Source: Verrucomicrobiota bacterium (GTDB taxonomy: Bacteria > Verrucomicrobiota > Verrucomicrobiia > Palsa-1439). Taken from it: DNA of 64,000 nucleotides. Positions within the stretch are counted from its first letter, which is position 1, and every line of letters starts with the position of its first letter. Both the position numbers and the translations under genes were made by a program. Location of the stretch: NCBI GenBank assembly GCA_037127585.1, contig JBAXYB010000005.1:603-64602 (forward strand), read 5' to 3'. Below, piece after piece: positions 1 through 64,000 of the stretch. The notes beneath the pieces are model-generated. The model did no database searches and had not been told where the DNA came from. It saw only the letters and a list, made by a program, of their open reading frames with translations.

Positions 1-47
1 ACGGAGTCCCGCGCTGGCGCGCGGTACTCCGTCGGCTATCTCGAGCG

Positions 48-449
48 ATGACGACAATGAGCCACCGATACCGCGTCACTTTCTCATTGCTGGTTTGCGT
101 GCTCGTTGGTCGCGCGTTGCTGGCCGAGACCAACGTTCAGAAGTTCAGCTTGGAGGGTTGGTGGCGTACCGCCGGCGTCGGGGCGGGAGAGACCCTGTAT
201 TTGACGAATACGCCCACCGGCTATGCAGGCAAGGGGTACCACTGGGGGTGTATCTCCCGCCACTCGACTGACTTTTTTGTGAGTTGCACCGAGAGTAATT
301 CCATCATCACGATGAGGCGGAAGTATTGGAAGAGGTCCGATAGTCCACCGGACGGGGTGCTCACGCAGCTGTTTACCCGGGGAGTACAGGATTCAAAGCC
401 CGTCCTCATTGACCCCGAGTCAAAAGCGGTTCTATTGATAAAGCCTTGA
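48..449 (+). CDS. hypothetical exported protein (133 aa)
   Basis: ORF with a signal-like N-terminal hydrophobic stretch (FSLLVCVLVGRALLAETN). No family recognised. Confidence 0.35.
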   Translation: MTTMSHRYRVTFSLLVCVLVGRALLAETNVQKFSLEGWWRTAGVGAGETLYLTNTPTGYAGKGYHWGCISRHSTDFFVSCTESNSIITMRRKYWKRSDSPPDGVLTQLFTRGVQDSKPVLIDPESKAVLLIKP

Positions 450-528
450 CCTTGAGAACCAGCGCTAAAAATTCACTTCAGCCAACGGTCACCCGCGCTG
501 CCGCGCGGTTGCCCGTGGCTGAGTTTCA

Positions 529-825
529 GTGTTCGGCGGAGTAATCCTCATGACGAATACGCAGACTAGCGGAGCGTCGGGTAGGCAGGTCGCACAGCGG
601 CCGGGTTTGCGTCGTGTTGCCTATTGGTTGTTGCTCTCAGCGGTTGCTTTTACGGTCTACGCTCTGAGTTTGGGCCCGGTTGTGCATCATTACAGGCGGC
701 ACGAGAGTCTAGGATGGGAGGACTTGCCGCCATTGGTTCGCTTTTTGTATACGCCCCTTCATGCTGTTGGCGAGTATCTGCCGGTAGCGTATGATCATTA
801 CATTGTTTGGTGGATGAGCGATTAG
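529..825 (+). CDS. hypothetical small membrane protein (98 aa)
   Basis: ORF with one clear hydrophobic helix (VAYWLLLSAVAFTVYALSLGPVV). No family recognised. Confidence 0.3.
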   Translation: MFGGVILMTNTQTSGASGRQVAQRPGLRRVAYWLLLSAVAFTVYALSLGPVVHHYRRHESLGWEDLPPLVRFLYTPLHAVGEYLPVAYDHYIVWWMSD

Positions 826-856
826 TATCATGACCCGTTGCCGAACGGACAAGGCT

Positions 857-892
857 TAGCATCGGACGGAGCGGAGCGTAGCTCCGATGCTA
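857..892. terminator. hairpin between convergent genes (candidate bidirectional terminator)
   Basis: TAGCATCGGA (857-866) pairs with TCCGATGCTA (883-892), and an inner CGGAGC/GCTCCG pairing is possible. No clear T-tract. Confidence 0.3.
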
Positions 893-1084
893 TGCGTGGT
901 TGAACGAGCCCGCCAGGGTCGGCCACGCAGGCGGGGCGCGGGGCAAGTGTCCGACCAATGCCAGTGGTTGCCGGCAGTGTGGACAGGTGGGCACCGGCGT
1001 CGCCGCCTCGCAATGGGCGACGTGGCGAGAGGCGATTAACTGGTTCTTCTGTGAGGGCGGAAAACAACCCGTGCCGCCGGGACA

Positions 1085-2443
1085 TTACGGGGCCGGTTTA
1101 ACGAGCCGGGCTTTGGCGGCGTCGGACTGCAATTGTTTCTTCACGGCTTCCCGGGCTTGCTCGCTCATCTGTTCAAGCGGCGGCAGGCCGGCGCGCTCGG
1201 CAATTTCTTTTTCGTACCGGGTTTGCATGTACTCGCGCCAGACACTGCGGGCGAGTTGTTGGAAGCCTTGCGCTTGGTCTTCGTCGCCCATCGCCAGCCA
1301 AAACCAACTTTGTTGCAACGCGCCCATGATCATGTCGATGGCCTCGCGCTGACCGACGTCGCGGAGGAATTCGGTCATGCGCCCGAAGATGTAGGCTTCC
1401 AAACTCTGATTCAGTTCGGCAGCGGGATAGCGTTGGCGGAGGTCGTCGAAAATGTCCCGCGCTTCGGCGAGCCGGTGATGGGTGTAGAGCACCATGATGG
1501 CCGTGCGGAGGAAATTGCGGTGGCCGCTCTGCATGCCGCTCTCACCGGGGTTGGCCGCGATGGCTTGCTCGTAGGCGCGGCGGGCTTTGGGGATCAACGC
1601 CAGATTCGGCCCGGCAATGAACACGCCTTCGACTGGGTTGCTGAACAGTTCACCTTGCAGCGCCGCGTCGGCCATGGATTGGAATAGCATCCGTTCTAAC
1701 TGAATCACGTCGAAGCCGGTCGCATATCGTTTGCCGCGCCAGGCCCAGTAGATCGCGTGCGCTTGCGGCAACCGCCAGTCGAGCGGGCCGAATTCGCGTT
1801 CGACCTGTTCCATCAAGGCCGGGTCGAGCTTATACAGTTCTTTCATCCGCTGGGCCCGGTCGGGCGGGATGTTTTTGTAATCCGGGCGCGGCCCGTCGAA
1901 CAACTCCCCAATCTCGTCGGCCCACCAGCGTTTGTAGTAGACGTTCATCTGGTCGGAGTTGCCGGACATCTTGTGCTGATAGATCCAGCCGAGTTCCCGG
2001 TAGAGGCGGGCTTCGCCGGGGTTGTACTTCAACCCTTCGTCGCGCAACAAGCCGATGCCTTGCCGGACCCAGCGCCACCGGTCGGTCGGCTCGTTGAACA
2101 GGACGCTGATGTTGTAGGCCATGTTCCAACCGTGAAACGCCCAGACCTGCGCCATGCGCGGTTCGAGTTTCGTGATCCAATCCGCCAGTTGCACCAACTC
2201 AAAATATTTCCCGTCCTGCTGCAACTGCGACGACCGCAACCACAGCCAGTCCGCGATGATTCCGCGAAACCCGCCGAGTGCGACCGTCGTGAACGCGACC
2301 ATTGGCGGAGTGTTCTCCAGCGGTTCGCCGCGGGTGAGGTGAAAATCCCGGCGCGCTTGCAACAGCGGTTGCTGCATCGACCCCGCCACCCAGAAGCCGG
2401 TGACCGCGAGCAAGACAAGCACGATGGCGCCGAAGTGCTTCAT
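1085..2443 (-). CDS. N-terminally anchored helical protein of unknown function (452 aa), last gene of the SPFH/ABC operon
   Basis: ATG at 2443 overlaps the upstream stop by 4 nt (ATGA). Single N-terminal TM (AIVLVLLAVTGFWVAG) followed by a long Trp/Arg-rich helical body. No family recognised. Confidence 0.7.
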   Translation of the reverse strand: MKHFGAIVLVLLAVTGFWVAGSMQQPLLQARRDFHLTRGEPLENTPPMVAFTTVALGGFRGIIADWLWLRSSQLQQDGKYFELVQLADWITKLEPRMAQVWAFHGWNMAYNISVLFNEPTDRWRWVRQGIGLLRDEGLKYNPGEARLYRELGWIYQHKMSGNSDQMNVYYKRWWADEIGELFDGPRPDYKNIPPDRAQRMKELYKLDPALMEQVEREFGPLDWRLPQAHAIYWAWRGKRYATGFDVIQLERMLFQSMADAALQGELFSNPVEGVFIAGPNLALIPKARRAYEQAIAANPGESGMQSGHRNFLRTAIMVLYTHHRLAEARDIFDDLRQRYPAAELNQSLEAYIFGRMTEFLRDVGQREAIDMIMGALQQSWFWLAMGDEDQAQGFQQLARSVWREYMQTRYEKEIAERAGLPPLEQMSEQAREAVKKQLQSDAAKARLVKPAP

Positions 2444-3768
2444 TCCGGCAACCCGAGTTCCCGGCGATTAAAGAGCCACATCCCGAGCAACGCCACCGCG
2501 CCCCCAGCCACGATCACCTGCCACAACAAGATCGACCCCACCCAGCTCCACGCAATGAGTTCCCCACCGGCCAGCGGCTCCAACGGATTGGCCTGTTGAA
2601 ATGGTTTCGTCAGCCAAAACAAGCCCACATAAATCAAATGCAGCAAGAAATCGATCGCGCCCGGCGTGTCACCCGAGCCGAAAATATTGCGCTCGGTCGT
2701 CAGCGTCTGGAGATAGCCGCCGATGTTCATCAACATCACCGCATACGCCGCCGTGACCGCTGCGACCGGCAGCGAGAACACGCTCCCAATCGTCACCGCA
2801 AGCGCCCCGAGAAACGCCAACTGACACAATGCCACCAACAGGCACCGCACCAGATTCATCTCAAAACTCGTTTCCTGCACCAACACCTGCACGCCGTCGT
2901 CAGGCGCAAAGATCATCGTGACCGGCACGGGATGGATGTTGGCGATGTCCACTGTCAGCATCCCATTACTTTCCAACATCGCCGGCGGAATCCGCACGAG
3001 ATGCACCCCGGCGGGGGCGGTCAGCTCCGGTTTCTGAAATCGGTCGGGCCGGTCCGGCGCGCCGGCAACCAGCAGACAGCCGACCGGATCCTTGCCCGTC
3101 AACGACGAAGCAAACTTGTAGCGCACCGCCAACGGTCGCCCCGGCAGCGGCGCGTTCGGCAACTCAAACACGAACCGGCGAGCCAGTCCCGCCGGGATGG
3201 AATACGCCTGTTGCCGGAGTTGTTGGCGGATGGCTTCGAGGATTTGGTCCGGTGGGCCGGGCGGTAATTCGCCGCGGCGTTTCTGTTCGTCAAAAACTTT
3301 GCGCGCTGTTTCTTCAATCTCGACCGGCACCGGTTTCACGACGCGTTGGGCCACGAGAAACTGCGCGAGATTTTCCTGGCGCAGATCCCAGCGCAATAAG
3401 GCATACGTTGCCGCGCCGGCCAGCGCCAACAGCCCGGCATTGAGGATCAAGAGCCCGAGCCATTTCCCCAGCCAGAGTTGCGCGCGATAGACCGGCTTCG
3501 TCACGAGCAGATGGACTTGGCGTTCCTGTACCTCCGTGGAAATCGCCGCGCACCCGGCCCAGAGCGTCGCGATGGAGAGAATGAGGGTGACCGCGCCGAG
3601 CGTGTACCGCAGCAACACCTGCACGGTGCCGCCCACGGTACCGTCGCCTTTGATGGTCAGCGGGAGAGCGATGATTGCGACCAGCAACAGCCCCAGCAAC
3701 ACAACCACCACGCGCGACCGAATCGCGTTGCGAATGGCAATGCCGGCAATGGCGAGAACTTTACTCAT
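2440..3768 (-). CDS. ABC-2 type (NosY/YhaP-like) transporter permease with a large extracytoplasmic insert (442 aa)
   Basis: N-terminal TM, then the motif EVQERQVHLLVTKPVYRAQLWLGKWLG typical of ABC-2 permeases. Multiple C-terminal TMs. Start lies 3 nt after the ATPase stop. Confidence 0.75.
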   Translation of the reverse strand: MSKVLAIAGIAIRNAIRSRVVVVLLGLLLVAIIALPLTIKGDGTVGGTVQVLLRYTLGAVTLILSIATLWAGCAAISTEVQERQVHLLVTKPVYRAQLWLGKWLGLLILNAGLLALAGAATYALLRWDLRQENLAQFLVAQRVVKPVPVEIEETARKVFDEQKRRGELPPGPPDQILEAIRQQLRQQAYSIPAGLARRFVFELPNAPLPGRPLAVRYKFASSLTGKDPVGCLLVAGAPDRPDRFQKPELTAPAGVHLVRIPPAMLESNGMLTVDIANIHPVPVTMIFAPDDGVQVLVQETSFEMNLVRCLLVALCQLAFLGALAVTIGSVFSLPVAAVTAAYAVMLMNIGGYLQTLTTERNIFGSGDTPGAIDFLLHLIYVGLFWLTKPFQQANPLEPLAGGELIAWSWVGSILLWQVIVAGGAVALLGMWLFNRRELGLPE

Positions 3769-3771
3769 CGA

Positions 3772-4794
3772 CTACTTCGACGGCTCGACGAGCTTGCGCA
3801 ACTTTTCGTCCGCCGCCTGTTTCTGCTCGGCGGTGAGCGGTACCGGCGCCGCGGGTTGAGCGACCAAGTGTTGCAGCGCTTCATCCCCGGCCAGATATTT
3901 GGCAACACCCGATGCCGGCCCGACCCCGCTGGCTTCGGTGGTGGATTGCCGAGCTTTCTCGACGACTTCGAGGAAAAACTGTTCCAGATCGCGCCGCGGA
4001 TGATCCACGGTAGGTTCGTTGCCGAGTTCGGCGCGGACCGCGGCCAGAATACGCTCCATGCCGGCGGCGGAAACTTCCGGCATCGTCAGCCGGTACTGCG
4101 TCTTTTGCTCCAGCAATTCGTTGATCGTGCCGAGCGCCTGCACTTTGCCATTATAGAGAATGATGACCCGGTCGCACACGTCCTCGACATCCGACAACAG
4201 GTGGGACGACAGCAAGACCGTCTTGCCGCGAGCCGCCAGCGCCCGGATCAAATCCTTCACCTGCCGGCAACCGATCGGATCAAGGCCGGAGGTTGGTTCA
4301 TCGAGAATGACGAGATCAGGATCGTTGATGAGCGCCTGCGCCAACCCAATCCGCCGCGCCATGCCCTTGGAGAATTCGCCGACTTGCCGGCGGCGCGCGT
4401 GGCGGAGGCCGATCATGTCGAGCAACTGCTCGGTGCGCACCCGGCGTTCACCCGCTGGCAAATCAAACAGCATCCCGTAAAACGTCAGCGTCTCCTGAGA
4501 AGTGAGGTAGGGGTAGCTATACGATTCCTCCGGCAAGTAGCCGATCCGCGCCTTCGTCTTCACATCGCGCGGCGACCGGCCCAGAACGCGCACTTGGCCG
4601 CTGGTCGGATAAAGCAGCCCGAGAATCATCTTTAGCGTCGTGCTCTTGCCGGACCCGTTCGGTCCGAGCAAGCCGAAGACTTCGCCGCGCTTGACCGTGA
4701 ATGAAACGTCGTTGACGGCTTTAACTTTGGGCCGCCGCCAGAAATCGCGGAAGACTTTCTGCAGTCCGACGACTTCGATGATTGGCTCACTCAT
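3772..4794 (-). CDS. ABC transporter ATP-binding protein (340 aa, with C-terminal extension)
   Basis: Walker A GPNGSGKST, signature-like FSKGMARR, Walker B LVILDEPTSGLD. Start overlaps the stop of the P-type ATPase gene by 8 nt. Confidence 0.9.
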   Translation of the reverse strand: MSEPIIEVVGLQKVFRDFWRRPKVKAVNDVSFTVKRGEVFGLLGPNGSGKSTTLKMILGLLYPTSGQVRVLGRSPRDVKTKARIGYLPEESYSYPYLTSQETLTFYGMLFDLPAGERRVRTEQLLDMIGLRHARRRQVGEFSKGMARRIGLAQALINDPDLVILDEPTSGLDPIGCRQVKDLIRALAARGKTVLLSSHLLSDVEDVCDRVIILYNGKVQALGTINELLEQKTQYRLTMPEVSAAGMERILAAVRAELGNEPTVDHPRRDLEQFFLEVVEKARQSTTEASGVGPASGVAKYLAGDEALQHLVAQPAAPVPLTAEQKQAADEKLRKLVEPSK

Positions 4795-6670
4795 GGAGGT
4801 CTTCGCCGGTCCGAATCAAGCGCGCGCTGTTGAACACCACGATCAGCGAACCAACATTATGCAGAATGGCCGCGACGATCGGATTCAATTGCCCAAGCCC
4901 GGCCAGCGTCAGGCCGAGGACAATAAACAGGGCGCCGACGCTGAGGTTTTGGTAAATCACCGAGCGGGCGCCGCGCGAAAGACGCACGAGAAACGGCAGC
5001 CGGCGCAGATCATTGCTCATCAGGGCGATTGTCGCGCTGTGAATCGCAACATCGCTGCCGGCCGCGCCCATCGCAATGCCGGTATCACCCGCGGCCAAGG
5101 CCGGCGCATCGTTCACGCCGTCGCCGACGACTGCGACTTGATAGCCGTCAATTTTCACGGCGTTGACGAATTCGACTTTTTGTTGTGGCAGGCATTCGGC
5201 TTTGAATTCCGGGCAGCCGATTTCTTTCGCGACACGCGTTGCAACCGAAGTGCGGTCGCCGGTCACCATCGCAATGCGTTTGATGCCGAGTTCGCCTAAG
5301 TCTTTCAGCGCAGCTGCGGCCTCCGGGCGGACTTGATCTTGCAAGCCGACCCAGCCGAGATACCGGCCGTTCTGCGCGACAAAAATGACACTCGAACCTT
5401 CGGAGTCGACATCGTCCACCGTGACACCGTTGGCTTTTAGCCATGAGGCGCGACCGGAAACAACTTGGCCGCCGGTTACGTTTGCAATGACGCCTTGACC
5501 GGGTTCTTCACGGAAATTCTGCGGTTCAGTCAAAGGCACGTTGGCTTCTTTGGCCAGAGCGACGAGCGCGATTGCGGCCGGATGTTTGCTAAAGCGCTCG
5601 GCGCTGCCGGCGGCGAAAAGTAAGTCGCTAGGCTTCACGCCATCGCACGGCGCAAGCCGGGTGACGCCAAGCTGGCCGGTTGTAAGCGTACCGGTCTTGT
5701 CGAAGACGAATGCGGTCAACCGCGCCGCGCCTTCGAGGTCGGTCACATCTTTGACAAGAATGCCGAGCCGGGCGGCCGCTGACAACGCGGCGACCATCGC
5801 GCTGGGCGTCGCGAGGATGAGCGCGCACGGGCAGGCGGTCACGAGCAGGGCGATGACGCGATTCCAGTCGTTCGTGAAAAACCACACCAGTCCGGCAATC
5901 ATCAACACCGCCGGTGTGTAGTAGGTAATATACCGGTCGATGATCCGCATGATCGGCAACCGGGTTTTCTCGGCGGCCAGAATGAGTTCTCGAACGCGGC
6001 CGATGGTTGTGTCGGCGCCGACGCGCATCACGGTAACTTCAATCGCGCCGGTCAGATTCTGGGTACCCGCGAAGACGTCGTCCGCTGGGCCTTTGTCGCG
6101 CGGGAGCGATTCGCCGGTAATCGTGGATTCGTTCAGCGTCGTGCGGCCGGTAAGAATCTTGCCATCGGCGGGAACGTTGTCGCCCGGGACGACACGGATG
6201 CGATCGCCGGTATGCAGTTGATCCGCCGCGACGGTTTCCTCACCGCCTTTGGCGAGCAACCGGCAGGCGTTCGTCGGGGTGAGCCGGATGAGGCCTTCGA
6301 TGGCGGCGTGTGCGCCTTCGGCGGTGCGGGTTTCGATGACGACGGAAATCAGCATGAAGAACGCAACCACGCCGGCAGTGCGGAAGTCGCCTTGGACAAA
6401 CGCGGCCAGCACGGCGAGCGCGACGAGTTCGTTCATGCGCAGTTCGCCGCGGCGGATGTCGCGCCACGCGGTCTGCAGAATCGGCGACATCAAGATGATC
6501 GCACCGATGGCGGCGCTGACTTCACCGACGGGCGCGTTGAACCGGTAGAGCCAGTCGGCGAGATACGCATTCACCACGAACGCGGTGCCGATGCAAATCC
6601 ACAGGAACAGCCGCGGCGCGACTTCGTGGTCGCAACAGGCGCCGTCGTGAACGTGGCTTTTGGTTTGCAT
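4787..6670 (-). CDS. heavy-metal translocating P1B-type ATPase (about 627 aa)
   Basis: DKTGTLT phosphorylation site, GDGVNDAPAL hinge and TM6 CPC motif (TACPCALILATP). I place the start at ATG 6670 (MQTKSHVHDGACCDHE), 2 nt after the upstream stop, rather than at 6805. Confidence 0.9.
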   Translation of the reverse strand: MQTKSHVHDGACCDHEVAPRLFLWICIGTAFVVNAYLADWLYRFNAPVGEVSAAIGAIILMSPILQTAWRDIRRGELRMNELVALAVLAAFVQGDFRTAGVVAFFMLISVVIETRTAEGAHAAIEGLIRLTPTNACRLLAKGGEETVAADQLHTGDRIRVVPGDNVPADGKILTGRTTLNESTITGESLPRDKGPADDVFAGTQNLTGAIEVTVMRVGADTTIGRVRELILAAEKTRLPIMRIIDRYITYYTPAVLMIAGLVWFFTNDWNRVIALLVTACPCALILATPSAMVAALSAAARLGILVKDVTDLEGAARLTAFVFDKTGTLTTGQLGVTRLAPCDGVKPSDLLFAAGSAERFSKHPAAIALVALAKEANVPLTEPQNFREEPGQGVIANVTGGQVVSGRASWLKANGVTVDDVDSEGSSVIFVAQNGRYLGWVGLQDQVRPEAAAALKDLGELGIKRIAMVTGDRTSVATRVAKEIGCPEFKAECLPQQKVEFVNAVKIDGYQVAVVGDGVNDAPALAAGDTGIAMGAAGSDVAIHSATIALMSNDLRRLPFLVRLSRGARSVIYQNLSVGALFIVLGLTLAGLGQLNPIVAAILHNVGSLIVVFNSARLIRTGEDLHE

Positions 6671-6672
6671 GG

Positions 6673-7701
6673 TTACTGGTGCGGAACAATCGGCTGCGGT
6701 TCGGGGTTGAGTAAGAGACGGAGTTCTTGCCGGTCTTTGCCGTTTTTGTGGAGCAGGAATTTCTGGTCGACCCCGGCCAGCGCGCGGCGCAGTGAATCTT
6801 GCCACAGCGTTCGCGCCATGATGTCGGGGTTCTTTTGGTATTGCGCGTACACGGCCGTGAAATAATCCGCGCTGGCGCCGACTTCAGCGACGACTTGGCG
6901 TTTGTAGGTTTCGCCTTCGGACTTGATGCGAGCGGCTTCGCCGGCGGCTTCGTTGCGGGTGGTGGTGGCTATTTTGCGGGCGGCGCTGATCTTCGTGCTG
7001 CGTTCCTGTTCGGATTCCGTGACGGCGGCGAAGGCGGCGGCAACTTGTTTCGGGGGCGCAATCGCCAACACATCCACGCGTTCGATTCGGACGCCGAATG
7101 TTTCGGTGCGCTGGCGAACTTCGGATTCAACGGCAGCGCGCAAGGCTTCGACATCGGTGCGCAACGCGCGATCGACCGGCAGCCGCGCAGTGCACTTGAC
7201 GACGGCATGATCCAGCTCGCGTTGGAGCAAGGCTTCCGGTTGGTTGAATCGGAAGCTGTACGTCTCGAGATCCACCACGGTAAACCGCACGGCCCACCGG
7301 GAATGAATGATGTTCGCGTCGCCGGTCAGCGTGTAACCATCCACACCGGGGCGGAGGGCGCCGGGGCCGGGATTCTCCGGCGTCACTTTCTCCTCGCGCA
7401 ACCAGAACGTCGCGGAATTAATCGCCTGAACGCGTTCGGTCGGAATCCGCACGACTTCGGCGACCGGCCGCGGCCACGTCCAATGCAAGCCCGGGCCTTT
7501 GAGCCGGTCGGCAGCGAGGCCATCAATCTTACCGAACACGAGCACGTAAGCGCGTTCGTGTTGGCCAACGATGAACACGCCGGAAAATAAATACGCGACA
7601 ACGACCAAGCTCATCGCCCAGCGCAAGAGCCGGAAGCTCACCGTCAGCGCGCCGCTCAGCGCCTCGTGGCCGGTATCGGGAGTTGTTGGATGATTGGCCA
7701 T
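6673..7701 (-). CDS. SPFH/band-7 domain protein, HflK-like (342 aa)
   Basis: N-terminal TM followed by an SPFH core (VFIVGQHERAYVLVFGK...GLHWTWPRPV) and a coiled-coil Ala/Glu-rich C-terminus. Start overlaps the upstream stop by 1 nt. Confidence 0.85.
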   Translation of the reverse strand: MANHPTTPDTGHEALSGALTVSFRLLRWAMSLVVVAYLFSGVFIVGQHERAYVLVFGKIDGLAADRLKGPGLHWTWPRPVAEVVRIPTERVQAINSATFWLREEKVTPENPGPGALRPGVDGYTLTGDANIIHSRWAVRFTVVDLETYSFRFNQPEALLQRELDHAVVKCTARLPVDRALRTDVEALRAAVESEVRQRTETFGVRIERVDVLAIAPPKQVAAAFAAVTESEQERSTKISAARKIATTTRNEAAGEAARIKSEGETYKRQVVAEVGASADYFTAVYAQYQKNPDIMARTLWQDSLRRALAGVDQKFLLHKNGKDRQELRLLLNPEPQPIVPHQ

Positions 7702-8594
7702 TATTTCTTGGGCAATGCTTTGTCGCCTTGCAGTAAATCAAACGGCTCGGTCTCGGTGCTCAGTACAACCGTCGATTTCTTTTTCAACGTCAGCTCCAGC
7801 ACTTCGAGTTTGCGCAGGAACATCGCCAGCTCGGGGTTCTTCTCGAAAACCTGATACGACTCCGCCGCTTTCGCGTCGCCCTCGGCGCGGATGCGTTTGC
7901 TGGCGGCTTCGGCGGACGCGAGCAGTTGGCTGCGTTGGCTGTCGGCTTCCGCGCGAATCTTGATCGCTTCGCCTTCACCTTCCGACCGGTAGCGCTCGGC
8001 GATCTCGTCGCGTTCGGCGCGCATCCGGGCAAACACTTTTTCCGTGATCGACTCCGGCAACCCAATCTTGCGGATGCCGACGAATTGCACTTCGATGCCG
8101 TACCGGGAGAGGGCTTCGGGTTGAACGGCGGTCAACATCTGCTGCTCGATCTCGGTAAACTTCACCGCCTGTGGATCGGTGTTAATCAAACTGGAGAAGG
8201 GGAACTGGCCGAGCACGGCGTTCTTCTGGCTCCGCAACAGTCCGTCAAGATTGCGCTCGGCTTGTTCGACGGTGCCGATACGTTCCAGGAATTTGATCGG
8301 GGACTGAATGCGCCAGCCGGCATAAACGGCGGCGAGCAGATTCTTGCCGTCGCGCGTGAGCGTTTCTTCGAACGCACCGTCGAGGGTGTGGATCCGGTTG
8401 TCGAACCGGTAGACGCGCTGCACCGGCCACGGCCAGCGGGTATAGAGGCCGGCAGCGCTGATGGCGCGTTCGGGTTTACCGAACGTGGTGACGACGACCG
8501 CCTCGCCTTCGCGCACCGTGAACAACACTTGCAGCAACACAAACAGCGCGGCCACGAGCAAGCCGACTGTCAGTAGTAATCCGTTTCGTTTCAT
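7701..8594 (-). CDS. SPFH/band-7 domain protein, HflC-like (297 aa)
   Basis: TM, then FTVREGEAVVVTTFGKP, and RMRAERDEIAERYRSEGEGEAIKIRAEAD typical of HflC. Confidence 0.85.
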   Translation of the reverse strand: MKRNGLLLTVGLLVAALFVLLQVLFTVREGEAVVVTTFGKPERAISAAGLYTRWPWPVQRVYRFDNRIHTLDGAFEETLTRDGKNLLAAVYAGWRIQSPIKFLERIGTVEQAERNLDGLLRSQKNAVLGQFPFSSLINTDPQAVKFTEIEQQMLTAVQPEALSRYGIEVQFVGIRKIGLPESITEKVFARMRAERDEIAERYRSEGEGEAIKIRAEADSQRSQLLASAEAASKRIRAEGDAKAAESYQVFEKNPELAMFLRKLEVLELTLKKKSTVVLSTETEPFDLLQGDKALPKK

Positions 8595-8597
8595 TCG

Positions 8598-10424
8598 TTA
8601 CTCCTTCTTCTTCGCTGGCTGCGGGCCGAGGTCGAACAACTCCGGTCGCAGCTTGTCTTCGAAATTCAATTGCAGGACTTCGCTTCCCAGCCCGGCCGGG
8701 ACGATGAACTTGCGCGCGCCTTCCAACGAATTGGCCAGCGCCGTCAGATACAGATTCGCGCGGAACACGTGCGGCGATTTCTTTTGCGTCTCGACTTGCG
8801 TCAGAAACCGGTCGGCTTCGGCCGCGGAAATCTCCGTCCGCTGCGCCCGGTATGCCTGCGCGTCGTACGTGGCTTTCGCGCCATCCGCTTCGGCCAACGT
8901 CACCGTCTTGCCGGCGGTGGCGCGGGCGAGCAGGATGCTGGCTTCTTTCAATTCGAGCGCGCCAATCACGGACTGGAAAGCTTCCGCCACTTGCGTCGGC
9001 GGATGGACGCCTTGCAAGCCGACGAAGACGATCTGGATGCCGAGTTGCCGGTGATCAGCTTCGGCTTGAATGCGCTGCCACAGTGAATTGGCGACGCGAG
9101 TCTGGCCTTCGCCCATCAAATCGAAGAGGTCGCGCGTGGCCGCTTCCTGCGTCAAAATCCGGTGCGCGATCTGGTCGAGTAGCCGCGCCGAGTCGGCGTA
9201 GTGGTAGGCGAACGCATAGATATTGGTGATCTGGTATTCGACCGGCACGTTGAACGCCACGAGATTGACCGGTACCGCGCCCTCACCGAGGCGCGGGGCG
9301 GCGACGAGGAATTGTTCTTCGCCCTGGGCATGCGGGACGTTCCATTGAATGACTGGCGGCTCTTGCCCGCCGGCTTGCGTCTGGCCGATGCGGAGGCTGA
9401 GAATGCGTTTGACGGGGAACCGGCGGATTGTCGCGAACGGCCACGGCATTTTCAGATGGAAACCGCTATCGAGTTCCGCCACCGGTTTGCCGAAATGTTC
9501 GAGGATGGCCTTTTCGTCCGGCGCGAGAAAGACAAGGCACGAGAGCAGGTAGAGCGCGATGAGTTGGAAAATGATCAGCGGCAACAGCGCGTCTTCGAGA
9601 AACCGGTACAGCCATGAATCGGACACTTTGAAACCAAACTGATAGTCGAGCGAGCCGGCCACATTCCTCGCCCACGAGCCAGGTTCGGTGATCAGTCCGC
9701 CGAGCCGGCTTTCGTACGACCGGCACAGCTCGTCGCCTTTGCGCCGCGGCCGGTAAAGGTTCGCGATGAAATTAACGACAAGCTCAACCGCCAAGACGCC
9801 AAGAACCGCCAAGAGAAGTTTAGCGGCGATCGCATCGGCGCGCGGGTAAGCCAGTTCGCTAACGAGCGTCGCGATACCGGCGAGCACGGAAGCAAAGCAG
9901 GTCACGCCGAGCGCGATGCCGGGGCCGCGGAGCAACCGGGCTTGCCGACTGTAACCAAGTAGATACCGGCTCAGGAGAAAGGTTGTGAACGCTTGGCCGC
10001 CCAGAAATGCCAGCGCGAGGAGGCGTTGGCCGGCAGGGCCGGTCAACTCCCGGTACAGCACCAGAATCCAATAGCCAATGCCGCCGGCCAGTAACAACGC
10101 AATGACCGGGACGACGAAACGTTCGAGCGCGGTTTGCGTCGAGCGGAAGGAATAGGGTTCGGCGCCGGCCGCCTCGTCGAAGATCGAACCGCTGACGCGT
10201 TCGCGGGCGGCGCTGGCGGCCGCCTGTTTTTCTTCAGCGGCGCGGCGGATGAGGCGTTCGCGAATGTAGACGACGAGCGAAATTACCAGCGCGATGGCGA
10301 GGAAGGGCAGGAGGGCGGCAAGCACCCGCAGTTGTGTGACTCGCGACAAGGCGAAGTTCACAATCAACCAAACCGCGGCGAGCAACCCGGCCAACAGCGC
10401 GGTACGTTCGGTCCGTTTATCCAT
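8598..10424 (-). CDS. polytopic membrane domain fused to a C-terminal SPFH (HflK-like) domain (608 aa)
   Basis: About 7 hydrophobic helices in the first 300 aa, then an SPFH core (AILEHFGKPVAELDSGFHLKMPWPF) and a coiled-coil tail. Start shares 1 nt with the upstream stop (TGATG). Confidence 0.8.
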   Translation of the reverse strand: MDKRTERTALLAGLLAAVWLIVNFALSRVTQLRVLAALLPFLAIALVISLVVYIRERLIRRAAEEKQAAASAARERVSGSIFDEAAGAEPYSFRSTQTALERFVVPVIALLLAGGIGYWILVLYRELTGPAGQRLLALAFLGGQAFTTFLLSRYLLGYSRQARLLRGPGIALGVTCFASVLAGIATLVSELAYPRADAIAAKLLLAVLGVLAVELVVNFIANLYRPRRKGDELCRSYESRLGGLITEPGSWARNVAGSLDYQFGFKVSDSWLYRFLEDALLPLIIFQLIALYLLSCLVFLAPDEKAILEHFGKPVAELDSGFHLKMPWPFATIRRFPVKRILSLRIGQTQAGGQEPPVIQWNVPHAQGEEQFLVAAPRLGEGAVPVNLVAFNVPVEYQITNIYAFAYHYADSARLLDQIAHRILTQEAATRDLFDLMGEGQTRVANSLWQRIQAEADHRQLGIQIVFVGLQGVHPPTQVAEAFQSVIGALELKEASILLARATAGKTVTLAEADGAKATYDAQAYRAQRTEISAAEADRFLTQVETQKKSPHVFRANLYLTALANSLEGARKFIVPAGLGSEVLQLNFEDKLRPELFDLGPQPAKKKE

Positions 10425-11419
10425 CAGGCTTTAGTTTCGACGTTACGGAATGAGAGCATGCCCAAACTTAGGACGCCAAGCAAATAAAAGATACTGTAGC
10501 CCGCGACTTGCCGGACATACACCCACGGGATCTTCCCGTTAACTCCCATTAGACCATCGGCTACCCAAAAGTGTTGCCAGTTCGGCAATACATAATAAGC
10601 GATGGCCGCCAGCGGATTAGTCCCGGCAATTCGTCCCAGCAGATAATCGCTCATCAATCCGGCCAGCAACACCACCGTACACACCGCCAATGTCGGCACC
10701 AGTTCCAGCCGCGTGATCAACGCCAGCGCCACGCCGGCCAACACCAGTGTCGCCAAGGAAACAAGAATACTCGCCGGCAATATCGGCCACGGCACGCCAC
10801 CGCGCGCCACGGTGTACGCAAACACCACGATTAGCAGGCCGACCAGCAACCCGAACGCCGTCGAGACAAACGGTCGTTGCTGATAATAATTGAGGATGCC
10901 GGCCACGATGTACGCCAGAAACAGCGCGCCCACGACTGGGCCGATGTTATCCCAGGCCGCGCCGTAGGTGTCGTTGGCCATCCGCGCGCTCAAGAGGGTC
11001 GCGATCCCGGTGGCGACGGAGAACAATCCCAGCACCCCGACCACGCCGGTAAATTTGGCGACAAAGAATAGCTCGCGGTTGACCGGCTTGCTCAACACCG
11101 TCGCCAGCGTGCCGCGTCGGAGTTCGCGCCCCAACGCCGCGCTCGCCGCATACCCGCCGAGCAACAGCCCGCCGATGAAATGGCTCGCCAGCGCGCTGTC
11201 CTGCACAAGTTTTTCCGATTCACCCATCGTGTGCATCAACAACACCGGCAGCAGCGCGATGAACAGCACGCACGTGGTGGTCAACAACAGCAGAATGGGC
11301 TGACGCAATGCCTCCAGCAGCGTCAGTCCAGCAATCGCCAAGAATCGTTTCAGAAGCGGTCTCACGTTTCGCGGGCGACTATATACATTGTCTCCGCCAG
11401 CGATGCAACTCGTCGGCAA
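10424..11419 (-). CDS. ABC-2 type transporter permease-like membrane protein (first gene of operon)
   Basis: Contains RGTLATVLSKPVNRELFFVAKFTG (same TKPV.R motif as the 2440-3768 product) and 6 or more TMs. The start is uncertain: TTG at 11419, or in-frame GTG at 11366. Confidence 0.65.
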   Translation of the reverse strand: MPTSCIAGGDNVYSRPRNVRPLLKRFLAIAGLTLLEALRQPILLLLTTTCVLFIALLPVLLMHTMGESEKLVQDSALASHFIGGLLLGGYAASAALGRELRRGTLATVLSKPVNRELFFVAKFTGVVGVLGLFSVATGIATLLSARMANDTYGAAWDNIGPVVGALFLAYIVAGILNYYQQRPFVSTAFGLLVGLLIVVFAYTVARGGVPWPILPASILVSLATLVLAGVALALITRLELVPTLAVCTVVLLAGLMSDYLLGRIAGTNPLAAIAYYVLPNWQHFWVADGLMGVNGKIPWVYVRQVAGYSIFYLLGVLSLGMLSFRNVETKA

Positions 11420-11539
11420 TCCGGCAAGAGCGCGGAATTTGGTAAGACAGTTTCCGGCTGGTTGAAGATTTTTGCTGCAATTACCGAGGTAACGCTGTAA
11501 AGAATTTCACAGTCTATTAACCAACGAGGAGATCCGACC

Positions 11540-11818
11540 ATGGCCGCAAAAGCTAAAGCCGCAAAACGTAAACCCAGTGCCGCATTCATGAAACCCGTCC
11601 AACCCAACGCGAAACTCGCTTTGGTTGTCGGCAACAAACCGCTCCCCCGCACCGAGCTCACCAAGAAGCTGTGGGTGTACATCAAGAAGAATGGTTTGCA
11701 GGACAAGAAAGTCCGCACCCAGATCAATGCAGACGCCGCGCTCACTGCAGTGTTCGGCGGTAAGAAAAAGGTTAGCATGTTCGAGATGACCAAGCTGGTC
11801 TCGCAGAACGTGAAGTAA
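11540..11818 (+). CDS. SWIB/MDM2 domain protein (92 aa)
   Basis: Basic Ala/Lys-rich N-terminus followed by PLPRTELTKKLWVYIKKNGLQDKK...INADAALTAVFGGKKKVSMFEMTKLVSQNV, the canonical SWIB fold signature. Confidence 0.85.
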   Translation: MAAKAKAAKRKPSAAFMKPVQPNAKLALVVGNKPLPRTELTKKLWVYIKKNGLQDKKVRTQINADAALTAVFGGKKKVSMFEMTKLVSQNVK

Positions 11819-11841
11819 GACTGGGATTCAATCGTAGTCGA

Positions 11842-11875
11842 AAAGGCAACCTCGCCCTGAGGTTGCCTTTTCATT
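11842..11875 (+). terminator. rho-independent terminator after the SWIB gene
   Basis: AAAGGCAACCTC / GAGGTTGCCTTT stem with a short loop, followed by TTCATTT. Confidence 0.7.
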
Positions 11876-12053
11876 TGGTGCGCGTAGGAGACGTTCGGCT
11901 GGGTCTACCCCCTACGGTGATTGCATTTGAGGGTGAGCGGGGAAACGTTTGTAAGTAAGCCGGGCGTAGGTACTTATTTTTCTTCCGGTTGGGTGGCGAT
12001 TTTGGTTCAACATGGGGATGCAAAGCAAATCATCCGCCTTGTCGCGGTGCGAG

Positions 12054-13295
12054 CAAAACAGGACAAGTTCCGGAGTTAGCAAAACAGGACACAACACCGG
12101 TAGCCACAGTTATCCCTCCACCGCCCGCCTTCATTCGTCACATTCTCGACTCGTTTCGACAACGCACGCTGACTGACGTCGAGTCCGCCGCCCAACTCGG
12201 TTTGTCCCGCCGTCGGCTCTACGCACTGGTCACGGCTTACCTGCACGCCCGCACGCACCAGCGCCTGGCGGGTCGGGCGGCAACCATACGCCGCCCTGGC
12301 CACAACCCGTCGTGGACTTACTGACCAAGCGGCTGCGGTGTGTGCCGCCGTGTCCATACAGTTTCGCGGCGTCCGAGGTCTTCCGGCTGCAGCACTTCAA
12401 GCTCGACCGATCCCAAGTCCGCCGCTGGGCCCTCGCGCACCAACTGGCGCACGCGGGCCCCGTGCCGCGCGTGCTGGCCCCGGTGCGCCGCTGGCAGCGC
12501 GCCGGATCGGCGAACTCTGGCAAATCGATGCCTCACCGCATCGCTGGTTTGCCCACGCGCCAAACCCCTTTCCGATGCTGAACATGCTGGATGATTGCAG
12601 CCGGGTCTTCACAGGCTCCCAACTTTACGAACGCGAACTCCTCCTCGCCTACTTCGCCTTCCTCCCGCCGGCTTTTCGGGCCCACGGCCGACCCTTGCAA
12701 CTCTGTGTTGATTACCACAGCCTCTTTTTCACCCACGATTCCGCCGCCCTGACGCAATTGGGTTGGAGCTCAAGTTCTACGACATCAGCTAGCGCTACGC
12801 CCCCACACCCCAAGCCAAAGGTATAGTCGAACGCGAACATCAGTACTGGCAAGGCCGACTCCCGGCCGACTTCGCGAGCGAAAAGATCACCGATTTGGCT
12901 GTCGCCAACACCCACCTCGACGCGCTTCGTGCGCACCACAATGCCCACGAAATCCATCGGGAACTCCGGCAGACCCCGCAGCAAGCGTGGCGGCAGGCCG
13001 CCAAAGAAAATCGCTCCGTGCTGCGGCCGGTGCCGCAGTGTCCGTGGTGGGACTACGTGTGGAGCGTCCGCACGACCCTCAAGATCGGCGTCGATGGGCG
13101 CGTCCCCATCGGGACGCAACGGCTCCGGATCGAACAACCCGCTGGCAGCAAAGTTTTTTTATGTCTCCACCCCACCGGCCATCACTCCGTGCTGGCCGCG
13201 CCACCCGAAGTCGGCACCAAACCCAAACTACTGTTTACCAACCGTCCCAAATAAAAAGTGTCCTGTTTTGCTAACTCCAAACTATTCCTGTTTTG
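12054..13295 (+). mobile_element. decayed IS element (rve/DDE integrase-core type, IS481- or ISNCY-like), about 1.24 kb
   Basis: Terminal inverted repeats lie at 12054-12092 and 13258-13295. The inner 20 nt (GAGTTAGCAAAACAGGACAC, 12073-12092) are a perfect reverse complement of 13258-13277. Each end carries two copies of CAAAACAGGA. No target-site duplication is evident. Confidence 0.75.
12093..13254 (+). pseudogene. transposase pseudogene (HTH plus DDE integrase core), multiply frameshifted
   Basis: The sensible reading hops frames near 12260, 12505 and 12760 and hits an in-frame TAG at 12790-12792. Recognisable pieces are LTDVESAAQLGLSRRRLY (HTH), GELWQIDASPHRWF (D1), LCVDYHSLF (D2) and KGIVEREHQYWQ (E). 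Confidence 0.75.
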
Positions 13296-13541
13296 AAAAC
13301 TACACGACAACCCCTTCGATTCATCTTGGCCGTAGTACTTAGTTCCGTTATCAGGTCACCGACTCAGCACAGTTTCACAACATCTGACAAAGATTTTACA
13401 AAACTCTTACCGTATTCTGACCATGCCTTCCGTAAAATGGTGTCTGATGAAGTTGAAAGGAAATAGACTATTATGAAACTCACAACTCAGCTCATTACTG
13501 CCCGCGCCCCGTTTGATTTTCGGATTACACGCATTCTCCTC

Positions 13542-14600
13542 ATGATGAAACAAATCACTTTCTGCATTCTGGTTTTCGTGACGATCGCGCTGGTCGGTCC
13601 AGCCCACGCTGAACAGGATCAAGCCGAACAACCGCTGCGGCTTGAATTGGACTTAATTGACGGCTCGCGCCTTATCGGCGTCCCCAGCATCGAAGCGGTG
13701 TCCGTCCAGACCCCTTACGCCAATATGGATGTCCCGCTGAATCGGCTTCTGACCATCAAAATGGGAGAAGATCACGAAACGGCATCCCTTGACCTTCAAA
13801 ATGGCGACAAACTGAAGGGCGTCGTCAGTCTCGGGCCGATCAAGCTTGCGACGGTATTCGGAAAGGTTTCGGTCAGCATCGAGCACATCAGAAACATTCG
13901 CGTAATGTTGGGGGGGCGGGCACTGCCGGCGGGCGACGGAGCTTTGGCCTTCGGCGGCGTGAACTGGACGCCGTGGCGGACCCTGTTTGAGGTGCAGGGG
14001 GACAAGCTGGTCTCGTTGCCCAAGGTGCGGCCGGGGTTCAACTACGGCCATGGCGGCAACGGACGCGGGCCGGCGCTCATGACCAACATTGGCAGCCCGG
14101 ATTGGAAGGATTACAGCGTGGAGTTCGAGTACGGCATGCGCGGCGTGGATCCGGCGTTAAATCCGCACGGACTGCCGCTGGACTATCGCGGCGGGTTCAT
14201 CATGTTCCATGTTGCCAGCGCGAAGGAGAGCTGGAACGAGCGCGGGGGGAGCATGTACAATCTGGCTTTTACCGGCGATGGCAATTGGAGTCTTACCTGC
14301 GCCTACAACCTCTATTGCCCAACGCCTAGTGGCTATAGCAATCCGACGAGCGATGGCAGTCGAAGTCTGGCGGAAGGCAAGGGACTGAAACACGACCCGA
14401 AAGCCGGGAACAAAATCCGGATTGAGGTGGCCGGGATGCGCATCCAGATTTGGGTTGACGGCGAGAAAGTCGTGGATCTGCGGGACGAGAAGATGCGCGA
14501 GTGTGTCGGAGGCCAGACGCTGGACCACGGCGGAATCGGTGTTGGTTGGGGCCATGACTCCATGGGCTGGATCCGCAATTTTTCAGCCAAACGGCTGTGA
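13542..14600 (+). CDS. secreted protein with a probable concanavalin-A-like (DUF1080-type) jelly-roll domain
   Basis: Signal peptide MMKQITFCILVFVTIALVGPAHAEQ. C-terminal half contains SPDWKDYSVEFEY and NKIRIEVAGMRIQIWVDGEKVVDLRD, patterns seen in LamG/DUF1080 domains. The 5-prime end is AT-richer, and the gene sits next to the IS remnant. Confidence 0.55.
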   Translation: MMKQITFCILVFVTIALVGPAHAEQDQAEQPLRLELDLIDGSRLIGVPSIEAVSVQTPYANMDVPLNRLLTIKMGEDHETASLDLQNGDKLKGVVSLGPIKLATVFGKVSVSIEHIRNIRVMLGGRALPAGDGALAFGGVNWTPWRTLFEVQGDKLVSLPKVRPGFNYGHGGNGRGPALMTNIGSPDWKDYSVEFEYGMRGVDPALNPHGLPLDYRGGFIMFHVASAKESWNERGGSMYNLAFTGDGNWSLTCAYNLYCPTPSGYSNPTSDGSRSLAEGKGLKHDPKAGNKIRIEVAGMRIQIWVDGEKVVDLRDEKMRECVGGQTLDHGGIGVGWGHDSMGWIRNFSAKRL

Positions 14601-14744
14601 CGTCGGGAAGTGAATGTGACTTCTCGGACGGCGACAACATCGGTACCGGACTGAGTTTTCCCACAGAAGCGCCCTCTCATTCACAGTTGCCGCTTCGCCC
14701 GTGCCACTCGGTTTTCATTCCGCTTGCGCTGCTCATTGGGGTGT

Positions 14745-14922
14745 CATTGGGGTCAACTCTTGAGGGCGTGTTGCCCAAATGCTTTTCCCGGTAGTAGCCG
14801 CGCTTCTGCGAAGCGCGGATCGTTGATTTGCTGAAGGAATTCGACGCTTCGCAGAAGCGTCGCTACACCAGATTCGACGGATTTTGATTTGAGCAACACG
14901 CCCTCAAGAGTTGACCCCAATG
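14745..14922. repeat. 178 bp composite palindromic element: perfect 30 bp inverted repeats enclosing a convergent REP-like pair
   Basis: 14745-14774 CATTGGGGTCAACTCTTGAGGGCGTGTTGC is the exact reverse complement of 14893-14922. Inside are GTAGCCGCGCTTCTGCGAAGCGCGG (14794-14818) and an inverted near-copy (14842-14866). Confidence 0.8.
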
Positions 14923-15023
14923 ACCAATGATGACCGAACGAGTTTCCAGATCGTTTCCTGAGGATCAACAGCACACGGAACGAGCTGGAAGCTCGTTCTA
15001 CGAATTACCATACACGCCCGTTT

Positions 15024-15096
15024 GTAACCGCACTTCTGTGAAGCGCCGATTTTCTTCATTGATTGAGCGGCACGCGCTTCGCAGAAGCGCGGCTAC
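15024..15096. repeat. second convergent pair of the same REP-like unit
   Basis: GTAACCGCACTTCTGTGAAGCGCCG (15024-15048, degenerate) and the inverted copy CGCGCTTCGCAGAAGCGCGGCTAC (15073-15096). Confidence 0.65.
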
Positions 15097-15159
15097 AACT
15101 TCCCCTTCATCCTGACTTCGGCGTTGCTCATCGGGCTTTGACTCGCTATCTTGCCGGGC

Positions 15160-16596
15160 ATGGAAGGCAACGATCAGATTCAGGCGCGGCTCGAGAAACG
15201 CGCGAAGCTTTTGGAAAAGGGGATTGATCCGTACGGTGGCCGGTATGAGATCAACGAAACCATCGCCGTCGCGCGCGCGACGCCAACGCCGGAACGCGAC
15301 GTGCGGCTGGCCGGACGGTTGATGAGCCATCGCGACATGGGGAAGAGCATGTTCGCCGACCTCAAGGACTCGAGCGGGCGTATCCAACTTTACATCCAGA
15401 AAAAAGTGCTCAGCGACGAGCAGTTCGAGATGTTCAAGCACTTCGTCGATCTTGGCGACATCATTGGGGTGACCGGGAAGTTGTTCGTGACCCATGCCGG
15501 GGAGTTGACGGTGCGCGTGGAGACTTGGACGATTCTCAGCAAAGCCATCCAGCCGTTGCCGAAGGAGCATTTCGGCCTCAAGGACACCGAAACGCGGCTC
15601 CGGCAGCGCTACCTCGATTTGTGGTTGAACGAGAAGTCGCGCGAGACATTTCTGTTGCGCAGCAAGATCGTGTCGGAGATTCGGAAGTTTCTCGATGGGC
15701 GCGGGTTTGTCGAAGTCGAGACACCGATGATGCAGCCGCTGGCCGGCGGCGCGGCGGCGGAGCCGTTTAAGACGCACCACAACGCGCTCGACCTCGATCT
15801 GTTTCTGCGCGTCGCACCGGAGCTTTACCTGAAGCGCCTGCTCGTTGGTGGCTTCGAGAAAGTATACGAGATCAATCGCAATTTCCGCAACGAAGGCATT
15901 TCGCGCCGGCATAATCCCGAGTTCACGATGCTCGAAGTCTACCAAGCCTACGGCGATTTTGAGACGATGATGGACCTCGTGCAGGGCATGATCGTGACGA
16001 TTGCGGAGAACATCTTCGACGAGTTGACCGTGAAGCGGTACGACGGCACGGAGATCGATCTCGCGCCGCCGTGGCGCCGCATCACGTACCGGGAGATTGT
16101 CGAGGAACGCATCGGCAAAGACTGGTTCACGCTTACGCCCGCCGAACGCAAACAGCTCGCGACCCAGATGGGTGTGGACTTCCCGCCCGACGCGCCCGAC
16201 TACGAAGTCACCAACGCCATCTTCGAAAAGACGATCGAGCCGACGTTGATCAATCCGACCTTTGTCACACACTTGCCGGCGGAGTTGGTCGTGCTCGCGA
16301 AGCCAAACAAACAGGATGCCGGCATCGTGGACGTCTTTGAACTCATCATCAACGGCCAGGAGATCGCGCCGGCGTATTCGGAGTTGAACGACCCGGTCGT
16401 CCAGCGCGCCCGACTCCTCGCTCAAGCCGCCGGTCACGCTGAACATCTCGACGAAGATTTCCTCACCGCCCTCGAACACGGCATGCCGCCTGCCGGCGGG
16501 ATGGGCATGGGCATCGACCGGCTCGTGATGATGTTGACCGGCGCGGAGAGTATCCGGGACGTGATCCTGTTCCCATTATTGCGCCCGCAATCATGA
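15160..16596 (+). CDS. lysS: lysine--tRNA ligase, class II
   Basis: OB-fold N-terminus and class II motifs ([18 protein letters not shown]; [16 protein letters not shown]). Start is ATG 15160, or TTG 15151 as in the ORF track. Confidence 0.95.
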
Positions 16597-17825
16597 CGCG
16601 CTTGCCGTTTGAACTCTTTCTCGGACTCCGGTATCTCAAACCGAAACGCTCGTTTGTTTCTGCGATCACGTTGATCTCGTTGCTCGGTGTGACCCTCGGC
16701 GTCTGGGTGCTCATCGTTGTCATCGCCGTGATGAGCGGGTTCGACCGGGAACTCCGCGACAAACTCATGAGCATGCACGCGCATGTGACCGTGACCGGCG
16801 GCCTGATTCAGAATGGTGACGAAATCCTCGATGTCGTTTTGCACACCCCGCGCGTGAAAGCCGTCGCGCCGTTCGCCATGGGCTTGGTGCTTGTCGAGTT
16901 TCAGAAGCACGTCGCCACCCCGTACCTGAAAGGCATCGACCCGGTTCGCGAGGTCAAAGTCAGCCGGTTGGCCTCCTACATCAAGGAAGGTAAACTCGAT
17001 GTGGCCGGCGAGAAGGTTGTCATCGGTCAGGAGCTCGCGCAGCAGTACGGCATTTTCCTCGGCGACAAAATCACCGTCTACTCACCACGCAACATCGAGA
17101 AAAAGGGCGAGGAAGTTTACCTGCCGATGGAACTCACCGTGACCGGCATCTTCTCGTCGGGCATGTACGAGTACGACATCGGTCTCATCTTCACCTCGTT
17201 GGAAACCGCGCAAGAACTCTACAACCTCAACGGCGCGATTCATGGCGTCGAAGCCATCACCGACGATCCATTCATGGGTTCGCACGAGGTTGCCGCGGCG
17301 CTCCGGCAGAGCTTGCCGGCACCATTGCGGGCCCAGACATGGATGGACATGAACGAAAAACTGCTCGGCGCGATTCAAGTCGAGAAGACTGCGATGTTCC
17401 TCATTCTCAGCCTCGTCATCGTCGTCGCGGCATTCTGTGTCATGGGCACGCTCATTACCGTTGCGGCCCAAAAGACCAATGAGATCGGCGTGTTGAAAGC
17501 GATGGGCGCGACGCCGTTTCGCATCGCTCGATTATTTCTCTTTCAAGGTTTCATCGTCGGCCTCATCGGTGTCGCAATGGGGCTCGTTCTTGGCCTGCTG
17601 ACGATTGACCACATCGAACAAATCCGGCGCTTCCTCGCCGACGTGCTTCATCTCGATCTGTTCCCGCGTGAAATTTACAACCTCACGAAGATTCCGACGT
17701 ACCTGACCACGCGCGATCTCGTGACCATTGCGGTGTCCGCACAAATTATCGCCACATTGGGAGGCCTGTTGCCGGCGTTGTGGGCGGCCTTTTTGGAACC
17801 AGTGGAGGCGCTCCGACATGAGTGA
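16593..17825 (+). CDS. lolC: LolC/LolE family lipoprotein-releasing ABC permease (FtsX-like)
   Basis: N-terminus PFELFLGLRYLKPKRSFVSAITLISLLGVTLGV, a large periplasmic loop and the C-terminal FtsX 3-TM module. ATGA overlap with lysS. Confidence 0.85.
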   Translation: MTRLPFELFLGLRYLKPKRSFVSAITLISLLGVTLGVWVLIVVIAVMSGFDRELRDKLMSMHAHVTVTGGLIQNGDEILDVVLHTPRVKAVAPFAMGLVLVEFQKHVATPYLKGIDPVREVKVSRLASYIKEGKLDVAGEKVVIGQELAQQYGIFLGDKITVYSPRNIEKKGEEVYLPMELTVTGIFSSGMYEYDIGLIFTSLETAQELYNLNGAIHGVEAITDDPFMGSHEVAAALRQSLPAPLRAQTWMDMNEKLLGAIQVEKTAMFLILSLVIVVAAFCVMGTLITVAAQKTNEIGVLKAMGATPFRIARLFLFQGFIVGLIGVAMGLVLGLLTIDHIEQIRRFLADVLHLDLFPREIYNLTKIPTYLTTRDLVTIAVSAQIIATLGGLLPALWAAFLEPVEALRHE

Positions 17826-18477
17826 GCCGATTCTCTCCGCTCGGGATCTCCGCAAGATTTACCGGCTTGGCAAACACGAAGTCGCGGTACTCAACGGCGT
17901 GAATCTCGATGTGAAGCCCGGCGAAGTTCTCGTCATCGTCGGTGCCTCTGGTGCCGGCAAGAGCACGTTGCTGCATCTGCTCGGTGGACTCGATAAGCCA
18001 ACGGCTGGCACGGTGCAGTTTGCCGGCAAGTCGTTGGCCGATATGGATCGGACGCGGTGGCGCAACGAACGGGTCGGATTTGTTTTTCAATCGTACAATC
18101 TCTTACCGGAACTCGACGCGCTCGAAAATGTCTGCGTGCCGGCGATGGTTGCCGGTCGGCGCGAGGTGGAGCGCGGCCGGGAATTGCTCAAGGCAGTTGG
18201 GTTGGGCGAACGACTCGAACACCGGCCAGCCGAGTTAAGCGGTGGTGAACAACAACGCGTGGCTATCGCACGGGCATTGATGAACAAGCCGACGTTGCTG
18301 CTGGCCGATGAACCGACCGGCAATCTCGACGACAAGACGAGCGAATCGATCTTGGATTTGCTCTGGAAGATGCGCGCCGAGACCGGCGCGACATTGGTGA
18401 TGGTGACGCACGATCAACACGTCGCCAAGCGCGGCGAGCGCGTGTTGGAGATTGTGGGCGGAAAGATCGCAGCTTGA
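17818..18477 (+). CDS. lolD: lipoprotein-releasing system ATP-binding protein
   Basis: Walker A GASGAGKST, LSGGEQQRVAIARAL, Walker B LLLADEPTGNLD. ATG at 17818 overlaps the lolC stop. The upstream part of ORF 17728 is rejected. Confidence 0.85.
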   Translation: MSEPILSARDLRKIYRLGKHEVAVLNGVNLDVKPGEVLVIVGASGAGKSTLLHLLGGLDKPTAGTVQFAGKSLADMDRTRWRNERVGFVFQSYNLLPELDALENVCVPAMVAGRREVERGRELLKAVGLGERLEHRPAELSGGEQQRVAIARALMNKPTLLLADEPTGNLDDKTSESILDLLWKMRAETGATLVMVTHDQHVAKRGERVLEIVGGKIAA

Positions 18478-19981
18478 ACAGCCAGACGAGCTGCCGATAG
18501 AATCAGCCCGCGTGAACACACCGGGTCAACCAGCCAGAACAATTATCGACAATACAAGTCCGGTCACGGTTGGGGTTCAGTCGCAATCTGACTTTGGGGA
18601 CTACGAGTTGCTGGAGGAATTGGGGCGGGGCGCGATGGGGGTGGTTTACAAAGCGCGCCAGAAAGACCTCGACCGGCTCGTTGCGATCAAGGTGATTTTG
18701 ACCGCGCGCATCGCCTCGCCACAACAGGTCGAGCGGTTCCGAGCGGAGGCCCGCGCGGCGGCCAAGTTGCAGCATCCGAATTGCGTTCACATCTACGAAG
18801 CCGGGGAGGTGCGGGGGAGTCATTACTTTGCGATGGAGTACATCGCCGGTCGCAGTTTGGCTGACGCGATGCAGAGTCGACAATGGGAGTTTGAGGAAAT
18901 TGCGGAGTTGATCAGCAAGGTCGCGCGGGCGGTTGAACATCTCCACGCCCAAGGCATTTTGCACCGTGACCTGAAACCGTCGAACATCCTACTCGATAAA
19001 CAGGAGCAGCCGTTCGTCACGGATTTTGGGTTGGCGATGATGTTGGAACGCGAGACGGATTTGGACAAACGCATCGGGATTGCCGGGACACCGAATTATA
19101 TGGCGCCCGAGCAAGCGGGCGGAGTCGCGGCATTCATCGGCCCACGGACGGATGTGTATGGACTCGGCGCGGTGTTGTTTCATCTGTTGACGAACCAGCC
19201 GCCCTTCGGCGCCGGTACGACCATGGACACGTTGGTGCAGGTGATGGAAGGCGAACCGCCGCGGCCGCGCTCGCTCCGACCGCTCATCCCGGCGGAGTTG
19301 GAGACGATCTGCCTGCATTGCCTGGAGCGGCACCCCGATGACCGGTATCGGTCTGCCGCCGCGTTAGCCGACGATCTGGACCGGTATCTCCGCGGCGAAG
19401 CCGTTGAAGCGCGGCCGGGTGGTTTGTTTCATTCGTTAAAAAGTTGGGCCCGCCGGCAACCGGCCCTCGTCTCGCGGCTGGCCGGTTTCGCCGCGTGCTT
19501 CATGATCGCTGAACTCAATTTTCATTTCGCCGGTGAACCGGTTGTCCAGCACCAACAAATCCTCATCACGCTGGCTTTGTGGAGTGCCGCGTCGGTGTTC
19601 TGTCAGTGGTGTCTCGGCAAAGAACGCTGGGCTGAATCGGCCCGGTGGGCTTGGGCAGCCATCGACGTGATTTTGCTGACGATGTTGCTGCGCATCTTGG
19701 GCGCGGTGAACAGCGCGCTCGTGACTGGTTACGCCGTGGCGATTGCGGGAGCGGGATTGTGGTTTCGTGAGCGGCTCGTCTGGCTGGTGACCGGCACATC
19801 GGCGGTGGGCTACGCGGTGATTGTCGCCGACGGGTATTTGCATGATCTCCCGATGCCGTCGCCGCACTGGCATTTGGTTTTGATTGCGTTGCTGCTCGTG
19901 CTCGGTTGGGTGGTCGCGCACCAAGTCCACCGGATTCGCCGGCTCAGCCGGTACTACAAACGCGAAAACGCCAAGCGCTGA
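18452..19981 (+). CDS. Ser/Thr protein kinase with a C-terminal polytopic membrane domain
   Basis: Hanks kinase motifs (GRGAMGVVYKA, VAIK, HRDLKPSNILL, DFGLA, GTPNYMAPE) followed by about 5 TMs. Start is uncertain: TTG 18452 overlapping lolD, or GTG 18512. Confidence 0.85.
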   Translation: MWAERSQLEQPDELPIESARVNTPGQPARTIIDNTSPVTVGVQSQSDFGDYELLEELGRGAMGVVYKARQKDLDRLVAIKVILTARIASPQQVERFRAEARAAAKLQHPNCVHIYEAGEVRGSHYFAMEYIAGRSLADAMQSRQWEFEEIAELISKVARAVEHLHAQGILHRDLKPSNILLDKQEQPFVTDFGLAMMLERETDLDKRIGIAGTPNYMAPEQAGGVAAFIGPRTDVYGLGAVLFHLLTNQPPFGAGTTMDTLVQVMEGEPPRPRSLRPLIPAELETICLHCLERHPDDRYRSAAALADDLDRYLRGEAVEARPGGLFHSLKSWARRQPALVSRLAGFAACFMIAELNFHFAGEPVVQHQQILITLALWSAASVFCQWCLGKERWAESARWAWAAIDVILLTMLLRILGAVNSALVTGYAVAIAGAGLWFRERLVWLVTGTSAVGYAVIVADGYLHDLPMPSPHWHLVLIALLLVLGWVVAHQVHRIRRLSRYYKRENAKR

Positions 19982-20044
19982 GAACTCAGGCCGGGCTTTC
20001 TTTTGGTTGCAGGCTACCGGTCTCTGCTGTAAATACCTTCACGA

Positions 20045-20911
20045 ATGAAAATCTTTTTGGATGGAAAATATGTCGAAGAAGCCGACGCGAAGGTGTCGGT
20101 CTTCGATCATGGGTTGTTGTACGGCGACGGAATCTTCGAGGGGATTCGTGTGTACGGCGGGAAAATATTCCGGTTGGAGCAGCATCTCGACCGGCTGTTC
20201 GCGTCCGGCAAGGCGATCATGTTGCAGGTGCCGATGTCGAAGGTGGCGCTGACGGAAGCTTGCCGGGAGACTTGCCGGCTCAATGGAATTAAGGATGGAT
20301 ATATCCGGTTGGTCGTGACGCGGGGCGTCGGCTACCTGGGCTTGTCGCCGTTTAAGTGCAAGAGTCCGACGGTGTTTATCATTGCGGCGACGATCGAGCT
20401 TTATCCGGAGGAGGTTTACCGGAACGGGTTGAAGTTGATCACGGCGGCGACGATTCGGACGAATCCGGCGGCGTTCAGTCCGGCGGTGAAGTCGTTGAAT
20501 TATTTGAACAACATCATGGCGAAGATCGAGGCGATCAATGCCGGGACGGTCGAGGCGTTGATGTTGAATGACTCGGGCTTTGTCGCGGAATGCTCGGGCG
20601 ATAATGTGTTTATCATTCGCGGCGGGAAGTTGGAGACGCCGCCGGCGAGTGCGGGGTCGTTGAACGGGATCACGCGGGCGGCGGTCATGGAGTTGGCCGG
20701 GAAGTTGGGGATCCCGGTGAGCGAGCCGAACCTGACCCGGTATGATGTGATGACAGCGGATGAGTGTTTCTTGACGGGCACGGCGGCGGAGATTGTGCCG
20801 GTGGCGTCGTTGGATGCGCGGATCATTGGGGCCGGGAAACCGGGGCCGGTCACGTTGCAATTGATCGAGGAGTTCCGTAAGTTGACTCGCGTGGAGGGAA
20901 CGCCGATATAA
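20045..20911 (+). CDS. ilvE: class IV PLP aminotransferase (branched-chain amino acid aminotransferase type)
   Basis: 288 aa; FDHGLLYGDGIFEGIRVY and the KSLNYLNNI region are typical of fold-type IV BCAT/DAAT enzymes. Confidence 0.75.
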   Translation: MKIFLDGKYVEEADAKVSVFDHGLLYGDGIFEGIRVYGGKIFRLEQHLDRLFASGKAIMLQVPMSKVALTEACRETCRLNGIKDGYIRLVVTRGVGYLGLSPFKCKSPTVFIIAATIELYPEEVYRNGLKLITAATIRTNPAAFSPAVKSLNYLNNIMAKIEAINAGTVEALMLNDSGFVAECSGDNVFIIRGGKLETPPASAGSLNGITRAAVMELAGKLGIPVSEPNLTRYDVMTADECFLTGTAAEIVPVASLDARIIGAGKPGPVTLQLIEEFRKLTRVEGTPI

Positions 20912-21408
20912 TGCAGTGCGATATTTGCAAAAAGAATGAAGCGACGGTGCATCTGACGCAGATCATCGACAATAAGATGTTGAAGGTGGATCTGTGCGAC
21001 GGGTGTTCGAAGACGAAGGGCATTCAGGAGACGACCGGGTTTTCGTTGGCGGATTTGCACATCGGGCTTGGGGCCGGCGAGGACATTGCCGGCGATGCGG
21101 ATTTGAAGTGCAAGGTGTGCGGGTTCACGCAGGCGGATTTTAAGAAGACGGGCCGGCTGGGGTGCAGTGCGTGTTGGGGGACGTTTGAGGCGGGGTTGGC
21201 GCCGTTGTTGAAGGCGATGCACAAGAGTGACCGGCATGTGGGGAAGGTGCCGGGCAAAGCGGCGCACACGTTGGTGATCACGGAGCAGATTAAGGATTTG
21301 GCGGGGGAGTTGGAGAAGGCGGTGCGCGGGGAGAAGTACGAGGACGCGGCGCATATTCGCGACCAGATCCGGGAGTTGGAGTCGAAGTTAAAAATTTCAG
21401 CCGTATGA
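20911..21408 (+). CDS. mcsA: McsA-like protein arginine kinase activator (two CxxC zinc-finger pairs plus UVR motif)
   Basis: CDICKK...CDGC and CKVCGF...CSACW pairs, with a C-terminal UVR motif EKYEDAAHIRDQIRELE. Start shares 1 nt with the ilvE stop (TAATG). Confidence 0.8.
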   Translation: MQCDICKKNEATVHLTQIIDNKMLKVDLCDGCSKTKGIQETTGFSLADLHIGLGAGEDIAGDADLKCKVCGFTQADFKKTGRLGCSACWGTFEAGLAPLLKAMHKSDRHVGKVPGKAAHTLVITEQIKDLAGELEKAVRGEKYEDAAHIRDQIRELESKLKISAV

Positions 21409-22511
21409 AGATTGACGAACTATTAAGCAGCCCAAGCGAGTGGGTTCGGACGGAAGGTCCGAACAGTAAAATTGTCATGTCGAGCCGGGTCCGGTTCGCC
21501 CGGAATTTGCGGAATGTGGCGTTTCCCGGTTGGGCGAAGAAGGCGGAACGGCAGAAGTTGTTGGAGTTGATCCGGCCAGTGGTTGAGCAGTTGCCGGAGA
21601 TGGCGAGTTCGTTCAGTGATTCGATGGATAATCTGGCGGCGCTGGACAAGCAGGTGCTTGTGGAGCGCCACCTGATCAGCCGGGAACATGCGGCCAAGAA
21701 CGTCGGGAGCGGCGTGGTCATTAATGACAAAGAGACGTTGAGCGTGATGATCAACGAGGAAGATCATTTGCGGATGCAGGCGATCAAGTCGGGGTTGCAG
21801 CTCAAGAGCATTTTTAAGTTGATCGATAAGGTGGATACCGAGTTGGAAGGGGTGCTGGATTTTGCGTATTCGCCCCGGTTGGGTTATCTGACGGCGTGTC
21901 CGACGAATGTCGGCACCGGCATGCGGGCGTCGGCGATGGTGCATTTGCCGGCCATGGTGTTGAGCGATCAGATTAACCAAGTTGTCCAAGCGGTGAACAA
22001 ATTGGGACTGGCGGTGCGCGGATTATACGGAGAGGGGACGGAAGCGTTGGGAAATGTTTTCCAGGTCTCGAATCAGACGACGCTCGGCGAGAAGGAAACG
22101 GACGTTATTGACCGGCTGAATAAGGTAATCTTGCAAATCATCGATCACGAAGAGAATGCGCGGATTACGCTGCTTGAAAAGAAGCCGCGGTTAGCCTACG
22201 ATCAGGTGGGTCGGGCGTATGGAGTGTTGACCAACGCCCACACCGTTAGTTCCAAGGAGGCACTGAATCTGCTAAGTTTGTTACGTATGGGGGTTGATTT
22301 AGAACTTTTCCCGGCGGGGACCCGGCTGATCGTGGACGAGTTGTTCATTGTGGCCCAGCCCGCGCACGTGCAGAAAGCCGCGGAGCGTAAGCTCACTGCG
22401 GAAGAACGCGACATCTTTCGCGCGGATTTGATCCGGCAGCGGTTGAAAGATGTCACGAAACCAACAGTCGCAACCGCCGCGCCCCCAGAAGGGCCGGCCG
22501 AGTTAGCTTAA
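21405..22511 (+). CDS. mcsB: protein arginine kinase (ATP:guanido phosphotransferase)
   Basis: NEEDHLRMQ and the CPTNVGTGMRAS phosphagen-kinase signature. ATGA overlap with mcsA. Confidence 0.9.
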   Translation: MKIDELLSSPSEWVRTEGPNSKIVMSSRVRFARNLRNVAFPGWAKKAERQKLLELIRPVVEQLPEMASSFSDSMDNLAALDKQVLVERHLISREHAAKNVGSGVVINDKETLSVMINEEDHLRMQAIKSGLQLKSIFKLIDKVDTELEGVLDFAYSPRLGYLTACPTNVGTGMRASAMVHLPAMVLSDQINQVVQAVNKLGLAVRGLYGEGTEALGNVFQVSNQTTLGEKETDVIDRLNKVILQIIDHEENARITLLEKKPRLAYDQVGRAYGVLTNAHTVSSKEALNLLSLLRMGVDLELFPAGTRLIVDELFIVAQPAHVQKAAERKLTAEERDIFRADLIRQRLKDVTKPTVATAAPPEGPAELA

Positions 22512-22523
22512 GGGGGACAGCTT

Positions 22524-24998
<2,475 letters not shown>

Positions 24999-25022
24999 GT
25001 CCGGTAAGCTTGCGAAACTATG

Positions 25023-25056
25023 AAGGGCGCACAGTAATGTGCGCCCTTTAGTTTCT
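25023..25056 (+). terminator. rho-independent terminator after clpC
   Basis: AAGGGCGCACA / TGTGCGCCCTT stem with a GTAA loop, followed by TAGTTTCTC. Confidence 0.7.
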
Positions 25057-25153
25057 CCGAAAACTACCAATTAGCGGCCGAATTGAGAGAATCCCGGCAA
25101 CTCTAGTTTAGTTATCGTCATGGCCTTGAAGCTGCTTTTATGAGGGTCTTGCA

Positions 25154-26197
25154 ATGACAATTTTTGCTCTCAGAATATTTTTCCTCCTCCTCTGCGTCCT
25201 CGGCAGTTGGGCGATTGGCCAGCTCAACGACATGTGGGAGAAGCATCCCATTGTGGCGATCTTCCTCGGCTTGATCGGCGGTGGGGCCGTGATCATGTTC
25301 GACCGGTTTCTGAAAGGTTTTTCGTTGCGCGGCCTATCCTCGGCCACGTTTGGCATTTTCATCGGCTGGACGATCAGCTACTTAATTGGCAATTCGGTTC
25401 TCTTTAGTTTCATCGACGCCCAACCCAAGCTCATCGCCCAAATCGTGATGTACGTTGTTTTCACCTATCTCGGCATGATGATCGCCTTGCGCGGCAGCGA
25501 CGAGTTCAACCTCGTCATCCCGTATATCCGTTTCCGTCGCGAAGACAAACCCGAGCGCCTCATCCTGCTCGACACGAACATCATCATTGACGGCCGGATC
25601 CTCGATGTCTGCGCCACCGGCTTTCTCCCGGCCGTCTTTGTCATTCCCCGCTTCGTGCTCGCCGAACTGCAATACATCGCGGATGCCGGCGACGAAAACC
25701 GGCGGGCCCGCGGCAAACGCGGTCTCGACGTTCTCAATGCGCTCCAAAAAAATCCCCATGTCGAAGTGAAAATCAGCGATGAAGACGTGCTCGGCATCAA
25801 AGAAGTGGATGCCAAACTTGTGCAACTGGCCAAACAGCTCAACGCCGAAATCATCACCAACGACTACAATCTCAACCGCATCGCGGAACTCCAGCGCGTC
25901 AAGACGATCAACCTCATCGAACTCGCGAAAGCACTCCGCCCGGTTATCTTGCCGGGCGAAAAGCTCCACGTGAAACTCGTCAAAGACGGCCGGGAAGCCG
26001 ACCAAGCCGTCGCCTACCTCGACGACGGGACGATGATTGTTGTCAACCATGGCCGCCGGCAAATGGGTCATGAAATCGAAGTTGTTATCGATAGCGTCCT
26101 CCAAACCTCCGCCGGTCGCATGGCCTTTGCGAACCCGGTTCTCCTCGCAAAAGTCGGGACAGCGCTGGCTTCCGGCGAACTTGCGCAAACGAAATAG
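25154..26197 (+). CDS. membrane-anchored PIN and TRAM domain protein (YacL-like)
   Basis: 4 N-terminal TMs, a PIN core (LILLDTNIIIDGRILD ... ITNDYNLNRIA) and a C-terminal TRAM-like beta domain (GEKLHVKLVKDGREADQAVAYLDDGTMIVV). Confidence 0.8.
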   Translation: MTIFALRIFFLLLCVLGSWAIGQLNDMWEKHPIVAIFLGLIGGGAVIMFDRFLKGFSLRGLSSATFGIFIGWTISYLIGNSVLFSFIDAQPKLIAQIVMYVVFTYLGMMIALRGSDEFNLVIPYIRFRREDKPERLILLDTNIIIDGRILDVCATGFLPAVFVIPRFVLAELQYIADAGDENRRARGKRGLDVLNALQKNPHVEVKISDEDVLGIKEVDAKLVQLAKQLNAEIITNDYNLNRIAELQRVKTINLIELAKALRPVILPGEKLHVKLVKDGREADQAVAYLDDGTMIVVNHGRRQMGHEIEVVIDSVLQTSAGRMAFANPVLLAKVGTALASGELAQTK

Positions 26198-26216
26198 CTT
26201 CTGCTAGTCTGCCGGC

Positions 26217-26885
26217 ATGGTCACCGCCATCGTGCTTGCTGCCGGCCGCTCCACGCGGATGGGCGGCGGGACGAATAAACAATTTATTGATCTTCTCGGG
26301 AAACCCTTGATCTGGTACGCACTCACTGCGTTCCAGCAATGCCGGCTCGTCACCGAAATCATCCTCGTGCGCCGGCCCGACTACGCTGCGGAAGCGACGG
26401 AGATCGCGAGGGAATTCTCAAAGGTCGTCGCGTTTGCCGAGGGCGGAGTCGAACGGCAGAACTCGGTCTGGAACGGTTTGGAGAAAGCCACCGGCGAGAT
26501 CGTTGCCGTCCACGATGGCGCACGGCCCTTAGTCACACCGGCCTTGATCGAAGCGACCGTCGAGAGTGCCCGACAACATGGCACCGGTATCGCCGCCACC
26601 AAGGTCGTGGACACGATCAAGGAAGCCGACGGCAAGATTGTTTCCCGTACCGTGGATCGCACCAAACTCTGGGCCGTCCAAACGCCGCAGACCGTCCGCC
26701 GGGATTTGCTCCGGGAAGCCTATGGGGCCGTGTTCAAGAAAGCCCTCATCGTTACCGACGAAGCTGCCGCCGTCGAACTCCTCGGTCACCGGGTCGATTT
26801 GGTGGAGACGCCGTTCCTCAATCTGAAGATTACCACACCCACCGATCTCGCCATGGCAGAAGCATTGCTCCGGCAACGCCAATGA
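26217..26885 (+). CDS. ispD: 2-C-methyl-D-erythritol 4-phosphate cytidylyltransferase
   Basis: AIVLAAGRSTRMGG..NKQF, VHDGARP and VDTIK motifs. Confidence 0.9.
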   Translation: MVTAIVLAAGRSTRMGGGTNKQFIDLLGKPLIWYALTAFQQCRLVTEIILVRRPDYAAEATEIAREFSKVVAFAEGGVERQNSVWNGLEKATGEIVAVHDGARPLVTPALIEATVESARQHGTGIAATKVVDTIKEADGKIVSRTVDRTKLWAVQTPQTVRRDLLREAYGAVFKKALIVTDEAAAVELLGHRVDLVETPFLNLKITTPTDLAMAEALLRQRQ

Positions 26886-27607
26886 CGGCTCGACACATTG
26901 TGGCGTTGGGTGGTGGAGGCTTCAGCATGGAGCCAGAGAATCCGTTCCTCGACGATTTCATTCTTGAGTTATCCGGGAAACGGCGACCCAAGATTGTGTT
27001 CTTAGCAACCGCCAGCGGTGATGCGGACGGATACATCGAGCGCTTCTATAAAGCAATGCCCCAGCGCCGGTGTCAGGCATCACATTTGTCTCTTTTCAAA
27101 CGGACGATCGTGGATTCGACGGCGTTCTTGCTTCGGCACGATGTCATCTACGTTGGCGGCGGAAACACGGCCAACATGCTGGCGATTTGGCGCGTGCATG
27201 GTGTTGATCGTGCGCTGCGAACCGCATGGCGGCAGGGCGTGGTGTTGGCCGGCATCAGTGCGGGCGCTAATTGCTGGTTTGAAGCGTCGAGCACCGACTC
27301 ATTCGGACCATTGTCAGTCTTACGCGACGGTTTGGGTTTGCTTCCGGGATCGGTTTGTCCGCATTACGATGGGGAAAAGAATCGCCGGCCAACATTTCAT
27401 CGATTTGTTGCCAGCAATCAACTACCGGGCGGGTACGCCTTGGACGACGGTGCCGCGGTTCACTTTGTCGGACGACGATTGGCGGAGGCCGTTAGTTCCC
27501 GGCCACAGGCGAAAGCGTACCGCGTTTTTTCCCATAAGCGGCGGGTAGTCGAAGAAGTGATCACAACCCGATTTCTCGGCGTTGCGTCATCTGCGGCTGT
27601 GCGATAG
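26882..27607 (+). CDS. peptidase S51 (dipeptidase E-like, class I glutamine-amidotransferase-like fold)
   Basis: MTARHIVALGGGGFSME, IVFLATASGD, VIYVGGGNTANML and the GISAGANCWFE nucleophile elbow. ATG 26882 overlaps the ispD stop (ATGA). The upstream 181 codons of ORF 26339 are rejected. Confidence 0.75.
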   Translation: MTARHIVALGGGGFSMEPENPFLDDFILELSGKRRPKIVFLATASGDADGYIERFYKAMPQRRCQASHLSLFKRTIVDSTAFLLRHDVIYVGGGNTANMLAIWRVHGVDRALRTAWRQGVVLAGISAGANCWFEASSTDSFGPLSVLRDGLGLLPGSVCPHYDGEKNRRPTFHRFVASNQLPGGYALDDGAAVHFVGRRLAEAVSSRPQAKAYRVFSHKRRVVEEVITTRFLGVASSAAVR

Positions 27608-27619
27608 ACTGCGCGCCTT

Positions 27620-28093
27620 ATGAATCGCGTTGGCATTGGTATTGACGTTCATCGTTTCGCCCCGAACCGCAAGTGCGTCATTGGCGGCGTTCAAATCCCG
27701 CATGAGCAAGGCCTCCTTGGCCACAGCGATGCCGATGTCCTGGCGCACGCGATTGCCGACGCATTGCTCGGAGCAGTTTCACTCGGGGACATCGGCAAGT
27801 TCTATCCCGACACCGACCTGCAGTGGAAAGACATGAACAGCATGATCATCCTCCGCGATGTTGCTGAGAAATTTCGGGAACTGAAAGCCAAGATCAACAA
27901 CATCGATGCCGCCATCGTGGCGCAAGTCCCCAAAATCTCCCCGCACATTCCGAAGATGCAGGAAATCATGGCCGCCAACCTCGGCATCCGGCCCGACCAA
28001 ATCGGCATCAAAGCCACGACCAGTGAACTGATGGGTTTTACCGGTCGCAAAGAAGGGGTCGTCGCCATCGCCATGGTCAGCGTCGAACTGTGA
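27620..28093 (+). CDS. ispF: 2-C-methyl-D-erythritol 2,4-cyclodiphosphate synthase
   Basis: GIGIDVHRF, GHSDADVLAHA and ITMKATTSE-like (IGIKATTSELMGF) motifs. Confidence 0.92.
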   Translation: MNRVGIGIDVHRFAPNRKCVIGGVQIPHEQGLLGHSDADVLAHAIADALLGAVSLGDIGKFYPDTDLQWKDMNSMIILRDVAEKFRELKAKINNIDAAIVAQVPKISPHIPKMQEIMAANLGIRPDQIGIKATTSELMGFTGRKEGVVAIAMVSVEL

Positions 28094-29448
28094 AATTCTT
28101 TAACACGCTGACGCGCCAGAAAGAAGAGTTCGTCCCCCTCGTTGCCGGGAAGGTCGGCCTGTACACCTGCGGCCCGACCGTCTACAACTACGCCCACATC
28201 GGCAACCTCCGCGCCTTCATGTTCGAAGACCTGCTCCGCCGGTATCTCGAATACAAAGGGTTCCAAGTCACCCACGTCATGAACATCACCGACGTGGAAG
28301 ACAAAATCATCCGCACCGTCCGCGAAACCGGCAAGACCCTCCAGGAATTCACCAACTTCTTCACCGAAGAATTCCTCCGCGACCTCGACGCGCTCAACAT
28401 CAAACGCGCCCACATCCTCCCGCGCGCCACCGACACCATCCCCGGCATGATCCGCCTCATCGAGACACTCATCGCCAAACAACACGCCTACGTCGGCGAC
28501 GACGGCTCCGTCTATTTCTCCATCAAATCTTTCCCGGACTACGGCAAACTCGGCCACCTCGACATGGAGAACCTCCAACCCGGTGCCCGCGTACAACACG
28601 ACGAATACGCCAAAGAAAACGTCGGCGACTTCGCCCTCTGGAAAGCCTGGTGCGATGCCGACGGCGCCGTCAAATGGGATTCCCCGTGGGGCGCGGGCCG
28701 ACCGGGTTGGCACATTGAATGTAGTGTCATGAGCATGGCTCACCTCGGCGAGAGTTTCGACCTCCACTGCGGTGGCGAAGATCTCATCTTCCCGCACCAC
28801 GAAGACGAAATCGCCCAAAGCGAAGCCGCGACCGGCAAGCCGTTCGTCAAATACTGGATGCACAACGCCCATCTCCTTGTCGAAGGCAAAAAGATGAGCA
28901 AGTCGCTCAAAAACTTCTACACCCTGCGCGATCTCATGGCCGAAGGCTGGACCGGCCGCGAAGTCCGGTACGTCCTCCTTGCCGGTCACTATCGAGAACA
29001 ACTCAATTTCACCAAAGACGGCTTAACCGGCGCCCGCAGTGCTCTGCAACGCATCGACGAATTTCTTCTGAAACTTGGAGGGACGCGCTCCGTCGCGTCC
29101 GCCGGTGACCTCCAATCCCAATTCGAATCCGCCCTCGACGACGACCTCAACATCAGCGGTGCCCTCGGCGCGATTTTCGAATTCATCCGGGAAGCCAACA
29201 AGCGCACCATCTCCCCGGATGAAGCCGCCGGTATCCTCGCCACTTGGCAACGTCTCGACTCCGTCCTCGGTTTCGGCATGCCGGCCAAAGCCGACGTACC
29301 GGCCGATGTTCAGGCGTTGGTCGAAGAACGTCAGGCCGTTCGGAAGTCGAAGAACTTCAAACGCTCCGACGAAATCCGCGACCAACTTAAAGCCCAAGGT
29401 TGGGTGATCGAAGACACCGCCGCTGGACCGCGCGCCAAACGACTCTGA
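28090..29448 (+). CDS. cysS: cysteine--tRNA ligase
   Basis: HIGH motif ([10 protein letters not shown]), GWHIECS zinc site and KMSKS motif (KKMSKSLKN). ATGA overlap with ispF. Confidence 0.93.
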
Positions 29449-29491
29449 TAGATCATGGTACGGCGGTCGCGCCGCGACCGACGTCGTTTGA

Positions 29492-30898
29492 TTAAAACAG
29501 CTTCTTCGCCTTCTCGGCGGATTTGTGAGCGGCATCCCAACTCGCACGCAAGGCTTTCGCGGTGGGCGGGTTGAACTTCTTGCCGCTGGTCGGGACGAGC
29601 GTCTTTTTCGAGTCGAGTTTCGGGAGCAACTTGCCGTGGGCGGTAATGAGTTCGTCACACATCTCGACGATTTTATCCAATGGCATCTTCGCGGCGGTCA
29701 TTGGGTCGAACATGCAGGCTTGATAGATGTGGTCGCGCCGGCCTTCCATGGCGGCGCGAATGAATAGCTCGTGCTGCGTGATGTGCGGTTGCATGTAGCC
29801 GATGAGTTGCGCCGGTAACTCGCCGACGTTGGTGAACTGGCAGCCGTTCCGGTCAACGAGCGTCGGCACCTCGGCGATGGCGGTGGCCGGCAAGTTCGAG
29901 ATTGCGCCCTTGTTCGGCATGTTGCCGTAGACGACGCTCGGCTTGCCGGTGACGACGGAGTTGATGATGACGCTGCCGAACTCGTGGCTCTTCTCGACTT
30001 TCATCGGCTTGTTCGTCTTGGCGAACTTCTTCATGGTTTCGAATTCATCCACGATGCCGTCGCAGCGGCGGAGATATTCGTCGATGGGGATATCGTACTG
30101 GGCGATGGTGTCCGGGCCGTGCGGGATGAAGTGGGCGTTGTACTCGGCGTTGTGTTCACTGGATTCGGTGACGAAATAGCCAAGGCGTTTCATCAACTCG
30201 AACCGGACTTTGTTCTTCTTGTAGATCTCCGGGTTCTTCATCGCCTGGAAGAGGCGCGGGTAGAGATTGACGCCGTTCTTCTGGAGCTTGAGGTAAAACG
30301 CCATGTGATTGATGCCGGCGCAGATGAATGCGATTTCCTCGGGTTTCTCGCCGATATAGCCCATGAGTTGGTTTAACGTCCCTTGCACGCTGTGGCAAAG
30401 CCCGACCGTCTTGATGCTCGACGTGCGGGTGATGGTCTGGATGTTTTCCGACATCGGGTTGGAGTAATTGAGCAGCCACGCGTTTGGACAAACCGCTTCC
30501 ATGTCGCGGCACATGCCGGACAGCATCGGGAACGTCCGCAATGCGCGGAACAATCCGCCTGGGCCGGTCGTGTCGGCGATCGTGAAGTTCAAACCGTATT
30601 TGCGGGGAATCTCGAAGTCCACGAGCGTCGAGTTGAACCCGCCGATTTGGACCATGTTGATGACGAAGTCCGCGCCGGCAAGCGCCTCGCGCCGGTTCTG
30701 CGTCGCGATGATCTTGGGTTTCGCGCCGACAGCCTTCGCGACCTTCTTGCACAACGCTGCGCCGACTTGCAGCCGGTCGCGGTCGATATCCATGTAGGCC
30801 AGCGTGGCGTTCTTGAATTCAGGATAGGAAAGAATATCGCCGGTGAGGTTCTTGGAGAAGACCACGCTACCGGCTCCGATCATGGCAATTTTAATCAT
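29492..30898 (-). CDS. glycoside hydrolase family 4 alpha-glucosidase/alpha-galactosidase (NAD and Mn dependent)
   Basis: MIKIAMIGAGSVVFSKNL Rossmann N-terminus and the NYSNP ... GLCHSV motifs of GH4. Start taken at ATG 30898. The upstream part of ORF 31081 runs into the duplicated gene fragment and is rejected. Confidence 0.88.
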   Translation of the reverse strand: MIKIAMIGAGSVVFSKNLTGDILSYPEFKNATLAYMDIDRDRLQVGAALCKKVAKAVGAKPKIIATQNRREALAGADFVINMVQIGGFNSTLVDFEIPRKYGLNFTIADTTGPGGLFRALRTFPMLSGMCRDMEAVCPNAWLLNYSNPMSENIQTITRTSSIKTVGLCHSVQGTLNQLMGYIGEKPEEIAFICAGINHMAFYLKLQKNGVNLYPRLFQAMKNPEIYKKNKVRFELMKRLGYFVTESSEHNAEYNAHFIPHGPDTIAQYDIPIDEYLRRCDGIVDEFETMKKFAKTNKPMKVEKSHEFGSVIINSVVTGKPSVVYGNMPNKGAISNLPATAIAEVPTLVDRNGCQFTNVGELPAQLIGYMQPHITQHELFIRAAMEGRRDHIYQACMFDPMTAAKMPLDKIVEMCDELITAHGKLLPKLDSKKTLVPTSGKKFNPPTAKALRASWDAAHKSAEKAKKLF

Positions 30899-30951
30899 AA
30901 GGCACGGCTTGTACGGCATCTCGGGCCGGGCGGCAAGCCTGAAGGTGCAAG

Positions 30952-31086
30952 TTGCTTTTGGGCGGGTAGTTTTGCATTCTGCCCGCCTCTTGAAAGCGTT
31001 TATTTTAGCGGCCGGGCTGGGGACGCGGTTGCGTTCACTCGGCTTGAACATCCCGAAGGTGATGGTCCCCATCGCCAGCAAACCGT
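30952..31086 (+). repeat. direct repeat copy A: truncated duplicate of the 5-prime end of the nucleotidyltransferase gene
   Basis: 135 bp, with about 7 mismatches by manual alignment against 32140-32274. Encodes LKAFILAAGLGTRLRSLGLNIPKVMVPIASKP and then TGA at 31086-31088. Confidence 0.9.
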
Positions 31087-31119
31087 GATCAGCATTTGCG
31101 TTTCTCGAAGGCGCGGATT

Positions 31120-31317
31120 TTACGGGCGAGGCTTGTAACCGTTTCTCCAGTAAAAAAGACGCTCGCGTTCGGCAACGTAGTCTTGGCCGAGAACGGGTCG
31201 GGTGGCGAGAAACTTGGCGAGCTTGGCTGGCTCAAGATGCTCCAACAAGATGGTCATGGCTTCGTGGACTGCAACTTGTTCGGAAAGGCTCTTGGTTTTC
31301 ACCGCTACTCCTGACAA
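31120..31317 (-). CDS. small hypothetical protein (65 aa), downstream partner of the DUF4258-like ORF
   Basis: ORF 12 nt downstream of the 85-aa ORF on the same strand. No family recognised. Confidence 0.35.
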   Translation of the reverse strand: MSGVAVKTKSLSEQVAVHEAMTILLEHLEPAKLAKFLATRPVLGQDYVAERERLFYWRNGYKPRP

Positions 31318-31329
31318 CAGGCGGGGTTG

Positions 31330-31587
31330 TTATCGGTGACCCGCGTGGGTTTTGGCGTAAGCGGGAGAGTGCGCCTCGATCTTGCGCATGGCATCGCGGT
31401 CGTAGAGCCGCTCGCCGGTGTGATGGCGATCTGGACTGGTGGAGCGGAGCGTTTTGTAAATCGCGATGGCGTTGACGATACACTCGACAACGTCGTTCTC
31501 GGTGAGACGATCCGCTGTCATTTCGGAACGCGCCTTGTCGCTGAACTCGTACCGGCCGTTCAGCACCGGCCGTTTGATTCGCACCAA
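31330..31587 (-). CDS. small protein resembling DUF4258-type toxins (85 aa)
   Basis: GRYEFSDKARSEMTADRLTENDVVECIVNA follows the DUF4258 pattern G.Y.fs.HA..eM..d.it..dVe..i, but with Asp in place of the usual His. Confidence 0.45.
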   Translation of the reverse strand: MVRIKRPVLNGRYEFSDKARSEMTADRLTENDVVECIVNAIAIYKTLRSTSPDRHHTGERLYDRDAMRKIEAHSPAYAKTHAGHR

Positions 31588-31732
31588 GATGTCCGCTTGC
31601 CTTCACGCCCGTATATACCATCGCCGGTATCGCCTCGCAACGCCTTTGCCAGCAACAACGGACGCGACGGAGCGCGTCCCTCCACACTCAGCCGTTGACT
31701 TCTCCATCCGAGTCTGGCCGAATGCCGACGCT

Positions 31733-32101
31733 ATGAATCACAGTATGAGAATTGCCCGTTTCATCTACTTCACGAACGACGTGGCTCGGATGGTCGCTTT
31801 CTACCGAGACATCCTTGGTCTGGCAATTCTCAATCCACCACGGGCCATGGATTACGACAAGTCTGATTGGGTGCAGCTCGCCAGCGATGGCATTGAGATT
31901 GGTATCCATCGCGCAGCGAAAGCGGGCAACACAGGCCTCAATCGAAACAAGCTCGTCTTCGTTGTCGATAATGTGGCAAACGCGCGGGAGCAGCTTGGCA
32001 ACCGGGGTGTTCGGATGGGCAAGCACCACGTCGCATCCGAGTTTGAGTGCTGCGACTTCAAAGACCCGGATGGGAATGTGCTTCAACTATCGAGCCGGTG
32101 A
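31733..32101 (+). CDS. VOC/glyoxalase-bleomycin resistance family protein (about 122 aa)
   Basis: IYFTNDVARMVAFYRDILGL ... CDFKDPDGNVLQL is the typical paired beta-alpha-beta-beta-beta module signature. An alternative ATG lies at 31745. Confidence 0.75.
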   Translation: MNHSMRIARFIYFTNDVARMVAFYRDILGLAILNPPRAMDYDKSDWVQLASDGIEIGIHRAAKAGNTGLNRNKLVFVVDNVANAREQLGNRGVRMGKHHVASEFECCDFKDPDGNVLQLSSR

Positions 32102-32139
32102 CCCTTAACCATCCGGTCCGAATCACGCCACGCTTGGGA

Positions 32140-32274
32140 TTGCTTTTGGGCGGGTTGTTTTGCATTCTGCCCGCCTCTTGAAAGCGTTTATTTTAGCGGC
32201 CGGGCTGGGGACGCGCTTACGGTCACTCGGCTTAAACATCCCGAAGGTGATGGTCCCCATCGCCGGCAAGCCGT
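32140..32274 (+). repeat. direct repeat copy B (5-prime end of the intact nucleotidyltransferase gene)
   Basis: Counterpart of 30952-31086, with the two copies 1188 bp apart. Confidence 0.9.
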
Positions 32275-32897
32275 TGTTGCAACATCACTTTGAGTTCTTC
32301 CGGCAACAGGGGATTACCGAGTACGTTCTGAACCTCCACCACATGCCAGAGAAGATCACGGAATTCTTCGGCGACGGCCGGCAGTTCGGGGTCAAGGTCG
32401 CGTACTCGCTCGAAATCGAAATTCTCGGCACCGCGGGCGGGGTGAAGAAGATGGAAGCCGAGTTGCGTGACGGCACGTTCCTAGTCCTCTATGGCGACAA
32501 CTTGATCCGCATCGAACTCGCGCCGCTGCTCGAGTTCCACCGGCAACGGCGGGCCATCGCAACGGTCGCCTTGTTCGAGTCGCCGGAGCCGTGGACGGGC
32601 GGGGTGGTGGAGACTGACGCGACAGGCAAGGTGACGGCGTTTCGCGAGAAGCCCGACCGGAAAACGATTTCGACAAACCTGATCAACGCTGGTATTTATC
32701 TGCTCGAACCGGCGGTGCTCGATTACATTCCGGCGGGGCAGTTTTGCGATTTCGGCAAGGACGTGTTCCCAAAATTGCTGGCGGCCGGGCAGCCGGTGTA
32801 CGCTACGAAGCCGTTGGCGTATATTCAAGACGTGGGCACGCCGGAGCGGTTGGCAAAAGCGCAGCAAGACTTTAAAAACGGTTTGGTTTTGAAATGA
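32160..32897 (+). CDS. hddC: sugar-1-phosphate nucleotidyltransferase (HddC / mannose-1-P guanylyltransferase-like)
   Basis: LKAFILAAGLGTRLR..IPKVMVPIAGKPLL and the GTAGG / YGDNL motifs of the NTP_transferase fold. TTG start at 32160 or 32178. The gene symbol is inferred from operon context only. Confidence 0.75.
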   Translation: MHSARLLKAFILAAGLGTRLRSLGLNIPKVMVPIAGKPLLQHHFEFFRQQGITEYVLNLHHMPEKITEFFGDGRQFGVKVAYSLEIEILGTAGGVKKMEAELRDGTFLVLYGDNLIRIELAPLLEFHRQRRAIATVALFESPEPWTGGVVETDATGKVTAFREKPDRKTISTNLINAGIYLLEPAVLDYIPAGQFCDFGKDVFPKLLAAGQPVYATKPLAYIQDVGTPERLAKAQQDFKNGLVLK

Positions 32898-33877
32898 TTA
32901 TCACTCAGACACCTTTGCGAATCTCGTTTGCCGGTGGCGGCACGGACTTGCCGGATTTCTACGAGCCGCACGGTGGCGCGGTCTGCAGTTCGGCCATCGA
33001 CAAGTTCGTCTACTGCATCGTCAAGGAACGCTTCGACGACAAGATTTACGTGAACTGGTCGAAGAAAGAGATCGTGGACTTGGTGGACCAGATCGAACAC
33101 GACCTCGTCCGCGAAGCGATGCGCAAAGTCGGCATCACAAAAGGCATCGAGATTTCGTTTCTCTCCGACATCCCCTCGGAAGGCTCCGGCCTCGGGTCAT
33201 CGAGCACCGTGACGGTCGGCGTCCTGCACGCGCTGTACGCATTCATCGGTGAAACCCCGACCGCAGAGCGGCTCGCCCGGGAAGCCTGCGACATTGAGAT
33301 CCGGCAACTCGGCAAACCGATTGGCGTTCAAGACCAGTACATCGCCGCGCTCGGCGGCTTGCGATACTTTCAATTCGGTCCCGGCAAGGACATCAAAGCC
33401 AATCCAGTGCCGCTAGCTCGTGGTACGCTCGAAGATCTCGACAACATCCTGATGCTTTTCTTCACCGGCAAGACGCGCAAAGCCGACGGCATTTTATCCA
33501 AGCAAAAAGCCAACGTCATCTCCAAGGCCGACACGTTGAAACTGATGGCTCTGCAAGCCAACGAAGTCCGGCAACTCCTCGAAGCCGGTGACGTGGCTGC
33601 GCTTGGCCCGTTGCTGCATCGCGGATGGGAAGCCAAACGGAAGATGACCGATGGCGCGACCAGCACGAGCGATCTCGACGAGATGTATGATCGTGCCGTA
33701 AAAGCCGGTTGCCTTGGCGGAAAGATTGCCGGCGCGGGCGGCGGCGGATTCTTCCTGTTGGTCGTCCCGAGTGACAAGCGTCAAGCCGTCCGCCACGCTC
33801 TTGCGAATCTAAAAGAAATGCCCTTCCGCCTCGAACGCGGTGGCAGCCGGGTCGCTCTAAACATGCAGAGGTATTGA
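32894..33877 (+). CDS. hddA: GHMP-family sugar kinase (D-glycero-alpha-D-manno-heptose-7-phosphate kinase type)
   Basis: N-terminus MIITQTPLRISFAGGGTDLPDFY, GHMP ATP motif PSEGSGLGSSS and C-terminal GAGGGGF. ATGA overlap with the previous gene. Confidence 0.75.
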   Translation: MIITQTPLRISFAGGGTDLPDFYEPHGGAVCSSAIDKFVYCIVKERFDDKIYVNWSKKEIVDLVDQIEHDLVREAMRKVGITKGIEISFLSDIPSEGSGLGSSSTVTVGVLHALYAFIGETPTAERLAREACDIEIRQLGKPIGVQDQYIAALGGLRYFQFGPGKDIKANPVPLARGTLEDLDNILMLFFTGKTRKADGILSKQKANVISKADTLKLMALQANEVRQLLEAGDVAALGPLLHRGWEAKRKMTDGATSTSDLDEMYDRAVKAGCLGGKIAGAGGGGFFLLVVPSDKRQAVRHALANLKEMPFRLERGGSRVALNMQRY

Positions 33878-34465
33878 ATGCAAAAACCTAGTGAATTCGC
33901 CAAGACGTACCTGACCAATTTAAAAGCCATCCTCGACCGGCTCCCACTGGAGCCGTTCGACAAGCTGACGGCGCTCATCGACGAAGCCCACGCCGCCGGT
34001 AAGCAGATCTTCGTCATTGGCAACGGCGGCAGCGCGGCGACCGCGTCGCATATGATGAACGACCTCAACAAAGGCACGCTCGGCCATAAAGGCGATGCGC
34101 CAGCGAAACGATTCAAGGTCATCGCCCTCACTGACAATGTCTCGCTCATGACTGCGTGGGCCAACGATACCGACTACAACACTGTCTTCAGCGAGCCACT
34201 GAAGAATCTCGCAAACCGCGGTGACTTGCTTATCGCCATCTCCGCCTCCGGCAATTCCCCGAACATCATTGCCGCTGTCGAAGCGGCTAAAATAATCGGC
34301 GTCAAAGTTATCGGCTTCGGTGGTTTCACCGGGGGCAAACTCGCGCAACTTGCCGACGTCTGCCTCGTTGTTCCGTCGAACGAATACGGCCCCGTCGAAG
34401 ACGTCCACATGATTCTCGACCACATCCTGACCGGCTACTTCTACGAGAAGCTCAAAGCAAAATGA
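33878..34465 (+). CDS. gmhA: SIS-domain sedoheptulose-7-phosphate isomerase
   Basis: IFVIGNGGSAATASHMMNDL and LIAISASGNSPNI motifs. Starts immediately after the previous stop. Confidence 0.85.
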   Translation: MQKPSEFAKTYLTNLKAILDRLPLEPFDKLTALIDEAHAAGKQIFVIGNGGSAATASHMMNDLNKGTLGHKGDAPAKRFKVIALTDNVSLMTAWANDTDYNTVFSEPLKNLANRGDLLIAISASGNSPNIIAAVEAAKIIGVKVIGFGGFTGGKLAQLADVCLVVPSNEYGPVEDVHMILDHILTGYFYEKLKAK

Positions 34466-35556
34466 GTAAAGGTCTCGTTCTCATTACCGGCGGCGCTGGT
34501 TTCATCGGTTCGCACACCGCGACCGAACTGTTGCGCGCCGGTTACCGGGTGCGGCTGCTCGACAATCTCACGCCGCCCATCCATACCGGCGACTGGCCGG
34601 ACTGGGTACCGGCCGAGGCCGAACAAATCATCGGCGACGTTCGCAACCGGGATGACTGGTCGCGGGCGTTGACCGGCGTCGATGCAGTCATTCATCTCGC
34701 GGCACACCAGGATTTGCTGCCGAACTTTTCCCAGTTCTTCCACGTTAACAGCGTCGGCACCGCGTTGCTCTACGAGTTGATTGTCGAGAAGAAGTTGCCG
34801 GTGAAGAAGGTGGTCGTCGCCAGTAGCCAATTCGTCTACGGCGAAGGCCGGTATCAATGCGCCAAGGACGGCGAAGTTTATCCGGTTGGCCGCGAGCCAG
34901 CGAAAGGCCAGTGGGAGCCGGTCTGCCCGAAGTGCGGGGGCGTAATTACATCGTTGCCGCTGTTAGAGACGCATGCCGGGCCGCGCAACCAATACTCCAT
35001 CGCCAAGTACTCGCAGGAGTTGATGGCCGTCTCGCTTGGCAAGAACTACGGCATCCCCAGCGTGGCGCTCCGGTACTCCATTGTCCAAGGGCCGTATCAA
35101 TCGTTCCGCAACGCTTACTCCGGTGTCCTTCGCGTGTTCACGCTGCAGATGTTGAAGGGCGAACCGGCCAGCGTTTTCGAGGATGGCCGGCAACTGCGCG
35201 ATTATGTGAACGTCGCCGACGTGGCGCGGGCGAACCGGCTCGTGTTGGAAGACGAGCGGGCCAACTACGAAGTTTTCAACGTCGGCGGCGGCCAGGGTTA
35301 CACCGTCCTGGAATTTGCCGGTATCGTTTCCGCAACTCCGCCCAATGTGACGGGTGAATACCGGGTTGGTGACACGCGCCACTCGGTGTCCGACATCACG
35401 AAACTGCAGCGCCTCGGTTGGCAGCCGACGAAGACGCCACACGACAGCGTGCGGGATTACGTCGAATGGATTCGCCGGCAAAAGCTCGACAAGGATTACG
35501 CGGCGGAAGCGTTGGCGAAGATGCGTGAGATGGGCTCGTTGCGGAAAGCGACATGA
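34462..35556 (+). CDS. NAD-dependent sugar epimerase/dehydratase (extended SDR) with a Cys-containing insert
   Basis: GGAGFIGSH Rossmann motif and a YSIAK catalytic Yxx.K. The insert RYQCAKDG...WEPVCPKCGG is not typical of GalE-like enzymes. Confidence 0.85.
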   Translation: MSKGLVLITGGAGFIGSHTATELLRAGYRVRLLDNLTPPIHTGDWPDWVPAEAEQIIGDVRNRDDWSRALTGVDAVIHLAAHQDLLPNFSQFFHVNSVGTALLYELIVEKKLPVKKVVVASSQFVYGEGRYQCAKDGEVYPVGREPAKGQWEPVCPKCGGVITSLPLLETHAGPRNQYSIAKYSQELMAVSLGKNYGIPSVALRYSIVQGPYQSFRNAYSGVLRVFTLQMLKGEPASVFEDGRQLRDYVNVADVARANRLVLEDERANYEVFNVGGGQGYTVLEFAGIVSATPPNVTGEYRVGDTRHSVSDITKLQRLGWQPTKTPHDSVRDYVEWIRRQKLDKDYAAEALAKMREMGSLRKAT

Positions 35557-36281
35557 GCGATCCGTATCTGTCGGTGGTCATACCGGCGTACAACGAAGAA
35601 GAACGCCTCAAGAAGCACGTGCCCGGCATCGTGACGTACCTCCAGTCAAAATCTTGGACGCACGAAATCATCGTGGTCAATGATGGCAGCAAGGATGGCA
35701 CGGCGAAAGCCGCGAAAACTCTGGGCGTTCAACTCATTGATTTGCAGCCGAACCGCGGTAAAGGCGGCGCCGTGAAAGCCGGTATGCTCGCGGCGCGCGG
35801 CCGGTATGTTTTGTTTGCGGACGCTGACCAGAGCACGCCCCTCAGTGAAGTGGAAAAGCTACTGGCGAAGTTGGAAGCCGGTTACGACATGGCCATCGGG
35901 TCGCGGGCGGTGGCTGGCGCCGAGGTTGAACAAGCGCAAGTCTGGTATCGCGCACTGGCCGGTAAGTTATTTGGCTTGGGGACGCGGGTGTTTTGCATTC
36001 GGGGGATCGCCGACACACAGTGTGGTTTCAAGTGCATGACCCGGGCTGTCGCGCAGAAAGTGTTTTCACAGGTTACGTCCAATACTGCAATCTTCGACAT
36101 CGAGATGCTCGTCGTGGCGACGCGGGAAGGGTACCGAATCGCGGAGGTGCCGGTGCATTGGGTGCACGATCCAGACACGCGGATTCCGTACAATCTACGA
36201 CGCGCGTTGGGGATTTGGGGCGAACTATTTCGGATCAATAAGGCCCAGCGTGTGACGTGGTCACTGAAGGCGCGCACATGA
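35553..36281 (+). CDS. GT2 glycosyltransferase, polyprenyl/dolichyl-phosphate beta-glucosyltransferase (ALG5)-like
   Basis: LSVVIPAYNEEERL, VVNDGSKDGT, ADADQSTP and QCGFKC motifs. No TM segment. Confidence 0.85.
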   Translation: MSDPYLSVVIPAYNEEERLKKHVPGIVTYLQSKSWTHEIIVVNDGSKDGTAKAAKTLGVQLIDLQPNRGKGGAVKAGMLAARGRYVLFADADQSTPLSEVEKLLAKLEAGYDMAIGSRAVAGAEVEQAQVWYRALAGKLFGLGTRVFCIRGIADTQCGFKCMTRAVAQKVFSQVTSNTAIFDIEMLVVATREGYRIAEVPVHWVHDPDTRIPYNLRRALGIWGELFRINKAQRVTWSLKART

Positions 36282-37909
36282 GCAACCGCTGGCAATGGAT
36301 TGGTCTAGCGGTGATCATTGCGGTCGGCGCATGGTTGCGGTTTTCTCACTTTGATCTCCTTGAATTTCAGGGGGACGAAGCGTACGCAGCGCATTTGGCA
36401 CTAGACGCGCTCAAGACCGGCAAGCTGCCGCTGGCTGGTTTGATGTCCAGCGTGGGCGTGACGAACCCGCCACTGTTTGCGTACCTGTTGATCCCGATGT
36501 TCGCGATCAATCCGAACCCGGCGTTTGTGTCGGCTTGCATTGCGCTGCTCGGTTTGGCGGCGGTCGTGATCACCTGGCATATCGGGCGGAAATACTACGG
36601 GCCAATGGCCGGGTTGGTGGCCGGACTCTTTTTTGCGGTGTCGCCGTGGGCGGTGATCTATTCGCGGAAGATTTGGGCGCAAGATTTTGTGCCGTTTTTC
36701 GCGACCTGCACGCTGTGGGCTGTGCATGCGCTCGTGGTCGGCAAGAAACCGAAGACCGTGTTTTGGTGTGTGTTATTGCCTTTGTGCGTCGTGCAGATTC
36801 ACTTTTCCGGTATCGCGTTGACGGCGGCGGTGGTGGCGATCATCGCGTGGTTGCGGCCGAAGATCGACTGGCGGTGGGCGGCGGGTGGTGTGGTGGCGTC
36901 GTTGGTGTTGATGGCGCCCTACTTTTACTTGCAGCAACAGACCGGCTGGGGGGATTTCAAGCAGGCGATGAACACGGTCGGCGGCGGGCAGCAGTGGGAG
37001 AAACTGAATGGCGTGACGACGCACCCGGTCAGCGGATACCGGTTGCCGAGTAAGCAGAACATTTCGTATGCGCTGGCGATCATGAACGGTGGGCGCATGG
37101 AAGACGTGCTGGGTATTGCCGGCGGGAAGGAATTCGACGCGCGCAATATTTGGGGCGCAAAACATTCTTATTTTGAGGCTGGGATTTGGGACGCGGCGTT
37201 GTTGCTACAACGACTGGCGTTTGTGGCGGCGTTGATCTGGGTTGGCTTTGAGGTGGCGAAGTTGCGCATGAAAAGCGCGCCGACGATCTTGGTGGCGTGG
37301 CTTGTGTTGCCGGTGGCTGTCTTCTTCGTCGGTGGATTATGGACGTATCTGACGTACTTCGCGATTTTGTATCCGGGCCACTTCCTCGTTTGCGGGGAAG
37401 CCGGTCGCAAACTAAAACCGATGGTTGCTGGCGCGATTGCGGTGGTGTTTGCGGTCGCGAATATTGCGTTTATGCAGGAGTATTACCGGTTTGTTGACTC
37501 AACCGGCGGCGCGCAGGGAACGTTTGGGACCGCGCTCGGACATAAGCAGGCGGCGGCCCGGTATCTGGCGGAGCAGGGCGGGGAGCGGCTACAGCACGAG
37601 AGCGCAATTCAATTGGAGTTGTCAACAGCGCGGACTCAAGCAGCACGCGAGGAACTGGGACGAAAACTTGGGCAGCCGCAGTTGCTGGAGTTGAACCATG
37701 AAGGGCGACCGGAGTTGGTGCAGTTGGAGTGGCCGTTGTTGATTACTCAAGCTAGCGCTGGTCGCGGCGCGCCCACGCTGGGAACGAACACGACGGTGAT
37801 TATGGTCGACGGGAATCGGGAGGCCTTGCAGCCGGCGCAATGGCAACAGTTGGCGCAGTATCCGAGTACGAATTTTGGGCCGATTAAACTTTTCTTCGTG
37901 AGCCGATGA
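36278..37909 (+). CDS. polytopic GT-C fold glycosyltransferase (ArnT/PMT_2-like)
   Basis: About 12 TMs, acidic first-loop motif EFQGDEAY, and a soluble C-terminal domain. ATG 36278 overlaps the previous stop (ATGA). Confidence 0.75.
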   Translation: MSNRWQWIGLAVIIAVGAWLRFSHFDLLEFQGDEAYAAHLALDALKTGKLPLAGLMSSVGVTNPPLFAYLLIPMFAINPNPAFVSACIALLGLAAVVITWHIGRKYYGPMAGLVAGLFFAVSPWAVIYSRKIWAQDFVPFFATCTLWAVHALVVGKKPKTVFWCVLLPLCVVQIHFSGIALTAAVVAIIAWLRPKIDWRWAAGGVVASLVLMAPYFYLQQQTGWGDFKQAMNTVGGGQQWEKLNGVTTHPVSGYRLPSKQNISYALAIMNGGRMEDVLGIAGGKEFDARNIWGAKHSYFEAGIWDAALLLQRLAFVAALIWVGFEVAKLRMKSAPTILVAWLVLPVAVFFVGGLWTYLTYFAILYPGHFLVCGEAGRKLKPMVAGAIAVVFAVANIAFMQEYYRFVDSTGGAQGTFGTALGHKQAAARYLAEQGGERLQHESAIQLELSTARTQAAREELGRKLGQPQLLELNHEGRPELVQLEWPLLITQASAGRGAPTLGTNTTVIMVDGNREALQPAQWQQLAQYPSTNFGPIKLFFVSR

Positions 37910-39522
37910 CGAAACACGAACGCGGAATTCTCGTGGGACTATTGGCGCTTTGGGCGGTGTTGTTTCTGCCGAACTTGCGCACGAGTCCGAATTGGTATGG
38001 CGATGAGGGCGAGTGGATGGAGAAGTGTTGGCAGCTCGCGAATGGCCACGCGCGGATCGGGCCGGTCGCTAATGACTTTGTTTATCCGTACCCGTATCCG
38101 CCGCTTTACATGTGGGCGAACGGCATGTTGCTGCGCATCTTCGGCAATGACGTTGTGGTGGGGCGCGCGTTCGGCGCGGTGACGGCGTTGGCGGCTGCGG
38201 GAGTCTTGTTTTGGATTGGGCGGCGACTGAAGGACGAATGGTTCGGCGCGCTGTGTGCGGCGGCTTTGCTCGTGTATGAAAACGCCGACGTGAACTTCCG
38301 CTGGGTCCGGTCGCATCCGTTGACCGGTACGCTGGCGCTTGCGTCGGCCGGTTTCTTGATCCGGTATCTGCAGGACAAACGAGTGCGCGATTTGGCGTTG
38401 GCCGGTTTGCTGACAGCACTGGCGACCGGGTGCAACTACTACGCGGTCGGCATGATTCCCGGTGTGATTGCGGTGGCGGTATGGGTGAACTGGCGCAACT
38501 GGCGGCACCTCGCGGTCGCGGCGTTGACGGCGGGCGCGTTTGGCTTGGTGTTTATGATGTGGTATCTGGCCACGCAGGGCGGTGTCGCGCATTTGCGGGA
38601 GCAAGTCCGACTGATGACCGGGATGGCCGACCCAACGCCGATTCGTGAAATCCTGATGCGCATCGGGAAGTTTCTTTTTGATACGCCGACCGCCATCGGG
38701 GCGAACGGCCCGACCGGTAAGGATCTGTGGTTGTGTGTGGCGGCCATTGGGCTGGTGGCTTTTCCGGTTGCACGGTTGCGCCCTTGGCTAGTGGCTTGGG
38801 CCTTCTTATTGATGTGGCCAATTTTCAAGAAGCAGGACAACGTCTCGTGGTTCTTTTACCCGGCGATGATTTTCTTGCCGCTACTGGCATTGGGAGTGGG
38901 CGGCGCGTTACTGCAGGCCGGTCGGCTCGTGGGTTGGGCGTTGAAGAAGGAAACGTTGGCCACCCGATTGGCCCCGGGGATTGTGGCGCTGGGCTTGTGG
39001 TGTCTGCCGACTCTGGGTGGCGTGTTGGGACATTTCACGACGACAATTGATGGGTTCACGCAGAGGTCGATCCCGGATGCTGAAGCAGCTTTGGCCTACG
39101 TGAATGCGCGCACGAGTGCGGAGGATTTCGTGCTCGTGCCGAAACAGATTTACTGGCTTGTGAAGAAGGCGCGCCGGAGTATGCTCTCGCACTGTGGCCC
39201 GTATGAGGGGCGACCCAATGGGGCGTGGCCGGTGCCGATTCCGCGGTCGGCGTACTGGTTCGATTGCCGGGGGGATCAGGCGAAGTACGTCGTGATCGCT
39301 TCGGGAGTGGATCAGCAAGGGCAGGGGTTCGGTATTGATTTGCTTTATACGCGCGGCGTGGCCGGCGGGCAGGAAGTGGTGGCCAAGATGGTGGCCGAAC
39401 GTTGGCCGGTCGTTTTTCCATTGAACGCGCAGGTGATTTATCCGCCGCAGTTGGGCGGGACATGGCCGGTATTGGTCGGCGGCGAGTACCTGGTGCTCGC
39501 CAATCCAAGACTGACAAAATGA
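37906..39522 (+). CDS. second polytopic GT-C fold glycosyltransferase (ArnT/PMT_2-like)
   Basis: First-loop motif NWYGDEGEW, multiple TMs and a C-terminal soluble domain. ATGA overlap at the start. Confidence 0.7.
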   Translation: MTKHERGILVGLLALWAVLFLPNLRTSPNWYGDEGEWMEKCWQLANGHARIGPVANDFVYPYPYPPLYMWANGMLLRIFGNDVVVGRAFGAVTALAAAGVLFWIGRRLKDEWFGALCAAALLVYENADVNFRWVRSHPLTGTLALASAGFLIRYLQDKRVRDLALAGLLTALATGCNYYAVGMIPGVIAVAVWVNWRNWRHLAVAALTAGAFGLVFMMWYLATQGGVAHLREQVRLMTGMADPTPIREILMRIGKFLFDTPTAIGANGPTGKDLWLCVAAIGLVAFPVARLRPWLVAWAFLLMWPIFKKQDNVSWFFYPAMIFLPLLALGVGGALLQAGRLVGWALKKETLATRLAPGIVALGLWCLPTLGGVLGHFTTTIDGFTQRSIPDAEAALAYVNARTSAEDFVLVPKQIYWLVKKARRSMLSHCGPYEGRPNGAWPVPIPRSAYWFDCRGDQAKYVVIASGVDQQGQGFGIDLLYTRGVAGGQEVVAKMVAERWPVVFPLNAQVIYPPQLGGTWPVLVGGEYLVLANPRLTK

Positions 39523-40247
39523 ACAAAGCACTACTCATCATCCCGACGTATAACGAAAAAGAAAATGTCCGCGGCATTGTCACCGCGGCGCTCGAACAGT
39601 CGCCGGCCATTGAGGTGTTGGTTGTGGATGACGGTTCGCCCGACGGTACCGGGGACATTGTTGTCGAGATGCAAACGAAGGAATCGCGTCTGCATCTGCT
39701 GCGGCGCGCCGGTAAGCAAGGGTTGGGGACGGCTTATATTGCCGGGTTCAAGTGGGGCTTGGCGCGCGACTATGCGTTCATCATGGAAATGGACGCGGAC
39801 TTTTCGCACGATCCCAAAGAGCTTCCGAATTTCTTGAAGGCGATTGAGGAGGCGGACTTGGTGTTGGGTTCGCGGTACACCGAAGGCGCGGTGCGGGTGG
39901 TGAACTGGCCGTTGTCGCGGTTGATTTTGAGCAAGGGCGCATCGTTGTATGTCCGAATCATCACGGGGATGCCGGTGATGGATCCGACCGGCGGGTTCAA
40001 ATGTTTTCGCCGGCAGGTTTTGGAAAACATCCCGCTCGATGGCATTCGCAGCAACGGATACGCTTTTCAAATCGAAATGAGTTATCAAACATGGATGCGC
40101 GGCTTTCGGATTCGGGAAATCCCCATCACCTTCACTGATCGGCTGGCCGGTAAATCGAAGATGTCGGGACGGATTGTTCGCGAAGCGTTGTGGATGGTTT
40201 GGGGGATGGCGTCGGCGCAGGGTTTCCGGCGGTGCCCGCGAAAATGA
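39519..40247 (+). CDS. polyprenol-phosphate mannose synthase (Ppm1/DPM1-like GT2)
   Basis: ALLIIPTYNEKENV, VVDDGSPDGT, MDADFSHDP, GSRY and the GGFKCFRR motifs characteristic of DPM1/Ppm1. ATG 39519 overlaps the previous stop. Confidence 0.88.
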   Translation: MNKALLIIPTYNEKENVRGIVTAALEQSPAIEVLVVDDGSPDGTGDIVVEMQTKESRLHLLRRAGKQGLGTAYIAGFKWGLARDYAFIMEMDADFSHDPKELPNFLKAIEEADLVLGSRYTEGAVRVVNWPLSRLILSKGASLYVRIITGMPVMDPTGGFKCFRRQVLENIPLDGIRSNGYAFQIEMSYQTWMRGFRIREIPITFTDRLAGKSKMSGRIVREALWMVWGMASAQGFRRCPRK

Positions 40248-43200
40248 GCGATTCGATCCAACGGTTTTACAGTCGGCGGGATTGGCTGGCGGGCGGGATT
40301 GCGTGGGCGGTGGCGTTTGCCGGCTATCTGTGGACGCTGGCGCCGAGCGTAACGCTGGAGGACTCGGGGGAGTTTTTGACGGCGGCCTACAATCTGGGCG
40401 TGCCGCATCCGCCGGGGTACCCGATCTGGACGATGCTGGCGTGGCTCTGGTGCCACCTCGTGCCGGTCGGGAATATCGGTTGGCGCGGGAATTTGATGTC
40501 GGCGTTTTTCAGCACGTTGGCGTGCGGGTTGGTTGCGTTGTTGGTGTCGAAGAGTGGGCGTGTCTTGGTGCAGAAAGTCGACTTCTTGCAGGCAGCGGTG
40601 AGTCAGCGGCTGATGGATCTCATTGTGTTGGCCAGTGCGATCTGCGCGGGGTTGTTGCTGGCGTTCAGCCCGGTCATGTGGTCGCAGGGAATCATCACGG
40701 AGGTCTACGGCTTAAACGCGTGCCTCTTCCTGGCGACGTTGGTCGTGTTGTACCGGTGGAGTTTTGAGCCGGAGAAACGCTGGCGGCTCTATCTGGCGGC
40801 GTTGATTTGGGGCGTGGGGTTGACGGCTCACCAGACGCTCGTGTTGTTGACGGTGGCGTTTCCGACATTCATCTGGTTCACCGACCGGAAGTTTGGGCGG
40901 AATGTGCTCGTGCCGGTTCTCCTCGTTGCCGCATTGGGATTGCTTGGTGAAGTCAAAGGCACTTGGACGACGCTGCACAAGTTGGAGGAAGTCCACGACC
41001 AGGCCGTCGCCACCGGCAACACGAATGTGGCGTCTCCATGGGACACCTACAAGTTTCCGTTGTTGGTCTATATCGGCTTGGTGGCTGGCGCGGGCTACTG
41101 GCTGTATCTGCTGTTGAAAGATCGCGACTGGCGCGGGCCGGCTCTGACGCTTCTGGGAGTCGTCGCGCTCGGCGGCGTCTTCGGCGGGCTGGCGCTCCGG
41201 TATCTGGAAAATGATGCGCGTGGCGTTTGGTTGCTGCTGGCCGGCATTCTAGCTATGGTCGGTTTGGCCGGCTGGATTTATGCGGGGCGGCACGGGCCGA
41301 CCGAAGATGTCCGGCATGCGTCACAGGCCTTGCTCGTCTACGTGGCGGTCTGTCTGGGTTTGTCTTTGTACGGCTATCTCTATTTCTCGTCCTGCACGAA
41401 CCCGCCGATGAACTGGGGCCATTGCAGCCAGTGGGAAGGGTTCAAACATCACTTCACGCGTGGGCAGTACGATAAAATCCATCTGGATCGGACGTTCCTC
41501 CAGTTTTGGGGGCAGCTCAACATGTTCTTTGACGACTTGCAGTGGCAATTCAACATTGTCTATGCCTTGTTGGCATTGTTCGCGTTATTCTTTTTTCGGG
41601 ACCTTGGAGATAGTGAACGGAATTGGTTGAGGTTCTTGTTTATCGGCTTTCTCTGCCTTGGGATCGGTTTCATTTTTCTGTCCAATCCGACTTTTGAAAA
41701 ACAAAAACAGTTCACCGACCGCGTCTTCTTTCTCCCGTGTCATTGTATTTATTCGTTGTGGATTGGTTATGGATTGATCTTAGGGCTGGGCTATCTCTTC
41801 ACCGAGAAACCGGCGTTGCAACGTGCGGCGGCTGCGGTGGCGGTGGTTGTGCTCGTGTTACCGGCGGGGTCGTGGTGGCGCAACTGGCGGGATCAGGAAC
41901 AACGGGGTCACGATTTCGGATACCGGTTCGGCTATCTGATGTTCAAGCCCGGCGGCGACTATCCCGAAATGGACCGCGACGCCGTCCTCTATGGCGGCAC
42001 CGATCCCGGGCGGTTTGTGCCGACGTATATGATTTTCGTCGAGAGCTTCGCCACAGCCAAGACGCACAGTGAAAAATGTCCCGACAGCGCCACGTTTGAC
42101 CGGCGTGATGTTTACATCATCACCCAGAACGCGCTCGCGGACACCACTTATATGGCTTACATCCGCGACCATTACGACTTCAGCCGGCCACGCAGTGACG
42201 CGCCCCTGACGTTGACGAACCGGTCCGGACTTTATCGCGGGTTGCTCGGCCATGCCGCGACCTATCCGAAACAACCCATTTGGATTCCCTCTGAACAAGA
42301 TTCCCAACTCGCCTTCGGCCGGTATGTCGAGGAACTCAAGACTCGCGCGCCCATGCCGGGGGAAGATGTGCGGGTCGAAAACGGTCATGTCAGTGTGCAA
42401 GGTGTGGCCGGCGTCATGGCCATCAATGGGTACCTGACGAAAGACATCTTCGAGCACAATAAAGATAACCATTCGTTCTATGTCGAAGAAAGCTACGTCA
42501 TCCAGTGGATGTATCCGTATCTGGAGCCGTTCGGCATCATTCTCAAGATCAACTCCAACCCGCTGCCGGCCATAACGCCGGCCATGGTCGCGCGTGACAC
42601 GGCTTACTGGAATGCGCTCGCCGCGGATTTATCCGGCGATCCAAAATTCCACCGGGACGATGTCGCGCAGAAAACATTTTCCAAATTGCGCTCCGCCATC
42701 GGCGGGGTCTATGCGTACCGGCATATGATTAGCGAAGCTGAAGCCGCGTTCACGCAGGCAATTGGTCTTTGCCCGGACAGTCCCGAAGCCAATTACCGGC
42801 TTGCCCAACTCTACATTGAACAGCGCCGGTTCGACGCCGCGATCTCCGTCCTCGAAAACTACCAGAAGCACGATTCTTTCAATCCCAAGATTCGCGAGGC
42901 CATTGAGCAGGTCAAAAAGATGCGCGACGATCTGGCCACGACGGCGGACTTGGAAAAACAATTGCTTGCCCAGCCCGGGAACATTCAAGTCGCCATGCAA
43001 CTGGCGCGCGCATTAGCTTCCGGTCAACGCTTGGATGCGTTTGATAATCTCGTTAACCAACTGGTGACCGCGCCCGATCTTCCGCAGGCCGATTACTTGA
43101 CGTTGATCAACTATTACGCCCAGCTCAATCGGGGCGAGCGGGTGTTGACGTTGCTCAGCGACTTTACGCGCCGGTACCCGCAGAACGCCCTCGGGTGGTA

Positions 43201-43426
43201 CAACTACAGTTGCGTCCTCAGTCTGAAAGGCAATTGCCTCGATGGAATGGCGGCGTTAAGCCGCGCGTTGCAGTTGGATGGTCCGGAACGCCAGATTCAT
43301 CTTGTGGCGAGCCAGGATAAGCGGTTCGCAAATTGTCGAAACTCGCCGCAGTTCCAACAGCTCATGGGGGGCGCTGGTACACCGGTAACGACTCCCAGTA
43401 ACCTACCGTTCCGGCTCACCCAATAG
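40244..43426 (+). CDS. DUF2723 (TMEM260-like) polytopic GT-C protein with C-terminal TPR repeats (about 1060 aa)
   Basis: N-terminal signature AGYLWTLAPSVTLEDSGEFLTAAYNLGVPHPPGYP, more than 10 TMs, a large soluble region and TPR-like repeats at the C-terminus (AEAAFTQAIGLCPDSPEANYRLAQLY...). ATG 40244 overlaps the previous stop. Confidence 0.8.
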   Translation: MSDSIQRFYSRRDWLAGGIAWAVAFAGYLWTLAPSVTLEDSGEFLTAAYNLGVPHPPGYPIWTMLAWLWCHLVPVGNIGWRGNLMSAFFSTLACGLVALLVSKSGRVLVQKVDFLQAAVSQRLMDLIVLASAICAGLLLAFSPVMWSQGIITEVYGLNACLFLATLVVLYRWSFEPEKRWRLYLAALIWGVGLTAHQTLVLLTVAFPTFIWFTDRKFGRNVLVPVLLVAALGLLGEVKGTWTTLHKLEEVHDQAVATGNTNVASPWDTYKFPLLVYIGLVAGAGYWLYLLLKDRDWRGPALTLLGVVALGGVFGGLALRYLENDARGVWLLLAGILAMVGLAGWIYAGRHGPTEDVRHASQALLVYVAVCLGLSLYGYLYFSSCTNPPMNWGHCSQWEGFKHHFTRGQYDKIHLDRTFLQFWGQLNMFFDDLQWQFNIVYALLALFALFFFRDLGDSERNWLRFLFIGFLCLGIGFIFLSNPTFEKQKQFTDRVFFLPCHCIYSLWIGYGLILGLGYLFTEKPALQRAAAAVAVVVLVLPAGSWWRNWRDQEQRGHDFGYRFGYLMFKPGGDYPEMDRDAVLYGGTDPGRFVPTYMIFVESFATAKTHSEKCPDSATFDRRDVYIITQNALADTTYMAYIRDHYDFSRPRSDAPLTLTNRSGLYRGLLGHAATYPKQPIWIPSEQDSQLAFGRYVEELKTRAPMPGEDVRVENGHVSVQGVAGVMAINGYLTKDIFEHNKDNHSFYVEESYVIQWMYPYLEPFGIILKINSNPLPAITPAMVARDTAYWNALAADLSGDPKFHRDDVAQKTFSKLRSAIGGVYAYRHMISEAEAAFTQAIGLCPDSPEANYRLAQLYIEQRRFDAAISVLENYQKHDSFNPKIREAIEQVKKMRDDLATTADLEKQLLAQPGNIQVAMQLARALASGQRLDAFDNLVNQLVTAPDLPQADYLTLINYYAQLNRGERVLTLLSDFTRRYPQNALGWYNYSCVLSLKGNCLDGMAALSRALQLDGPERQIHLVASQDKRFANCRNSPQFQQLMGGAGTPVTTPSNLPFRLTQ

Positions 43427-43431
43427 GCCGG

Positions 43432-43944
43432 TCAGTTGCCGAGCGGTAACACCAGTTTCACGCCGACGAATTGCCGGCCGACCGTCTGCAAATTGATATC
43501 CGACTGGAACCGCGTCGCGTTGAGTGTGTCGAGGAGGATGTTGCCGCTGTTAAGTCGGCTCGATTTCGGTGTCGTGGGGGCAGACGAGAAATCGCGCACA
43601 CCGTAGTCGAAGCGGAGTTGATCCTCGACGTTCTTCACAAACTCTTGCAACACGAACGTGGTCTGATCGAGTTGGTATTTTGCGGCTTGGAGCGAGCCTT
43701 TGACCGGCGCAGCATCCTTATCCGTGATCCCGAAGTCGGCTTCGAACTTCACCCACCGGTCACCGGTTGACCCGGTCTGCCGGCGAGTTGCACTGGTTTG
43801 AGTGGTTGAAACAGTCGTGACGGTATTGCTTTTACCTGCGGGGGCGTTGAGCAGTGAAAGTGGCACTTGGTCGACAATCAGCTCGGCCAACGAGTTAATC
43901 GTGAACCCGAGGAAAAAGGCCAGTAATCGAAGCGCGCTTTTCAT
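43432..43944 (-). CDS. hypothetical secreted protein (170 aa)
   Basis: Signal peptide MKSALRLLAFFLGFTINSLA. No family recognised. Convergent with the glycosylation operon. Confidence 0.5.
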   Translation of the reverse strand: MKSALRLLAFFLGFTINSLAELIVDQVPLSLLNAPAGKSNTVTTVSTTQTSATRRQTGSTGDRWVKFEADFGITDKDAAPVKGSLQAAKYQLDQTTFVLQEFVKNVEDQLRFDYGVRDFSSAPTTPKSSRLNSGNILLDTLNATRFQSDINLQTVGRQFVGVKLVLPLGN

Positions 43945-44041
43945 CGCTGCCTAAAGGTAATCGATCCGGTCCGACTGTAAAGCCTCGGAAATAGTTGAGG
44001 CAAGCGGGAAAGCTGGCCCACGCAGTGCTTAGTAAAGAGCC

Positions 44042-44293
44042 ATGCGGCACAGCAAAGACAATCGAACCGGTGAACGCGCCAGCAGCCTCCAGGCGCTGAA
44101 ACTAGCCGTCGTCGATGGTACCGCGTGGCGCTATGACCAATTGGTCGCCCTCGCGACGGCCGCCGGTGCGAGTGACGAAGAGATTGATGACGTGGCTTCG
44201 ACCGCCATCCACACCTTGCTGACCGGTGCGGAACAGCCCTTGACCGCGCGAGAGTTGGCCCACGATTGGACGGGCGGACATTTCCGCGCCTGA
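44042..44293 (+). CDS. hypothetical small protein (83 aa)
   Basis: ORF only. Sequence composition is plausible, but no family is recognised. Confidence 0.3.
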   Translation: MRHSKDNRTGERASSLQALKLAVVDGTAWRYDQLVALATAAGASDEEIDDVASTAIHTLLTGAEQPLTARELAHDWTGGHFRA

Positions 44294-44358
44294 CGCCGTG
44301 CTTTTTTGTACGAGTGGGGCTTGATTTCCCCGGGGGGCGCGTGGTAGCGTCCCGCCCC

Positions 44359-45441
44359 ATGAATAAAACTCTTTGCCTTCTTCTGACCGGCCTGGTGGCC
44401 GCTTCCACGTACGCCCAAGACAAATCGGCCCCAGCCCCGGCGCCCATGCACAAGCCGGAGGACGTCGTCGCGCGGGTGGGCGACATCACCATTCAATGGA
44501 AGGAAGTGGACACGGCGGTTCGCGCCTTCACCCGCCAATTCACCGCCTCCGGGCGCGAGTTCCCGGCGGAGCAGCTGCCCCAATTGCAGTACAGCATCGT
44601 GAACGACATGGTCAGCCACGAACTCGTGGTGCAAGCCAGCAAGGGCAATGAACCCAAGGACCTCGATGCCCAAGTCAAGAAGCAGATCGAGCAGGCCAAA
44701 ACTCAGCTCGGCGGCGATGAAAATTTCACCAAAGCTCTTGAAGAGATGGGCATGACCCGCGGCGATTACGAGAAGCGCCTCCGGGAAGGTCTCGTCGCGC
44801 AGGCGGCCATCAAGCAACTCGTGGACGCCAAGGTCATAATTAGCGGCGACGAGTCCAAGAAATTCTACGACGAGAACCGCAGCAAATTCGTCACTCCCGA
44901 ACGGGTTCGCGCCAGCCATATCCTGATTCTGTTGTCGCCGGACGCCACCGATGAAGTCAAAACCCAAAAACTAACGCAGATCAAAGCGGCTCAGTCCATC
45001 GTCAAAGGCGGCGACAAGTTCGAAGATGTTGCCCGCAAGTTCTCGGAAGATCCCGGCAGCGCCGCGCAAGGTGGCGACCTCGGTTACTTCACCCGCGACC
45101 GGATGGTTAAGGAATTTGCCGACGTGGCGTTTGCGCTGAAGACGAACGAAGTCAGCGACATTGTCACAACCCAATTCGGCTACCACATCATCAAGAGCAC
45201 TGGCCACAATGCGGCCGGCGAACGCGCCTACAGTGAAGCCAAGGAAGACATTGAAAAGTACCTGAAAAACCAAAAGGCTCAGGACGTTGTTCAAGAATAT
45301 GTCGAAGGGTTGCGCGCCAAAGCCAAGATCGAGATCTTGCTGCCGAAGCCCGAAGCCACCGCCATCCCGCCCCGAGCGGTCCCAGCTTCCAAACCAATGC
45401 CGACTGTCGAAACCAAGCCGGTGGCCGCGCCGAAGCCCTGA
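44359..45441 (+). CDS. periplasmic parvulin-type peptidyl-prolyl isomerase (SurA/PrsA-like)
   Basis: Signal peptide MNKTLCLLLTGLVAASTYA, and a PpiC rotamase domain (RASHILI ... GGDLGYFTRDRMVKEFADVAF ... TQFGYHIIK). Confidence 0.85.
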   Translation: MNKTLCLLLTGLVAASTYAQDKSAPAPAPMHKPEDVVARVGDITIQWKEVDTAVRAFTRQFTASGREFPAEQLPQLQYSIVNDMVSHELVVQASKGNEPKDLDAQVKKQIEQAKTQLGGDENFTKALEEMGMTRGDYEKRLREGLVAQAAIKQLVDAKVIISGDESKKFYDENRSKFVTPERVRASHILILLSPDATDEVKTQKLTQIKAAQSIVKGGDKFEDVARKFSEDPGSAAQGGDLGYFTRDRMVKEFADVAFALKTNEVSDIVTTQFGYHIIKSTGHNAAGERAYSEAKEDIEKYLKNQKAQDVVQEYVEGLRAKAKIEILLPKPEATAIPPRAVPASKPMPTVETKPVAAPKP

Positions 45442-45499
45442 CCGGCGGCGTTTGCGGGTTTGACGCTCACGCGCCGACTCCGTAGAGTTGCCGGCCAGC

Positions 45500-46753
45500 A
45501 TGAGCACTACCGCGATTATCGAGGCCGTCCTGCTCGGGTTGTGCCTGGTGAGTTCGGCGTTCTTCTCGGCCGCGGAGATTGCGCTGTTTGCCTTGAGCAA
45601 ATTGCAAGTCCGGCGGCTCCGGCAAGAACACCCGGCCCGCGGCCAACTCATCAGCGAACTGCTCGACCGGTCCCAACGCCTGCTCTCGGCAATTCTCTTC
45701 GGTAACACCCTAGTCAATATCGCCGCCGCCGTGGCCGGCTACGACATTCTCCGCCGAATCGTGCCGGCGCATGCGGATGCGCTGTCAGTGCCGGTCATGA
45801 CGTTGCTGATTTTGGTTTGCGGCGAAGTCAGCCCGAAGGCCATCGTCATCCGGCATCCAGAGTTCTTCGCGATTCGGTTAGCGCCACTCATCGACTTCTT
45901 CGAACGCGCGACCCGGCAAGTCCGGCGCAGCTTTGAGAGCCTGTCGGCTTTCATTGTGCGTTCGATTGAACGCCTGTCGTACTTTGCCGGCCGCAAGGCA
46001 CGCGGTAGTGAGCCGACGACCGACGAATACCGGACATTGCTTCACGTCAGCGAACGCGCCGGTATCGTGCGGCGGGAGGAGCGCGACATGGTGAACAAGA
46101 TCCTCGCGCTCGATAAGATGCAGGTGCGCGAAATTATGACGCCGCGGTTGGATATGCAGTGTTTGGAAGACTCGCTCACGCCGGCGCAGATGATTGAGAC
46201 GTTGCGGACGTATAAACACCGGCGCGTCCCGATCATCCATGATTCCGCGGACACCGTGGAAGGCATGCTCAATGTGAAAGAGTTTCTCGTCGATCCGCAC
46301 CGGGAACTTGATGAGGTGGTGGAGTTGCCGAATTTCATTCCGGACACGATGAGCGTCGGTAAGTTGCTGAAGAGTTTCCGGAAACAGGAACACCCGGTCG
46401 CGATTGTGGTCGATGAGTACGGCGGCACCCAGGGCATGGTCACGCTCGAAGATATTCTCGAAGAAATCGTCGGCGAGATTGAAGATGAATTCGATGCGAG
46501 CGAAGTGCTGATCCAGCATCTCGGCGACCGGCGCTGGCTGATCAACGGCAAGGCGCGTTTGGAGTACGTCAACAGCCAGTGCGGGCTGCACTTGGAGGCG
46601 GACGGGGTCGAGACGATTGCCGGCTGGATGATCGCCGAACTGGGGTCGTTACCGAAAGATGGCGACCGCGTGCAGATTGCCGGCGTCCGCATCACCGCGC
46701 GCAAAGTGGTGAAGAATCGCGTCCGCGAACTGGAACTGGAGGTCACCGAGTAA
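45500..46753 (+). CDS. CNNM/CorC family transporter (DUF21 membrane domain, CBS pair, CorC_HlyC domain)
   Basis: FFSAAEIALFAL, the LILVCGEVSPK motif, CBS pair (VREIMTPR ... VVDEYGGTQGMVTLEDILEEIVGEIEDE) and a C-terminal transporter-associated domain. Confidence 0.85.
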   Translation: MSTTAIIEAVLLGLCLVSSAFFSAAEIALFALSKLQVRRLRQEHPARGQLISELLDRSQRLLSAILFGNTLVNIAAAVAGYDILRRIVPAHADALSVPVMTLLILVCGEVSPKAIVIRHPEFFAIRLAPLIDFFERATRQVRRSFESLSAFIVRSIERLSYFAGRKARGSEPTTDEYRTLLHVSERAGIVRREERDMVNKILALDKMQVREIMTPRLDMQCLEDSLTPAQMIETLRTYKHRRVPIIHDSADTVEGMLNVKEFLVDPHRELDEVVELPNFIPDTMSVGKLLKSFRKQEHPVAIVVDEYGGTQGMVTLEDILEEIVGEIEDEFDASEVLIQHLGDRRWLINGKARLEYVNSQCGLHLEADGVETIAGWMIAELGSLPKDGDRVQIAGVRITARKVVKNRVRELELEVTE

Positions 46754-46755
46754 GT

Positions 46756-47739
46756 ATGGACATCCTCGGATTCATCCTCGTCATCGGTTTGAGCCTGGTG
46801 ATCAGCGCGTTTTTCTCGGGTGTGGAGACCGGGCTGATTTCGCTCAACCGGGTTCGCCTCCGACACGAAGTTGAACGCCGCAACCGGCGCGCGATCATCA
46901 TTAGTAGTTTTGTTGAAAACACCGAGCGGCTGCTGGGGACGACATTGGCCGGTGCGAATCTTTGCAATGTGACCGTGGCCGTCGCCAGTTCGGCACTTGC
47001 GATGCGGCTGTTTGGCGATAGCTTTGCCGTCGATTTAACAACCACGCTCGTCAGCGCGGCGGTGGTGCTCGTCATTGGGGAAATCGTCCCCAAACTACTT
47101 TTCCGGCACTACGCGCACCGGCTGTGCCTGACGTTTGCGGATGTGCTGAATGCCGTCGCGTGGCTGCTGGCGCCGTTGGTCTGGTTTCTCGGCGTGCTGA
47201 TGCGGTTGCTCTCCCGACTGAGTGGGCGGGGCGAGGATAAACCGCAGAGCTTTTTCGTCTCGCGCGAAGAACTGAAACATCTCGCCAAGGAAGGCGAAAC
47301 CAGCGGCGCACTCACCACCGAGGAACGCCAGATGATTCACGGCGTTTTCGATTTCCCGTACAAAACCGTGCAGGAAGTAATGCTTCCACTGACCCGCGCC
47401 GTTACCGTCGCACCCGATACCGGCGTGCAGGAGCTGTTCGACATCTCCCAGCGGACCGGCTACGCCCGTCTGCCGGTCCGCGATGGCGACAAAATCATTG
47501 GTGTCGCCAACGTCTACGAGATTCTTTTCCAAGGGACCGCGCCCGCCGGTCAGACGGTGCGCGAACTCATGCAAAAACCGCAGTTCATTCTTGCGACCGA
47601 TCGCATCAACCGCGTCCTCCCGGTCCTGCGCGCGAGCCGGAATCCCATCAGTATTGTGCTCAGTCCCGAAGGCCGGCCGCTCGGGATTATCACGATTGAA
47701 GACATCGTCGAGGAAATTGTCGGCGACGTGGAAGGCTAG
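46756..47739 (+). CDS. second CNNM-type protein (DUF21 plus CBS pair, no CorC_HlyC tail)
   Basis: FFSGVETGLISL, VIGEIVPK, and a CBS pair ending IITIEDIVEEIVGDVEG. ATG 46756 is taken instead of the ORF-track start at 46579. Confidence 0.8.
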   Translation: MDILGFILVIGLSLVISAFFSGVETGLISLNRVRLRHEVERRNRRAIIISSFVENTERLLGTTLAGANLCNVTVAVASSALAMRLFGDSFAVDLTTTLVSAAVVLVIGEIVPKLLFRHYAHRLCLTFADVLNAVAWLLAPLVWFLGVLMRLLSRLSGRGEDKPQSFFVSREELKHLAKEGETSGALTTEERQMIHGVFDFPYKTVQEVMLPLTRAVTVAPDTGVQELFDISQRTGYARLPVRDGDKIIGVANVYEILFQGTAPAGQTVRELMQKPQFILATDRINRVLPVLRASRNPISIVLSPEGRPLGIITIEDIVEEIVGDVEG

Positions 47740-47752
47740 CTCCGGTAACGAC

Positions 47753-48457
47753 TCACTTGGCGGGCGCTGGCGGCACTAGCGGCGCTGCGGGCTTGGGATC
47801 GTCCTTGGCGCGCAACTGCTCGTTCTCCGTTTGGAGTTCGGCCAGTTTTCTGGCGATCTTGACCAATTGAGATTCGGCGAGCCCGCGGAGTTGTTCGTTT
47901 TGCGCCACACTCTTCTCCAGTTCGATCTTGTCGACACGGAGCCGAGCGATGGAGGCATCGAAGTTCTTGAGTTCCTGCCGGGACTTTTCCAGGTCGGATT
48001 CGGCTTGCGTGAGCTTTTGTTCGATGACCGCCTTGTCCTGACTAAGTTGGGCGGTAGCCGAATCCAATTCCTTGATCCGCTGATTGGCTTTGTCGAGTTC
48101 GGCTTGGAGTTGAGTCTGGAGTTGTTCCGTTGCCGCGAGGCGTTGGTTGAGAGCGCTGGAAGTCTTGCGTTGTTGATCGCTTTCTTGCTGGAGCGCGGCT
48201 GATTTTGTTTTCGACAAATAAAATAAAGCGCCGACTGCAATCAGCAACACGACCGCCACGCCGGCCACTGCCCACGCGGGCCCTGTTGACGCCTGAGGGG
48301 CTGGCGGTGCCGCTGGTGGCGGTTCCCGTTTCGGCACGGACTCGAGCGGGACGATCAACTCTGCGCTGCATGACGGACAAACCGCGCCCATCCCTTTGCC
48401 TTCTTCCGGTACGAGAATATGCAAGCCGCACTGACCGCAATAAAAAGAAATGTCCAT
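47753..48457 (-). CDS. zinc-ribbon, single-TM, coiled-coil protein (234 aa)
   Basis: CGQCG...CPSC ribbon at the N-terminus, a Pro-rich linker, one TM (WAVAGVAVVLLIAVGALFYL), then about 130 aa of heptad-like Gln/Glu/Leu/Lys repeats. Confidence 0.6.
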   Translation of the reverse strand: MDISFYCGQCGLHILVPEEGKGMGAVCPSCSAELIVPLESVPKREPPPAAPPAPQASTGPAWAVAGVAVVLLIAVGALFYLSKTKSAALQQESDQQRKTSSALNQRLAATEQLQTQLQAELDKANQRIKELDSATAQLSQDKAVIEQKLTQAESDLEKSRQELKNFDASIARLRVDKIELEKSVAQNEQLRGLAESQLVKIARKLAELQTENEQLRAKDDPKPAAPLVPPAPAK

Positions 48458-48549
48458 AGGGTTACCGTGGTGAAGATAGCCCGGTCACCCGCCCAAGCTC
48501 AATCCATTTCCGTTTGCATCTGCCGGTGGCTCGCGGTAATCACACTTTC

Positions 48550-49576
48550 ATGACGACTGCCAAAGATGGAATGAATTACGCCCCGCAAGGCAAACCGGTA
48601 CCCGTAGTTAAACCTGGCGAGTTCCGTTTCGCCGCGGCATTTCTCGACCACGGTCATATCCACGGTCAATGCAACGGACTGATTGAAGCCGGCGGCGAAG
48701 TATCCCGGCGCGAAGATCGTCGACACCTTCGAGCGGATTCTCGACGACAAGACGATCCACCTCGTTGCGGTCGCCGCGGTGCCGTGTGACCGCGGTCCGA
48801 TTGGTTGCCGGGTCCTGCGCGCCGGTAAAGATTATTTCACTGACAAAACGCCGTTCACAACTTTGGCCCAACTCGCCGACGCGCGCCAAACCGTCGCGGC
48901 CACCGGCCGCAAGTATGCGGTCTACTTCAGTGAACGTCTGCACGTCGAGTGCGCGGTGTTTGCCGGCGACCTGATCCGGCAAAGCGCGATTGGGCAGGTC
49001 ATCGAAATCATCGGCTTCGGGCCGCACCGGCTTTCGGCGGCTAGCCGGCCGGCCTGGTTCTTCGAGAAAGCGAAATACGGCGGCATCCTCTGCGACATCG
49101 GCAGCCATCAATTCGAGCAGTTACTCGCGTATTTCGGTGCGACCGACGCGAAGGTGCTTTCGGCAACGGTGGCCAACCGGAACAATCCCCAGTATCTGGA
49201 GCTCGAAGACTTCGGCGAAGTCCACCTGCTCGGCAATAACGGGGCGACCAATTTTATCCGGGTTGACTGGCTCACTCCGGCTGCGTCCCGCTCGTGGGGC
49301 GACGGGCGGACGTTTATCCTCGGCACGAAAGGCTACATTGAGATGCGCAAGTACGTCGAGGTTGGCCGGGGCGAAGGCGGCGACCAGCTCTATCTGGTTA
49401 ACGATCAAATCGAGCAGCGCTATTCATTGGCGGGGCAGGTAGGGTTCCCGTACTTCGGCCAACTCATCCGCGACTGTCTGAACCGCACCGAAACTGCGAT
49501 GACCCAAGCGCACGCGTTCAAAGCTGCCGAGTTGTGTTTGCTCGCTCAGCAGCAGGCGCGGCGAATTGCCGGGTAA
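48550..49576 (+). pseudogene. Gfo/Idh/MocA family oxidoreductase, apparently frameshifted near 48680-48700
   Basis: The N-terminal Rossmann part (NYAPQGKPVPVVKPGEFRFAAAFLDHGHIHGQCNGLIEAGGE) is in one frame (ORF 48514..48789). The rest (KYPGAKIVDTFERILDDKTIHLVAVAAVP...) is in the +1 frame (ORF 48683..49576). About 20 residues expected between the two parts seem to be missing. Confidence 0.55.
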
Positions 49577-49621
49577 TTGGGCGCATTTTGATACTGCCGC
49601 CATCCTCACTCGGACTACCAG

Positions 49622-49677
49622 GTGTAGCCACGGCTCTATGAGCCGTGTCCCAGGCCGGCTCCACGCGCGGCTACACC
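49622..49677. repeat. REP-like GTAGCC-headed palindromic pair
   Basis: GTGTAGCCACGGCTCTATGAGCCGTG (49622-49647), plus the inverted head CGCGCGGCTACACC (49664-49677). Confidence 0.6.
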
Positions 49678-49795
49678 GGCGGCAGTGCCCAGATGTGCCC
49701 CGGGTATTCCCACGCGAAGTTTTCGCTTTGCATGCGCTCGCGCCGTTGTGTAATCTCCAGATGCCTCAAGTCGAGGTCCCCCCGTTTATAAGGAG

Positions 49796-52393
49796 ATGTG
49801 TGGAATGACGACAGCGCTGAATCGAGTAATGCATCGAATCACCAAGGGACAACCCCGCCGCCAGATCTTCGTGGCCGCCGCTTTGTGCGGTTTAACCCTG
49901 ATCGCCGCGCAATTAGCGCGCGCGCAAGACAAGGTCGCGGAATTATCGGGGGCGGTCACCGCCCACCTCGCCAAGGAGTTTCACTTCTTTGCGTTCATGA
50001 CCAGCAGCGACTACTCGCAGATGGAGAAGTACGCGCTGTGGGCCGTGCTCGGCGTGGCTTTTGCCGGGTTGGGCTATGCCCTGATGTTGGTCGGTCAGGT
50101 CAAGAATGCCGACCAGGGCACGCCGAAAATGCAGAAGGTGGCGGCGGCCATTCGGGCCGGTGCCGAGGCGTATCTTGGGCAACAGTTCAAGAAGATCGTG
50201 GTCTTGATCGTGGTGTTGACGGTGGTCCTGTTTCTGACCGCGACAAACGCGCCATTGCCGGTGGCGGCGGGACGCGCCTTTGCGTTTCTCCTCGGATCGC
50301 TCTTTAGTTTTGCGGTCGGATTTGTCGGGATGCGCTTCGCGACGCTGGGCAATTTGCGCGTGGCGGCGGCGGCTCGCACTTCGTTCGGCGGCGCGTTGCA
50401 AGTCGGCTATCGGACCGGCACGATTACCGGGATGTTGACGGACGGGCTTGGTTTGCTGGGCGGAACGTTGATCTTTATGGCGTACGGCGAGAAAGCGTAT
50501 GAAGTGCTCCTCGGCTTCGGTTTTGGTGGAACGTTGATTGCGTTGTTTATGCGCGTCGGCGGCGGCATCTACACCAAGGCAGCGGACGTCGGTGCGGATC
50601 TCGTCGGTAAGGTTGAGAAAGACATCCCGGAAGATGACCCGCGCAATGCCGCGACCATTGCGGATAACGTCGGCGACAACGTCGGCGACTGCGCCGGTAT
50701 GGCGGCGGATATTTTTGAATCGTATGAAGTCACCATCGTCGCCGCGATGATTCTCGGCTACGCATCGTTCGGTCACAAGGGCGTGATCTTCCCATTGCTG
50801 GTGCGCGCCATCGGCGTCATCGGCTCGATCATAAGCACCTACAGCGTCCGCTCGAAGGAAGGCGATTCCGGTGATGCCGCACTCGATTCAGTGCATCGCG
50901 GCTTCCTCATCGGTTCGGTGATCAGTGTGGTGGGATTCTTCGTGGTCGGCTTCATGTATCTGAAGTTCAACGGCCACTATCTGGCGCAATATCCGCAATC
51001 CGCTGCCGGTTTTCCGGGCGGAGTCGGCGCGCTGCCTTATTGGGCGAACTTCGGTCAGCCGTTTCTCGATCTGCGCCCGGCGTGGACCTGCTTGATCGGC
51101 GTGTTTCTCGCCGTGGCGTTGAACAAATGCACCAGCTACTTCACCCACACAACGCATGCGCCGGTCAAGTCCATGGCCAAAGCTTGTCAGACCGGACACG
51201 CGACCAACATCATTCAAGGGTTTGCGGTTGGTTATGAATCCACAGTATGGGCGGTCATCATTATCGCCGTGGCCATCGGCGCATCGGTCGGGATTTACTC
51301 CGGTACGTCACCGATCTTTGTGGCGTACGGCGTCGCCATGTGCGGCATCGGCATGTTGACACTGACCGGCAACACGATCTCGATGGACGTCTTCGGCCCC
51401 GTGGCCGACAACGCGAATGGCATCGGTGAAATGGGTTACGACAAGGCTGAGATGGGCGAAGAGAAATACAAGAAAGCCCGGCAGATCTTGGCCGACCTCG
51501 ATTCGGTCGGCAACACGACCAAGGCGGAAACCAAAGGAATCGCCATCGGCTCGGCTGTGATCGCGGCGGTCTCGCTCTTTGCGAGTTTCATTGCCGTCAT
51601 GGCGATGGGCAGCGAAGAGAAGATCAGCGAAATGACCACCAAGCAATATAACAACGTCGCCGGCATGTTGACGGTGGCAGATCCGATGGTGTTCATCGGG
51701 TTGCTGATCGGCGGCGCGGTACCGTTCTTATTCAGTTCGATGACGATTCGCGCGGTGGGCCGCGCGGCATTCCTGATTGTGAAAGAATGCCGGCTCCAGT
51801 TCCGCGATAAAGCGATCTGGGCCGGCACCAAGACCCCGGACTACGCTCGGGTGGTTAGCATTTGCACCACGGCCGCCCAGCGGGAGTTAATCGGCCCCGG
51901 CATCTTGGCAATTATGGCCCCACTCGCGGTTGGTTTTCTACTGGGACCGCTGGCGCTGGCCGGCTTCCTCGCCGGCATGATCCTCGTGGGTCAATTGCTC
52001 GCGGTGTTCATGGCCAATGCCGGTGGTGCGTGGGATAACGCGAAGAAACTCATTGAAGACGAACCGCGCGACATCGAGAAGAATACCGGCAAAGGCTCCG
52101 AACGGCACAAGGCGGCCGTCACCGGTGACACCGTCGGCGATCCGCTCAAGGACACCGCTGGCCCGGCCATCAATCCGCTGATCAAAGTGATGAACATGGT
52201 GAGCCTGTTGTTGCTGCCCATCGTGCTCAAGTTCCATGCCGTCGAAGGCGTGGCCGATAGTGGGAAGTCAGCGTTTGGCATTGCCGTTGCGGTCTCTGTA
52301 GTGGCGCTGGCGGCCATTGTCTGGGCCGTCAACAAGTCGAAGACGGACTCCCCGGAGATGGCGGAGATGGAGAAGGAATTCGACCGGGCGTAA
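49796..52393 (+). CDS. hppA: membrane-bound proton-translocating pyrophosphatase, K+-independent type (865 aa)
   Basis: GGGIYTKAADVGADLVGKVE, DNVGDNVGDCAGMAADIFES and GDTVGDPLKDT motifs. The GNTTKA motif (51509-51526) carries Lys at the Ala/Lys switch position. Confidence 0.92.
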   Translation: MCGMTTALNRVMHRITKGQPRRQIFVAAALCGLTLIAAQLARAQDKVAELSGAVTAHLAKEFHFFAFMTSSDYSQMEKYALWAVLGVAFAGLGYALMLVGQVKNADQGTPKMQKVAAAIRAGAEAYLGQQFKKIVVLIVVLTVVLFLTATNAPLPVAAGRAFAFLLGSLFSFAVGFVGMRFATLGNLRVAAAARTSFGGALQVGYRTGTITGMLTDGLGLLGGTLIFMAYGEKAYEVLLGFGFGGTLIALFMRVGGGIYTKAADVGADLVGKVEKDIPEDDPRNAATIADNVGDNVGDCAGMAADIFESYEVTIVAAMILGYASFGHKGVIFPLLVRAIGVIGSIISTYSVRSKEGDSGDAALDSVHRGFLIGSVISVVGFFVVGFMYLKFNGHYLAQYPQSAAGFPGGVGALPYWANFGQPFLDLRPAWTCLIGVFLAVALNKCTSYFTHTTHAPVKSMAKACQTGHATNIIQGFAVGYESTVWAVIIIAVAIGASVGIYSGTSPIFVAYGVAMCGIGMLTLTGNTISMDVFGPVADNANGIGEMGYDKAEMGEEKYKKARQILADLDSVGNTTKAETKGIAIGSAVIAAVSLFASFIAVMAMGSEEKISEMTTKQYNNVAGMLTVADPMVFIGLLIGGAVPFLFSSMTIRAVGRAAFLIVKECRLQFRDKAIWAGTKTPDYARVVSICTTAAQRELIGPGILAIMAPLAVGFLLGPLALAGFLAGMILVGQLLAVFMANAGGAWDNAKKLIEDEPRDIEKNTGKGSERHKAAVTGDTVGDPLKDTAGPAINPLIKVMNMVSLLLLPIVLKFHAVEGVADSGKSAFGIAVAVSVVALAAIVWAVNKSKTDSPEMAEMEKEFDRA

Positions 52394-52415
52394 GCGAATC
52401 CGTCAGATACAATCG

Positions 52416-52450
52416 AGTCGGGGCGAGCTTCTCTTGCCCCGACTTCTTTG
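52416..52450 (+). terminator. rho-independent terminator after hppA
   Basis: AGTCGGGGC / GCCCCGACT stem with an 11-nt loop, followed by TCTTTG. Confidence 0.65.
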
Positions 52451-52643
52451 TGAGAACTGCCGCCGAAAAGTAGGAGCGACCTCAGCGTCGCGACCGGGCA
52501 GAACCGCGAACTTATCTCCGGCAACTGAGAAATATTGAACCACGGAATGGCACGGATCTGTGCCTCTGTGTGAGAAATTCTTTACCGGAGGGCAAATTCG
52601 CCGTGCATATTTTTCGCGGGGCGTGTATCGAAGATAAGACTCG

Positions 52644-54353
52644 ATGAACTTCTTTAACCCCATTGGAAAATTGTCGCGCGCGGCGGCGCTCGTTGATGTG
52701 GCGGTGTTGGGCGGGATCGGGGCGCTGATCTATCTGCTCATCCAAGGCGGGGAACAGTGGACGGCGGAGTACCGGCAGGCGGTGGAGATTAATCTGAGTC
52801 CGTGGGCGCTGCCACGGTATACGATGTTTTCGGTGTTTCGGAATTTTGTGGCGTATGGGTTGTCGCTGGCGTTCACGCTGGTGTTCGGCCGGCTCGCGGC
52901 GGTGAATCGGCGGACGGAGAGTGTGTTGGTGCCGGTGTTGGATATTTTGCAGAGTGTGCCGGTGTTGGGGTTTCTGCCGGGCTTGGTGCTGGGGTTGGTG
53001 GCGATCTTTCCGAAGAGTAATTTGGGGTTGGAGCTGGCGTGCATCGTGATGATGTTTACGAGTCAGGCGTGGAATATGACGTTTAGTTTTTATCAGTCGG
53101 TGAAATCGATTCCGGCGGAGATGAATGATGCTGCGAAGGCGGCCCGGCTGACGTGGTGGCAGCGGTACTTGCAATTGGAGTTGCCGGCAGGGGCGGGGGG
53201 GTTGGTGTGGAATTCGATGATGAGTATGGCCGGGGGGTGGTTCTTTTTGATGGTGTGCGAGGCGTTCACGCTGGGGAGTAATGATTTTCGGTTGCCGGGG
53301 ATCGGGTCGTATATGAGCGTGGCTATCGAGAAGAATAATGTGCCGGCCATGTGTTACGGGATTTTGGCGATGTCGACGGTGATTGTGGTGTTGGATCAGT
53401 TGGTGTGGCGGCCGTTGGTGGTGTGGTCGGCGAAGTTCCGGTTTGACGAGGAGTCCGGGGAACAGCCGACGTCGCGGGTGTTGGAGTGGTATCAGTCGTC
53501 GCGGGTGTTGGCGTGGGTGAATTCGAAGGTGTGGCGCCGGTTGATTCAGCGGGTGCAGCCGAAAGTGGCGGTTGCCGGGCCGAGTTCGGCGGCGGGGGCA
53601 GGGTGGGTGGGGCGGGTTGCCGGCTGGATCGCGGTGGTGGGGGGGGCGGTCGGGTTGGTGTGGGGCGCGACGAGTTTGTGGGGATTGTTGGCGCAGTTGC
53701 AATGGGCGGACTGGCAGCATGTCGCGTGGATCACGTTGATGTCGTTTCTGCGGGTGATGGCGGCAGTGGCGGTGGGCGCAGCGTGGGCGATTCCGTTCGG
53801 GGTGTTGATCGGGACGAGTCCGCGGTTGGCGAAGGTGTTGCAGCCGGTGATTCAAGTGGTGGCATCGTTCCCGGCGCCGATGGTGTTTCCGTTGTTGCTA
53901 TTATTATTTACGGCGTGCGGGATTCCGATGACGATCAGCGCGGCGTTGTTGATGTTGGCGGGGACGCAGTGGTACATCTTGTTCAATGTGATTTCAGGCG
54001 CGATGGTCATCCCGCAGGATTTGAAGGAAGCCGGCACGATGTTTCGGTTGCGCGGCCGGGAACGGTGGCGGCTGTTGATCGTGCCCGGCATCTTCTCGCA
54101 GTTGGTGGTCGGCCTAGCGACCGCAGCCGGTGGGGCGTGGAATGCGAGCATTTGCACGGAGTATGTCCGAGTCAAGGGCACCGTCATGAGCGCGGACGGA
54201 CTCGGCTCGGCGATCAGTATTTGCACGGATCAAGGCAACTTCCCGCTGTTGGCCGCGACGGTCACGGCGATGGTGGTCGTGGTGGTCGGGATGAACCGGC
54301 TGGTGTGGTTGCCCTTGTACCGGCTGAGCGAACGTAAGTATTCATTGGGCTGA
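52644..54353 (+). CDS. ABC transporter permease with duplicated BPD-type permease domains (NitT/TauT family-like)
   Basis: 569 aa. Two repeats of the binding-protein-dependent permease fold, each with an EAA-like loop (NDAAKAARLTWWQRYLQLELP ; QDLKEAGTMFRLRGRERWRLLIVP). Confidence 0.85.
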   Translation: MNFFNPIGKLSRAAALVDVAVLGGIGALIYLLIQGGEQWTAEYRQAVEINLSPWALPRYTMFSVFRNFVAYGLSLAFTLVFGRLAAVNRRTESVLVPVLDILQSVPVLGFLPGLVLGLVAIFPKSNLGLELACIVMMFTSQAWNMTFSFYQSVKSIPAEMNDAAKAARLTWWQRYLQLELPAGAGGLVWNSMMSMAGGWFFLMVCEAFTLGSNDFRLPGIGSYMSVAIEKNNVPAMCYGILAMSTVIVVLDQLVWRPLVVWSAKFRFDEESGEQPTSRVLEWYQSSRVLAWVNSKVWRRLIQRVQPKVAVAGPSSAAGAGWVGRVAGWIAVVGGAVGLVWGATSLWGLLAQLQWADWQHVAWITLMSFLRVMAAVAVGAAWAIPFGVLIGTSPRLAKVLQPVIQVVASFPAPMVFPLLLLLFTACGIPMTISAALLMLAGTQWYILFNVISGAMVIPQDLKEAGTMFRLRGRERWRLLIVPGIFSQLVVGLATAAGGAWNASICTEYVRVKGTVMSADGLGSAISICTDQGNFPLLAATVTAMVVVVVGMNRLVWLPLYRLSERKYSLG

Positions 54354-54354
54354 C

Positions 54355-55704
54355 ATGGATACCGCCAATCCCATCATCTGCGAATTTCGGAATGTGAGCT
54401 TCGGGCAACACTTGCCGGGCGGACGCGAATTGCAAGTGGTCGAGAATATCAATCTCCCGATTTTGCGCGATCATATCACGGCGATCCTCGGGCCGTCGGG
54501 CTGCGGCAAGTCAACGCTCGTGCGGATCCTGGCCGGGCTGACAAAGCCGACGAGCGGGGAAGTGTTCGTGCATGGCGAAAAGTTGGTGGACTTGAACCCG
54601 GCCGTCTCATTGGTTTTTCAAAGCTTCGCGCTCTATCCGTGGTTGACGGCGGCGGAGAATATCACGATGGGGTTGAACGGGCGCGGCCGCGACGCCGGTC
54701 AGCAACGCGCCTTGGTCACGCGCGCGATTGATCGCGTCGGTATGGAAGGGTTCGAAGAAGCCTATCCGCGCGAGCTTTCCGCCGGGATGAAAAAGCGGAT
54801 CAGCTTTGCCCGCGCGCTCGTGGCGGAGCCGGAGTTGTTGGTGATGGACGAACCGTTCAGCGGTCTCGATGTTTTGGCTGCCGACAACTTGCGCACGGAA
54901 GTCATCAATCTCTGGCAAGATTCCTCGATTGATCCCAGCAGCGTTTTGATGGTGACGAACAATATCAATGAAGCCGTTTATATGGCGACGCGCATCGTTG
55001 TAATGGGGAGCCACCCCGGCCAGATTCGCACCGTGCTCGAGAATCCGTTGCCCTATCCCCGCGAATCACACGACCCGTTGTTCATCGCGATGGCCGACCG
55101 GATCCACGACATTCTGACGATGGCGCTGATTCCGGATGAGCCGGTCGCGTCGCCGTCGACGGTGCCGGTCGTGGCGGTGGTGCCGCGCGCGCCACGGTTC
55201 GAGGCGTTCCCGAACGTCAGCCCCGGTGAGATCGCCGGTTTGTTGGAACGCTTGGAAGCGGATGGCGGCTCAGCGGACATGTTTGATCTCTCGGTGGCGA
55301 TCGGGAAAGAATTCGGCAAGCTCCTTGCCGTAGTGAAAGCGGCCGAGCTGTTGGATTTCGTCGACACGCCGAAACACATGGTCGCTCTCGCGCCCGGTGG
55401 CCGGCAATATCTGGAAGCGACGCTCAACGAGCGCAAACGGATCCTCAACCAACAACTCCGCAAGTTGCATCTCTTCGAGCGCGTCCTGCTGCTACTCAAC
55501 ACGCAAGAAGGCAAGACCGTGGCGGAAGACTTGGTGCTGGAGGAGTTGGCGGTGTGGTTGCCGAGCCAGCGGCCCACGACGATGTTGCGCACGATCGTCC
55601 GCTGGGGCCGGTATGCCGAGCTGCTCGGTTACAACGCCAACGAGCGGCGGATCTATCTCGATGTCGAGAGTACGTCCGGGCCGGCCAGTGGTAGTGCAAC
55701 CTGA
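54355..55704 (+). CDS. ABC transporter ATP-binding protein (NitT/TauT type) with an extra C-terminal domain of about 190 aa
   Basis: Walker A GPSGCGKST, LSAGMKKRISFARAL, Walker B LLVMDEPFSGLD, then an additional C-terminal domain. Starts 2 nt after the permease stop. Confidence 0.9.
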   Translation: MDTANPIICEFRNVSFGQHLPGGRELQVVENINLPILRDHITAILGPSGCGKSTLVRILAGLTKPTSGEVFVHGEKLVDLNPAVSLVFQSFALYPWLTAAENITMGLNGRGRDAGQQRALVTRAIDRVGMEGFEEAYPRELSAGMKKRISFARALVAEPELLVMDEPFSGLDVLAADNLRTEVINLWQDSSIDPSSVLMVTNNINEAVYMATRIVVMGSHPGQIRTVLENPLPYPRESHDPLFIAMADRIHDILTMALIPDEPVASPSTVPVVAVVPRAPRFEAFPNVSPGEIAGLLERLEADGGSADMFDLSVAIGKEFGKLLAVVKAAELLDFVDTPKHMVALAPGGRQYLEATLNERKRILNQQLRKLHLFERVLLLLNTQEGKTVAEDLVLEELAVWLPSQRPTTMLRTIVRWGRYAELLGYNANERRIYLDVESTSGPASGSAT

Positions 55705-55722
55705 GTTCGTGGTTGGAAACTA

Positions 55723-55785
55723 GTGGCACAGGCGTCCCTGCCTGTGGTTGGCGTCGATTCGCACAGGCAGGGACGCCTGTGCCAC
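55723..55785. repeat. perfect 24 bp inverted repeat (15-nt spacer) just after the ABC ATPase stop
   Basis: GTGGCACAGGCGTCCCTGCCTGTG (55723-55746) is the exact reverse complement of 55762-55785. Confidence 0.85.
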
Positions 55786-55823
55786 CAAACTTCCTAGCGA
55801 TGAGAAGCAATTTCAAAACACGC

Positions 55824-55865
55824 TCTAAAAAGCTGAGAAGCCGAGCTTTGGGGTCTCGGCTTCTC
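55824..55865 (-). terminator. intrinsic-terminator-like hairpin oriented for the minus strand
   Basis: GAGAAGCCGAG (55835-55845) pairs with CTCGGCTTCTC (55855-55865). On the minus strand the hairpin is followed by AGCTTTTTAG (complement of 55824-55833). The plus-strand side has no T-tract. Confidence 0.4.
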
Positions 55866-56123
55866 TTACGAGTCGGTCGGCGTTGGAGAAACGCGGCCGA
55901 CGAGGTATGGTGTGGTATAGGGTGAGTGCTTATTTAGCAGGGTCGGTGCCAACCGCCTGAACTGGCGGAAATCGGCAAGCTCAGCCCTGCCGCTGTTCAA
56001 TTTTGCGAAACTCAGCACCCGGTATCGCTCATTTTTGTGAATTTTTGTGGCCGAGACTGCGCTTGACGGAGGCGGAGCCATCTCATACGGTGAGCGACTC
56101 AAATCACGGAGAACTATTGCCAT

Positions 56124-57431
56124 ATGCCAGTTACCATTGAAAATGTTGCCCCCTGTCGCCAGAAACTGCGAATCGAAGTCGATGCGGCTAAAGTTGCCGG
56201 CGTTCGCGCTGAACTGCTTCAGGAGTTTCGCAAACAAGCCAATATCCCCGGCTTTCGTCTCGGGAAAGCCCCCGAGCCGATGGTCGAGAAACGCTACGCC
56301 AAACAACTCGATGACGAAGTCCGGCAACGCGTCATACCGGACGGTTACCGGGAGGCGGTTGCCGAACAGAAACTGCGCGTCGTCGGCCAACCCCAAATCG
56401 AAGCCGTCGACTACTTGCCCGGTAAGCCGCTCGTCTTCACAGCGGCGGTGGACACGGCACCGGATTTTAAGTTGCCGGAATACAAAGGGATTGCGGTCAC
56501 CAAGAAAGACCAGCCGGTGGCCGACGAGGAGATCACCAAGACCATCGACAGTCTCCGCGAGCAGCAAGCTGATTTTACCGATGTGACCGGCCGGGGCGTG
56601 CAGACCGGCGATTTCGCGATCATCAATTATACCGGCGTGTGCGACGGCAAGCCGATCTCGGAACTCGCGGCGGATGCGAAGACGTTGGGCGAGCATAAAG
56701 ATTTCTGGTTGCTCATCGCGGCGGATTCATTCCTGCCGGGGTTTGGCGAGCAACTGGTCGGGACCGTCGTGGGCGAGAAGAAGCAGGTGCTGATTGATTT
56801 TGCCGCCGACTTCGCCGTGGCGCCTTTGGCCGGCAAGAAGGCGACTTATTTTGTCGACGTGACGGCGATCAAGGAGAAGAAACTACCGGAGTTGACCGAC
56901 GAGTTCGCCAAGAAGATTGGCGCGGACACGGTCGCGAAGTTGACCAGTGAAGTTCGGAAGGGATTGGAAGCGGAACGCGAGAACGCCAGCAAAGGTGAAG
57001 TGCGGAAACAGATTGTCGAGCACTTGCTCAGCAAGGTGGAGTTTGATCTGCCGAAATCGCTCGTGGAGCAGGAGACCCGCAGCATCGTGTACGAGTTGGT
57101 TCAGGAAAACAGCCGGCGCGGCGTGCCGAAGGAATCTTTGGAGCAGAAGAAGGACGAGATCATGGGCTTCGCCTCGCAAAACGCAGTGGAACGCATTCGC
57201 ACGTCGTTCATCCTCGACGCCATTGCGCAGGCGGAGAAGATCACCGTCACCGAAGCCGAGATGGAAGAGCGTCTCGCGTCCCTCGCGGCCCGGTACCGGG
57301 TCACGCCGGACAAGCTGAAGGCGCAGTTGGACGAACGCGGTGGGCTGGGAGAGATCGAGGAGCAAATCCTCGTCGGCAAGACCCTTGATTTCCTCATCGC
57401 CAATGCTAAGGTCGAAACACTGAAAGCCTGA
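56124..57431 (+). CDS. tig: trigger factor
   Basis: 435 aa with the ribosome-binding motif GFRLGKAP, a central FKBP-type PPIase region and the C-terminal helical arms. The tig-clpP-clpX order is classical. Confidence 0.92.
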
Positions 57432-57438
57432 TAATTTT

Positions 57439-58062
57439 ATGGAAAAAGCACAATACGCCCCGTACGTCGTCGAGCAGACCGGTCGCGGTGAACGCGTCAT
57501 GGACATCTTCTCGCGGCTTCTCAAAGACCGGATCGTTTTCATCGGCACCGCCATCGATGATAACGTCGGCAACATCATCACCGCGCAGTTGCTGCACTTG
57601 CAGAGTGAAGATTCGACCAAGGACATCAACATCTACATTAACTCCCCGGGCGGCTCCGTGACCGCTGGCTTGGCGATTTACGACACGATGCAATTCCTGA
57701 AATGCGATGTGAACACCTACTGTCTCGGCCAAGCCGCGAGCATGGGCGCGGTGTTGCTCGCCGCCGGCACGAAGGGCAAACGCTTCGGCCTGCCGAACGC
57801 TCGCATCATGATCCACCAGCCGTGGGGCGGCTTCCAAGGCCAAGCGTCGGACATCGCCATCCAGGCGAAAGAGACGTTGCGGATCAAAGATCGCCTGAAT
57901 GAAATTCTGTCGCTCCATACCGGCCAGCCGCTTGAAAACATCGTTCGTGATAGCGATCGCGACTTCTTCATGTCCTCCGCCGAAGCCCGCGACTACGGTC
58001 TCATTGATGAAGTGGTGAAATCCCGCCGCGACATTGACAAGAAAGTGGAAAAGCCGGCGTAG
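57439..58062 (+). CDS. clpP: ATP-dependent Clp protease proteolytic subunit
   Basis: [22 protein letters not shown] (catalytic Ser), IMIHQP (His) and DRDFFMS (Asp). Confidence 0.95.
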
Positions 58063-58068
58063 GAACAA

Positions 58069-59334
58069 ATGGCGCGCCCGACCAATCTGACCATGTGCAG
58101 CTTCTGTGGGAAGACCCACGGCGAAGTGCGCAAACTCATTGCTGGGCCGGGCGTTTACATTTGCGACAACTGCATCACCGTCTGCAAAAGCATCCTCGAC
58201 AAGGAACTCGGCCAGCCCCCACCCAAGAAGACCGGCTTGCGGAACAATGTTCCCAAACCGGCCGAGATCAAACAGCAGCTCGACCAATACGTCATCGGTC
58301 AGGAACGCGCCAAAAAATCCATCGCGGTCGCCGTTCACAATCATTACAAGCGGATTCAGCAGGACAGCGCGCACCCGAACTTCGAAGCCCACCGGGATGT
58401 TGAGATCGAGAAAAGCAACATCCTGATGATCGGCCCCACCGGCTCCGGCAAAACGCTGCTCGCCCGGACCTTGGCCCGGGAACTCAATGTGCCATTCTGT
58501 ATTGCTGACGCCACGACGTTGACCGAAGCCGGTTACGTCGGTGAAGACGTGGAGAACATCATCCTTCGGTTGCTCCAAGCCGCCGACTACGACGTCAAGC
58601 GCGCCGAACTCGGCATCGTCTACATCGACGAGATCGACAAGATCGGCCGCAAAGCGGATTCCCCGAGCATCACCCGCGATGTTTCCGGCGAAGGCGTCCA
58701 ACAAGCGCTCCTCAAGATTCTCGAAGGCACCACCTGCAATGTCCCGCCCCAAGGTGGCCGGAAACATCCGCATCAGGAATACATTCAGGTCAACACCGAA
58801 CACATTCTCTTCATCTGCGGCGGCGCCTTCATCGGTCTCGACAAGATCGTGGCGCGCCGGGTTGGCGAACACGCCCTTGGCTTTCAGCCTGCCGGCGAGG
58901 CGCTCTCACCGTCCAAACGCGAGTCCGTGCTCGAACATTGCGAACCGGAAGATCTCCTGCAATTTGGCATGATCCCTGAGTTCGTCGGGCGCTTGCCGGT
59001 TGTTTCCATTCTCAGCGAACTGACCGAGTCGGAGCTCATCGAGATTCTCACCGAGACCAAGAACGCGATGCTCAAGCAGTACAGCAAGCTCTTCGCGATG
59101 GAAGGCGTCAGCCTCAATTTCACCAAGGACGCCCAGCAAGCTCTGGCCGAAGCGGCGCTCAAGAAAGGCACCGGTGCCCGCGCGCTCCGGTCGCTGCTGG
59201 AAAAGCTGATGATGGAATTGATGTACGAGATTCCGAGCCGGGACGACATCGCCGAAGTCACGATCAACCGCGCCGTTGTCGAAGGAACGCGCGAGCCAAT
59301 CATCCGCAAGAAGCAGGCGAAAAACGCGGCGTAG
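58069..59334 (+). CDS. clpX: ATP-dependent Clp protease ATP-binding subunit ClpX
   Basis: N-terminal zinc finger CSFCGK...CDNC, Walker A GPTGSGKT, the IYIDEIDK motif and GARALRS near the C-terminus. Confidence 0.95.
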
Positions 59335-59399
59335 GTGTAGCCACGCCTCTCTGAGGCGTGCATCCCCAGTCGGCGCGGCTCACAGAGCCGCGGCTACAC
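59335..59399. repeat. REP-like GTAGCC-headed convergent palindromic pair between clpX and the mutarotase gene
   Basis: GTGTAGCCACGCCTCTCTGAGGCGTG (59335-59360), and inverted GCGCGGCTCACAGAGCCGCGGCTACAC (59373-59399). The right unit contains the mutarotase stop codon (59380-59382). Confidence 0.7.
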
Positions 59400-60210
59400 T
59401 GATCGTCTGTCGGATCACGTGCGACTTCCCGGGCGCAAGACTCACCGCGTGAGCGCGCGCGTTGACCGCTTCGATGCAGACCATTCCCGGCCATTCCTCA
59501 TCCCCGAAGTCCGGCATGGCTTGCGCCTTCGCGATCCACGGATTCCACACCACCGTGCAATCCGACCCGGTCTTCTCCACGATAATCCGCCGCTGCCAGC
59601 CGGGATCGTGGAGCACGCACGTGGACCGCGTGTTGAGATAAAACCGGTCAGTCTCGCGGGTGAATTGAATTGGCTCACTCCCGTCGGTTTCGCCGATCTT
59701 GCTGTCGTACGCCGCATTCTCCAACCCGGTCACCGTGCAGTGCCGGCAATCGCTCACGGCGAAGTAGGTGTGTAATGCTTCATCGAATTGCACCGGCGTG
59801 GTGCCGGTGTTTAGCACCTCTAACTCCATCGTCAGCGTCGTGCCGATAGTGACACGGTACGAGAGCCGGCAACCGGCTGCGGTCGTACCGAAGACGAGGC
59901 GGTCTTCAGTCACACTTTCTAATTCCCAATCCACGAGCCGGACCAGCCCGTGCGCTGGCCCGGTCGGATGCGGCCCAAACCAGGGAAAGATGACCGGCAC
60001 ACCGCCGCGAATTGGCTTACCGGGTTCGTACGAACTCTTCGCGCTCATGAACAAGACGGGCCGTTGTCCGCGCGGCTGAAACGTCGCGACTTGGGCGCCG
60101 TGGAGATAAATAATTGCCTCGGCGTGCCGGTTAGTCACGACAGCGCGAGTGAAGCCGCCGGCACCGGTCTCAAACTCGACGACGTTCGGAATGCGATGAA
60201 GACTTTGCAT
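59380..60210 (-). CDS. D-hexose-6-phosphate mutarotase (aldose 1-epimerase family, YeaD-like)
   Basis: YLHGAQVATFQPRGQRPVLFMSAKSSYEPGKPIRGGVPVIFPWFGPH matches the glucose-6-P 1-epimerase signature. Confidence 0.85.
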   Translation of the reverse strand: MQSLHRIPNVVEFETGAGGFTRAVVTNRHAEAIIYLHGAQVATFQPRGQRPVLFMSAKSSYEPGKPIRGGVPVIFPWFGPHPTGPAHGLVRLVDWELESVTEDRLVFGTTAAGCRLSYRVTIGTTLTMELEVLNTGTTPVQFDEALHTYFAVSDCRHCTVTGLENAAYDSKIGETDGSEPIQFTRETDRFYLNTRSTCVLHDPGWQRRIIVEKTGSDCTVVWNPWIAKAQAMPDFGDEEWPGMVCIEAVNARAHAVSLAPGKSHVIRQTISVAAAL

Positions 60211-60216
60211 GGGAGG

Positions 60217-61932
60217 TTATTTCTTCACCAGGAAATCGCCGATCGCGAGATTTTGCAGATCGCTGCCGTAAAACATATTGAGCGCGTCTTCCGGCGAGCA
60301 CACCATCGGCTCGCCGCGCCGGTTGAGGGACGTGTTCAGGAGACACGGGATGCCGGTCTTGGCTTGGAAACGCGTCAGGAGTTCGTAGTACCGGCGATTG
60401 CTTTGGGCGGTGACGATTTGCGGACGCGCGGTGCCGTCTTCATGAACCACCTCGGGGATCTTGGATTTCCATTTCTCGGCGACGTCGAAGGTGAAGGTCA
60501 TGTACGGCGAGGGGTGCCGGGTTTGGAGAATGTCCGGCGCGACCGTGTCGAGGATGGAGGGACAGAACGGCCGCCAGCGTTCCCGGTATTTGATCTGGGC
60601 GTTGATCATGTCGGCAACGCCGCGGCTGGAGGGGTTGCCGAGGATGCTACGGTTGCCGAGGGAGCGCGGGCCAAATTCCATGCGCCCTTGAAACCACGCG
60701 ACGACTTCGCCGGCGGCCAACAAGTCACTCGCGGTTTCCGTGATGGAAGAGACTTTCTCGTACCGGACCCCGCGTTTGTCCAACGCGGCTTCGATCTCTG
60801 CGTTCGTGTATTCCGGGCCGAGATAGGCGTGGGTCATTGGCTGAATCGTGTCGCCAAACTGATTCGCTGCAAATGTGGCCGCGCCGAGCGCAGACCCGGC
60901 ATCGCTGGCGGCAGGTTGGACGAAGAGTTCGCCGTCGGGTTTGATGGCGTCAACGATGCGTTGATTGCATTTCACGTTCAACGCCACGCCGCCGGCGTAG
61001 CAGACGCGACCGAAGCGCTTGATGTAGTCGCCGAGATAATTTTTCATCAACGCCAAGACGACTTGCTCCAGCGTCTTTTGCACGGCGGCGGCGATGTGGA
61101 CATACGGTTCGTCGATCTCGTCGCCCTGCCGGGCGGTACCCCACAAGTCGATGAGCCGCTGCGAAAAGTATGTGCCTTTGCCGTCGCGCTTGTACCGGCG
61201 CCAGCCGATGCAGTTGACGAGTTTGGTGTTGATCTTGAACCCGGTCGGAGTCCAGTTGAGCAGCGCTTTAACGTCGAATTTCGCGGCGTCGCCGTATGGG
61301 GCCATGCCCATGACTTTGAATTCGCCGTCGAGCATTTCGAAACCGAGAAACTCCGTCACCGCGCCGTACATGCCGCCGAGTGAATCGGGGGCGAAGAATT
61401 CTTTGACGCAATGAATCTTGCCGGCTTGGCCGTAGCCGAACCACGTGGTGCAGTATTCGCCGACGCCGTCGATGCTCATGATGGCGGAGTCCGTGTAGCC
61501 GGAGACGTGATAGGCGCTCGACGCATGCGCGAGGTGGTGTTCGACCGGGACGAACTTGATTCGCTCCGGGTCGATCCCGATTTTGCGGAGCATTTCAAAA
61601 ACGCTTTGGACGTTGCGCCGGTAGCGCCGGTTGCCGTTGACCAACGCGGTGAAAGCGCGGTCGGGCGCGTACAGATGCCGGAGCGCGTAGTGCCAGCGAG
61701 CAGGGCCGAAGAGGCTGATCGGCGCGAACGGATAGGCGACGGCTTGGACATCGCCCGGCTTCAGGCCGGCGTGCGCGAGGCAAAACTGCGCGGCGATTTC
61801 TGCTTGTTTGCCTTTCGCGTGTTTATCCCGGAGAAACCGTTCTTCTTCCGCGGCGGCCACGACGCGGCCGTCCACGCACAGCGCCGCGGCCGGGTCATGG
61901 CCCACGGCGCCGCCGAGTCCGAGGACGACCAC
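60217..61932 (-). CDS. carbamoyltransferase, NodU/CmcH family
   Basis: N-terminus VVLGLGGAVGHDPAAALCVDGRVVAAAEEERFLRDKH, and a C-terminal YrdC/Kae1-like transfer domain (LLNTSLNRRGEPMVCSPEDAL). Confidence 0.9.
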   Translation of the reverse strand: MVVLGLGGAVGHDPAAALCVDGRVVAAAEEERFLRDKHAKGKQAEIAAQFCLAHAGLKPGDVQAVAYPFAPISLFGPARWHYALRHLYAPDRAFTALVNGNRRYRRNVQSVFEMLRKIGIDPERIKFVPVEHHLAHASSAYHVSGYTDSAIMSIDGVGEYCTTWFGYGQAGKIHCVKEFFAPDSLGGMYGAVTEFLGFEMLDGEFKVMGMAPYGDAAKFDVKALLNWTPTGFKINTKLVNCIGWRRYKRDGKGTYFSQRLIDLWGTARQGDEIDEPYVHIAAAVQKTLEQVVLALMKNYLGDYIKRFGRVCYAGGVALNVKCNQRIVDAIKPDGELFVQPAASDAGSALGAATFAANQFGDTIQPMTHAYLGPEYTNAEIEAALDKRGVRYEKVSSITETASDLLAAGEVVAWFQGRMEFGPRSLGNRSILGNPSSRGVADMINAQIKYRERWRPFCPSILDTVAPDILQTRHPSPYMTFTFDVAEKWKSKIPEVVHEDGTARPQIVTAQSNRRYYELLTRFQAKTGIPCLLNTSLNRRGEPMVCSPEDALNMFYGSDLQNLAIGDFLVKK

Positions 61933-62549
61933 TAGCGGCTCCTTTCAAACACGGCGACGTGTAACGTGTGGATGACCGGCAACTGGGCAAAATCTTTGAC
62001 GAGTCGGAAACCGGCTTCGTTGAAGTAGCCTTCGACTTCTTTCAGGCTGGTGACGTATTTCTTCGAGCCGGTTTTGCGTTCCTTAAGTTTGCGGCGGAGC
62101 GTGCTGAGCGCGGGGTGAAAATAGGAGAGCACAACATTCTTGCCGGCAATGCGACAAAGTTCGCGAACAACGCGCCGGCGGATGTTTGCGCTGGGAAAAT
62201 GATGGAACAAACGGAAGCTTACTACCGCATCAAAATGCCGGTCGGGGTAGGTGAACTTCTCGACGTCTTGTTGTTCGACAGGCACTTCTTTCGGTACGGC
62301 TGCGCGCGCGACTTCCACCATCGACGTCGACAAGTCGGCGGCGCTCATGCGGTAACCCTTGCCGGCGAGATGCACGCTGACGCGTCCGCCGCCGCAGGGT
62401 GCATCGAGGATCCGGTAATCTTTCGGGATCAGTTTGAAAGCCCGGTCGAGCAGTTTCATCTCGGCACGATGTTTGGCCGATGGACGGATCTGATATTTGC
62501 GGGCGCGGTCGGGAGTGTATTTGGTGCGACCGGCGTAGGAGGTTTCCAT
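61932..62549 (-). CDS. class I SAM-dependent methyltransferase
   Basis: Motif I ILDAPCGGGRVSVHLA and post-I acidic residue (AADLS). Start abuts the upstream stop, and the stop shares 1 nt with the downstream start. Confidence 0.8.
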   Translation of the reverse strand: METSYAGRTKYTPDRARKYQIRPSAKHRAEMKLLDRAFKLIPKDYRILDAPCGGGRVSVHLAGKGYRMSAADLSTSMVEVARAAVPKEVPVEQQDVEKFTYPDRHFDAVVSFRLFHHFPSANIRRRVVRELCRIAGKNVVLSYFHPALSTLRRKLKERKTGSKKYVTSLKEVEGYFNEAGFRLVKDFAQLPVIHTLHVAVFERSR

Positions 62550-63398
62550 TTAGTTGTATCCCAATTCGGCCATGCGCGTGCCGGCCAGTCGTTGAAAGAG
62601 TTGTTGCTCCTCCGGGTTCAAGTCCGTCCGCCAGCGGCCGACGGCGCCTGTCTTCAAGGGTTTGGTGGCGGCCACGTTCGTGATGAAATTGGCGGCGTCG
62701 CGATTCTGTTCGTGATACCGCGGCATGGCCGGGGAAAAATCTTCACCGATAAATGCGCACACCGTTCGCAAGGTTGCATCGGGTGTGGTGACGAGGTCTT
62801 CGTACCGGACTTCGAGGTAATTCGGGTTGCCGCGCCAAGCCAATCCCGCGCCGGTATCCCGTAACCAGCCGAGGATGCAGGCTTCCAGGGGGCGCCGGAT
62901 GCCGGTCGGAATCTTTTCACCGTCAATGATGCGATACCGGGGATGGGTGCGAATGGAGCAGACAGCATCCCGGCCATCGCGGAGCACGTGGATGAATTTG
63001 GCGTTCGGCCAATGCGCGAAAATCCACGCGATGTGCCGGATGTTCTGCGGCGTCTTTTCCGCCCAGCGCGGTTTGTGGCGGTGGGTCGCGTAGCCGGTGA
63101 GAAACAACTCGGTAAAATGCGCGTGATCCGTCGCCGCTTTGCGCAACTGCCAGACGTCGGCGAGCGTTGCGTCGAAGCGGCGCGCGAGTTTCTCCGGTAA
63201 GAAGCCGCCGGTGAGGAGGCTGCACTCGGGGCCGCACGCGAGGTGCGGATGCGAATCGAGCATGACGCGGAGGAGCGTGGTGCCACTTCGTTGACTGCCA
63301 CCGAGGATGACCGGCGACTGGGTCGAGACGAAGCGCGAAGCCCGTTGGCGCAACCAACGGGCCAGCGTGGAATTGCTTGTCACGAGCGTCGTCCCCAT
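62550..63398 (-). CDS. sulfotransferase family protein
   Basis: 5-prime-PSB loop PVILGGSQRSGTTLLRVMLDSHP and a 3-prime-PB-like region VLRDGRDAVCS. Confidence 0.8.
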   Translation of the reverse strand: MGTTLVTSNSTLARWLRQRASRFVSTQSPVILGGSQRSGTTLLRVMLDSHPHLACGPECSLLTGGFLPEKLARRFDATLADVWQLRKAATDHAHFTELFLTGYATHRHKPRWAEKTPQNIRHIAWIFAHWPNAKFIHVLRDGRDAVCSIRTHPRYRIIDGEKIPTGIRRPLEACILGWLRDTGAGLAWRGNPNYLEVRYEDLVTTPDATLRTVCAFIGEDFSPAMPRYHEQNRDAANFITNVAATKPLKTGAVGRWRTDLNPEEQQLFQRLAGTRMAELGYN

Positions 63399-63463
63399 GT
63401 GCGGGAAAGCTTAGGGAGTTTTTTTGGTGGACGCAACGGCGTTTTTTCTGGTTGAGTCAGCGC

Positions 63464-64000
63464 ATGCACGTGTTCTTCAGCACGGTGGTCCGCGGCGCGC
63501 CGATGGAGGTGGCCGGCGAGCTGATCATGGTGGAGTGGGGGACAAAGAAAATCCTCCACCGCGTGCCGATCTTTCCGGCGTATCCCGCGGTCGACGACCG
63601 GAATACGCGGGGCGGCGGCCGGGGCGGCCGTGGGATCGTGTTGTTGCGCGATGAATTGTTCGTGGCGAGCTACCACAGTTTGCATGGGTTCGACTACAAT
63701 CTGAATCCGACACGGATAATCACGCATCCCAATTTTGCCGGGCTGCACGAACTGGCGTTGGTCGAGGATGGAATCTGGACGAGTTCGACGGCGCTGGGGC
63801 AGGTGCAGAAGATCGATTTTGCCGGTCAGACGATTCAAGAATGGTGGGCGCACGATGACCCGGTCGTGCTCAAGGAGTTCGCCCCCGAACCGTTCGCCGT
63901 GGATAAAACCGCGGACAACCGGCTCGCGTATCTGGAAGATTTCTCGAAACTACATCTCAACAATGTCGCGGTTCACGACGGGCGCGTCTACGTGTGCTTC
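63464..64000 (+). CDS. hypothetical protein, 5-prime partial at window edge
   Basis: Open frame from ATG 63464 to the end of the window (MHVFFSTVVRGAPMEVAGELIMVEWGTKKILHRVPIF...). It is divergent from the sulfotransferase gene and absent from the ORF track because no stop is reached. Beta-rich composition; family not recognised. Confidence 0.5.
   Translation, partial: MHVFFSTVVRGAPMEVAGELIMVEWGTKKILHRVPIFPAYPAVDDRNTRGGGRGGRGIVLLRDELFVASYHSLHGFDYNLNPTRIITHPNFAGLHELALVEDGIWTSSTALGQVQKIDFAGQTIQEWWAHDDPVVLKEFAPEPFAVDKTADNRLAYLEDFSKLHLNNVAVHDGRVYVCF

Follow-up and report, generated by a model that had tools for sequence, protein, structure and literature searches.

A conserved operon of Verrucomicrobiota and related lineages encodes three SPFH proteins together with a P1B-type ATPase and ABC-2 transporter components

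The window analysed here (the whole stretch of 64,000 nucleotides from a Verrucomicrobiota bacterium) contains at 1085-11419 eight minus-strand open reading frames, designated G1 to G8 (Table 1). Their junctions range from +8 to -3 nt, with overlaps of 1 nt at G1/G2 (TGATG) and G3/G4 (TAATG), 4 nt at G7/G8 (ATGA) and 8 nt at G5/G6, and with gaps of 3 nt at G2/G3 and G6/G7 and of 2 nt at G4/G5, if G5 is counted from ATG 6670. The longest frame of G5 begins at GTG 6805; the starts of its orthologues (MQT.SH) agree with ATG 6670. Similarly, the longest frame of G1 reaches TTG 11419, and judging by the N-termini of orthologues its start is probably GTG 11365. All frames, coordinates and junctions are as described in the original prediction of an overlapping eight-gene operon, and G1-G8 indeed form one operon. 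Neither promoter-like (3 versus 2.9) nor terminator-like sites (14 versus 14.5) that might split it were found inside in excess over shuffled sequence. No sigma-70-like site was detected by the promoter scan in the region upstream of G1, which is also bordered by a divergent SWIB-domain gene (11540-11818, plus strand; Pfam SWIB, E 8.4e-24). Pfam and NCBIfam agree with the identities proposed earlier for G1-G7 and place G8 in no family.

Table 1. Coordinates of the eight genes and of the region upstream of them.
Feature	Coordinates	Strand	Remarks
G1, ABC-2-type permease-like membrane protein	10424..11365	minus	313 aa from GTG 11365
G2, 7TM-SPFH fusion	8598..10424	minus	608 aa
G3, HflC-like SPFH protein	7701..8594	minus	297 aa
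G4, HflK-like SPFH protein	6673..7701	minus	342 aa
G5, P1B-type heavy-metal ATPase	4787..6670	minus	627 aa
G6, ABC transporter ATP-binding protein	3772..4794	minus	340 aa
G7, ABC-2-type permease with inserted domain	2440..3768	minus	442 aa
G8, membrane-anchored TPR-like helical protein	1085..2443	minus	452 aa
Upstream intergenic region, presumed operon promoter region	11366..11539	.	position only

All three proteins G2, G3 and G4 match Pfam Band_7. G3 carries a single N-terminal TM helix (Band_7, E 3.3e-29), exceeds the cut-off of the HflC equivalog model (TIGR01932, 166 versus 134.4 bits) and resembles E. coli HflC (7vhp_G, E 2.7e-32). G4 consists of a 27-aa N-terminal tail and one TM helix followed by the SPFH part (Band_7, E 7.8e-24); it is similar to E. 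coli HflK (7vhp_E, E 4.1e-17), scores 130.3 bits on the HflK model (TIGR01933, cut-off 159.4) and is only 22% identical to G3 and 27% to the SPFH region of G2. G2 also stays below the HflK cut-off (108.9 bits). It begins with a membrane domain of six helices, which a conserved cytoplasmic linker (invariant DYQFGF) and a seventh TM helix connect to the HflK-like SPFH domain (Band_7 match at residues 302-503) and a long coiled-coil helix. The AF2 model (pLDDT 78) supports the 7TM label, as it predicts helices at 4-30, 33-76, 93-125, 134-158, 163-191, 196-224 and 271-294, followed by the SPFH domain and a helix at 477-549; its top Foldseek match is HflK (7vhq_E, E 4.5e-14). The six-helix domain is novel: its profile matched nothing in Pfam or among PDB sequences, and it occurs in 764 clusters (50% identity), in nearly all cases as the N-terminal part of proteins of 600-790 aa. 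Canonical hflK-hflC pairs are present separately in relatives and reach 275-283 bits on the HflK model (versus 130 for G4 and 109 for G2); in one locus (L041), the contig of the cluster also carries, 9 kb away from it, a canonical HflC fragment. The trio consists of anciently diverged HflK/HflC paralogues distinct from the canonical pair, which favours a dedicated role.

G5 contains the Pfam E1-E2_ATPase and Hydrolase domains, surpasses the cut-offs for heavy-metal P-type ATPases (TIGR01525, 512.7 versus 346 bits; TIGR01512, 446.6 versus 313.5 bits) and has the motifs DKTGT, TGES, HP and GDGVNDAP, so that it can be regarded from its sequence as a catalytically intact P1B-type ATPase. Among the eight genes it is the best conserved (median identity 61%). 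TM4 carries CPC and TM6 HNVGS (His-x-x-Gly-Ser); in an alignment of the window sequence with 65 orthologues (n=66), C280 and P281 are present in 66, C282 and G607 in 63, H604 in 62 and S608 in 58 sequences. There is no HMA domain; instead, the N-terminal tail is rich in His and Cys. Such tails, usually rich in His, Cys and Asp (of the type HDHDH...CxxCGHDHEH), are common in the family but absent from several orthologues of Kiritimatiellia and Lentisphaerae. G5 is equidistant from ZntA, CopA and sCoaT, and equivalents of K693/D714 of ZntA or of YN/MxxSS of CopA are lacking. Its TM motifs match no characterised P1B subclass exactly, and with these features it is an unusual type of P1B ATPase.

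Besides the ATPase and the SPFH proteins, the operon encodes components of an ABC-2 transporter. G1 and G7 both match ABC2_membrane_2 (30.4 and 29.7 bits, cut-off 27.2); 11-12 of 13 G1 orthologues are matched by ABC2_membrane_4 or ABC2_membrane_2, as are 14 of 15 G7 orthologues by ABC2_membrane_2. By hhalign, homology between the two proteins extends along their entire length (probability 96.8%, E 3e-10), with an additional domain of ~140-170 aa in G7 that is predicted to be extracytoplasmic; a PDB sequence search with both profiles found no relative. They are paralogues, and a heterodimeric permease is therefore likely. The original picture of two different primary transporters is to be modified accordingly, with both permeases probably belonging to a single ABC-2 transporter. 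G6 (Pfam ABC_tran, E 4e-34) is a DrrA/NodI/GldA-like ATPase of the kind that partners ABC-2 permeases; its top NCBIfam models (drrA, GldA, lantibiotic-protection ABC ATPase, NodI) were all below equivalog cut-offs, and PADLOC gave generic ABC ATPase matches only. G8, which always follows G7, belongs to a large family labelled "hypothetical" throughout. Its AF2 model (pLDDT 84.4) shows a helix at 2-33 and then about 20 helices, and Foldseek found only generic TPR superhelices (OGT, SPY; TM-score 0.2-0.3), so that G8 is best described, on this model, as an N-terminal membrane anchor with an all-helical TPR-like solenoid.

Conservation beyond this genome, on which the original prediction depended, is extensive. 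The order G1-G2-G3-G4-G5 on one strand was found in 63/63 informative loci (i.e., those with a complete ATPase) from Verrucomicrobiota, Kiritimatiellia and Lentisphaerae, with estimated median intergenic distances of 4, 21, 81 and 110 nt, and G1 precedes G2 in every locus with room upstream. G6-G7-G8 directly follow G5 in 32 of the 53 loci with sufficient room (~60%), with three further partial cases, and do not adjoin G1-G5 in ~40% of loci; in one locus (L086), they occur without the G1-G5 core. All eight genes are again in order in L087, L092 and a Lentisphaerales MAG (L009), and a Kiritimatiellae contig (L014) carries G1 to G7 as far as its end; the complete order is on record for Verrucomicrobiota and Lentisphaerales. 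The system falls into a G1-G5 and a G6-G8 module, and the eight-gene machine is typical of these three lineages. As the same order is kept in dozens of species at 32-68% G2 identity, the arrangement is far beyond chance. No other conserved neighbour was found around the cluster in 85 loci, and no metal-responsive regulator was found near it; the genomic context is housekeeping. Metal delivery or homeostasis therefore fits at least as well as resistance.

We consider a dedicated platform that is scaffolded by SPFH proteins and serves the efflux or delivery of metal to be the best reading of these data, and hold it with moderate confidence. As HflK/C do, G2, G3 and G4 would build a hetero-oligomeric ring or cage at the periplasmic side of the membrane, in which the HflC-like G3 would alternate with the HflK-like G2 and G4. 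A G1-G7 heterodimer and two G6 subunits would make up one ABC-2 transporter working with G8. The ring may corral the two primary transporters within a single patch of membrane and stabilise or gate them there. Such a platform would pump a divalent transition metal out of the cytoplasm, most likely a Zn2+-like ion (Co, Cd or Mn being also possible), and the ABC-2/TPR module would remove the metal further or hand it to envelope clients. The block would encode a self-contained inner-membrane machine. The earlier interpretation is partly supported: the synteny shows the block to be a unit and the divergence of the trio favours a dedicated role, whereas a cage enclosing the transporters and a role in metal handling are inferences.

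Alternatively, the trio could be a variant of HflK/C that works with a distant FtsH and controls how the pump and the ABC-2 transporter are turned over, which we regard as rather unlikely. HflK or HflC of E. coli are the closest solved structures for all three proteins, and G3 passes the HflC equivalog cut-off. The operon was originally noted to contain no protease gene; there is none in the whole window either, and in 85 loci no FtsH-like ORF was found up to 10 kb away from the cluster. The argument drawn from this was uninformative, since canonical hflK-hflC operons of proteobacteria do not adjoin ftsH either (PMC13086221); FtsH could be recruited in trans, and its absence near the cluster is weak evidence. 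However, G2 and G4 remain below the HflK cut-off that the separate canonical pairs exceed, one such HflC shares a contig with the cluster, and canonical hflKC lack the strict linkage to an ATPase and G1 seen here in every informative locus.

A reading in which the SPFH proteins work chiefly for the ABC-2 transporter (G1, G7 and G6 with G8), as an exporter of an envelope component or small molecule instead of metal, and in which the P1B ATPase is a secondary partner, is unlikely. G1-G2 is the tightest junction and the sole pair retained in a distant relative (L090) without the HflC/HflK paralogues and the ATPase, so that the ABC-2 permease may be the primary client of G2. Furthermore, G6 resembles the ATPases DrrA, GldA, NodI and those of lantibiotic protection, and the G6-G8 module, with its large G8 family, also stands alone. 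Nevertheless, the ATPase is present in all 63 informative loci and is the best conserved protein, whereas the surroundings of the surveyed loci show no conserved genes for biosynthesis or the envelope.

The proposal that the six-helix domain of G2 is a cation diffusion facilitator-like transporter, making the locus a three-transporter metal system, is highly doubtful. Below the SPFH matches, Foldseek listed ZnT1 (8xma, E 6e-3, target TM-score 0.47) and YiiP (8f6h, target TM-score 0.48-0.57) for the G2 model, and R153 and E214 are invariant and lie inside model membrane helices 134-158 and 196-224. These matches are weak, the aligned part of the model is not visible in them, and generic six-helix packing could suffice; moreover, no PDB chain and no Pfam family resembles the domain in sequence, even when a profile is used. 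The metal-site Asp/His motifs of cation diffusion facilitators are located in helices 2 and 5, and the invariant residues of G2 show no evident motifs of this kind. Finally, fortuitous adjacency of genes without a common function is effectively refuted by the synteny survey, as the order is kept across three PVC lineages at the divergence given above and the flanking genes are not conserved.

Returning to the SPFH-scaffolded platform, no published description of such an SPFH/P1B/ABC-2 arrangement was found in the searchable literature, in line with the original prediction, whose author was aware of none. This uncharacterised system may reveal roles of SPFH rings beyond the control of the FtsH protease. 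As in the E. coli HflK/HflC-FtsH complex (7vhp, 7wi3, 9cz2), G2-G4 possess an SPFH domain and a long coiled-coil helix, an HflC-like gene comes after an HflK-like one, and each protein has an N-terminal membrane anchor with its bulk predicted to be periplasmic. In contrast to that complex, the operon encodes a third paralogue, one of the three has a novel six-helix membrane domain, and their genes are fixed beside those of the P1B pump (G5) and the permease G1. In the NosDFY system, an ABC2_membrane_2-type permease and a DrrA-like ATPase assist in assembling a metal centre together with a periplasmic partner. This and other ABC-2 or mechanotransducing ABC systems parallel the present one in the ABC-2 permease and the DrrA-like ATPase; no relative of NosD, NosL or NosY was detected.

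The pump itself is about equally similar to the P1B-4 ATPase sCoaT (7qbz, E 2.6e-86) and the P1B-2 ATPase ZntA (4umv, E 3.3e-93). Like many P1B-4 pumps it lacks an HMA domain, and its H-x-x-G-S in TM6 parallels the P1B-4 motif H-E-G-x-T; unlike them, it has CPC instead of SPC in TM4 and Asn or Val in place of Glu in TM6. It differs from ZntA in lacking the Lys/Asp pair and does not show the P1B-6 spacing N-x18-H-N-x-(S/T).

Stomatin and flotillin scaffolds (e.g., stomatin-aquaporin-1, 9zd2) provide the concept of an SPFH oligomer that holds or regulates a membrane transport protein, and Pseudomonas PaFlo5-7 that of several SPFH paralogues in one operon (PMC13086221). These assemblies, however, are oriented towards the cytoplasm without genetic fusion to their clients, and in the literature searched neither a P-type ATPase nor an ABC-2 system is reported as their partner. 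In Mycobacterium tuberculosis, the co-encoded dedicated scaffold PacL1 stabilises the P1B pump CtpC in membrane platforms (PMC9374683, PMC13460109). CtpC and G5 both have CPC in TM4, with His-Asn in TM6 of CtpC and HNVGS in that of G5, and His-Asp type metal-binding stretches are common to both systems. PacL is a precedent for a dedicated scaffold of a CPC-plus-HN P1B pump. PacL is a small, cytoplasm-facing, flotillin-independent DUF1490 protein (PMC9374683, PMC13460109), whereas here three periplasm-facing SPFH proteins and an ABC-2 transporter would be the partners. By analogy, the platform would be functionally similar to the mycobacterial PacL-CtpC "effluxosome", but built from periplasm-facing SPFH proteins.

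All eight ORFs of the operon (G1-G8 in the order of transcription) were found where the original prediction had placed them, and their junctions, read on the coding strand, are overlapping or nearly abutting. The gene identities proposed there were borne out by Pfam and NCBIfam: G1 encodes an ABC-2-like permease, G2 a 608-aa 7TM-SPFH fusion, G3 an HflC-like and G4 an HflK-like protein, G5 a P1B-type ATPase, G6 an ABC ATPase, and G7 an ABC-2 permease with a large loop; the anchored helical protein G8 (452 aa) does not fall into any family. The longest G5 ORF begins with GTG 6805; the orthologues begin with MQT.SH, corresponding to ATG 6670, the start that had been assumed originally. For G1, GTG 11365 rather than TTG 11419 is most likely the start codon. 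Splitting of the block by internal promoters or terminators was not indicated, as sigma-70-like and intrinsic-terminator-like sites did not exceed their frequency in shuffled sequences in a scan that may not suit this phylum.

Features of the operon, its surroundings and the loci compared with it
Locus	Feature	Positions	Strand	Remarks
Window	Operon G1-G8	1085-11419	minus	
Window	G1/G2 junction		minus	TGATG, 1-nt overlap
Window	G2/G3 junction		minus	3-nt gap
Window	G3/G4 junction		minus	TAATG, 1-nt overlap
Window	G4/G5 junction		minus	2-nt gap
Window	G5/G6 junction		minus	8-nt overlap
Window	G6/G7 junction		minus	3-nt gap
Window	G7/G8 junction		minus	ATGA, 4-nt overlap
Window	85-aa ORF	828-1085	minus	Begins at the TAATG ending G8; Arg/Pro/Gly-rich, without family match; probably no ninth operon gene
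Window	170-aa ORF	11362-11874	minus	Overlaps the SWIB gene; without family match; probably spurious
Window	SWIB/MDM2-domain protein, 92 aa	11540-11818	plus	Divergent to the operon; Pfam E 8.4e-24
Window	1,207-bp element	12072-13278		Perfect 21-nt terminal inverted repeats GGAGTTAGCAAAACAGGACAC (zero chance matches expected); fragmentary ORFs only, no Pfam match; on the far side of the SWIB gene, ~700 bp upstream of where the operon starts
Window	Second, imperfect copy of the repeat motif	12039-12069 and 13280-13310		Flanks each end of the 1,207-bp element
Window	Class II aminoacyl-tRNA synthetase (tRNA-synt_2), then MacB_PCD/FtsX permease	15151-17825	plus	Near the cluster
L001	Same tRNA-synt_2 and MacB_PCD/FtsX pair, plus an ABC ATPase gene	1123-4672		Kiritimatiellae MAG; near the cluster
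L003	Second, CopA-like P1B ATPase	5574-7820		YHS/HMBD domains; ~2 kb upstream of the cluster; Verrucomicrobiota
L008	Second, CopA-like P1B ATPase	4943-6847		As in L003; Verrucomicrobiota
L041	Second, canonical HflC, C-terminal part	134-616	plus	9 kb upstream of the cluster, same contig
L041	MoxR-type AAA ATPase / DUF58 / BatA-like operon (by eye)	908-7993		Beside the second HflC; record label 'uncultured Bifidobacterium sp.' is clearly a wrong taxon
L043	ATPase, then directly G7 and G8	6086-9333		Verrucomicrobiia MAG; no G6-like ABC ATPase detected between
L090	G1-G2 only	2031-5829		Reduced variant: 390-aa ABC-2-like permease, then distant 7TM-SPFH relative (871 aa)

G2 has relatives in at least 573 genomes at the species level (scan with G2 motifs, one genome per species). 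Synteny was examined in the best 80 of these, which are labelled almost exclusively as Verrucomicrobiota (Chthoniobacterales, Limisphaerales/Pedosphaera, Verrucomicrobiales), Kiritimatiellia or Lentisphaerae; note that several MAG taxon labels are plainly unreliable (e.g., 'Bifidobacterium', 'Klebsiella'). The closest named relative of the window is a Verrucomicrobiae MAG. A tblastn survey of 85 loci with the eight proteins, of the kind suggested with the original prediction, showed that the gene order recurs: G1-G2-G3-G4-G5 stand in this order on one strand in all 63 loci with a complete ATPase, and G6-G7-G8 come next after G5 in 32 of the 53 loci that leave 4.5 kb or more for them (in three others they are partial or split). 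Estimated intergenic distances are short across the loci, and the median identities of the orthologues are 41% (G1), 36% (G2), 48% (G3), 36% (G4), 61% (G5), 64% (G6), 32% (G7) and 43% (G8). G6-G7-G8 also occur without the core genes G1-G5 (L086) or a few genes off from them (L003), and a distant G2 relative is again found with all eight genes (L092). No other conserved neighbour (regulator, chaperone, outer-membrane factor) emerged when 451 flanking ORFs were clustered, as even the most frequent family occurred in only five loci. The context in the window is of a housekeeping kind (SWIB protein, aminoacyl-tRNA synthetase, MacB/FtsX-type permease, Ser/Thr kinase). The pair of tRNA-synt_2 and MacB_PCD/FtsX genes near the cluster in both the window and L001 hints at a wider ancestral synteny. 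The 1,207-bp element upstream of the operon resembles an insertion sequence, either decayed or non-autonomous.

G2, G3 and G4 all match Band_7 (Pfam), and their closest solved relatives are HflK and HflC of E. coli. G3 scores 166 bits on TIGR01932 (hflC), above the equivalog cut-off of 134.4, and G4 (130.3 bits) as well as the C-terminal half of G2 (108.9 bits) stay under the cut-off of TIGR01933 (hflK, 159.4). The three proteins share only 22-27% pairwise identity, and the SPFH duplications must therefore be old. Hydrophobic segments, together with the positions of positive charges as judged by eye, fit an N-in/C-out orientation of G3 and G4 and, for G2, seven helices with the N-terminus inside, as far as hydrophobicity and charge can tell. 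In the AF2 model of G2 (pLDDT 78), residues 4-224 form six long membrane helices. Two short helices lie in the stretch of highest conservation, with the invariant D260-Y-Q-F-G264; then come a seventh membrane helix and an SPFH domain followed by a 73-residue helix (477-549). Two further invariant residues, R153 and E214, lie inside the model membrane helices 134-158 and 196-224.

The best Foldseek matches of the G2 model are HflK, stomatin, prohibitin, erlin and QmcA. After these SPFH proteins, the CDF zinc transporters ZnT1 and YiiP appear as weak matches (E 6e-3 to 3e-2; target TM-score 0.47-0.57) in this search with the complete G2 model. A sequence profile of the N-domain (within residues 1-296) did not match anything in PDB sequences or Pfam, and the remote-homology search envisaged for this domain returned nothing beyond the weak CDF matches, which we retain as a lead. 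An exhaustive phmmer search found the N-domain in 764 clusters at 50% identity; since it is nearly always N-terminal in proteins of 600-790 aa, the 7TM-SPFH fusion is the rule.

The catalytic motifs of the G5 pump (DKTGT phosphorylation site, TGES, HP and GDGVNDAP) are all intact, and the protein reaches 512.7 bits on TIGR01525 (cut-off 346.25); an HMA domain was not detected with Pfam. The distances of G5 to ZntA, CopA and sCoaT (a P1B-4 pump) are roughly the same. Among 66 aligned sequences (window and 65 orthologues), the CPC motif of TM4 is essentially invariant (C280 66/66, P281 66/66, C282 63/66), and TM6 carries H-(N/V)-x-G-S (H 62/66, G 63/66, S 58/66) with Asn (39/66) or Val (22/66) in the second position; the window has H604-N605. 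Most orthologues possess a His/Asp/Cys-rich N-terminal tail (e.g., HDHDH...CxxCGHDHEH; HVHDGACCDHE in the window), which several Kiritimatiellia and Lentisphaerae orthologues lack. The CopA-like second ATPases of L003 and L008 are 31-33% identical to G5.

For the subclass of G5 we used criteria from later papers citing the classification of Smith et al. 2014. Alignment to 4umv speaks against P1B-2 (ZntA-type, Zn/Cd/Pb), with a hydrophobic residue at K693 (TM5) and Asn at D714 (TM6). P1B-1 (CopA-type, Cu+) is rejected as well, as alignment to 3rfu gives F-I for YN in TM5 and no MxxSS in TM6, HMA is missing, and the TIGR01511 score (385.7 bits) falls short of the cut-off of 397. CPC in TM4 together with His-Asn in TM6, the basis of the 'P1B-6-like' label of M. 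tuberculosis CtpC, is present in G5 (PMC9374683). However, the P1B-6 spacing between TM5 and TM6 is quoted as N-x18-H-N-x-(S/T) (PMC13460109), and strict P1B-6 does not apply, as column 585, 19 residues ahead of H604, holds Gly or Leu in place of Asn, and Ser is at +4, not +3. Furthermore, Pfam did not reveal a PacL (DUF1490) or DUF6110 partner (PMC13460109) in the operon. Because P1B-1, P1B-2 and strict P1B-6 each fail on defining residues, G5 represents an unclassified P1B subgroup. It probably moves a divalent transition metal, with Zn2+ as our leading guess.

G6 is a DrrA/NodI/GldA-like ABC ATPase (ABC_tran, E 4e-34). G1 and G7 exceed the gathering score of ABC2_membrane_2 (Pfam) just barely, a result reproduced in 11-14 orthologues each, so that the set comprises both the nucleotide-binding protein and the permeases of an ABC-2 transporter. 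In a profile-profile comparison, the homology of G1 and G7 extends over their entire length (probability 96.8%, E 3e-10), with G7 carrying an insertion of roughly 140-170 residues; neither has a meaningful match among solved structures. The simplest reading of these homologies is a single ABC-2 transporter with the predicted heterodimeric permease G1·G7 and the ATPase G6. The 'two different primary transporters' of the original prediction hold insofar as both a P1B ATPase and ABC-2 parts are present, but the two permeases would belong to one system. In the AF2 model of G8 (pLDDT 84), a membrane helix at the N-terminus precedes a solenoid made up entirely of helices. Here, too, the remote-homology search did not lead to an identity: Foldseek found only generic TPR superhelices (TM-score 0.2-0.3), Pfam did not detect TPR repeats in the window protein, and PF13428 (TPR) is present in only 2 of 120 listed homologues. 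An anti-phage defence system was rejected, as PADLOC gave generic ABC/AAA matches for G6 and none for the other seven proteins.

A diverged HflK/C-type trio (G2-G4) is thus in fixed genetic linkage with an ABC-2 permease and a P1B pump, and a second module is arranged around a paralogous permease. We propose that, by analogy with HflK/C, the trio would form a ring or cage facing the periplasm, and that the additional six-helix bundle of G2 and its invariant cytoplasmic linker may contact G1 and/or G5. The ring would confine, and stabilise or gate, the pump and the ABC-2 transporter, and the metal exported by G5 would be cleared or passed on via the G1·G7·G6/G8 module. We give this proposed SPFH platform an even chance of being correct. 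As the context is of a housekeeping kind and a metal regulator is missing, homeostasis or metal delivery fits at least as well as resistance.

Alternatively, the trio could have an FtsH-linked quality-control role; we regard this as unlikely. The second HflC of L041 shares ~30% identity with G3, and its match to E. coli HflC reaches 80 bits over 135 residues. Relatives of this second HflC carry the name HflC in records from Verrucomicrobia, Chthoniobacterales and Planctomycetota, and two of them sit in ordinary two-gene hflK-hflC pairs, the HflK of which reaches 275-283 bits on TIGR01933 (vs. 130 for G4 and 109 for G2). The trio is probably not simply the cell's own HflK/C, judging from one same-contig case and further, indirect evidence rather than from a census. 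The absence of FtsH stressed in the original prediction was confirmed, as no ORF for an FtsH-like or other protease was found in the 64-kb window or within 10 kb in the 85 loci by a regular-expression search for Walker A and HExGH in all six frames, which divergent proteases could escape. Nevertheless, it is uninformative as an argument, because canonical hflKC operons are likewise unlinked to ftsH (PMC13086221).

The ABC-2 transporter as the main client of the SPFH proteins appears quite improbable to us: G5 accompanies the trio in every informative locus, although on the 14.7-kb contig of L090 the G1-G2 pair is not followed by HflC/HflK paralogues, an ATPase or an ABC module. Minor alternatives share the remaining weight.

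The platform for pump and transporter can be taken further. PVC bacteria might possess a second, specialised HflK/C-type cage of three paralogues that encloses the P1B pump and the ABC-2 transporter, with primary transporters instead of a protease as clients, and that forms a bounded patch or possibly even a closed periplasmic chamber receiving and handing on metal. We put this forward tentatively and consider it rather doubtful; if true, an HflK/C-like assembly would here, for the first time, be hard-wired to a natural set of clients other than a protease.

Structures of SPFH rings and cages (HflK/C, prohibitin, stomatin, flotillin, erlin) have lately become available, and the effect of these assemblies on enclosed proteins is debated. 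To our knowledge, bacterial HflK/C has no well-defined client apart from FtsH, and we know of little work on metal handling in Verrucomicrobiota, Kiritimatiellia and Lentisphaerae, where this locus points to such a route. With the gene order confirmed in 63 informative loci of 80 retrieved, the client set is genetically defined; as pump and ABC-2 transporter are fixed beside the diverged trio, the effect of an SPFH ring on a transporter becomes directly testable. Besides, the locus defines an uncharacterised family of 7TM-SPFH fusions and a P1B subgroup with an unusual transmembrane site. In the literature searched, we found no paper linking SPFH/HflK with P-type/P1B ATPases, ABC transporters or PVC phyla, and such partners go unmentioned in a 2009 survey of prokaryotic SPFH operons; the original prediction, too, had been made without awareness of any earlier description of the arrangement. 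What appears to be new is a putative SPFH scaffold with a hard-wired set of transporter clients, including the 7TM-SPFH family.

Among known systems, the one described here is built most like HflK/HflC (SPFH3), with which it shares the Band_7/SPFH domain and the long coiled-coil helix (AF2 model of G2), yet it lacks full membership: G3 passes the hflC equivalog cut-off, but G2 and G4 fail that of hflK. Being a full member of neither this group nor the PacL-CtpC effluxosome, it would work most like the latter, that is, as a scaffold dedicated to a P1B pump of the CPC/HN kind.

Follow-up and report, generated by a model that had tools for sequence, protein, structure and literature searches.

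A Verrucomicrobiia operon that may encode a two-module periplasmic glycosylation system with polyprenyl-phosphate-sugar donors

Introduction

The locus analysed here recalls the "three-component" systems built on a polyprenyl-phosphate-sugar synthase and a GT-C glycosyltransferase, and one of its products falls in the family of TMEM260, a human disease enzyme. This family, PF11028, formerly DUF2723 and now the TMEM260 O-mannosyltransferase family, has a protein O-mannosyltransferase as its only characterised member (PMC10214176), and residues D52 and H67 of human TMEM260 have a donor-site role (bioRxiv 10.64898/2026.03.17.711096). All known GT2 polyprenyl-phosphate-sugar synthases use hexose- or pentose-type sugars (PMC11127046). 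Characterised GDP-heptose pathways feed cytoplasmic glycosyltransferases, gmhB lies outside the heptose cluster in C. jejuni (PMC10680097), and HddC reads guanine through the motif ExEPLGTGGA (PMC6981941).

Here we describe an operon from an uncultured soil bacterium of the Verrucomicrobiia, contained in a 64-kb stretch of DNA (the window), which reads as a variant of the three-component systems. In agreement with the original prediction, no characterised system with this gene combination was found in the literature searched; polyprenyl-P-heptose is likewise not described there.

Results

Nine genes, g1 to g9, occupy positions 32160-43426 of the + strand, and all of their reading frames are open and in frame. 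They are joined by seven ATGA start/stop overlaps (32894, 34462, 35553, 36278, 37906, 39519, and 40244) and by one TGA/ATG abutment between g2 and g3 (33877/33878), exactly as originally predicted, and the domain calls made at that time were all reproduced by profile searches of Pfam and NCBIfam. The start of g1 is a TTG at either 32160 or 32178, an uncertainty of six codons. We infer that the nine genes are co-transcribed; promoter and terminator scans of the operon were uninformative. The ATGA coupling is a feature only of the sub-clade to which the window belongs, with gaps of 7-50 nt in more distant relatives. The features of the locus are as follows.

g1, 32160..32897, + strand: short (245 aa) sugar-1-phosphate nucleotidyltransferase; Pfam NTP_transferase, 2e-44
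g2, 32894..33877, + strand: GHMP anomeric sugar kinase; GHMP_kinases_N/C
g3, 33878..34465, + strand: GmhA-like SIS-domain protein; SIS_2/SIS
g4, 34462..35556, + strand: GalE-type extended SDR; Pfam Epimerase, 2e-42, in two stretches
g5, 35553..36281, + strand: TM-less GT2; Glycos_transf_2, 8e-27
g6, 36278..37909, + strand: polytopic GT-C-type transferase; PMT_2, 23.5 bits (sub-threshold; cutoff, 26.1)
g7, 37906..39522, + strand: glycosyltransferase of GT-C(A) fold, ending in a periplasmic alpha/beta domain; PMT_2, 35.4 bits
g8, 39519..40247, + strand: TM-less DPM1/Ppm1-type GT2; Glycos_transf_2, 3e-31
g9, 40244..43426, + strand: TMEM260-like GT-C (~12+ TM), followed by a middle domain in the periplasm and, at the C terminus, a TPR array
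d1, 43432..43944, - strand: convergent gene for a secreted protein of 170 aa, bearing a signal peptide and a stretch rich in Thr/Ser (sequence, hydropathy)
left repeat copy, 30952..31086, + strand: truncated duplicate of the g1 ribosome-binding region and first 38 codons

The last of these belongs to a 135-nt direct repeat (repeat search), the right copy of which lies at 32140-32274, with 95% identity and a spacing of 1188 nt. Residues 1-38 of g1 are matched by tblastn at 30972-31085 with 97% identity, and none of the related loci has the 1.05-kb segment that separates the two copies. At the other end, d1 often lies 3' of the operon in relatives, being found by tblastn at 28-50% identity in L001, L002, L011, L014, L021, L026, L030, L031, and L035. 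It has no Pfam match, and its membership of the glycosylation system is speculative.

Synteny was assessed in 35 species-representative genomes and further metagenome contigs. Essentially all of the loci covered have g1-g8 in one and the same order, the figures being 28-33 of the 29-33 that could be assessed. They represent ~30 species-level Verrucomicrobiia loci, and their upstream neighbours differ. Such co-occurrence of g1-g8 is more than chance, and the block is a conserved unit. Neighbourhood conservation had been proposed as a check on the original prediction, and among these loci the block is indeed co-conserved as its flanks change. Gene g9 is an optional member, found in 16 of the 26 loci where it could be assessed.

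The operon reads as two modules, A (g1-g5 plus g6) and B (g7 and g8 plus g9). The minimal locus L038 consists of exactly g1-g5, at 74-78% identity, beside one different GT-C with the loop GDEDYH. In a distant lineage (L043), a g8-like GT2 (44% identical) lies directly 5' of a TMEM260-like gene resembling g9, and in L027 the g9 slot is taken by PMT_2+TPR proteins of TMTC-like architecture. In four relatives, g5 and g6 are separated by SAM methyltransferases, which is consistent with a tailored sugar. Of the 29 loci covered in this region, 28 have g2 and g3 placed between g1 and g4; L014 and L031 are without both, g1 abutting g4 and g4-g9 being kept. A g2-g3 pair is also found, at 73-74% identity, in L037, a locus of conventional polysaccharide type that has neither GT2 nor GT-C and whose other genes are NusG-like, WbpB/D-like, RmlD-like, and DegT.

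A nucleotide-heptose pathway had been predicted for g1-g3. The family resemblance of all three products agrees with it, but each falls far below its NCBIfam equivalog cutoff, and two loci do without g2 and g3, as noted above. The g1 product is a candidate heptose-1-P (or mannose-1-P) guanylyltransferase and probably uses GTP. Its best NCBIfam match is the Rv3264c-type (ManB-type) mannose-1-P guanylyltransferase at 185 bits, followed by HddC at 107 bits (cutoff, 300); none of these matches reaches its cutoff. The best PDB match is annotated as a UTP-glucose-1-P uridylyltransferase (1e-49), with GMPPs and Y. pseudotuberculosis HddC (5xhw) also among the matches. As in HddC, the architecture is short and LbH-less, and E85-x-E-x-L-G-T-A-G, with E85 invariant in 30 orthologues, agrees with the guanine-reading motif of HddC. 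The g2 product is predicted to belong to the HddA/WcbL group (D-glycero-D-manno-heptose-7-P 1-kinase). Its best PDB matches are all heptokinases (3k85, 2e-46; WcbL 4usk, 7e-40; 4n3o, 3e-37), followed by fucokinase at 1e-19; it matches NCBIfam HddA at 2e-46 and 159 bits (cutoff, 600), and identity is 72-94% over >120 clusters. For g3, a GmhA-like sedoheptulose-7-P isomerase paralogue is predicted, the top 12 PDB matches being phosphoheptose isomerases (34% identity to E. coli GmhA) and the match to TIGR00441 gmhA reaching 6e-33 and 114 bits (cutoff, 209). It keeps GNGGS, ND, SxSGNS, H61, and H180, and differs from GmhA in having D at the position of the catalytic E65 and E at that of Q172; signature and substituted residues are all invariant in 32 orthologues.

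The g4 product, originally called an epimerase/dehydratase, is an epimerase-type SDR and is predicted to be an NDP-sugar epimerase. Its best PDB matches are UDP-hexose, UDP-HexNAc (including UDP-Glc and UDP-GlcNAc), and UDP-GlcA 4-epimerases together with CDP-tyvelose 2-epimerase. S121-S-Q and Y178xxxK182 are invariant, and a dehydratase is ruled out, as the Asp/Glu acid/base pair of those enzymes is missing. A conserved Cys3 insert of ~35 residues (residues 131-166; window positions 34852-34959) carries C133, C155, and C158, invariant in 33 orthologues.

The two polyprenyl-P-sugar synthases of the original prediction, g5 and g8, are DxD GT2s of the DPMS/ArnC/GtrB class, and no TM segment was found in either by sequence and hydropathy. 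The "ALG5-like" label given to g5 was not specific: PDB matches to DPMS, ArnC, and GtrB are all near 1e-15, and the NCBIfam matches are Dol-P-hexose transferase, AglJ, PpgS, and ArnC. With D90-A-D92 invariant and a position directly after g4 in 33 of 33 loci, the minimal one among them, g5 is predicted to be a polyprenyl-phosphate-sugar synthase that consumes the g1-g4 product. The g8 product is the predicted polyprenyl-phosphate-mannose synthase; its best PDB match is Pyrococcus DPMS (5mlz, 1e-33), with ArnC next at 6e-11, D92-A-D94 is invariant, and the gene is present in 33/33 loci.

The acidic loop motifs predicted for g6 (GDEAY) and g7 (GDEGEW) are present, with D33 and E34 invariant in 15-20 orthologues. 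In g6, E29, D33, and E34 of the first periplasmic loop are invariant, and overall identity to orthologues is 31-69% (median, 47%) compared with 72-79% for the soluble enzymes; we predict that g6 is a fast-evolving partner of g5. Structure prediction, another proposed check, gave a confident GT-C model for g7 but a poor one for g6. The AF2 model of g6 (pLDDT 59) has ArnT 5ezm/5f15 as best Foldseek matches. That of g7 (pLDDT 82; pTM 0.84) confidently indicates a GT-C(A) fold, with matches to STT3, AglB, PglB, ArnT, and AftA (E, 2e-7 to 3e-5; TM, 0.45-0.50) and no close family. Y31-G-D-E-G-E-W-M38 of g7 is invariant. The protein belongs to a small family, of which 39 representatives were retrieved from 1.84 billion at E<=1e-30.

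The "DUF2723-TPR giant" of the original prediction proved to be a TMEM260 family member that keeps the donor-site residues. Besides TPR families, g9 matches PF11028 at 1e-31 and 110 bits (cutoff, 24) and human TMEM260 (9rql) at 5e-16 by phmmer, its DSGE aligning with D52 and its HPPGYP with H67. The two proteins have in common a layout of GT-C, luminal domain, and TPR; no similarity was detectable between the g9 middle domain and the Rossmann-like domain of TMEM260. From these comparisons, g9 is a predicted protein O-glycosyl(mannosyl)transferase.

Profile and sequence searches found neither gmhB nor a flippase gene (GtrA/SMR/MATE/Wzx-like) within the 64-kb window, extending the absence first reported for the cluster. 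A heptose cluster that does not include gmhB has a precedent in C. jejuni; in L003 and L040, one related lineage, a gmhB-like gene adjoins g9.

Discussion

We judge it somewhat more probable than an even chance that the operon is a two-module periplasmic glycosylation system with polyprenyl-phosphate-sugar donors, heptose in module A and mannose in module B. The lipid-carrier glycosylation machine of the original prediction gains support from the profiles, the PDB comparisons, the g7 GT-C model, and above all neighbourhood conservation. Gene structure, family and fold assignments, motifs, gene order, and modularity are established by the analysis; every substrate, donor sugar, and acceptor is a prediction. 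Several observations count against the favored reading: the sub-cutoff NCBIfam scores of g1-g3, the two substitutions in g3, the mannose-1-P and glucose-1-P enzyme matches of g1, the UDP-sugar epimerase matches of g4, the lack of g2 and g3 in L014 and L031, the absence of gmhB and flippase genes from the window and of polyprenyl-P-heptose from the literature searched, the poor g6 model, and the dissimilar middle domain of g9.

An alternative that we consider unlikely keeps the same machinery but has only hexoses on the lipid, with g1 a mannose-1-P or glucose-1-P nucleotidyltransferase, g4 a hexose 4- or 2-epimerase feeding g5 (e.g., polyprenyl-P-Gal, -Glc, or -GalNAc), and g2 and g3 an accessory or separate heptose branch off the lipid carrier. 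The best NCBIfam and PDB matches of g1, the UDP-sugar 4-epimerase matches of g4, the otherwise intact loci L014 and L031, and the sugar range of known GT2 synthases all favor it. However, g2 and g3 almost always stand between g1 and g4 and are translationally coupled here, the g1-g5 set moves together even when its GT-C partner changes (L038), g1 has the architecture and ExE-LGT-G motif of HddC, and a separate DPMS-like synthase, g8, already serves for mannose. Less probable still is a merely positional association, in which a GDP-heptose derivative made by g1-g4 would go to Leloir transferases of the cytoplasm that are encoded elsewhere (LPS, capsule, or S-layer glycan), and g5-g9 would be an unrelated, co-transcribed polyprenyl-P-hexose system. 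The g2-g3 pair of L037 and the cytoplasmic destination of characterised GDP-heptose pathways fit such an association, but g5 invariably follows g4, with an ATGA overlap here, the block holds no GT9-like Leloir heptosyltransferase or other GT-A/GT-B gene and stays together amid changing flanks, and L038 retains exactly g1-g5 with one GT-C.

A further question is the acceptor. All three GT-Cs might modify envelope glycolipids or glycans (lipid A or LPS core, O-antigen or capsule, peptidoglycan) rather than proteins, the g9 TPR serving assembly or partner binding, a reading as doubtful as the hexose-only one. ArnC/ArnT, the lipid A or core systems Rhizobium RgtE/RgtA-D and Francisella FlmF/FlmK, and the Gtr systems would be its models. 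In its favor are the diderm nature of the organism, the classical place of heptose in the LPS core, the JGI label "Ara4N transferase-like" for homologues, and the structural comparisons, in which ArnT ranks among the best matches for g7 and first for the poor g6 model; moreover, g6 evolves fast, as do serotype-specific Gtr GT-Cs (PMC11127046). Yet OST or PMT structures match at least as well as ArnT (TM about 0.45-0.5), and no lipid A or LPS genes were found in the neighbourhood. The sole characterised relative of g9, with which it has layout and donor residues in common, acts on proteins, and the alternatives in the g9 slot have the architecture of eukaryotic TMTC protein O-mannosyltransferases.

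In the two-module system that we favor, polyprenyl-P-heptose and polyprenyl-P-mannose are the predicted donors. In module A, g3 would isomerise sedoheptulose-7-P to D-glycero-D-manno-heptose-7-P, g2 would phosphorylate O1, a GmhB-type phosphatase encoded elsewhere would remove the 7-phosphate, and g1 would make GDP-heptose, to be epimerised by g4. The peripheral GT2 g5 would then move the sugar onto polyprenyl phosphate, making heptose the lipid-linked sugar, and after the action of a flippase g6 would transfer it to an envelope acceptor. In module B, g8 would make polyprenyl-P-mannose from GDP-mannose for use in the periplasm by g7 and, where present, by g9, which most likely would O-glycosylate Ser/Thr of TPR-recruited secreted or envelope proteins.

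Operon structure and genomic context

Nine consecutive plus-strand ORFs, designated g1 to g9, occupy positions 32160-43426, with the boundaries set in the original prediction. The genes are joined by seven ATGA start/stop overlaps (at 32894, 34462, 35553, 36278, 37906, 39519, and 40244) and one TGA/ATG abutment (33877/33878), which also agree with that prediction, and they are presumably cotranscribed. Searches with Pfam and NCBIfam profiles reproduced all of the domain calls that had been made from the sequence.

Domain matches of the operon products (all plus strand)
g1: NTP_transferase, nucleotidyltransferase (Pfam/NCBIfam)
g2: GHMP kinase (Pfam/NCBIfam)
g3: SIS, GmhA-like isomerase (Pfam/NCBIfam)
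g4: epimerase-type short-chain dehydrogenase/reductase, SDR (Pfam/NCBIfam)
g5 and g8: Glycos_transf_2, GT2 glycosyltransferases (Pfam/NCBIfam)
g6: PMT_2, polytopic protein, 23.5 bits, below the cutoff of 26.1 (Pfam)
g7: PMT_2, polytopic protein, 35.4 bits, just above the cutoff of 26.1 (Pfam)
g9: PF11028 plus TPR, polytopic protein (Pfam)

The flanking genes are of a housekeeping character, encoding McsA/McsB/ClpC, IspF, CysS, a GH4 hydrolase, a SurA-like PPIase, CNNM/CorC transporters, an H+-PPase, and trigger factor, and GC content is even along the window. Promoter and terminator scans gave counts at or below shuffle expectation and are uninformative for this organism. Genes for McsA-like (UVR motif), McsB-like (ATP:guanido phosphotransferase), and ClpC-type AAA+ proteins form a trio at 20911-24998; McsA/McsB/ClpC is an arginine-phosphorylation protein quality-control cassette best known in Firmicutes. 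The two adjoining CNNM/CorC-type (CBS-domain) transporter genes, at 45488-46753 and 46579-47739, overlap by ~170 nt as called, so that the second probably starts further downstream. Between 36000 and 42000, across the genes for the three polytopic proteins, GC skew is +0.17 to +0.21 and AT skew is -0.13 to -0.25, and skew is ~0 across the soluble-enzyme genes, probably an effect of membrane-protein codon composition.

Upstream of the operon, the 5' end of g1 is duplicated. The repeat copies ~20 nt upstream of g1, including its ribosome-binding region, together with its first 38 codons, and the left copy terminates in a stop.

Features adjoining the operon
30952-31086 and 32140-32274: direct repeat, 135 nt, 95% identity
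31087-32139: 1.05-kb segment between the repeats, missing from all relatives
31120-31317, minus strand: ORF of 65 aa, no Pfam match
31330-31587, minus strand: ORF of 85 aa, no Pfam match
about 31733-32101: VOC/glyoxalase-fold gene
43432-43944, minus strand: d1, convergent, 170-aa secreted protein, no Pfam match

The segment looks like an insertion with target duplication into the g1 5' end, which appears to have put the native divergent promoter region 1.2 kb from the intact operon. None of its three genes adjoins g1 in any related locus, and a longer "glyoxalase" ORF (31466-32101) was rejected as an operon member, as it lies outside the conserved block. Apparent GH4 matches beside g1 in other loci are an artifact of the duplicated g1 5' end being read antisense. 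Downstream of g9, d1 has a signal peptide and a Thr/Ser-rich stretch, NTVTTVSTTQTSATRRQTGSTGD. A d1 homologue is found at the same postoperon position in at least nine related loci, with or without g9; that d1 might be an acceptor is pure speculation. The next ORF, d2 (43941-44492, minus strand), is Arg-rich, has no Pfam match, is kept only in the closest relative, and was treated as spurious.

Conservation and modular organization

The closest homologues of the operon products, 73 to 94% identical, come only from uncultured Verrucomicrobiia/Verrucomicrobiota metagenome-assembled genomes (MAGs) and from soil, peat, and freshwater metagenomes. A g7-profile scan of one genome per species gave 35 loci, all in Verrucomicrobiota MAGs. 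When the nine products were compared to these loci by tblastn, gene order was unchanged throughout, in support of the neighborhood conservation on which the original prediction depended. Presence was counted only for loci whose contig covers the position.

Presence of operon genes in assessable loci
g1: 29 of 29
g2: 28 of 29
g3: 29 of 31
g4: 32 of 32
g5: 33 of 33
g6: 33 of 33
g8: 33 of 33
g9: 16 of 26

The upstream neighbors vary, being Ham1p-like and cytochrome b genes in two related loci (L040 and L042), PriA in another (L038), and GH4 in the window, which indicates that the block travels as a unit. Median identity to the window is 72 to 79% for the cytoplasmic enzymes, 47% for g6 (range, 31 to 69%), and 50% for both g7 and g9. 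The ATGA coupling is common to the nearest relatives, and spacers of 7 to 50 nt are found in more distant ones.

Variant loci suggest that the operon is a composite of two modules. In L038 and L039, g1 to g5 (74 to 78% identity) precede genes for one unrelated polytopic protein (653 aa; first loop, "WQGDEDYH") and then a methyltransferase; g7, g8, and g9 are missing from both. This layout implies that g1 to g5 plus one GT-C protein form a self-sufficient module, here called module A, with g6 in the GT-C position. The distant locus L043, in whose cluster the sole taxon label is Terrimicrobiaceae, has a g7 relative of 27% identity and a GT2 closer to g8 (44% identity) than to g5 (30%), followed directly by a TMEM260_N plus TPR protein. 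The arrangement argues for a second, independent module built on the g8-g9 pair; with g7 it makes up our module B. Another locus, L027, lacks g9 and has in the slot after g8 two PMT_2 plus TPR proteins (633 and 557 aa; 12902-14803 and 16516-18189) and another GT2. This combination of PMT_2 and TPR matches the published domain layout of eukaryotic TMTC protein O-mannosyltransferases (PMC10214176).

Additional tailoring genes also occur. SAM-dependent methyltransferase genes lie between g5 and g6 in four loci (L028, L035, L041, and L042), which suggests O-methylation of the carried sugar.

Operon-internal methyltransferase genes (locus coordinates)
L028: 7656-8282
L035: 7682-8281
L041: 12794-13342 and 14153-15088
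L042: 13586-14410
L038: 15669-16496

In two further loci, L014 and L031, both g2 and g3 are missing and g1 directly precedes g4, with the remainder intact. Separately, a kinase-SIS pair 73 to 74% identical to g2-g3 is seen in L037 (GCA_013388795.1, a contig labeled Chloroflexi), among genes for NusG-like, GFO/IDH/MocA plus LbH fusion, RmlD-like SDR, and DegT aminotransferase proteins; this cross-phylum identity suggests horizontal transfer or a binning error.

Nucleotide-sugar enzymes

Among solved structures, the best matches of the kinase and the isomerase are heptose enzymes. For g2, the NCBIfam HddA model matches at 2e-46, and the best three PDB matches (2e-46 to 3e-37) are all heptose-7-phosphate kinases, namely 3k85, Burkholderia pseudomallei WcbL, and a Campylobacter jejuni protein; fucokinase, the next family, is 20 orders of magnitude weaker at 1e-19. 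All 12 of the best PDB matches of g3 are phosphoheptose isomerases. The GmhA signature consists of a SIS fold, the catalytic pair Glu65/His180, and a phosphate-binding SxSGNS (Escherichia coli numbering). With 34% identity to E. coli GmhA, g3 keeps GNGGS, ND, SASGNS, H61, and H180 and shows the substitutions E65D and Q172E, and both the kept residues and the two substitutions are invariant in 32 orthologues.

The nucleotidyltransferase g1 is short (245 aa), is devoid of an LbH domain, and carries the motif E85-x-E-x-L-G-T-A-G, in which E85 is invariant in 30 orthologues. This motif matches that used by HddC for reading guanine: in the Yersinia pseudotuberculosis enzyme, it is the Glu of ExEPLGTGGA that reads the base, and uridylyltransferases have Gln there (PMC6981941). 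The top NCBIfam model, which outscores HddC, is nevertheless of the ManB type (mycobacterial mannose-1-phosphate guanylyltransferase), and the top structure is annotated as a UTP-glucose-1-phosphate uridylyltransferase. All three proteins fall well below the NCBIfam equivalog cutoffs (g1, 107 versus 300 for HddC; g2, 159 versus 600 bits for HddA; g3, 114 versus 209 for TIGR00441), which we count against a heptose reading.

The fourth enzyme of the pathway, the phosphatase GmhB, had been reported as absent from the cluster, and tblastn with the E. coli protein finds none in the 64-kb window. A GmhB-like HAD gene, 36 to 39% identical to E. coli GmhB at the protein level, lies convergently just 3' of g9 only in L003 (15445-15972, minus strand) and L040 (20592-20981, minus strand), which belong to one lineage. 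The C. jejuni capsule locus is also without gmhB and relies on Cj1152 of the LPS locus (PMC10680097).

In g4, S121-S-Q and Y178xxxK182 are invariant, as befits a GalE-type SDR. An acidic pair distinguishes 4,6-dehydratases from epimerases, as is known from RmlB and GMD. This pair is missing from g4; thus, of the epimerase/dehydratase function originally proposed, the epimerase part stands and the dehydratase part does not. The best solved relatives are UDP-hexose, UDP-HexNAc, and UDP-GlcA 4-epimerases and CDP-tyvelose 2-epimerase. An insert of ~35 residues follows "YGEG" (residues 131-166, window 34852-34959), and its cysteines, C133 and C155-P-K-C158, are kept in all 33 orthologues. Alignments to Pfam and to most PDB entries are interrupted here, and only the tyvelose epimerase aligns across the insert, loosely. 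The three cysteines possibly form a metal-binding loop.

Lipid-carrier glycosyltransferases

The two GT2 proteins, g5 and g8, share 32% identity and an invariant D-A-D, match Glycos_transf_2, and have DPMS, ArnC, and GtrB structures among their matches. We predict from these sequence features that both are cytoplasm-facing polyprenyl-phosphate-sugar synthases. No transmembrane (TM) segments are predicted in either, unlike GtrB, ArnC, and Pyrococcus DPMS. For g8, Pyrococcus dolichyl-phosphate mannose synthase (PfDPMS) matches at 1e-33 and the next family, ArnC, at 6e-11, and no NCBIfam equivalog cutoff is reached. The g5 protein, described earlier as ALG5-like, is not specifically so; DPMS, ArnC, and GtrB are all equidistant from it at ~1e-15, which means that its sugar is not readable from homology.

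The cluster had also been said to lack a flippase. No Pfam family for GtrA, SMR-type ArnE/F, or MATE proteins is found anywhere in the window, operon and flanks included, or among the called genes of related loci.

GT-C proteins

Both g6 and g7 have invariant D33 and E34 directly after TM1, and g9 has the D of "LEDSGE" after TM1. The positively charged N termini of g6 and g7 point to a periplasmic location of the D33/E34 loop. The two proteins have no detectable pairwise similarity, which rules out recent paralogy. Their family profiles retrieve no relevant PDB sequence at E<=1, so neither can be filed by sequence under a solved GT-C family; with the PMT_2 scores at 23.5 and 35.4 bits and no MIR domain present, membership in PMT (GT39) or ArnT (GT83) was rejected for both. 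An AlphaFold2 model of g7 (pLDDT 82, pTM 0.84) matches STT3, AglB, PglB, ArnT, and AftA in Foldseek (E 2e-7 to 3e-5, TM 0.45-0.50), identifying g7, by its modeled structure, as a GT-C(A)-fold protein with no close family. Among 1.84 billion representative proteins, the g7 family has 39 members at E<=1e-30 and 237 at E<=1e-10. The case for g6 as a GT-C transferase is weak, comprising a PMT_2 match under the cutoff and a low-confidence model (pLDDT 59, with database homologues) whose best match, ArnT, is itself weak (TM 0.34-0.39).

The last product, g9, matches PF11028 with 110 bits against a cutoff of 24; this family, formerly DUF2723, is now named "TMEM260-like protein O-mannosyltransferase." Human TMEM260 (PDB 9rql) is matched by phmmer at 5e-16. 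In the aligned stretch, SVTLEDSGEFLTAAYNLGVPHPPGYP, "DSGE" falls at D52 and "HPPGYP" at H67, so that equivalents of both residues are kept; activity of the human enzyme requires both, and they bind its donor, Dol-P-Man (bioRxiv 10.64898/2026.03.17.711096). As in human TMEM260, a luminal-type middle domain is followed by TPRs, the array lying at approximately residues 800 to 1040. The middle domain, predicted to be periplasmic, spans 255 residues with several invariant Asp/Glu, and its profile has no match in the PDB, the TMEM260 Rossmann-like domain included; the equivalent of the catalytic base D441 is thus not located. The Asp of "GGTDPGRF" was considered for this role and dropped, as it is not invariant. 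A DPMS-like GT2 gene directly precedes the TMEM260-like gene both here and in the distant L043, and by this association g9 may transfer mannose from polyprenyl-phosphate-mannose to Ser/Thr of proteins. Bacterial relatives enter the TMEM260 discovery paper only as "distant homologs in bacteria" (PMC10214176). No other paper in the searched literature contains "DUF2723," and no characterized bacterial TMEM260/DUF2723 homologue was found in that literature.

Proposed pathways and alternatives

That the operon encodes a polyprenyl-phosphate-sugar/GT-C system for periplasmic glycosylation is, in our view, very likely, and on balance we lean toward a composite of the two modules. In module A, g3 would convert sedoheptulose-7-phosphate to heptose-7-phosphate, from which g2 would make alpha-heptose-1,7-bisphosphate; a GmhB encoded elsewhere would take off the 7-phosphate, and g1 would turn the resulting heptose-1-phosphate into GDP-heptose. 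After epimerization by g4, the sugar, in some relatives also methylated, would be loaded onto polyprenyl phosphate by g5, moved across the membrane by a putative flippase, and transferred by g6, whose fast divergence resembles that of serotype-specific Gtr enzymes. In module B, g8 would make polyprenyl-phosphate-mannose from GDP-mannose, and g7 and the TMEM260-like g9 would transfer the mannose. The TPR array of g9 and the PMT_2-TPR replacements in L027 point to protein acceptors, and for g9 we hold a protein acceptor to be evenly balanced with other targets. Heptose as the lipid-linked donor is slightly doubtful.

One alternative is that all lipid-linked donors are hexoses. This would fit the ManB-like and UGPase-like matches of g1, the UDP-epimerase matches of g4, and the two loci that dispense with g2 and g3; the heptokinase and GmhA matches of g2 and g3 and the HddC-type Glu of g1 speak for a heptose. 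The genes might also be merely colocated, and the occurrence of the g2-g3 pair in a conventional polysaccharide-type locus (L037) is in line with this. Mere colocation is made less likely by the invariant adjacency of g4 and g5, the minimal module of L038, and the finding of no Leloir heptosyltransferase within the block.

A further alternative concerns the acceptors: all three GT-C proteins might modify glycans, such as LPS or lipid A, after the manner of ArnT, Rgt, or Gtr. In Rhizobium (LpsL/RgtE/RgtA-D) and Francisella (FlmF/FlmK), an NDP-sugar 4-epimerase leads to a GT2 polyprenyl-phosphate-sugar synthase and from there to several ArnT-like GT-C enzymes. The operon shares this logic with the lipid A/core systems; it has no LPS genes nearby, and it includes a TMEM260-like/TPR enzyme. 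No characterized LPS-core or O-antigen locus matching the block was found in the searched literature.

Relationship to known systems

Three-component systems for periplasmic glycosylation (GtrA/GtrB/Gtr(type), ArnC/ArnE-F/ArnT, CsbB/GtcA/YfhO, and the pentofuranose systems; PMC11127046, PMC8035078) provide the closest general parallel. As in these, GT2 enzymes (g5 and g8) are predicted to charge polyprenyl phosphate with a monosaccharide, polytopic GT-C proteins with an acidic first periplasmic loop (g6, g7, and g9) are predicted to use the donor outside the cytoplasm, and the GT-C partner is the variable, fast-evolving part. Unlike in these, the operon has no flippase in or near it, g5 and g8 lack the one to four C-terminal TM helices of GtrB, ArnC, and PfDPMS, and two synthases and three GT-C proteins are encoded together. 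A nucleotide-heptose pathway, complete minus one step, and an epimerase are fused upstream, and an acceptor glycan locus does not adjoin.

Module B is comparable to the Ppm1/Pmt protein O-mannosylation of actinobacteria (PMC5882110, PMC11727336) and to DPM1 of eukaryotes with PMT, TMTC, or TMEM260. The likenesses are the DPMS/Ppm1-like g8, the TMEM260-family g9 with its TPRs and its D52 and H67 equivalents, and the PMT-type "DE" in loop 1 of g6 and g7, with their weak PMT_2 matches. Here, however, the host is a diderm verrucomicrobium, and g6 and g7, with no sequence match to a solved PMT and no MIR domain, fall outside GT39. At 1,060 aa, g9 has a far larger TM region than TMEM260, and its middle domain has no detectable similarity to the Rossmann-like domain. 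The searched literature holds no characterized counterpart in verrucomicrobial O-mannosylation.

With the GDP-heptose pathway (GmhA/HddA/HddC), the operon shares three adjoining enzyme families, the HddC-type Glu, and the GmhA motifs, and, like the C. jejuni capsule locus, it has no gmhB within the cluster. It differs in the subthreshold scores of g1 to g3 and in the D and E that replace E65 and Q172 in g3. The tailoring enzyme is GalE-like with a Cys3 insert, versus the GMD-like dehydratases, cupin epimerases, and reductases of C. jejuni, and the consumer appears to be a polyprenyl-phosphate-sugar synthase, not a Leloir heptosyltransferase. No link of polyprenyl or undecaprenyl phosphate to heptose was found in the searched literature.

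Implications

If heptose does travel on polyprenyl phosphate, it would extend the current set of lipid-linked monosaccharide donors (Glc, Gal, GlcNAc, GalN(Ac), Man, Ara4N, GalA, and pentofuranoses), and it could then be incorporated on the periplasmic side. The heptosyltransferases characterized to date are, to our knowledge, all Leloir enzymes of the cytoplasm. The position of a bacterial TMEM260-family gene directly behind that of its presumptive donor synthase offers a direct functional hypothesis. The analysis shows the gene content, folds, motifs, and synteny, and we infer every functional step; the predictions are concrete and testable by heterologous expression, without culturing the host.

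The operon is conserved across a verrucomicrobial lineage widespread in soil, peat, and freshwater, and its variable GT-C slot suggests a diversifying surface-decoration system. It is rather unlikely that all parts of the fullest reading hold jointly, namely a polyprenyl-phosphate-(epi/methyl)heptose donor, of a class with no earlier description, GT-C heptosylation of periplasmic proteins or envelope glycans, and TMEM260-type, TPR-guided protein O-mannosylation in a diderm. If they do, the system would be a prokaryotic counterpart, and a tractable model, of the human SHDRA-syndrome enzyme.
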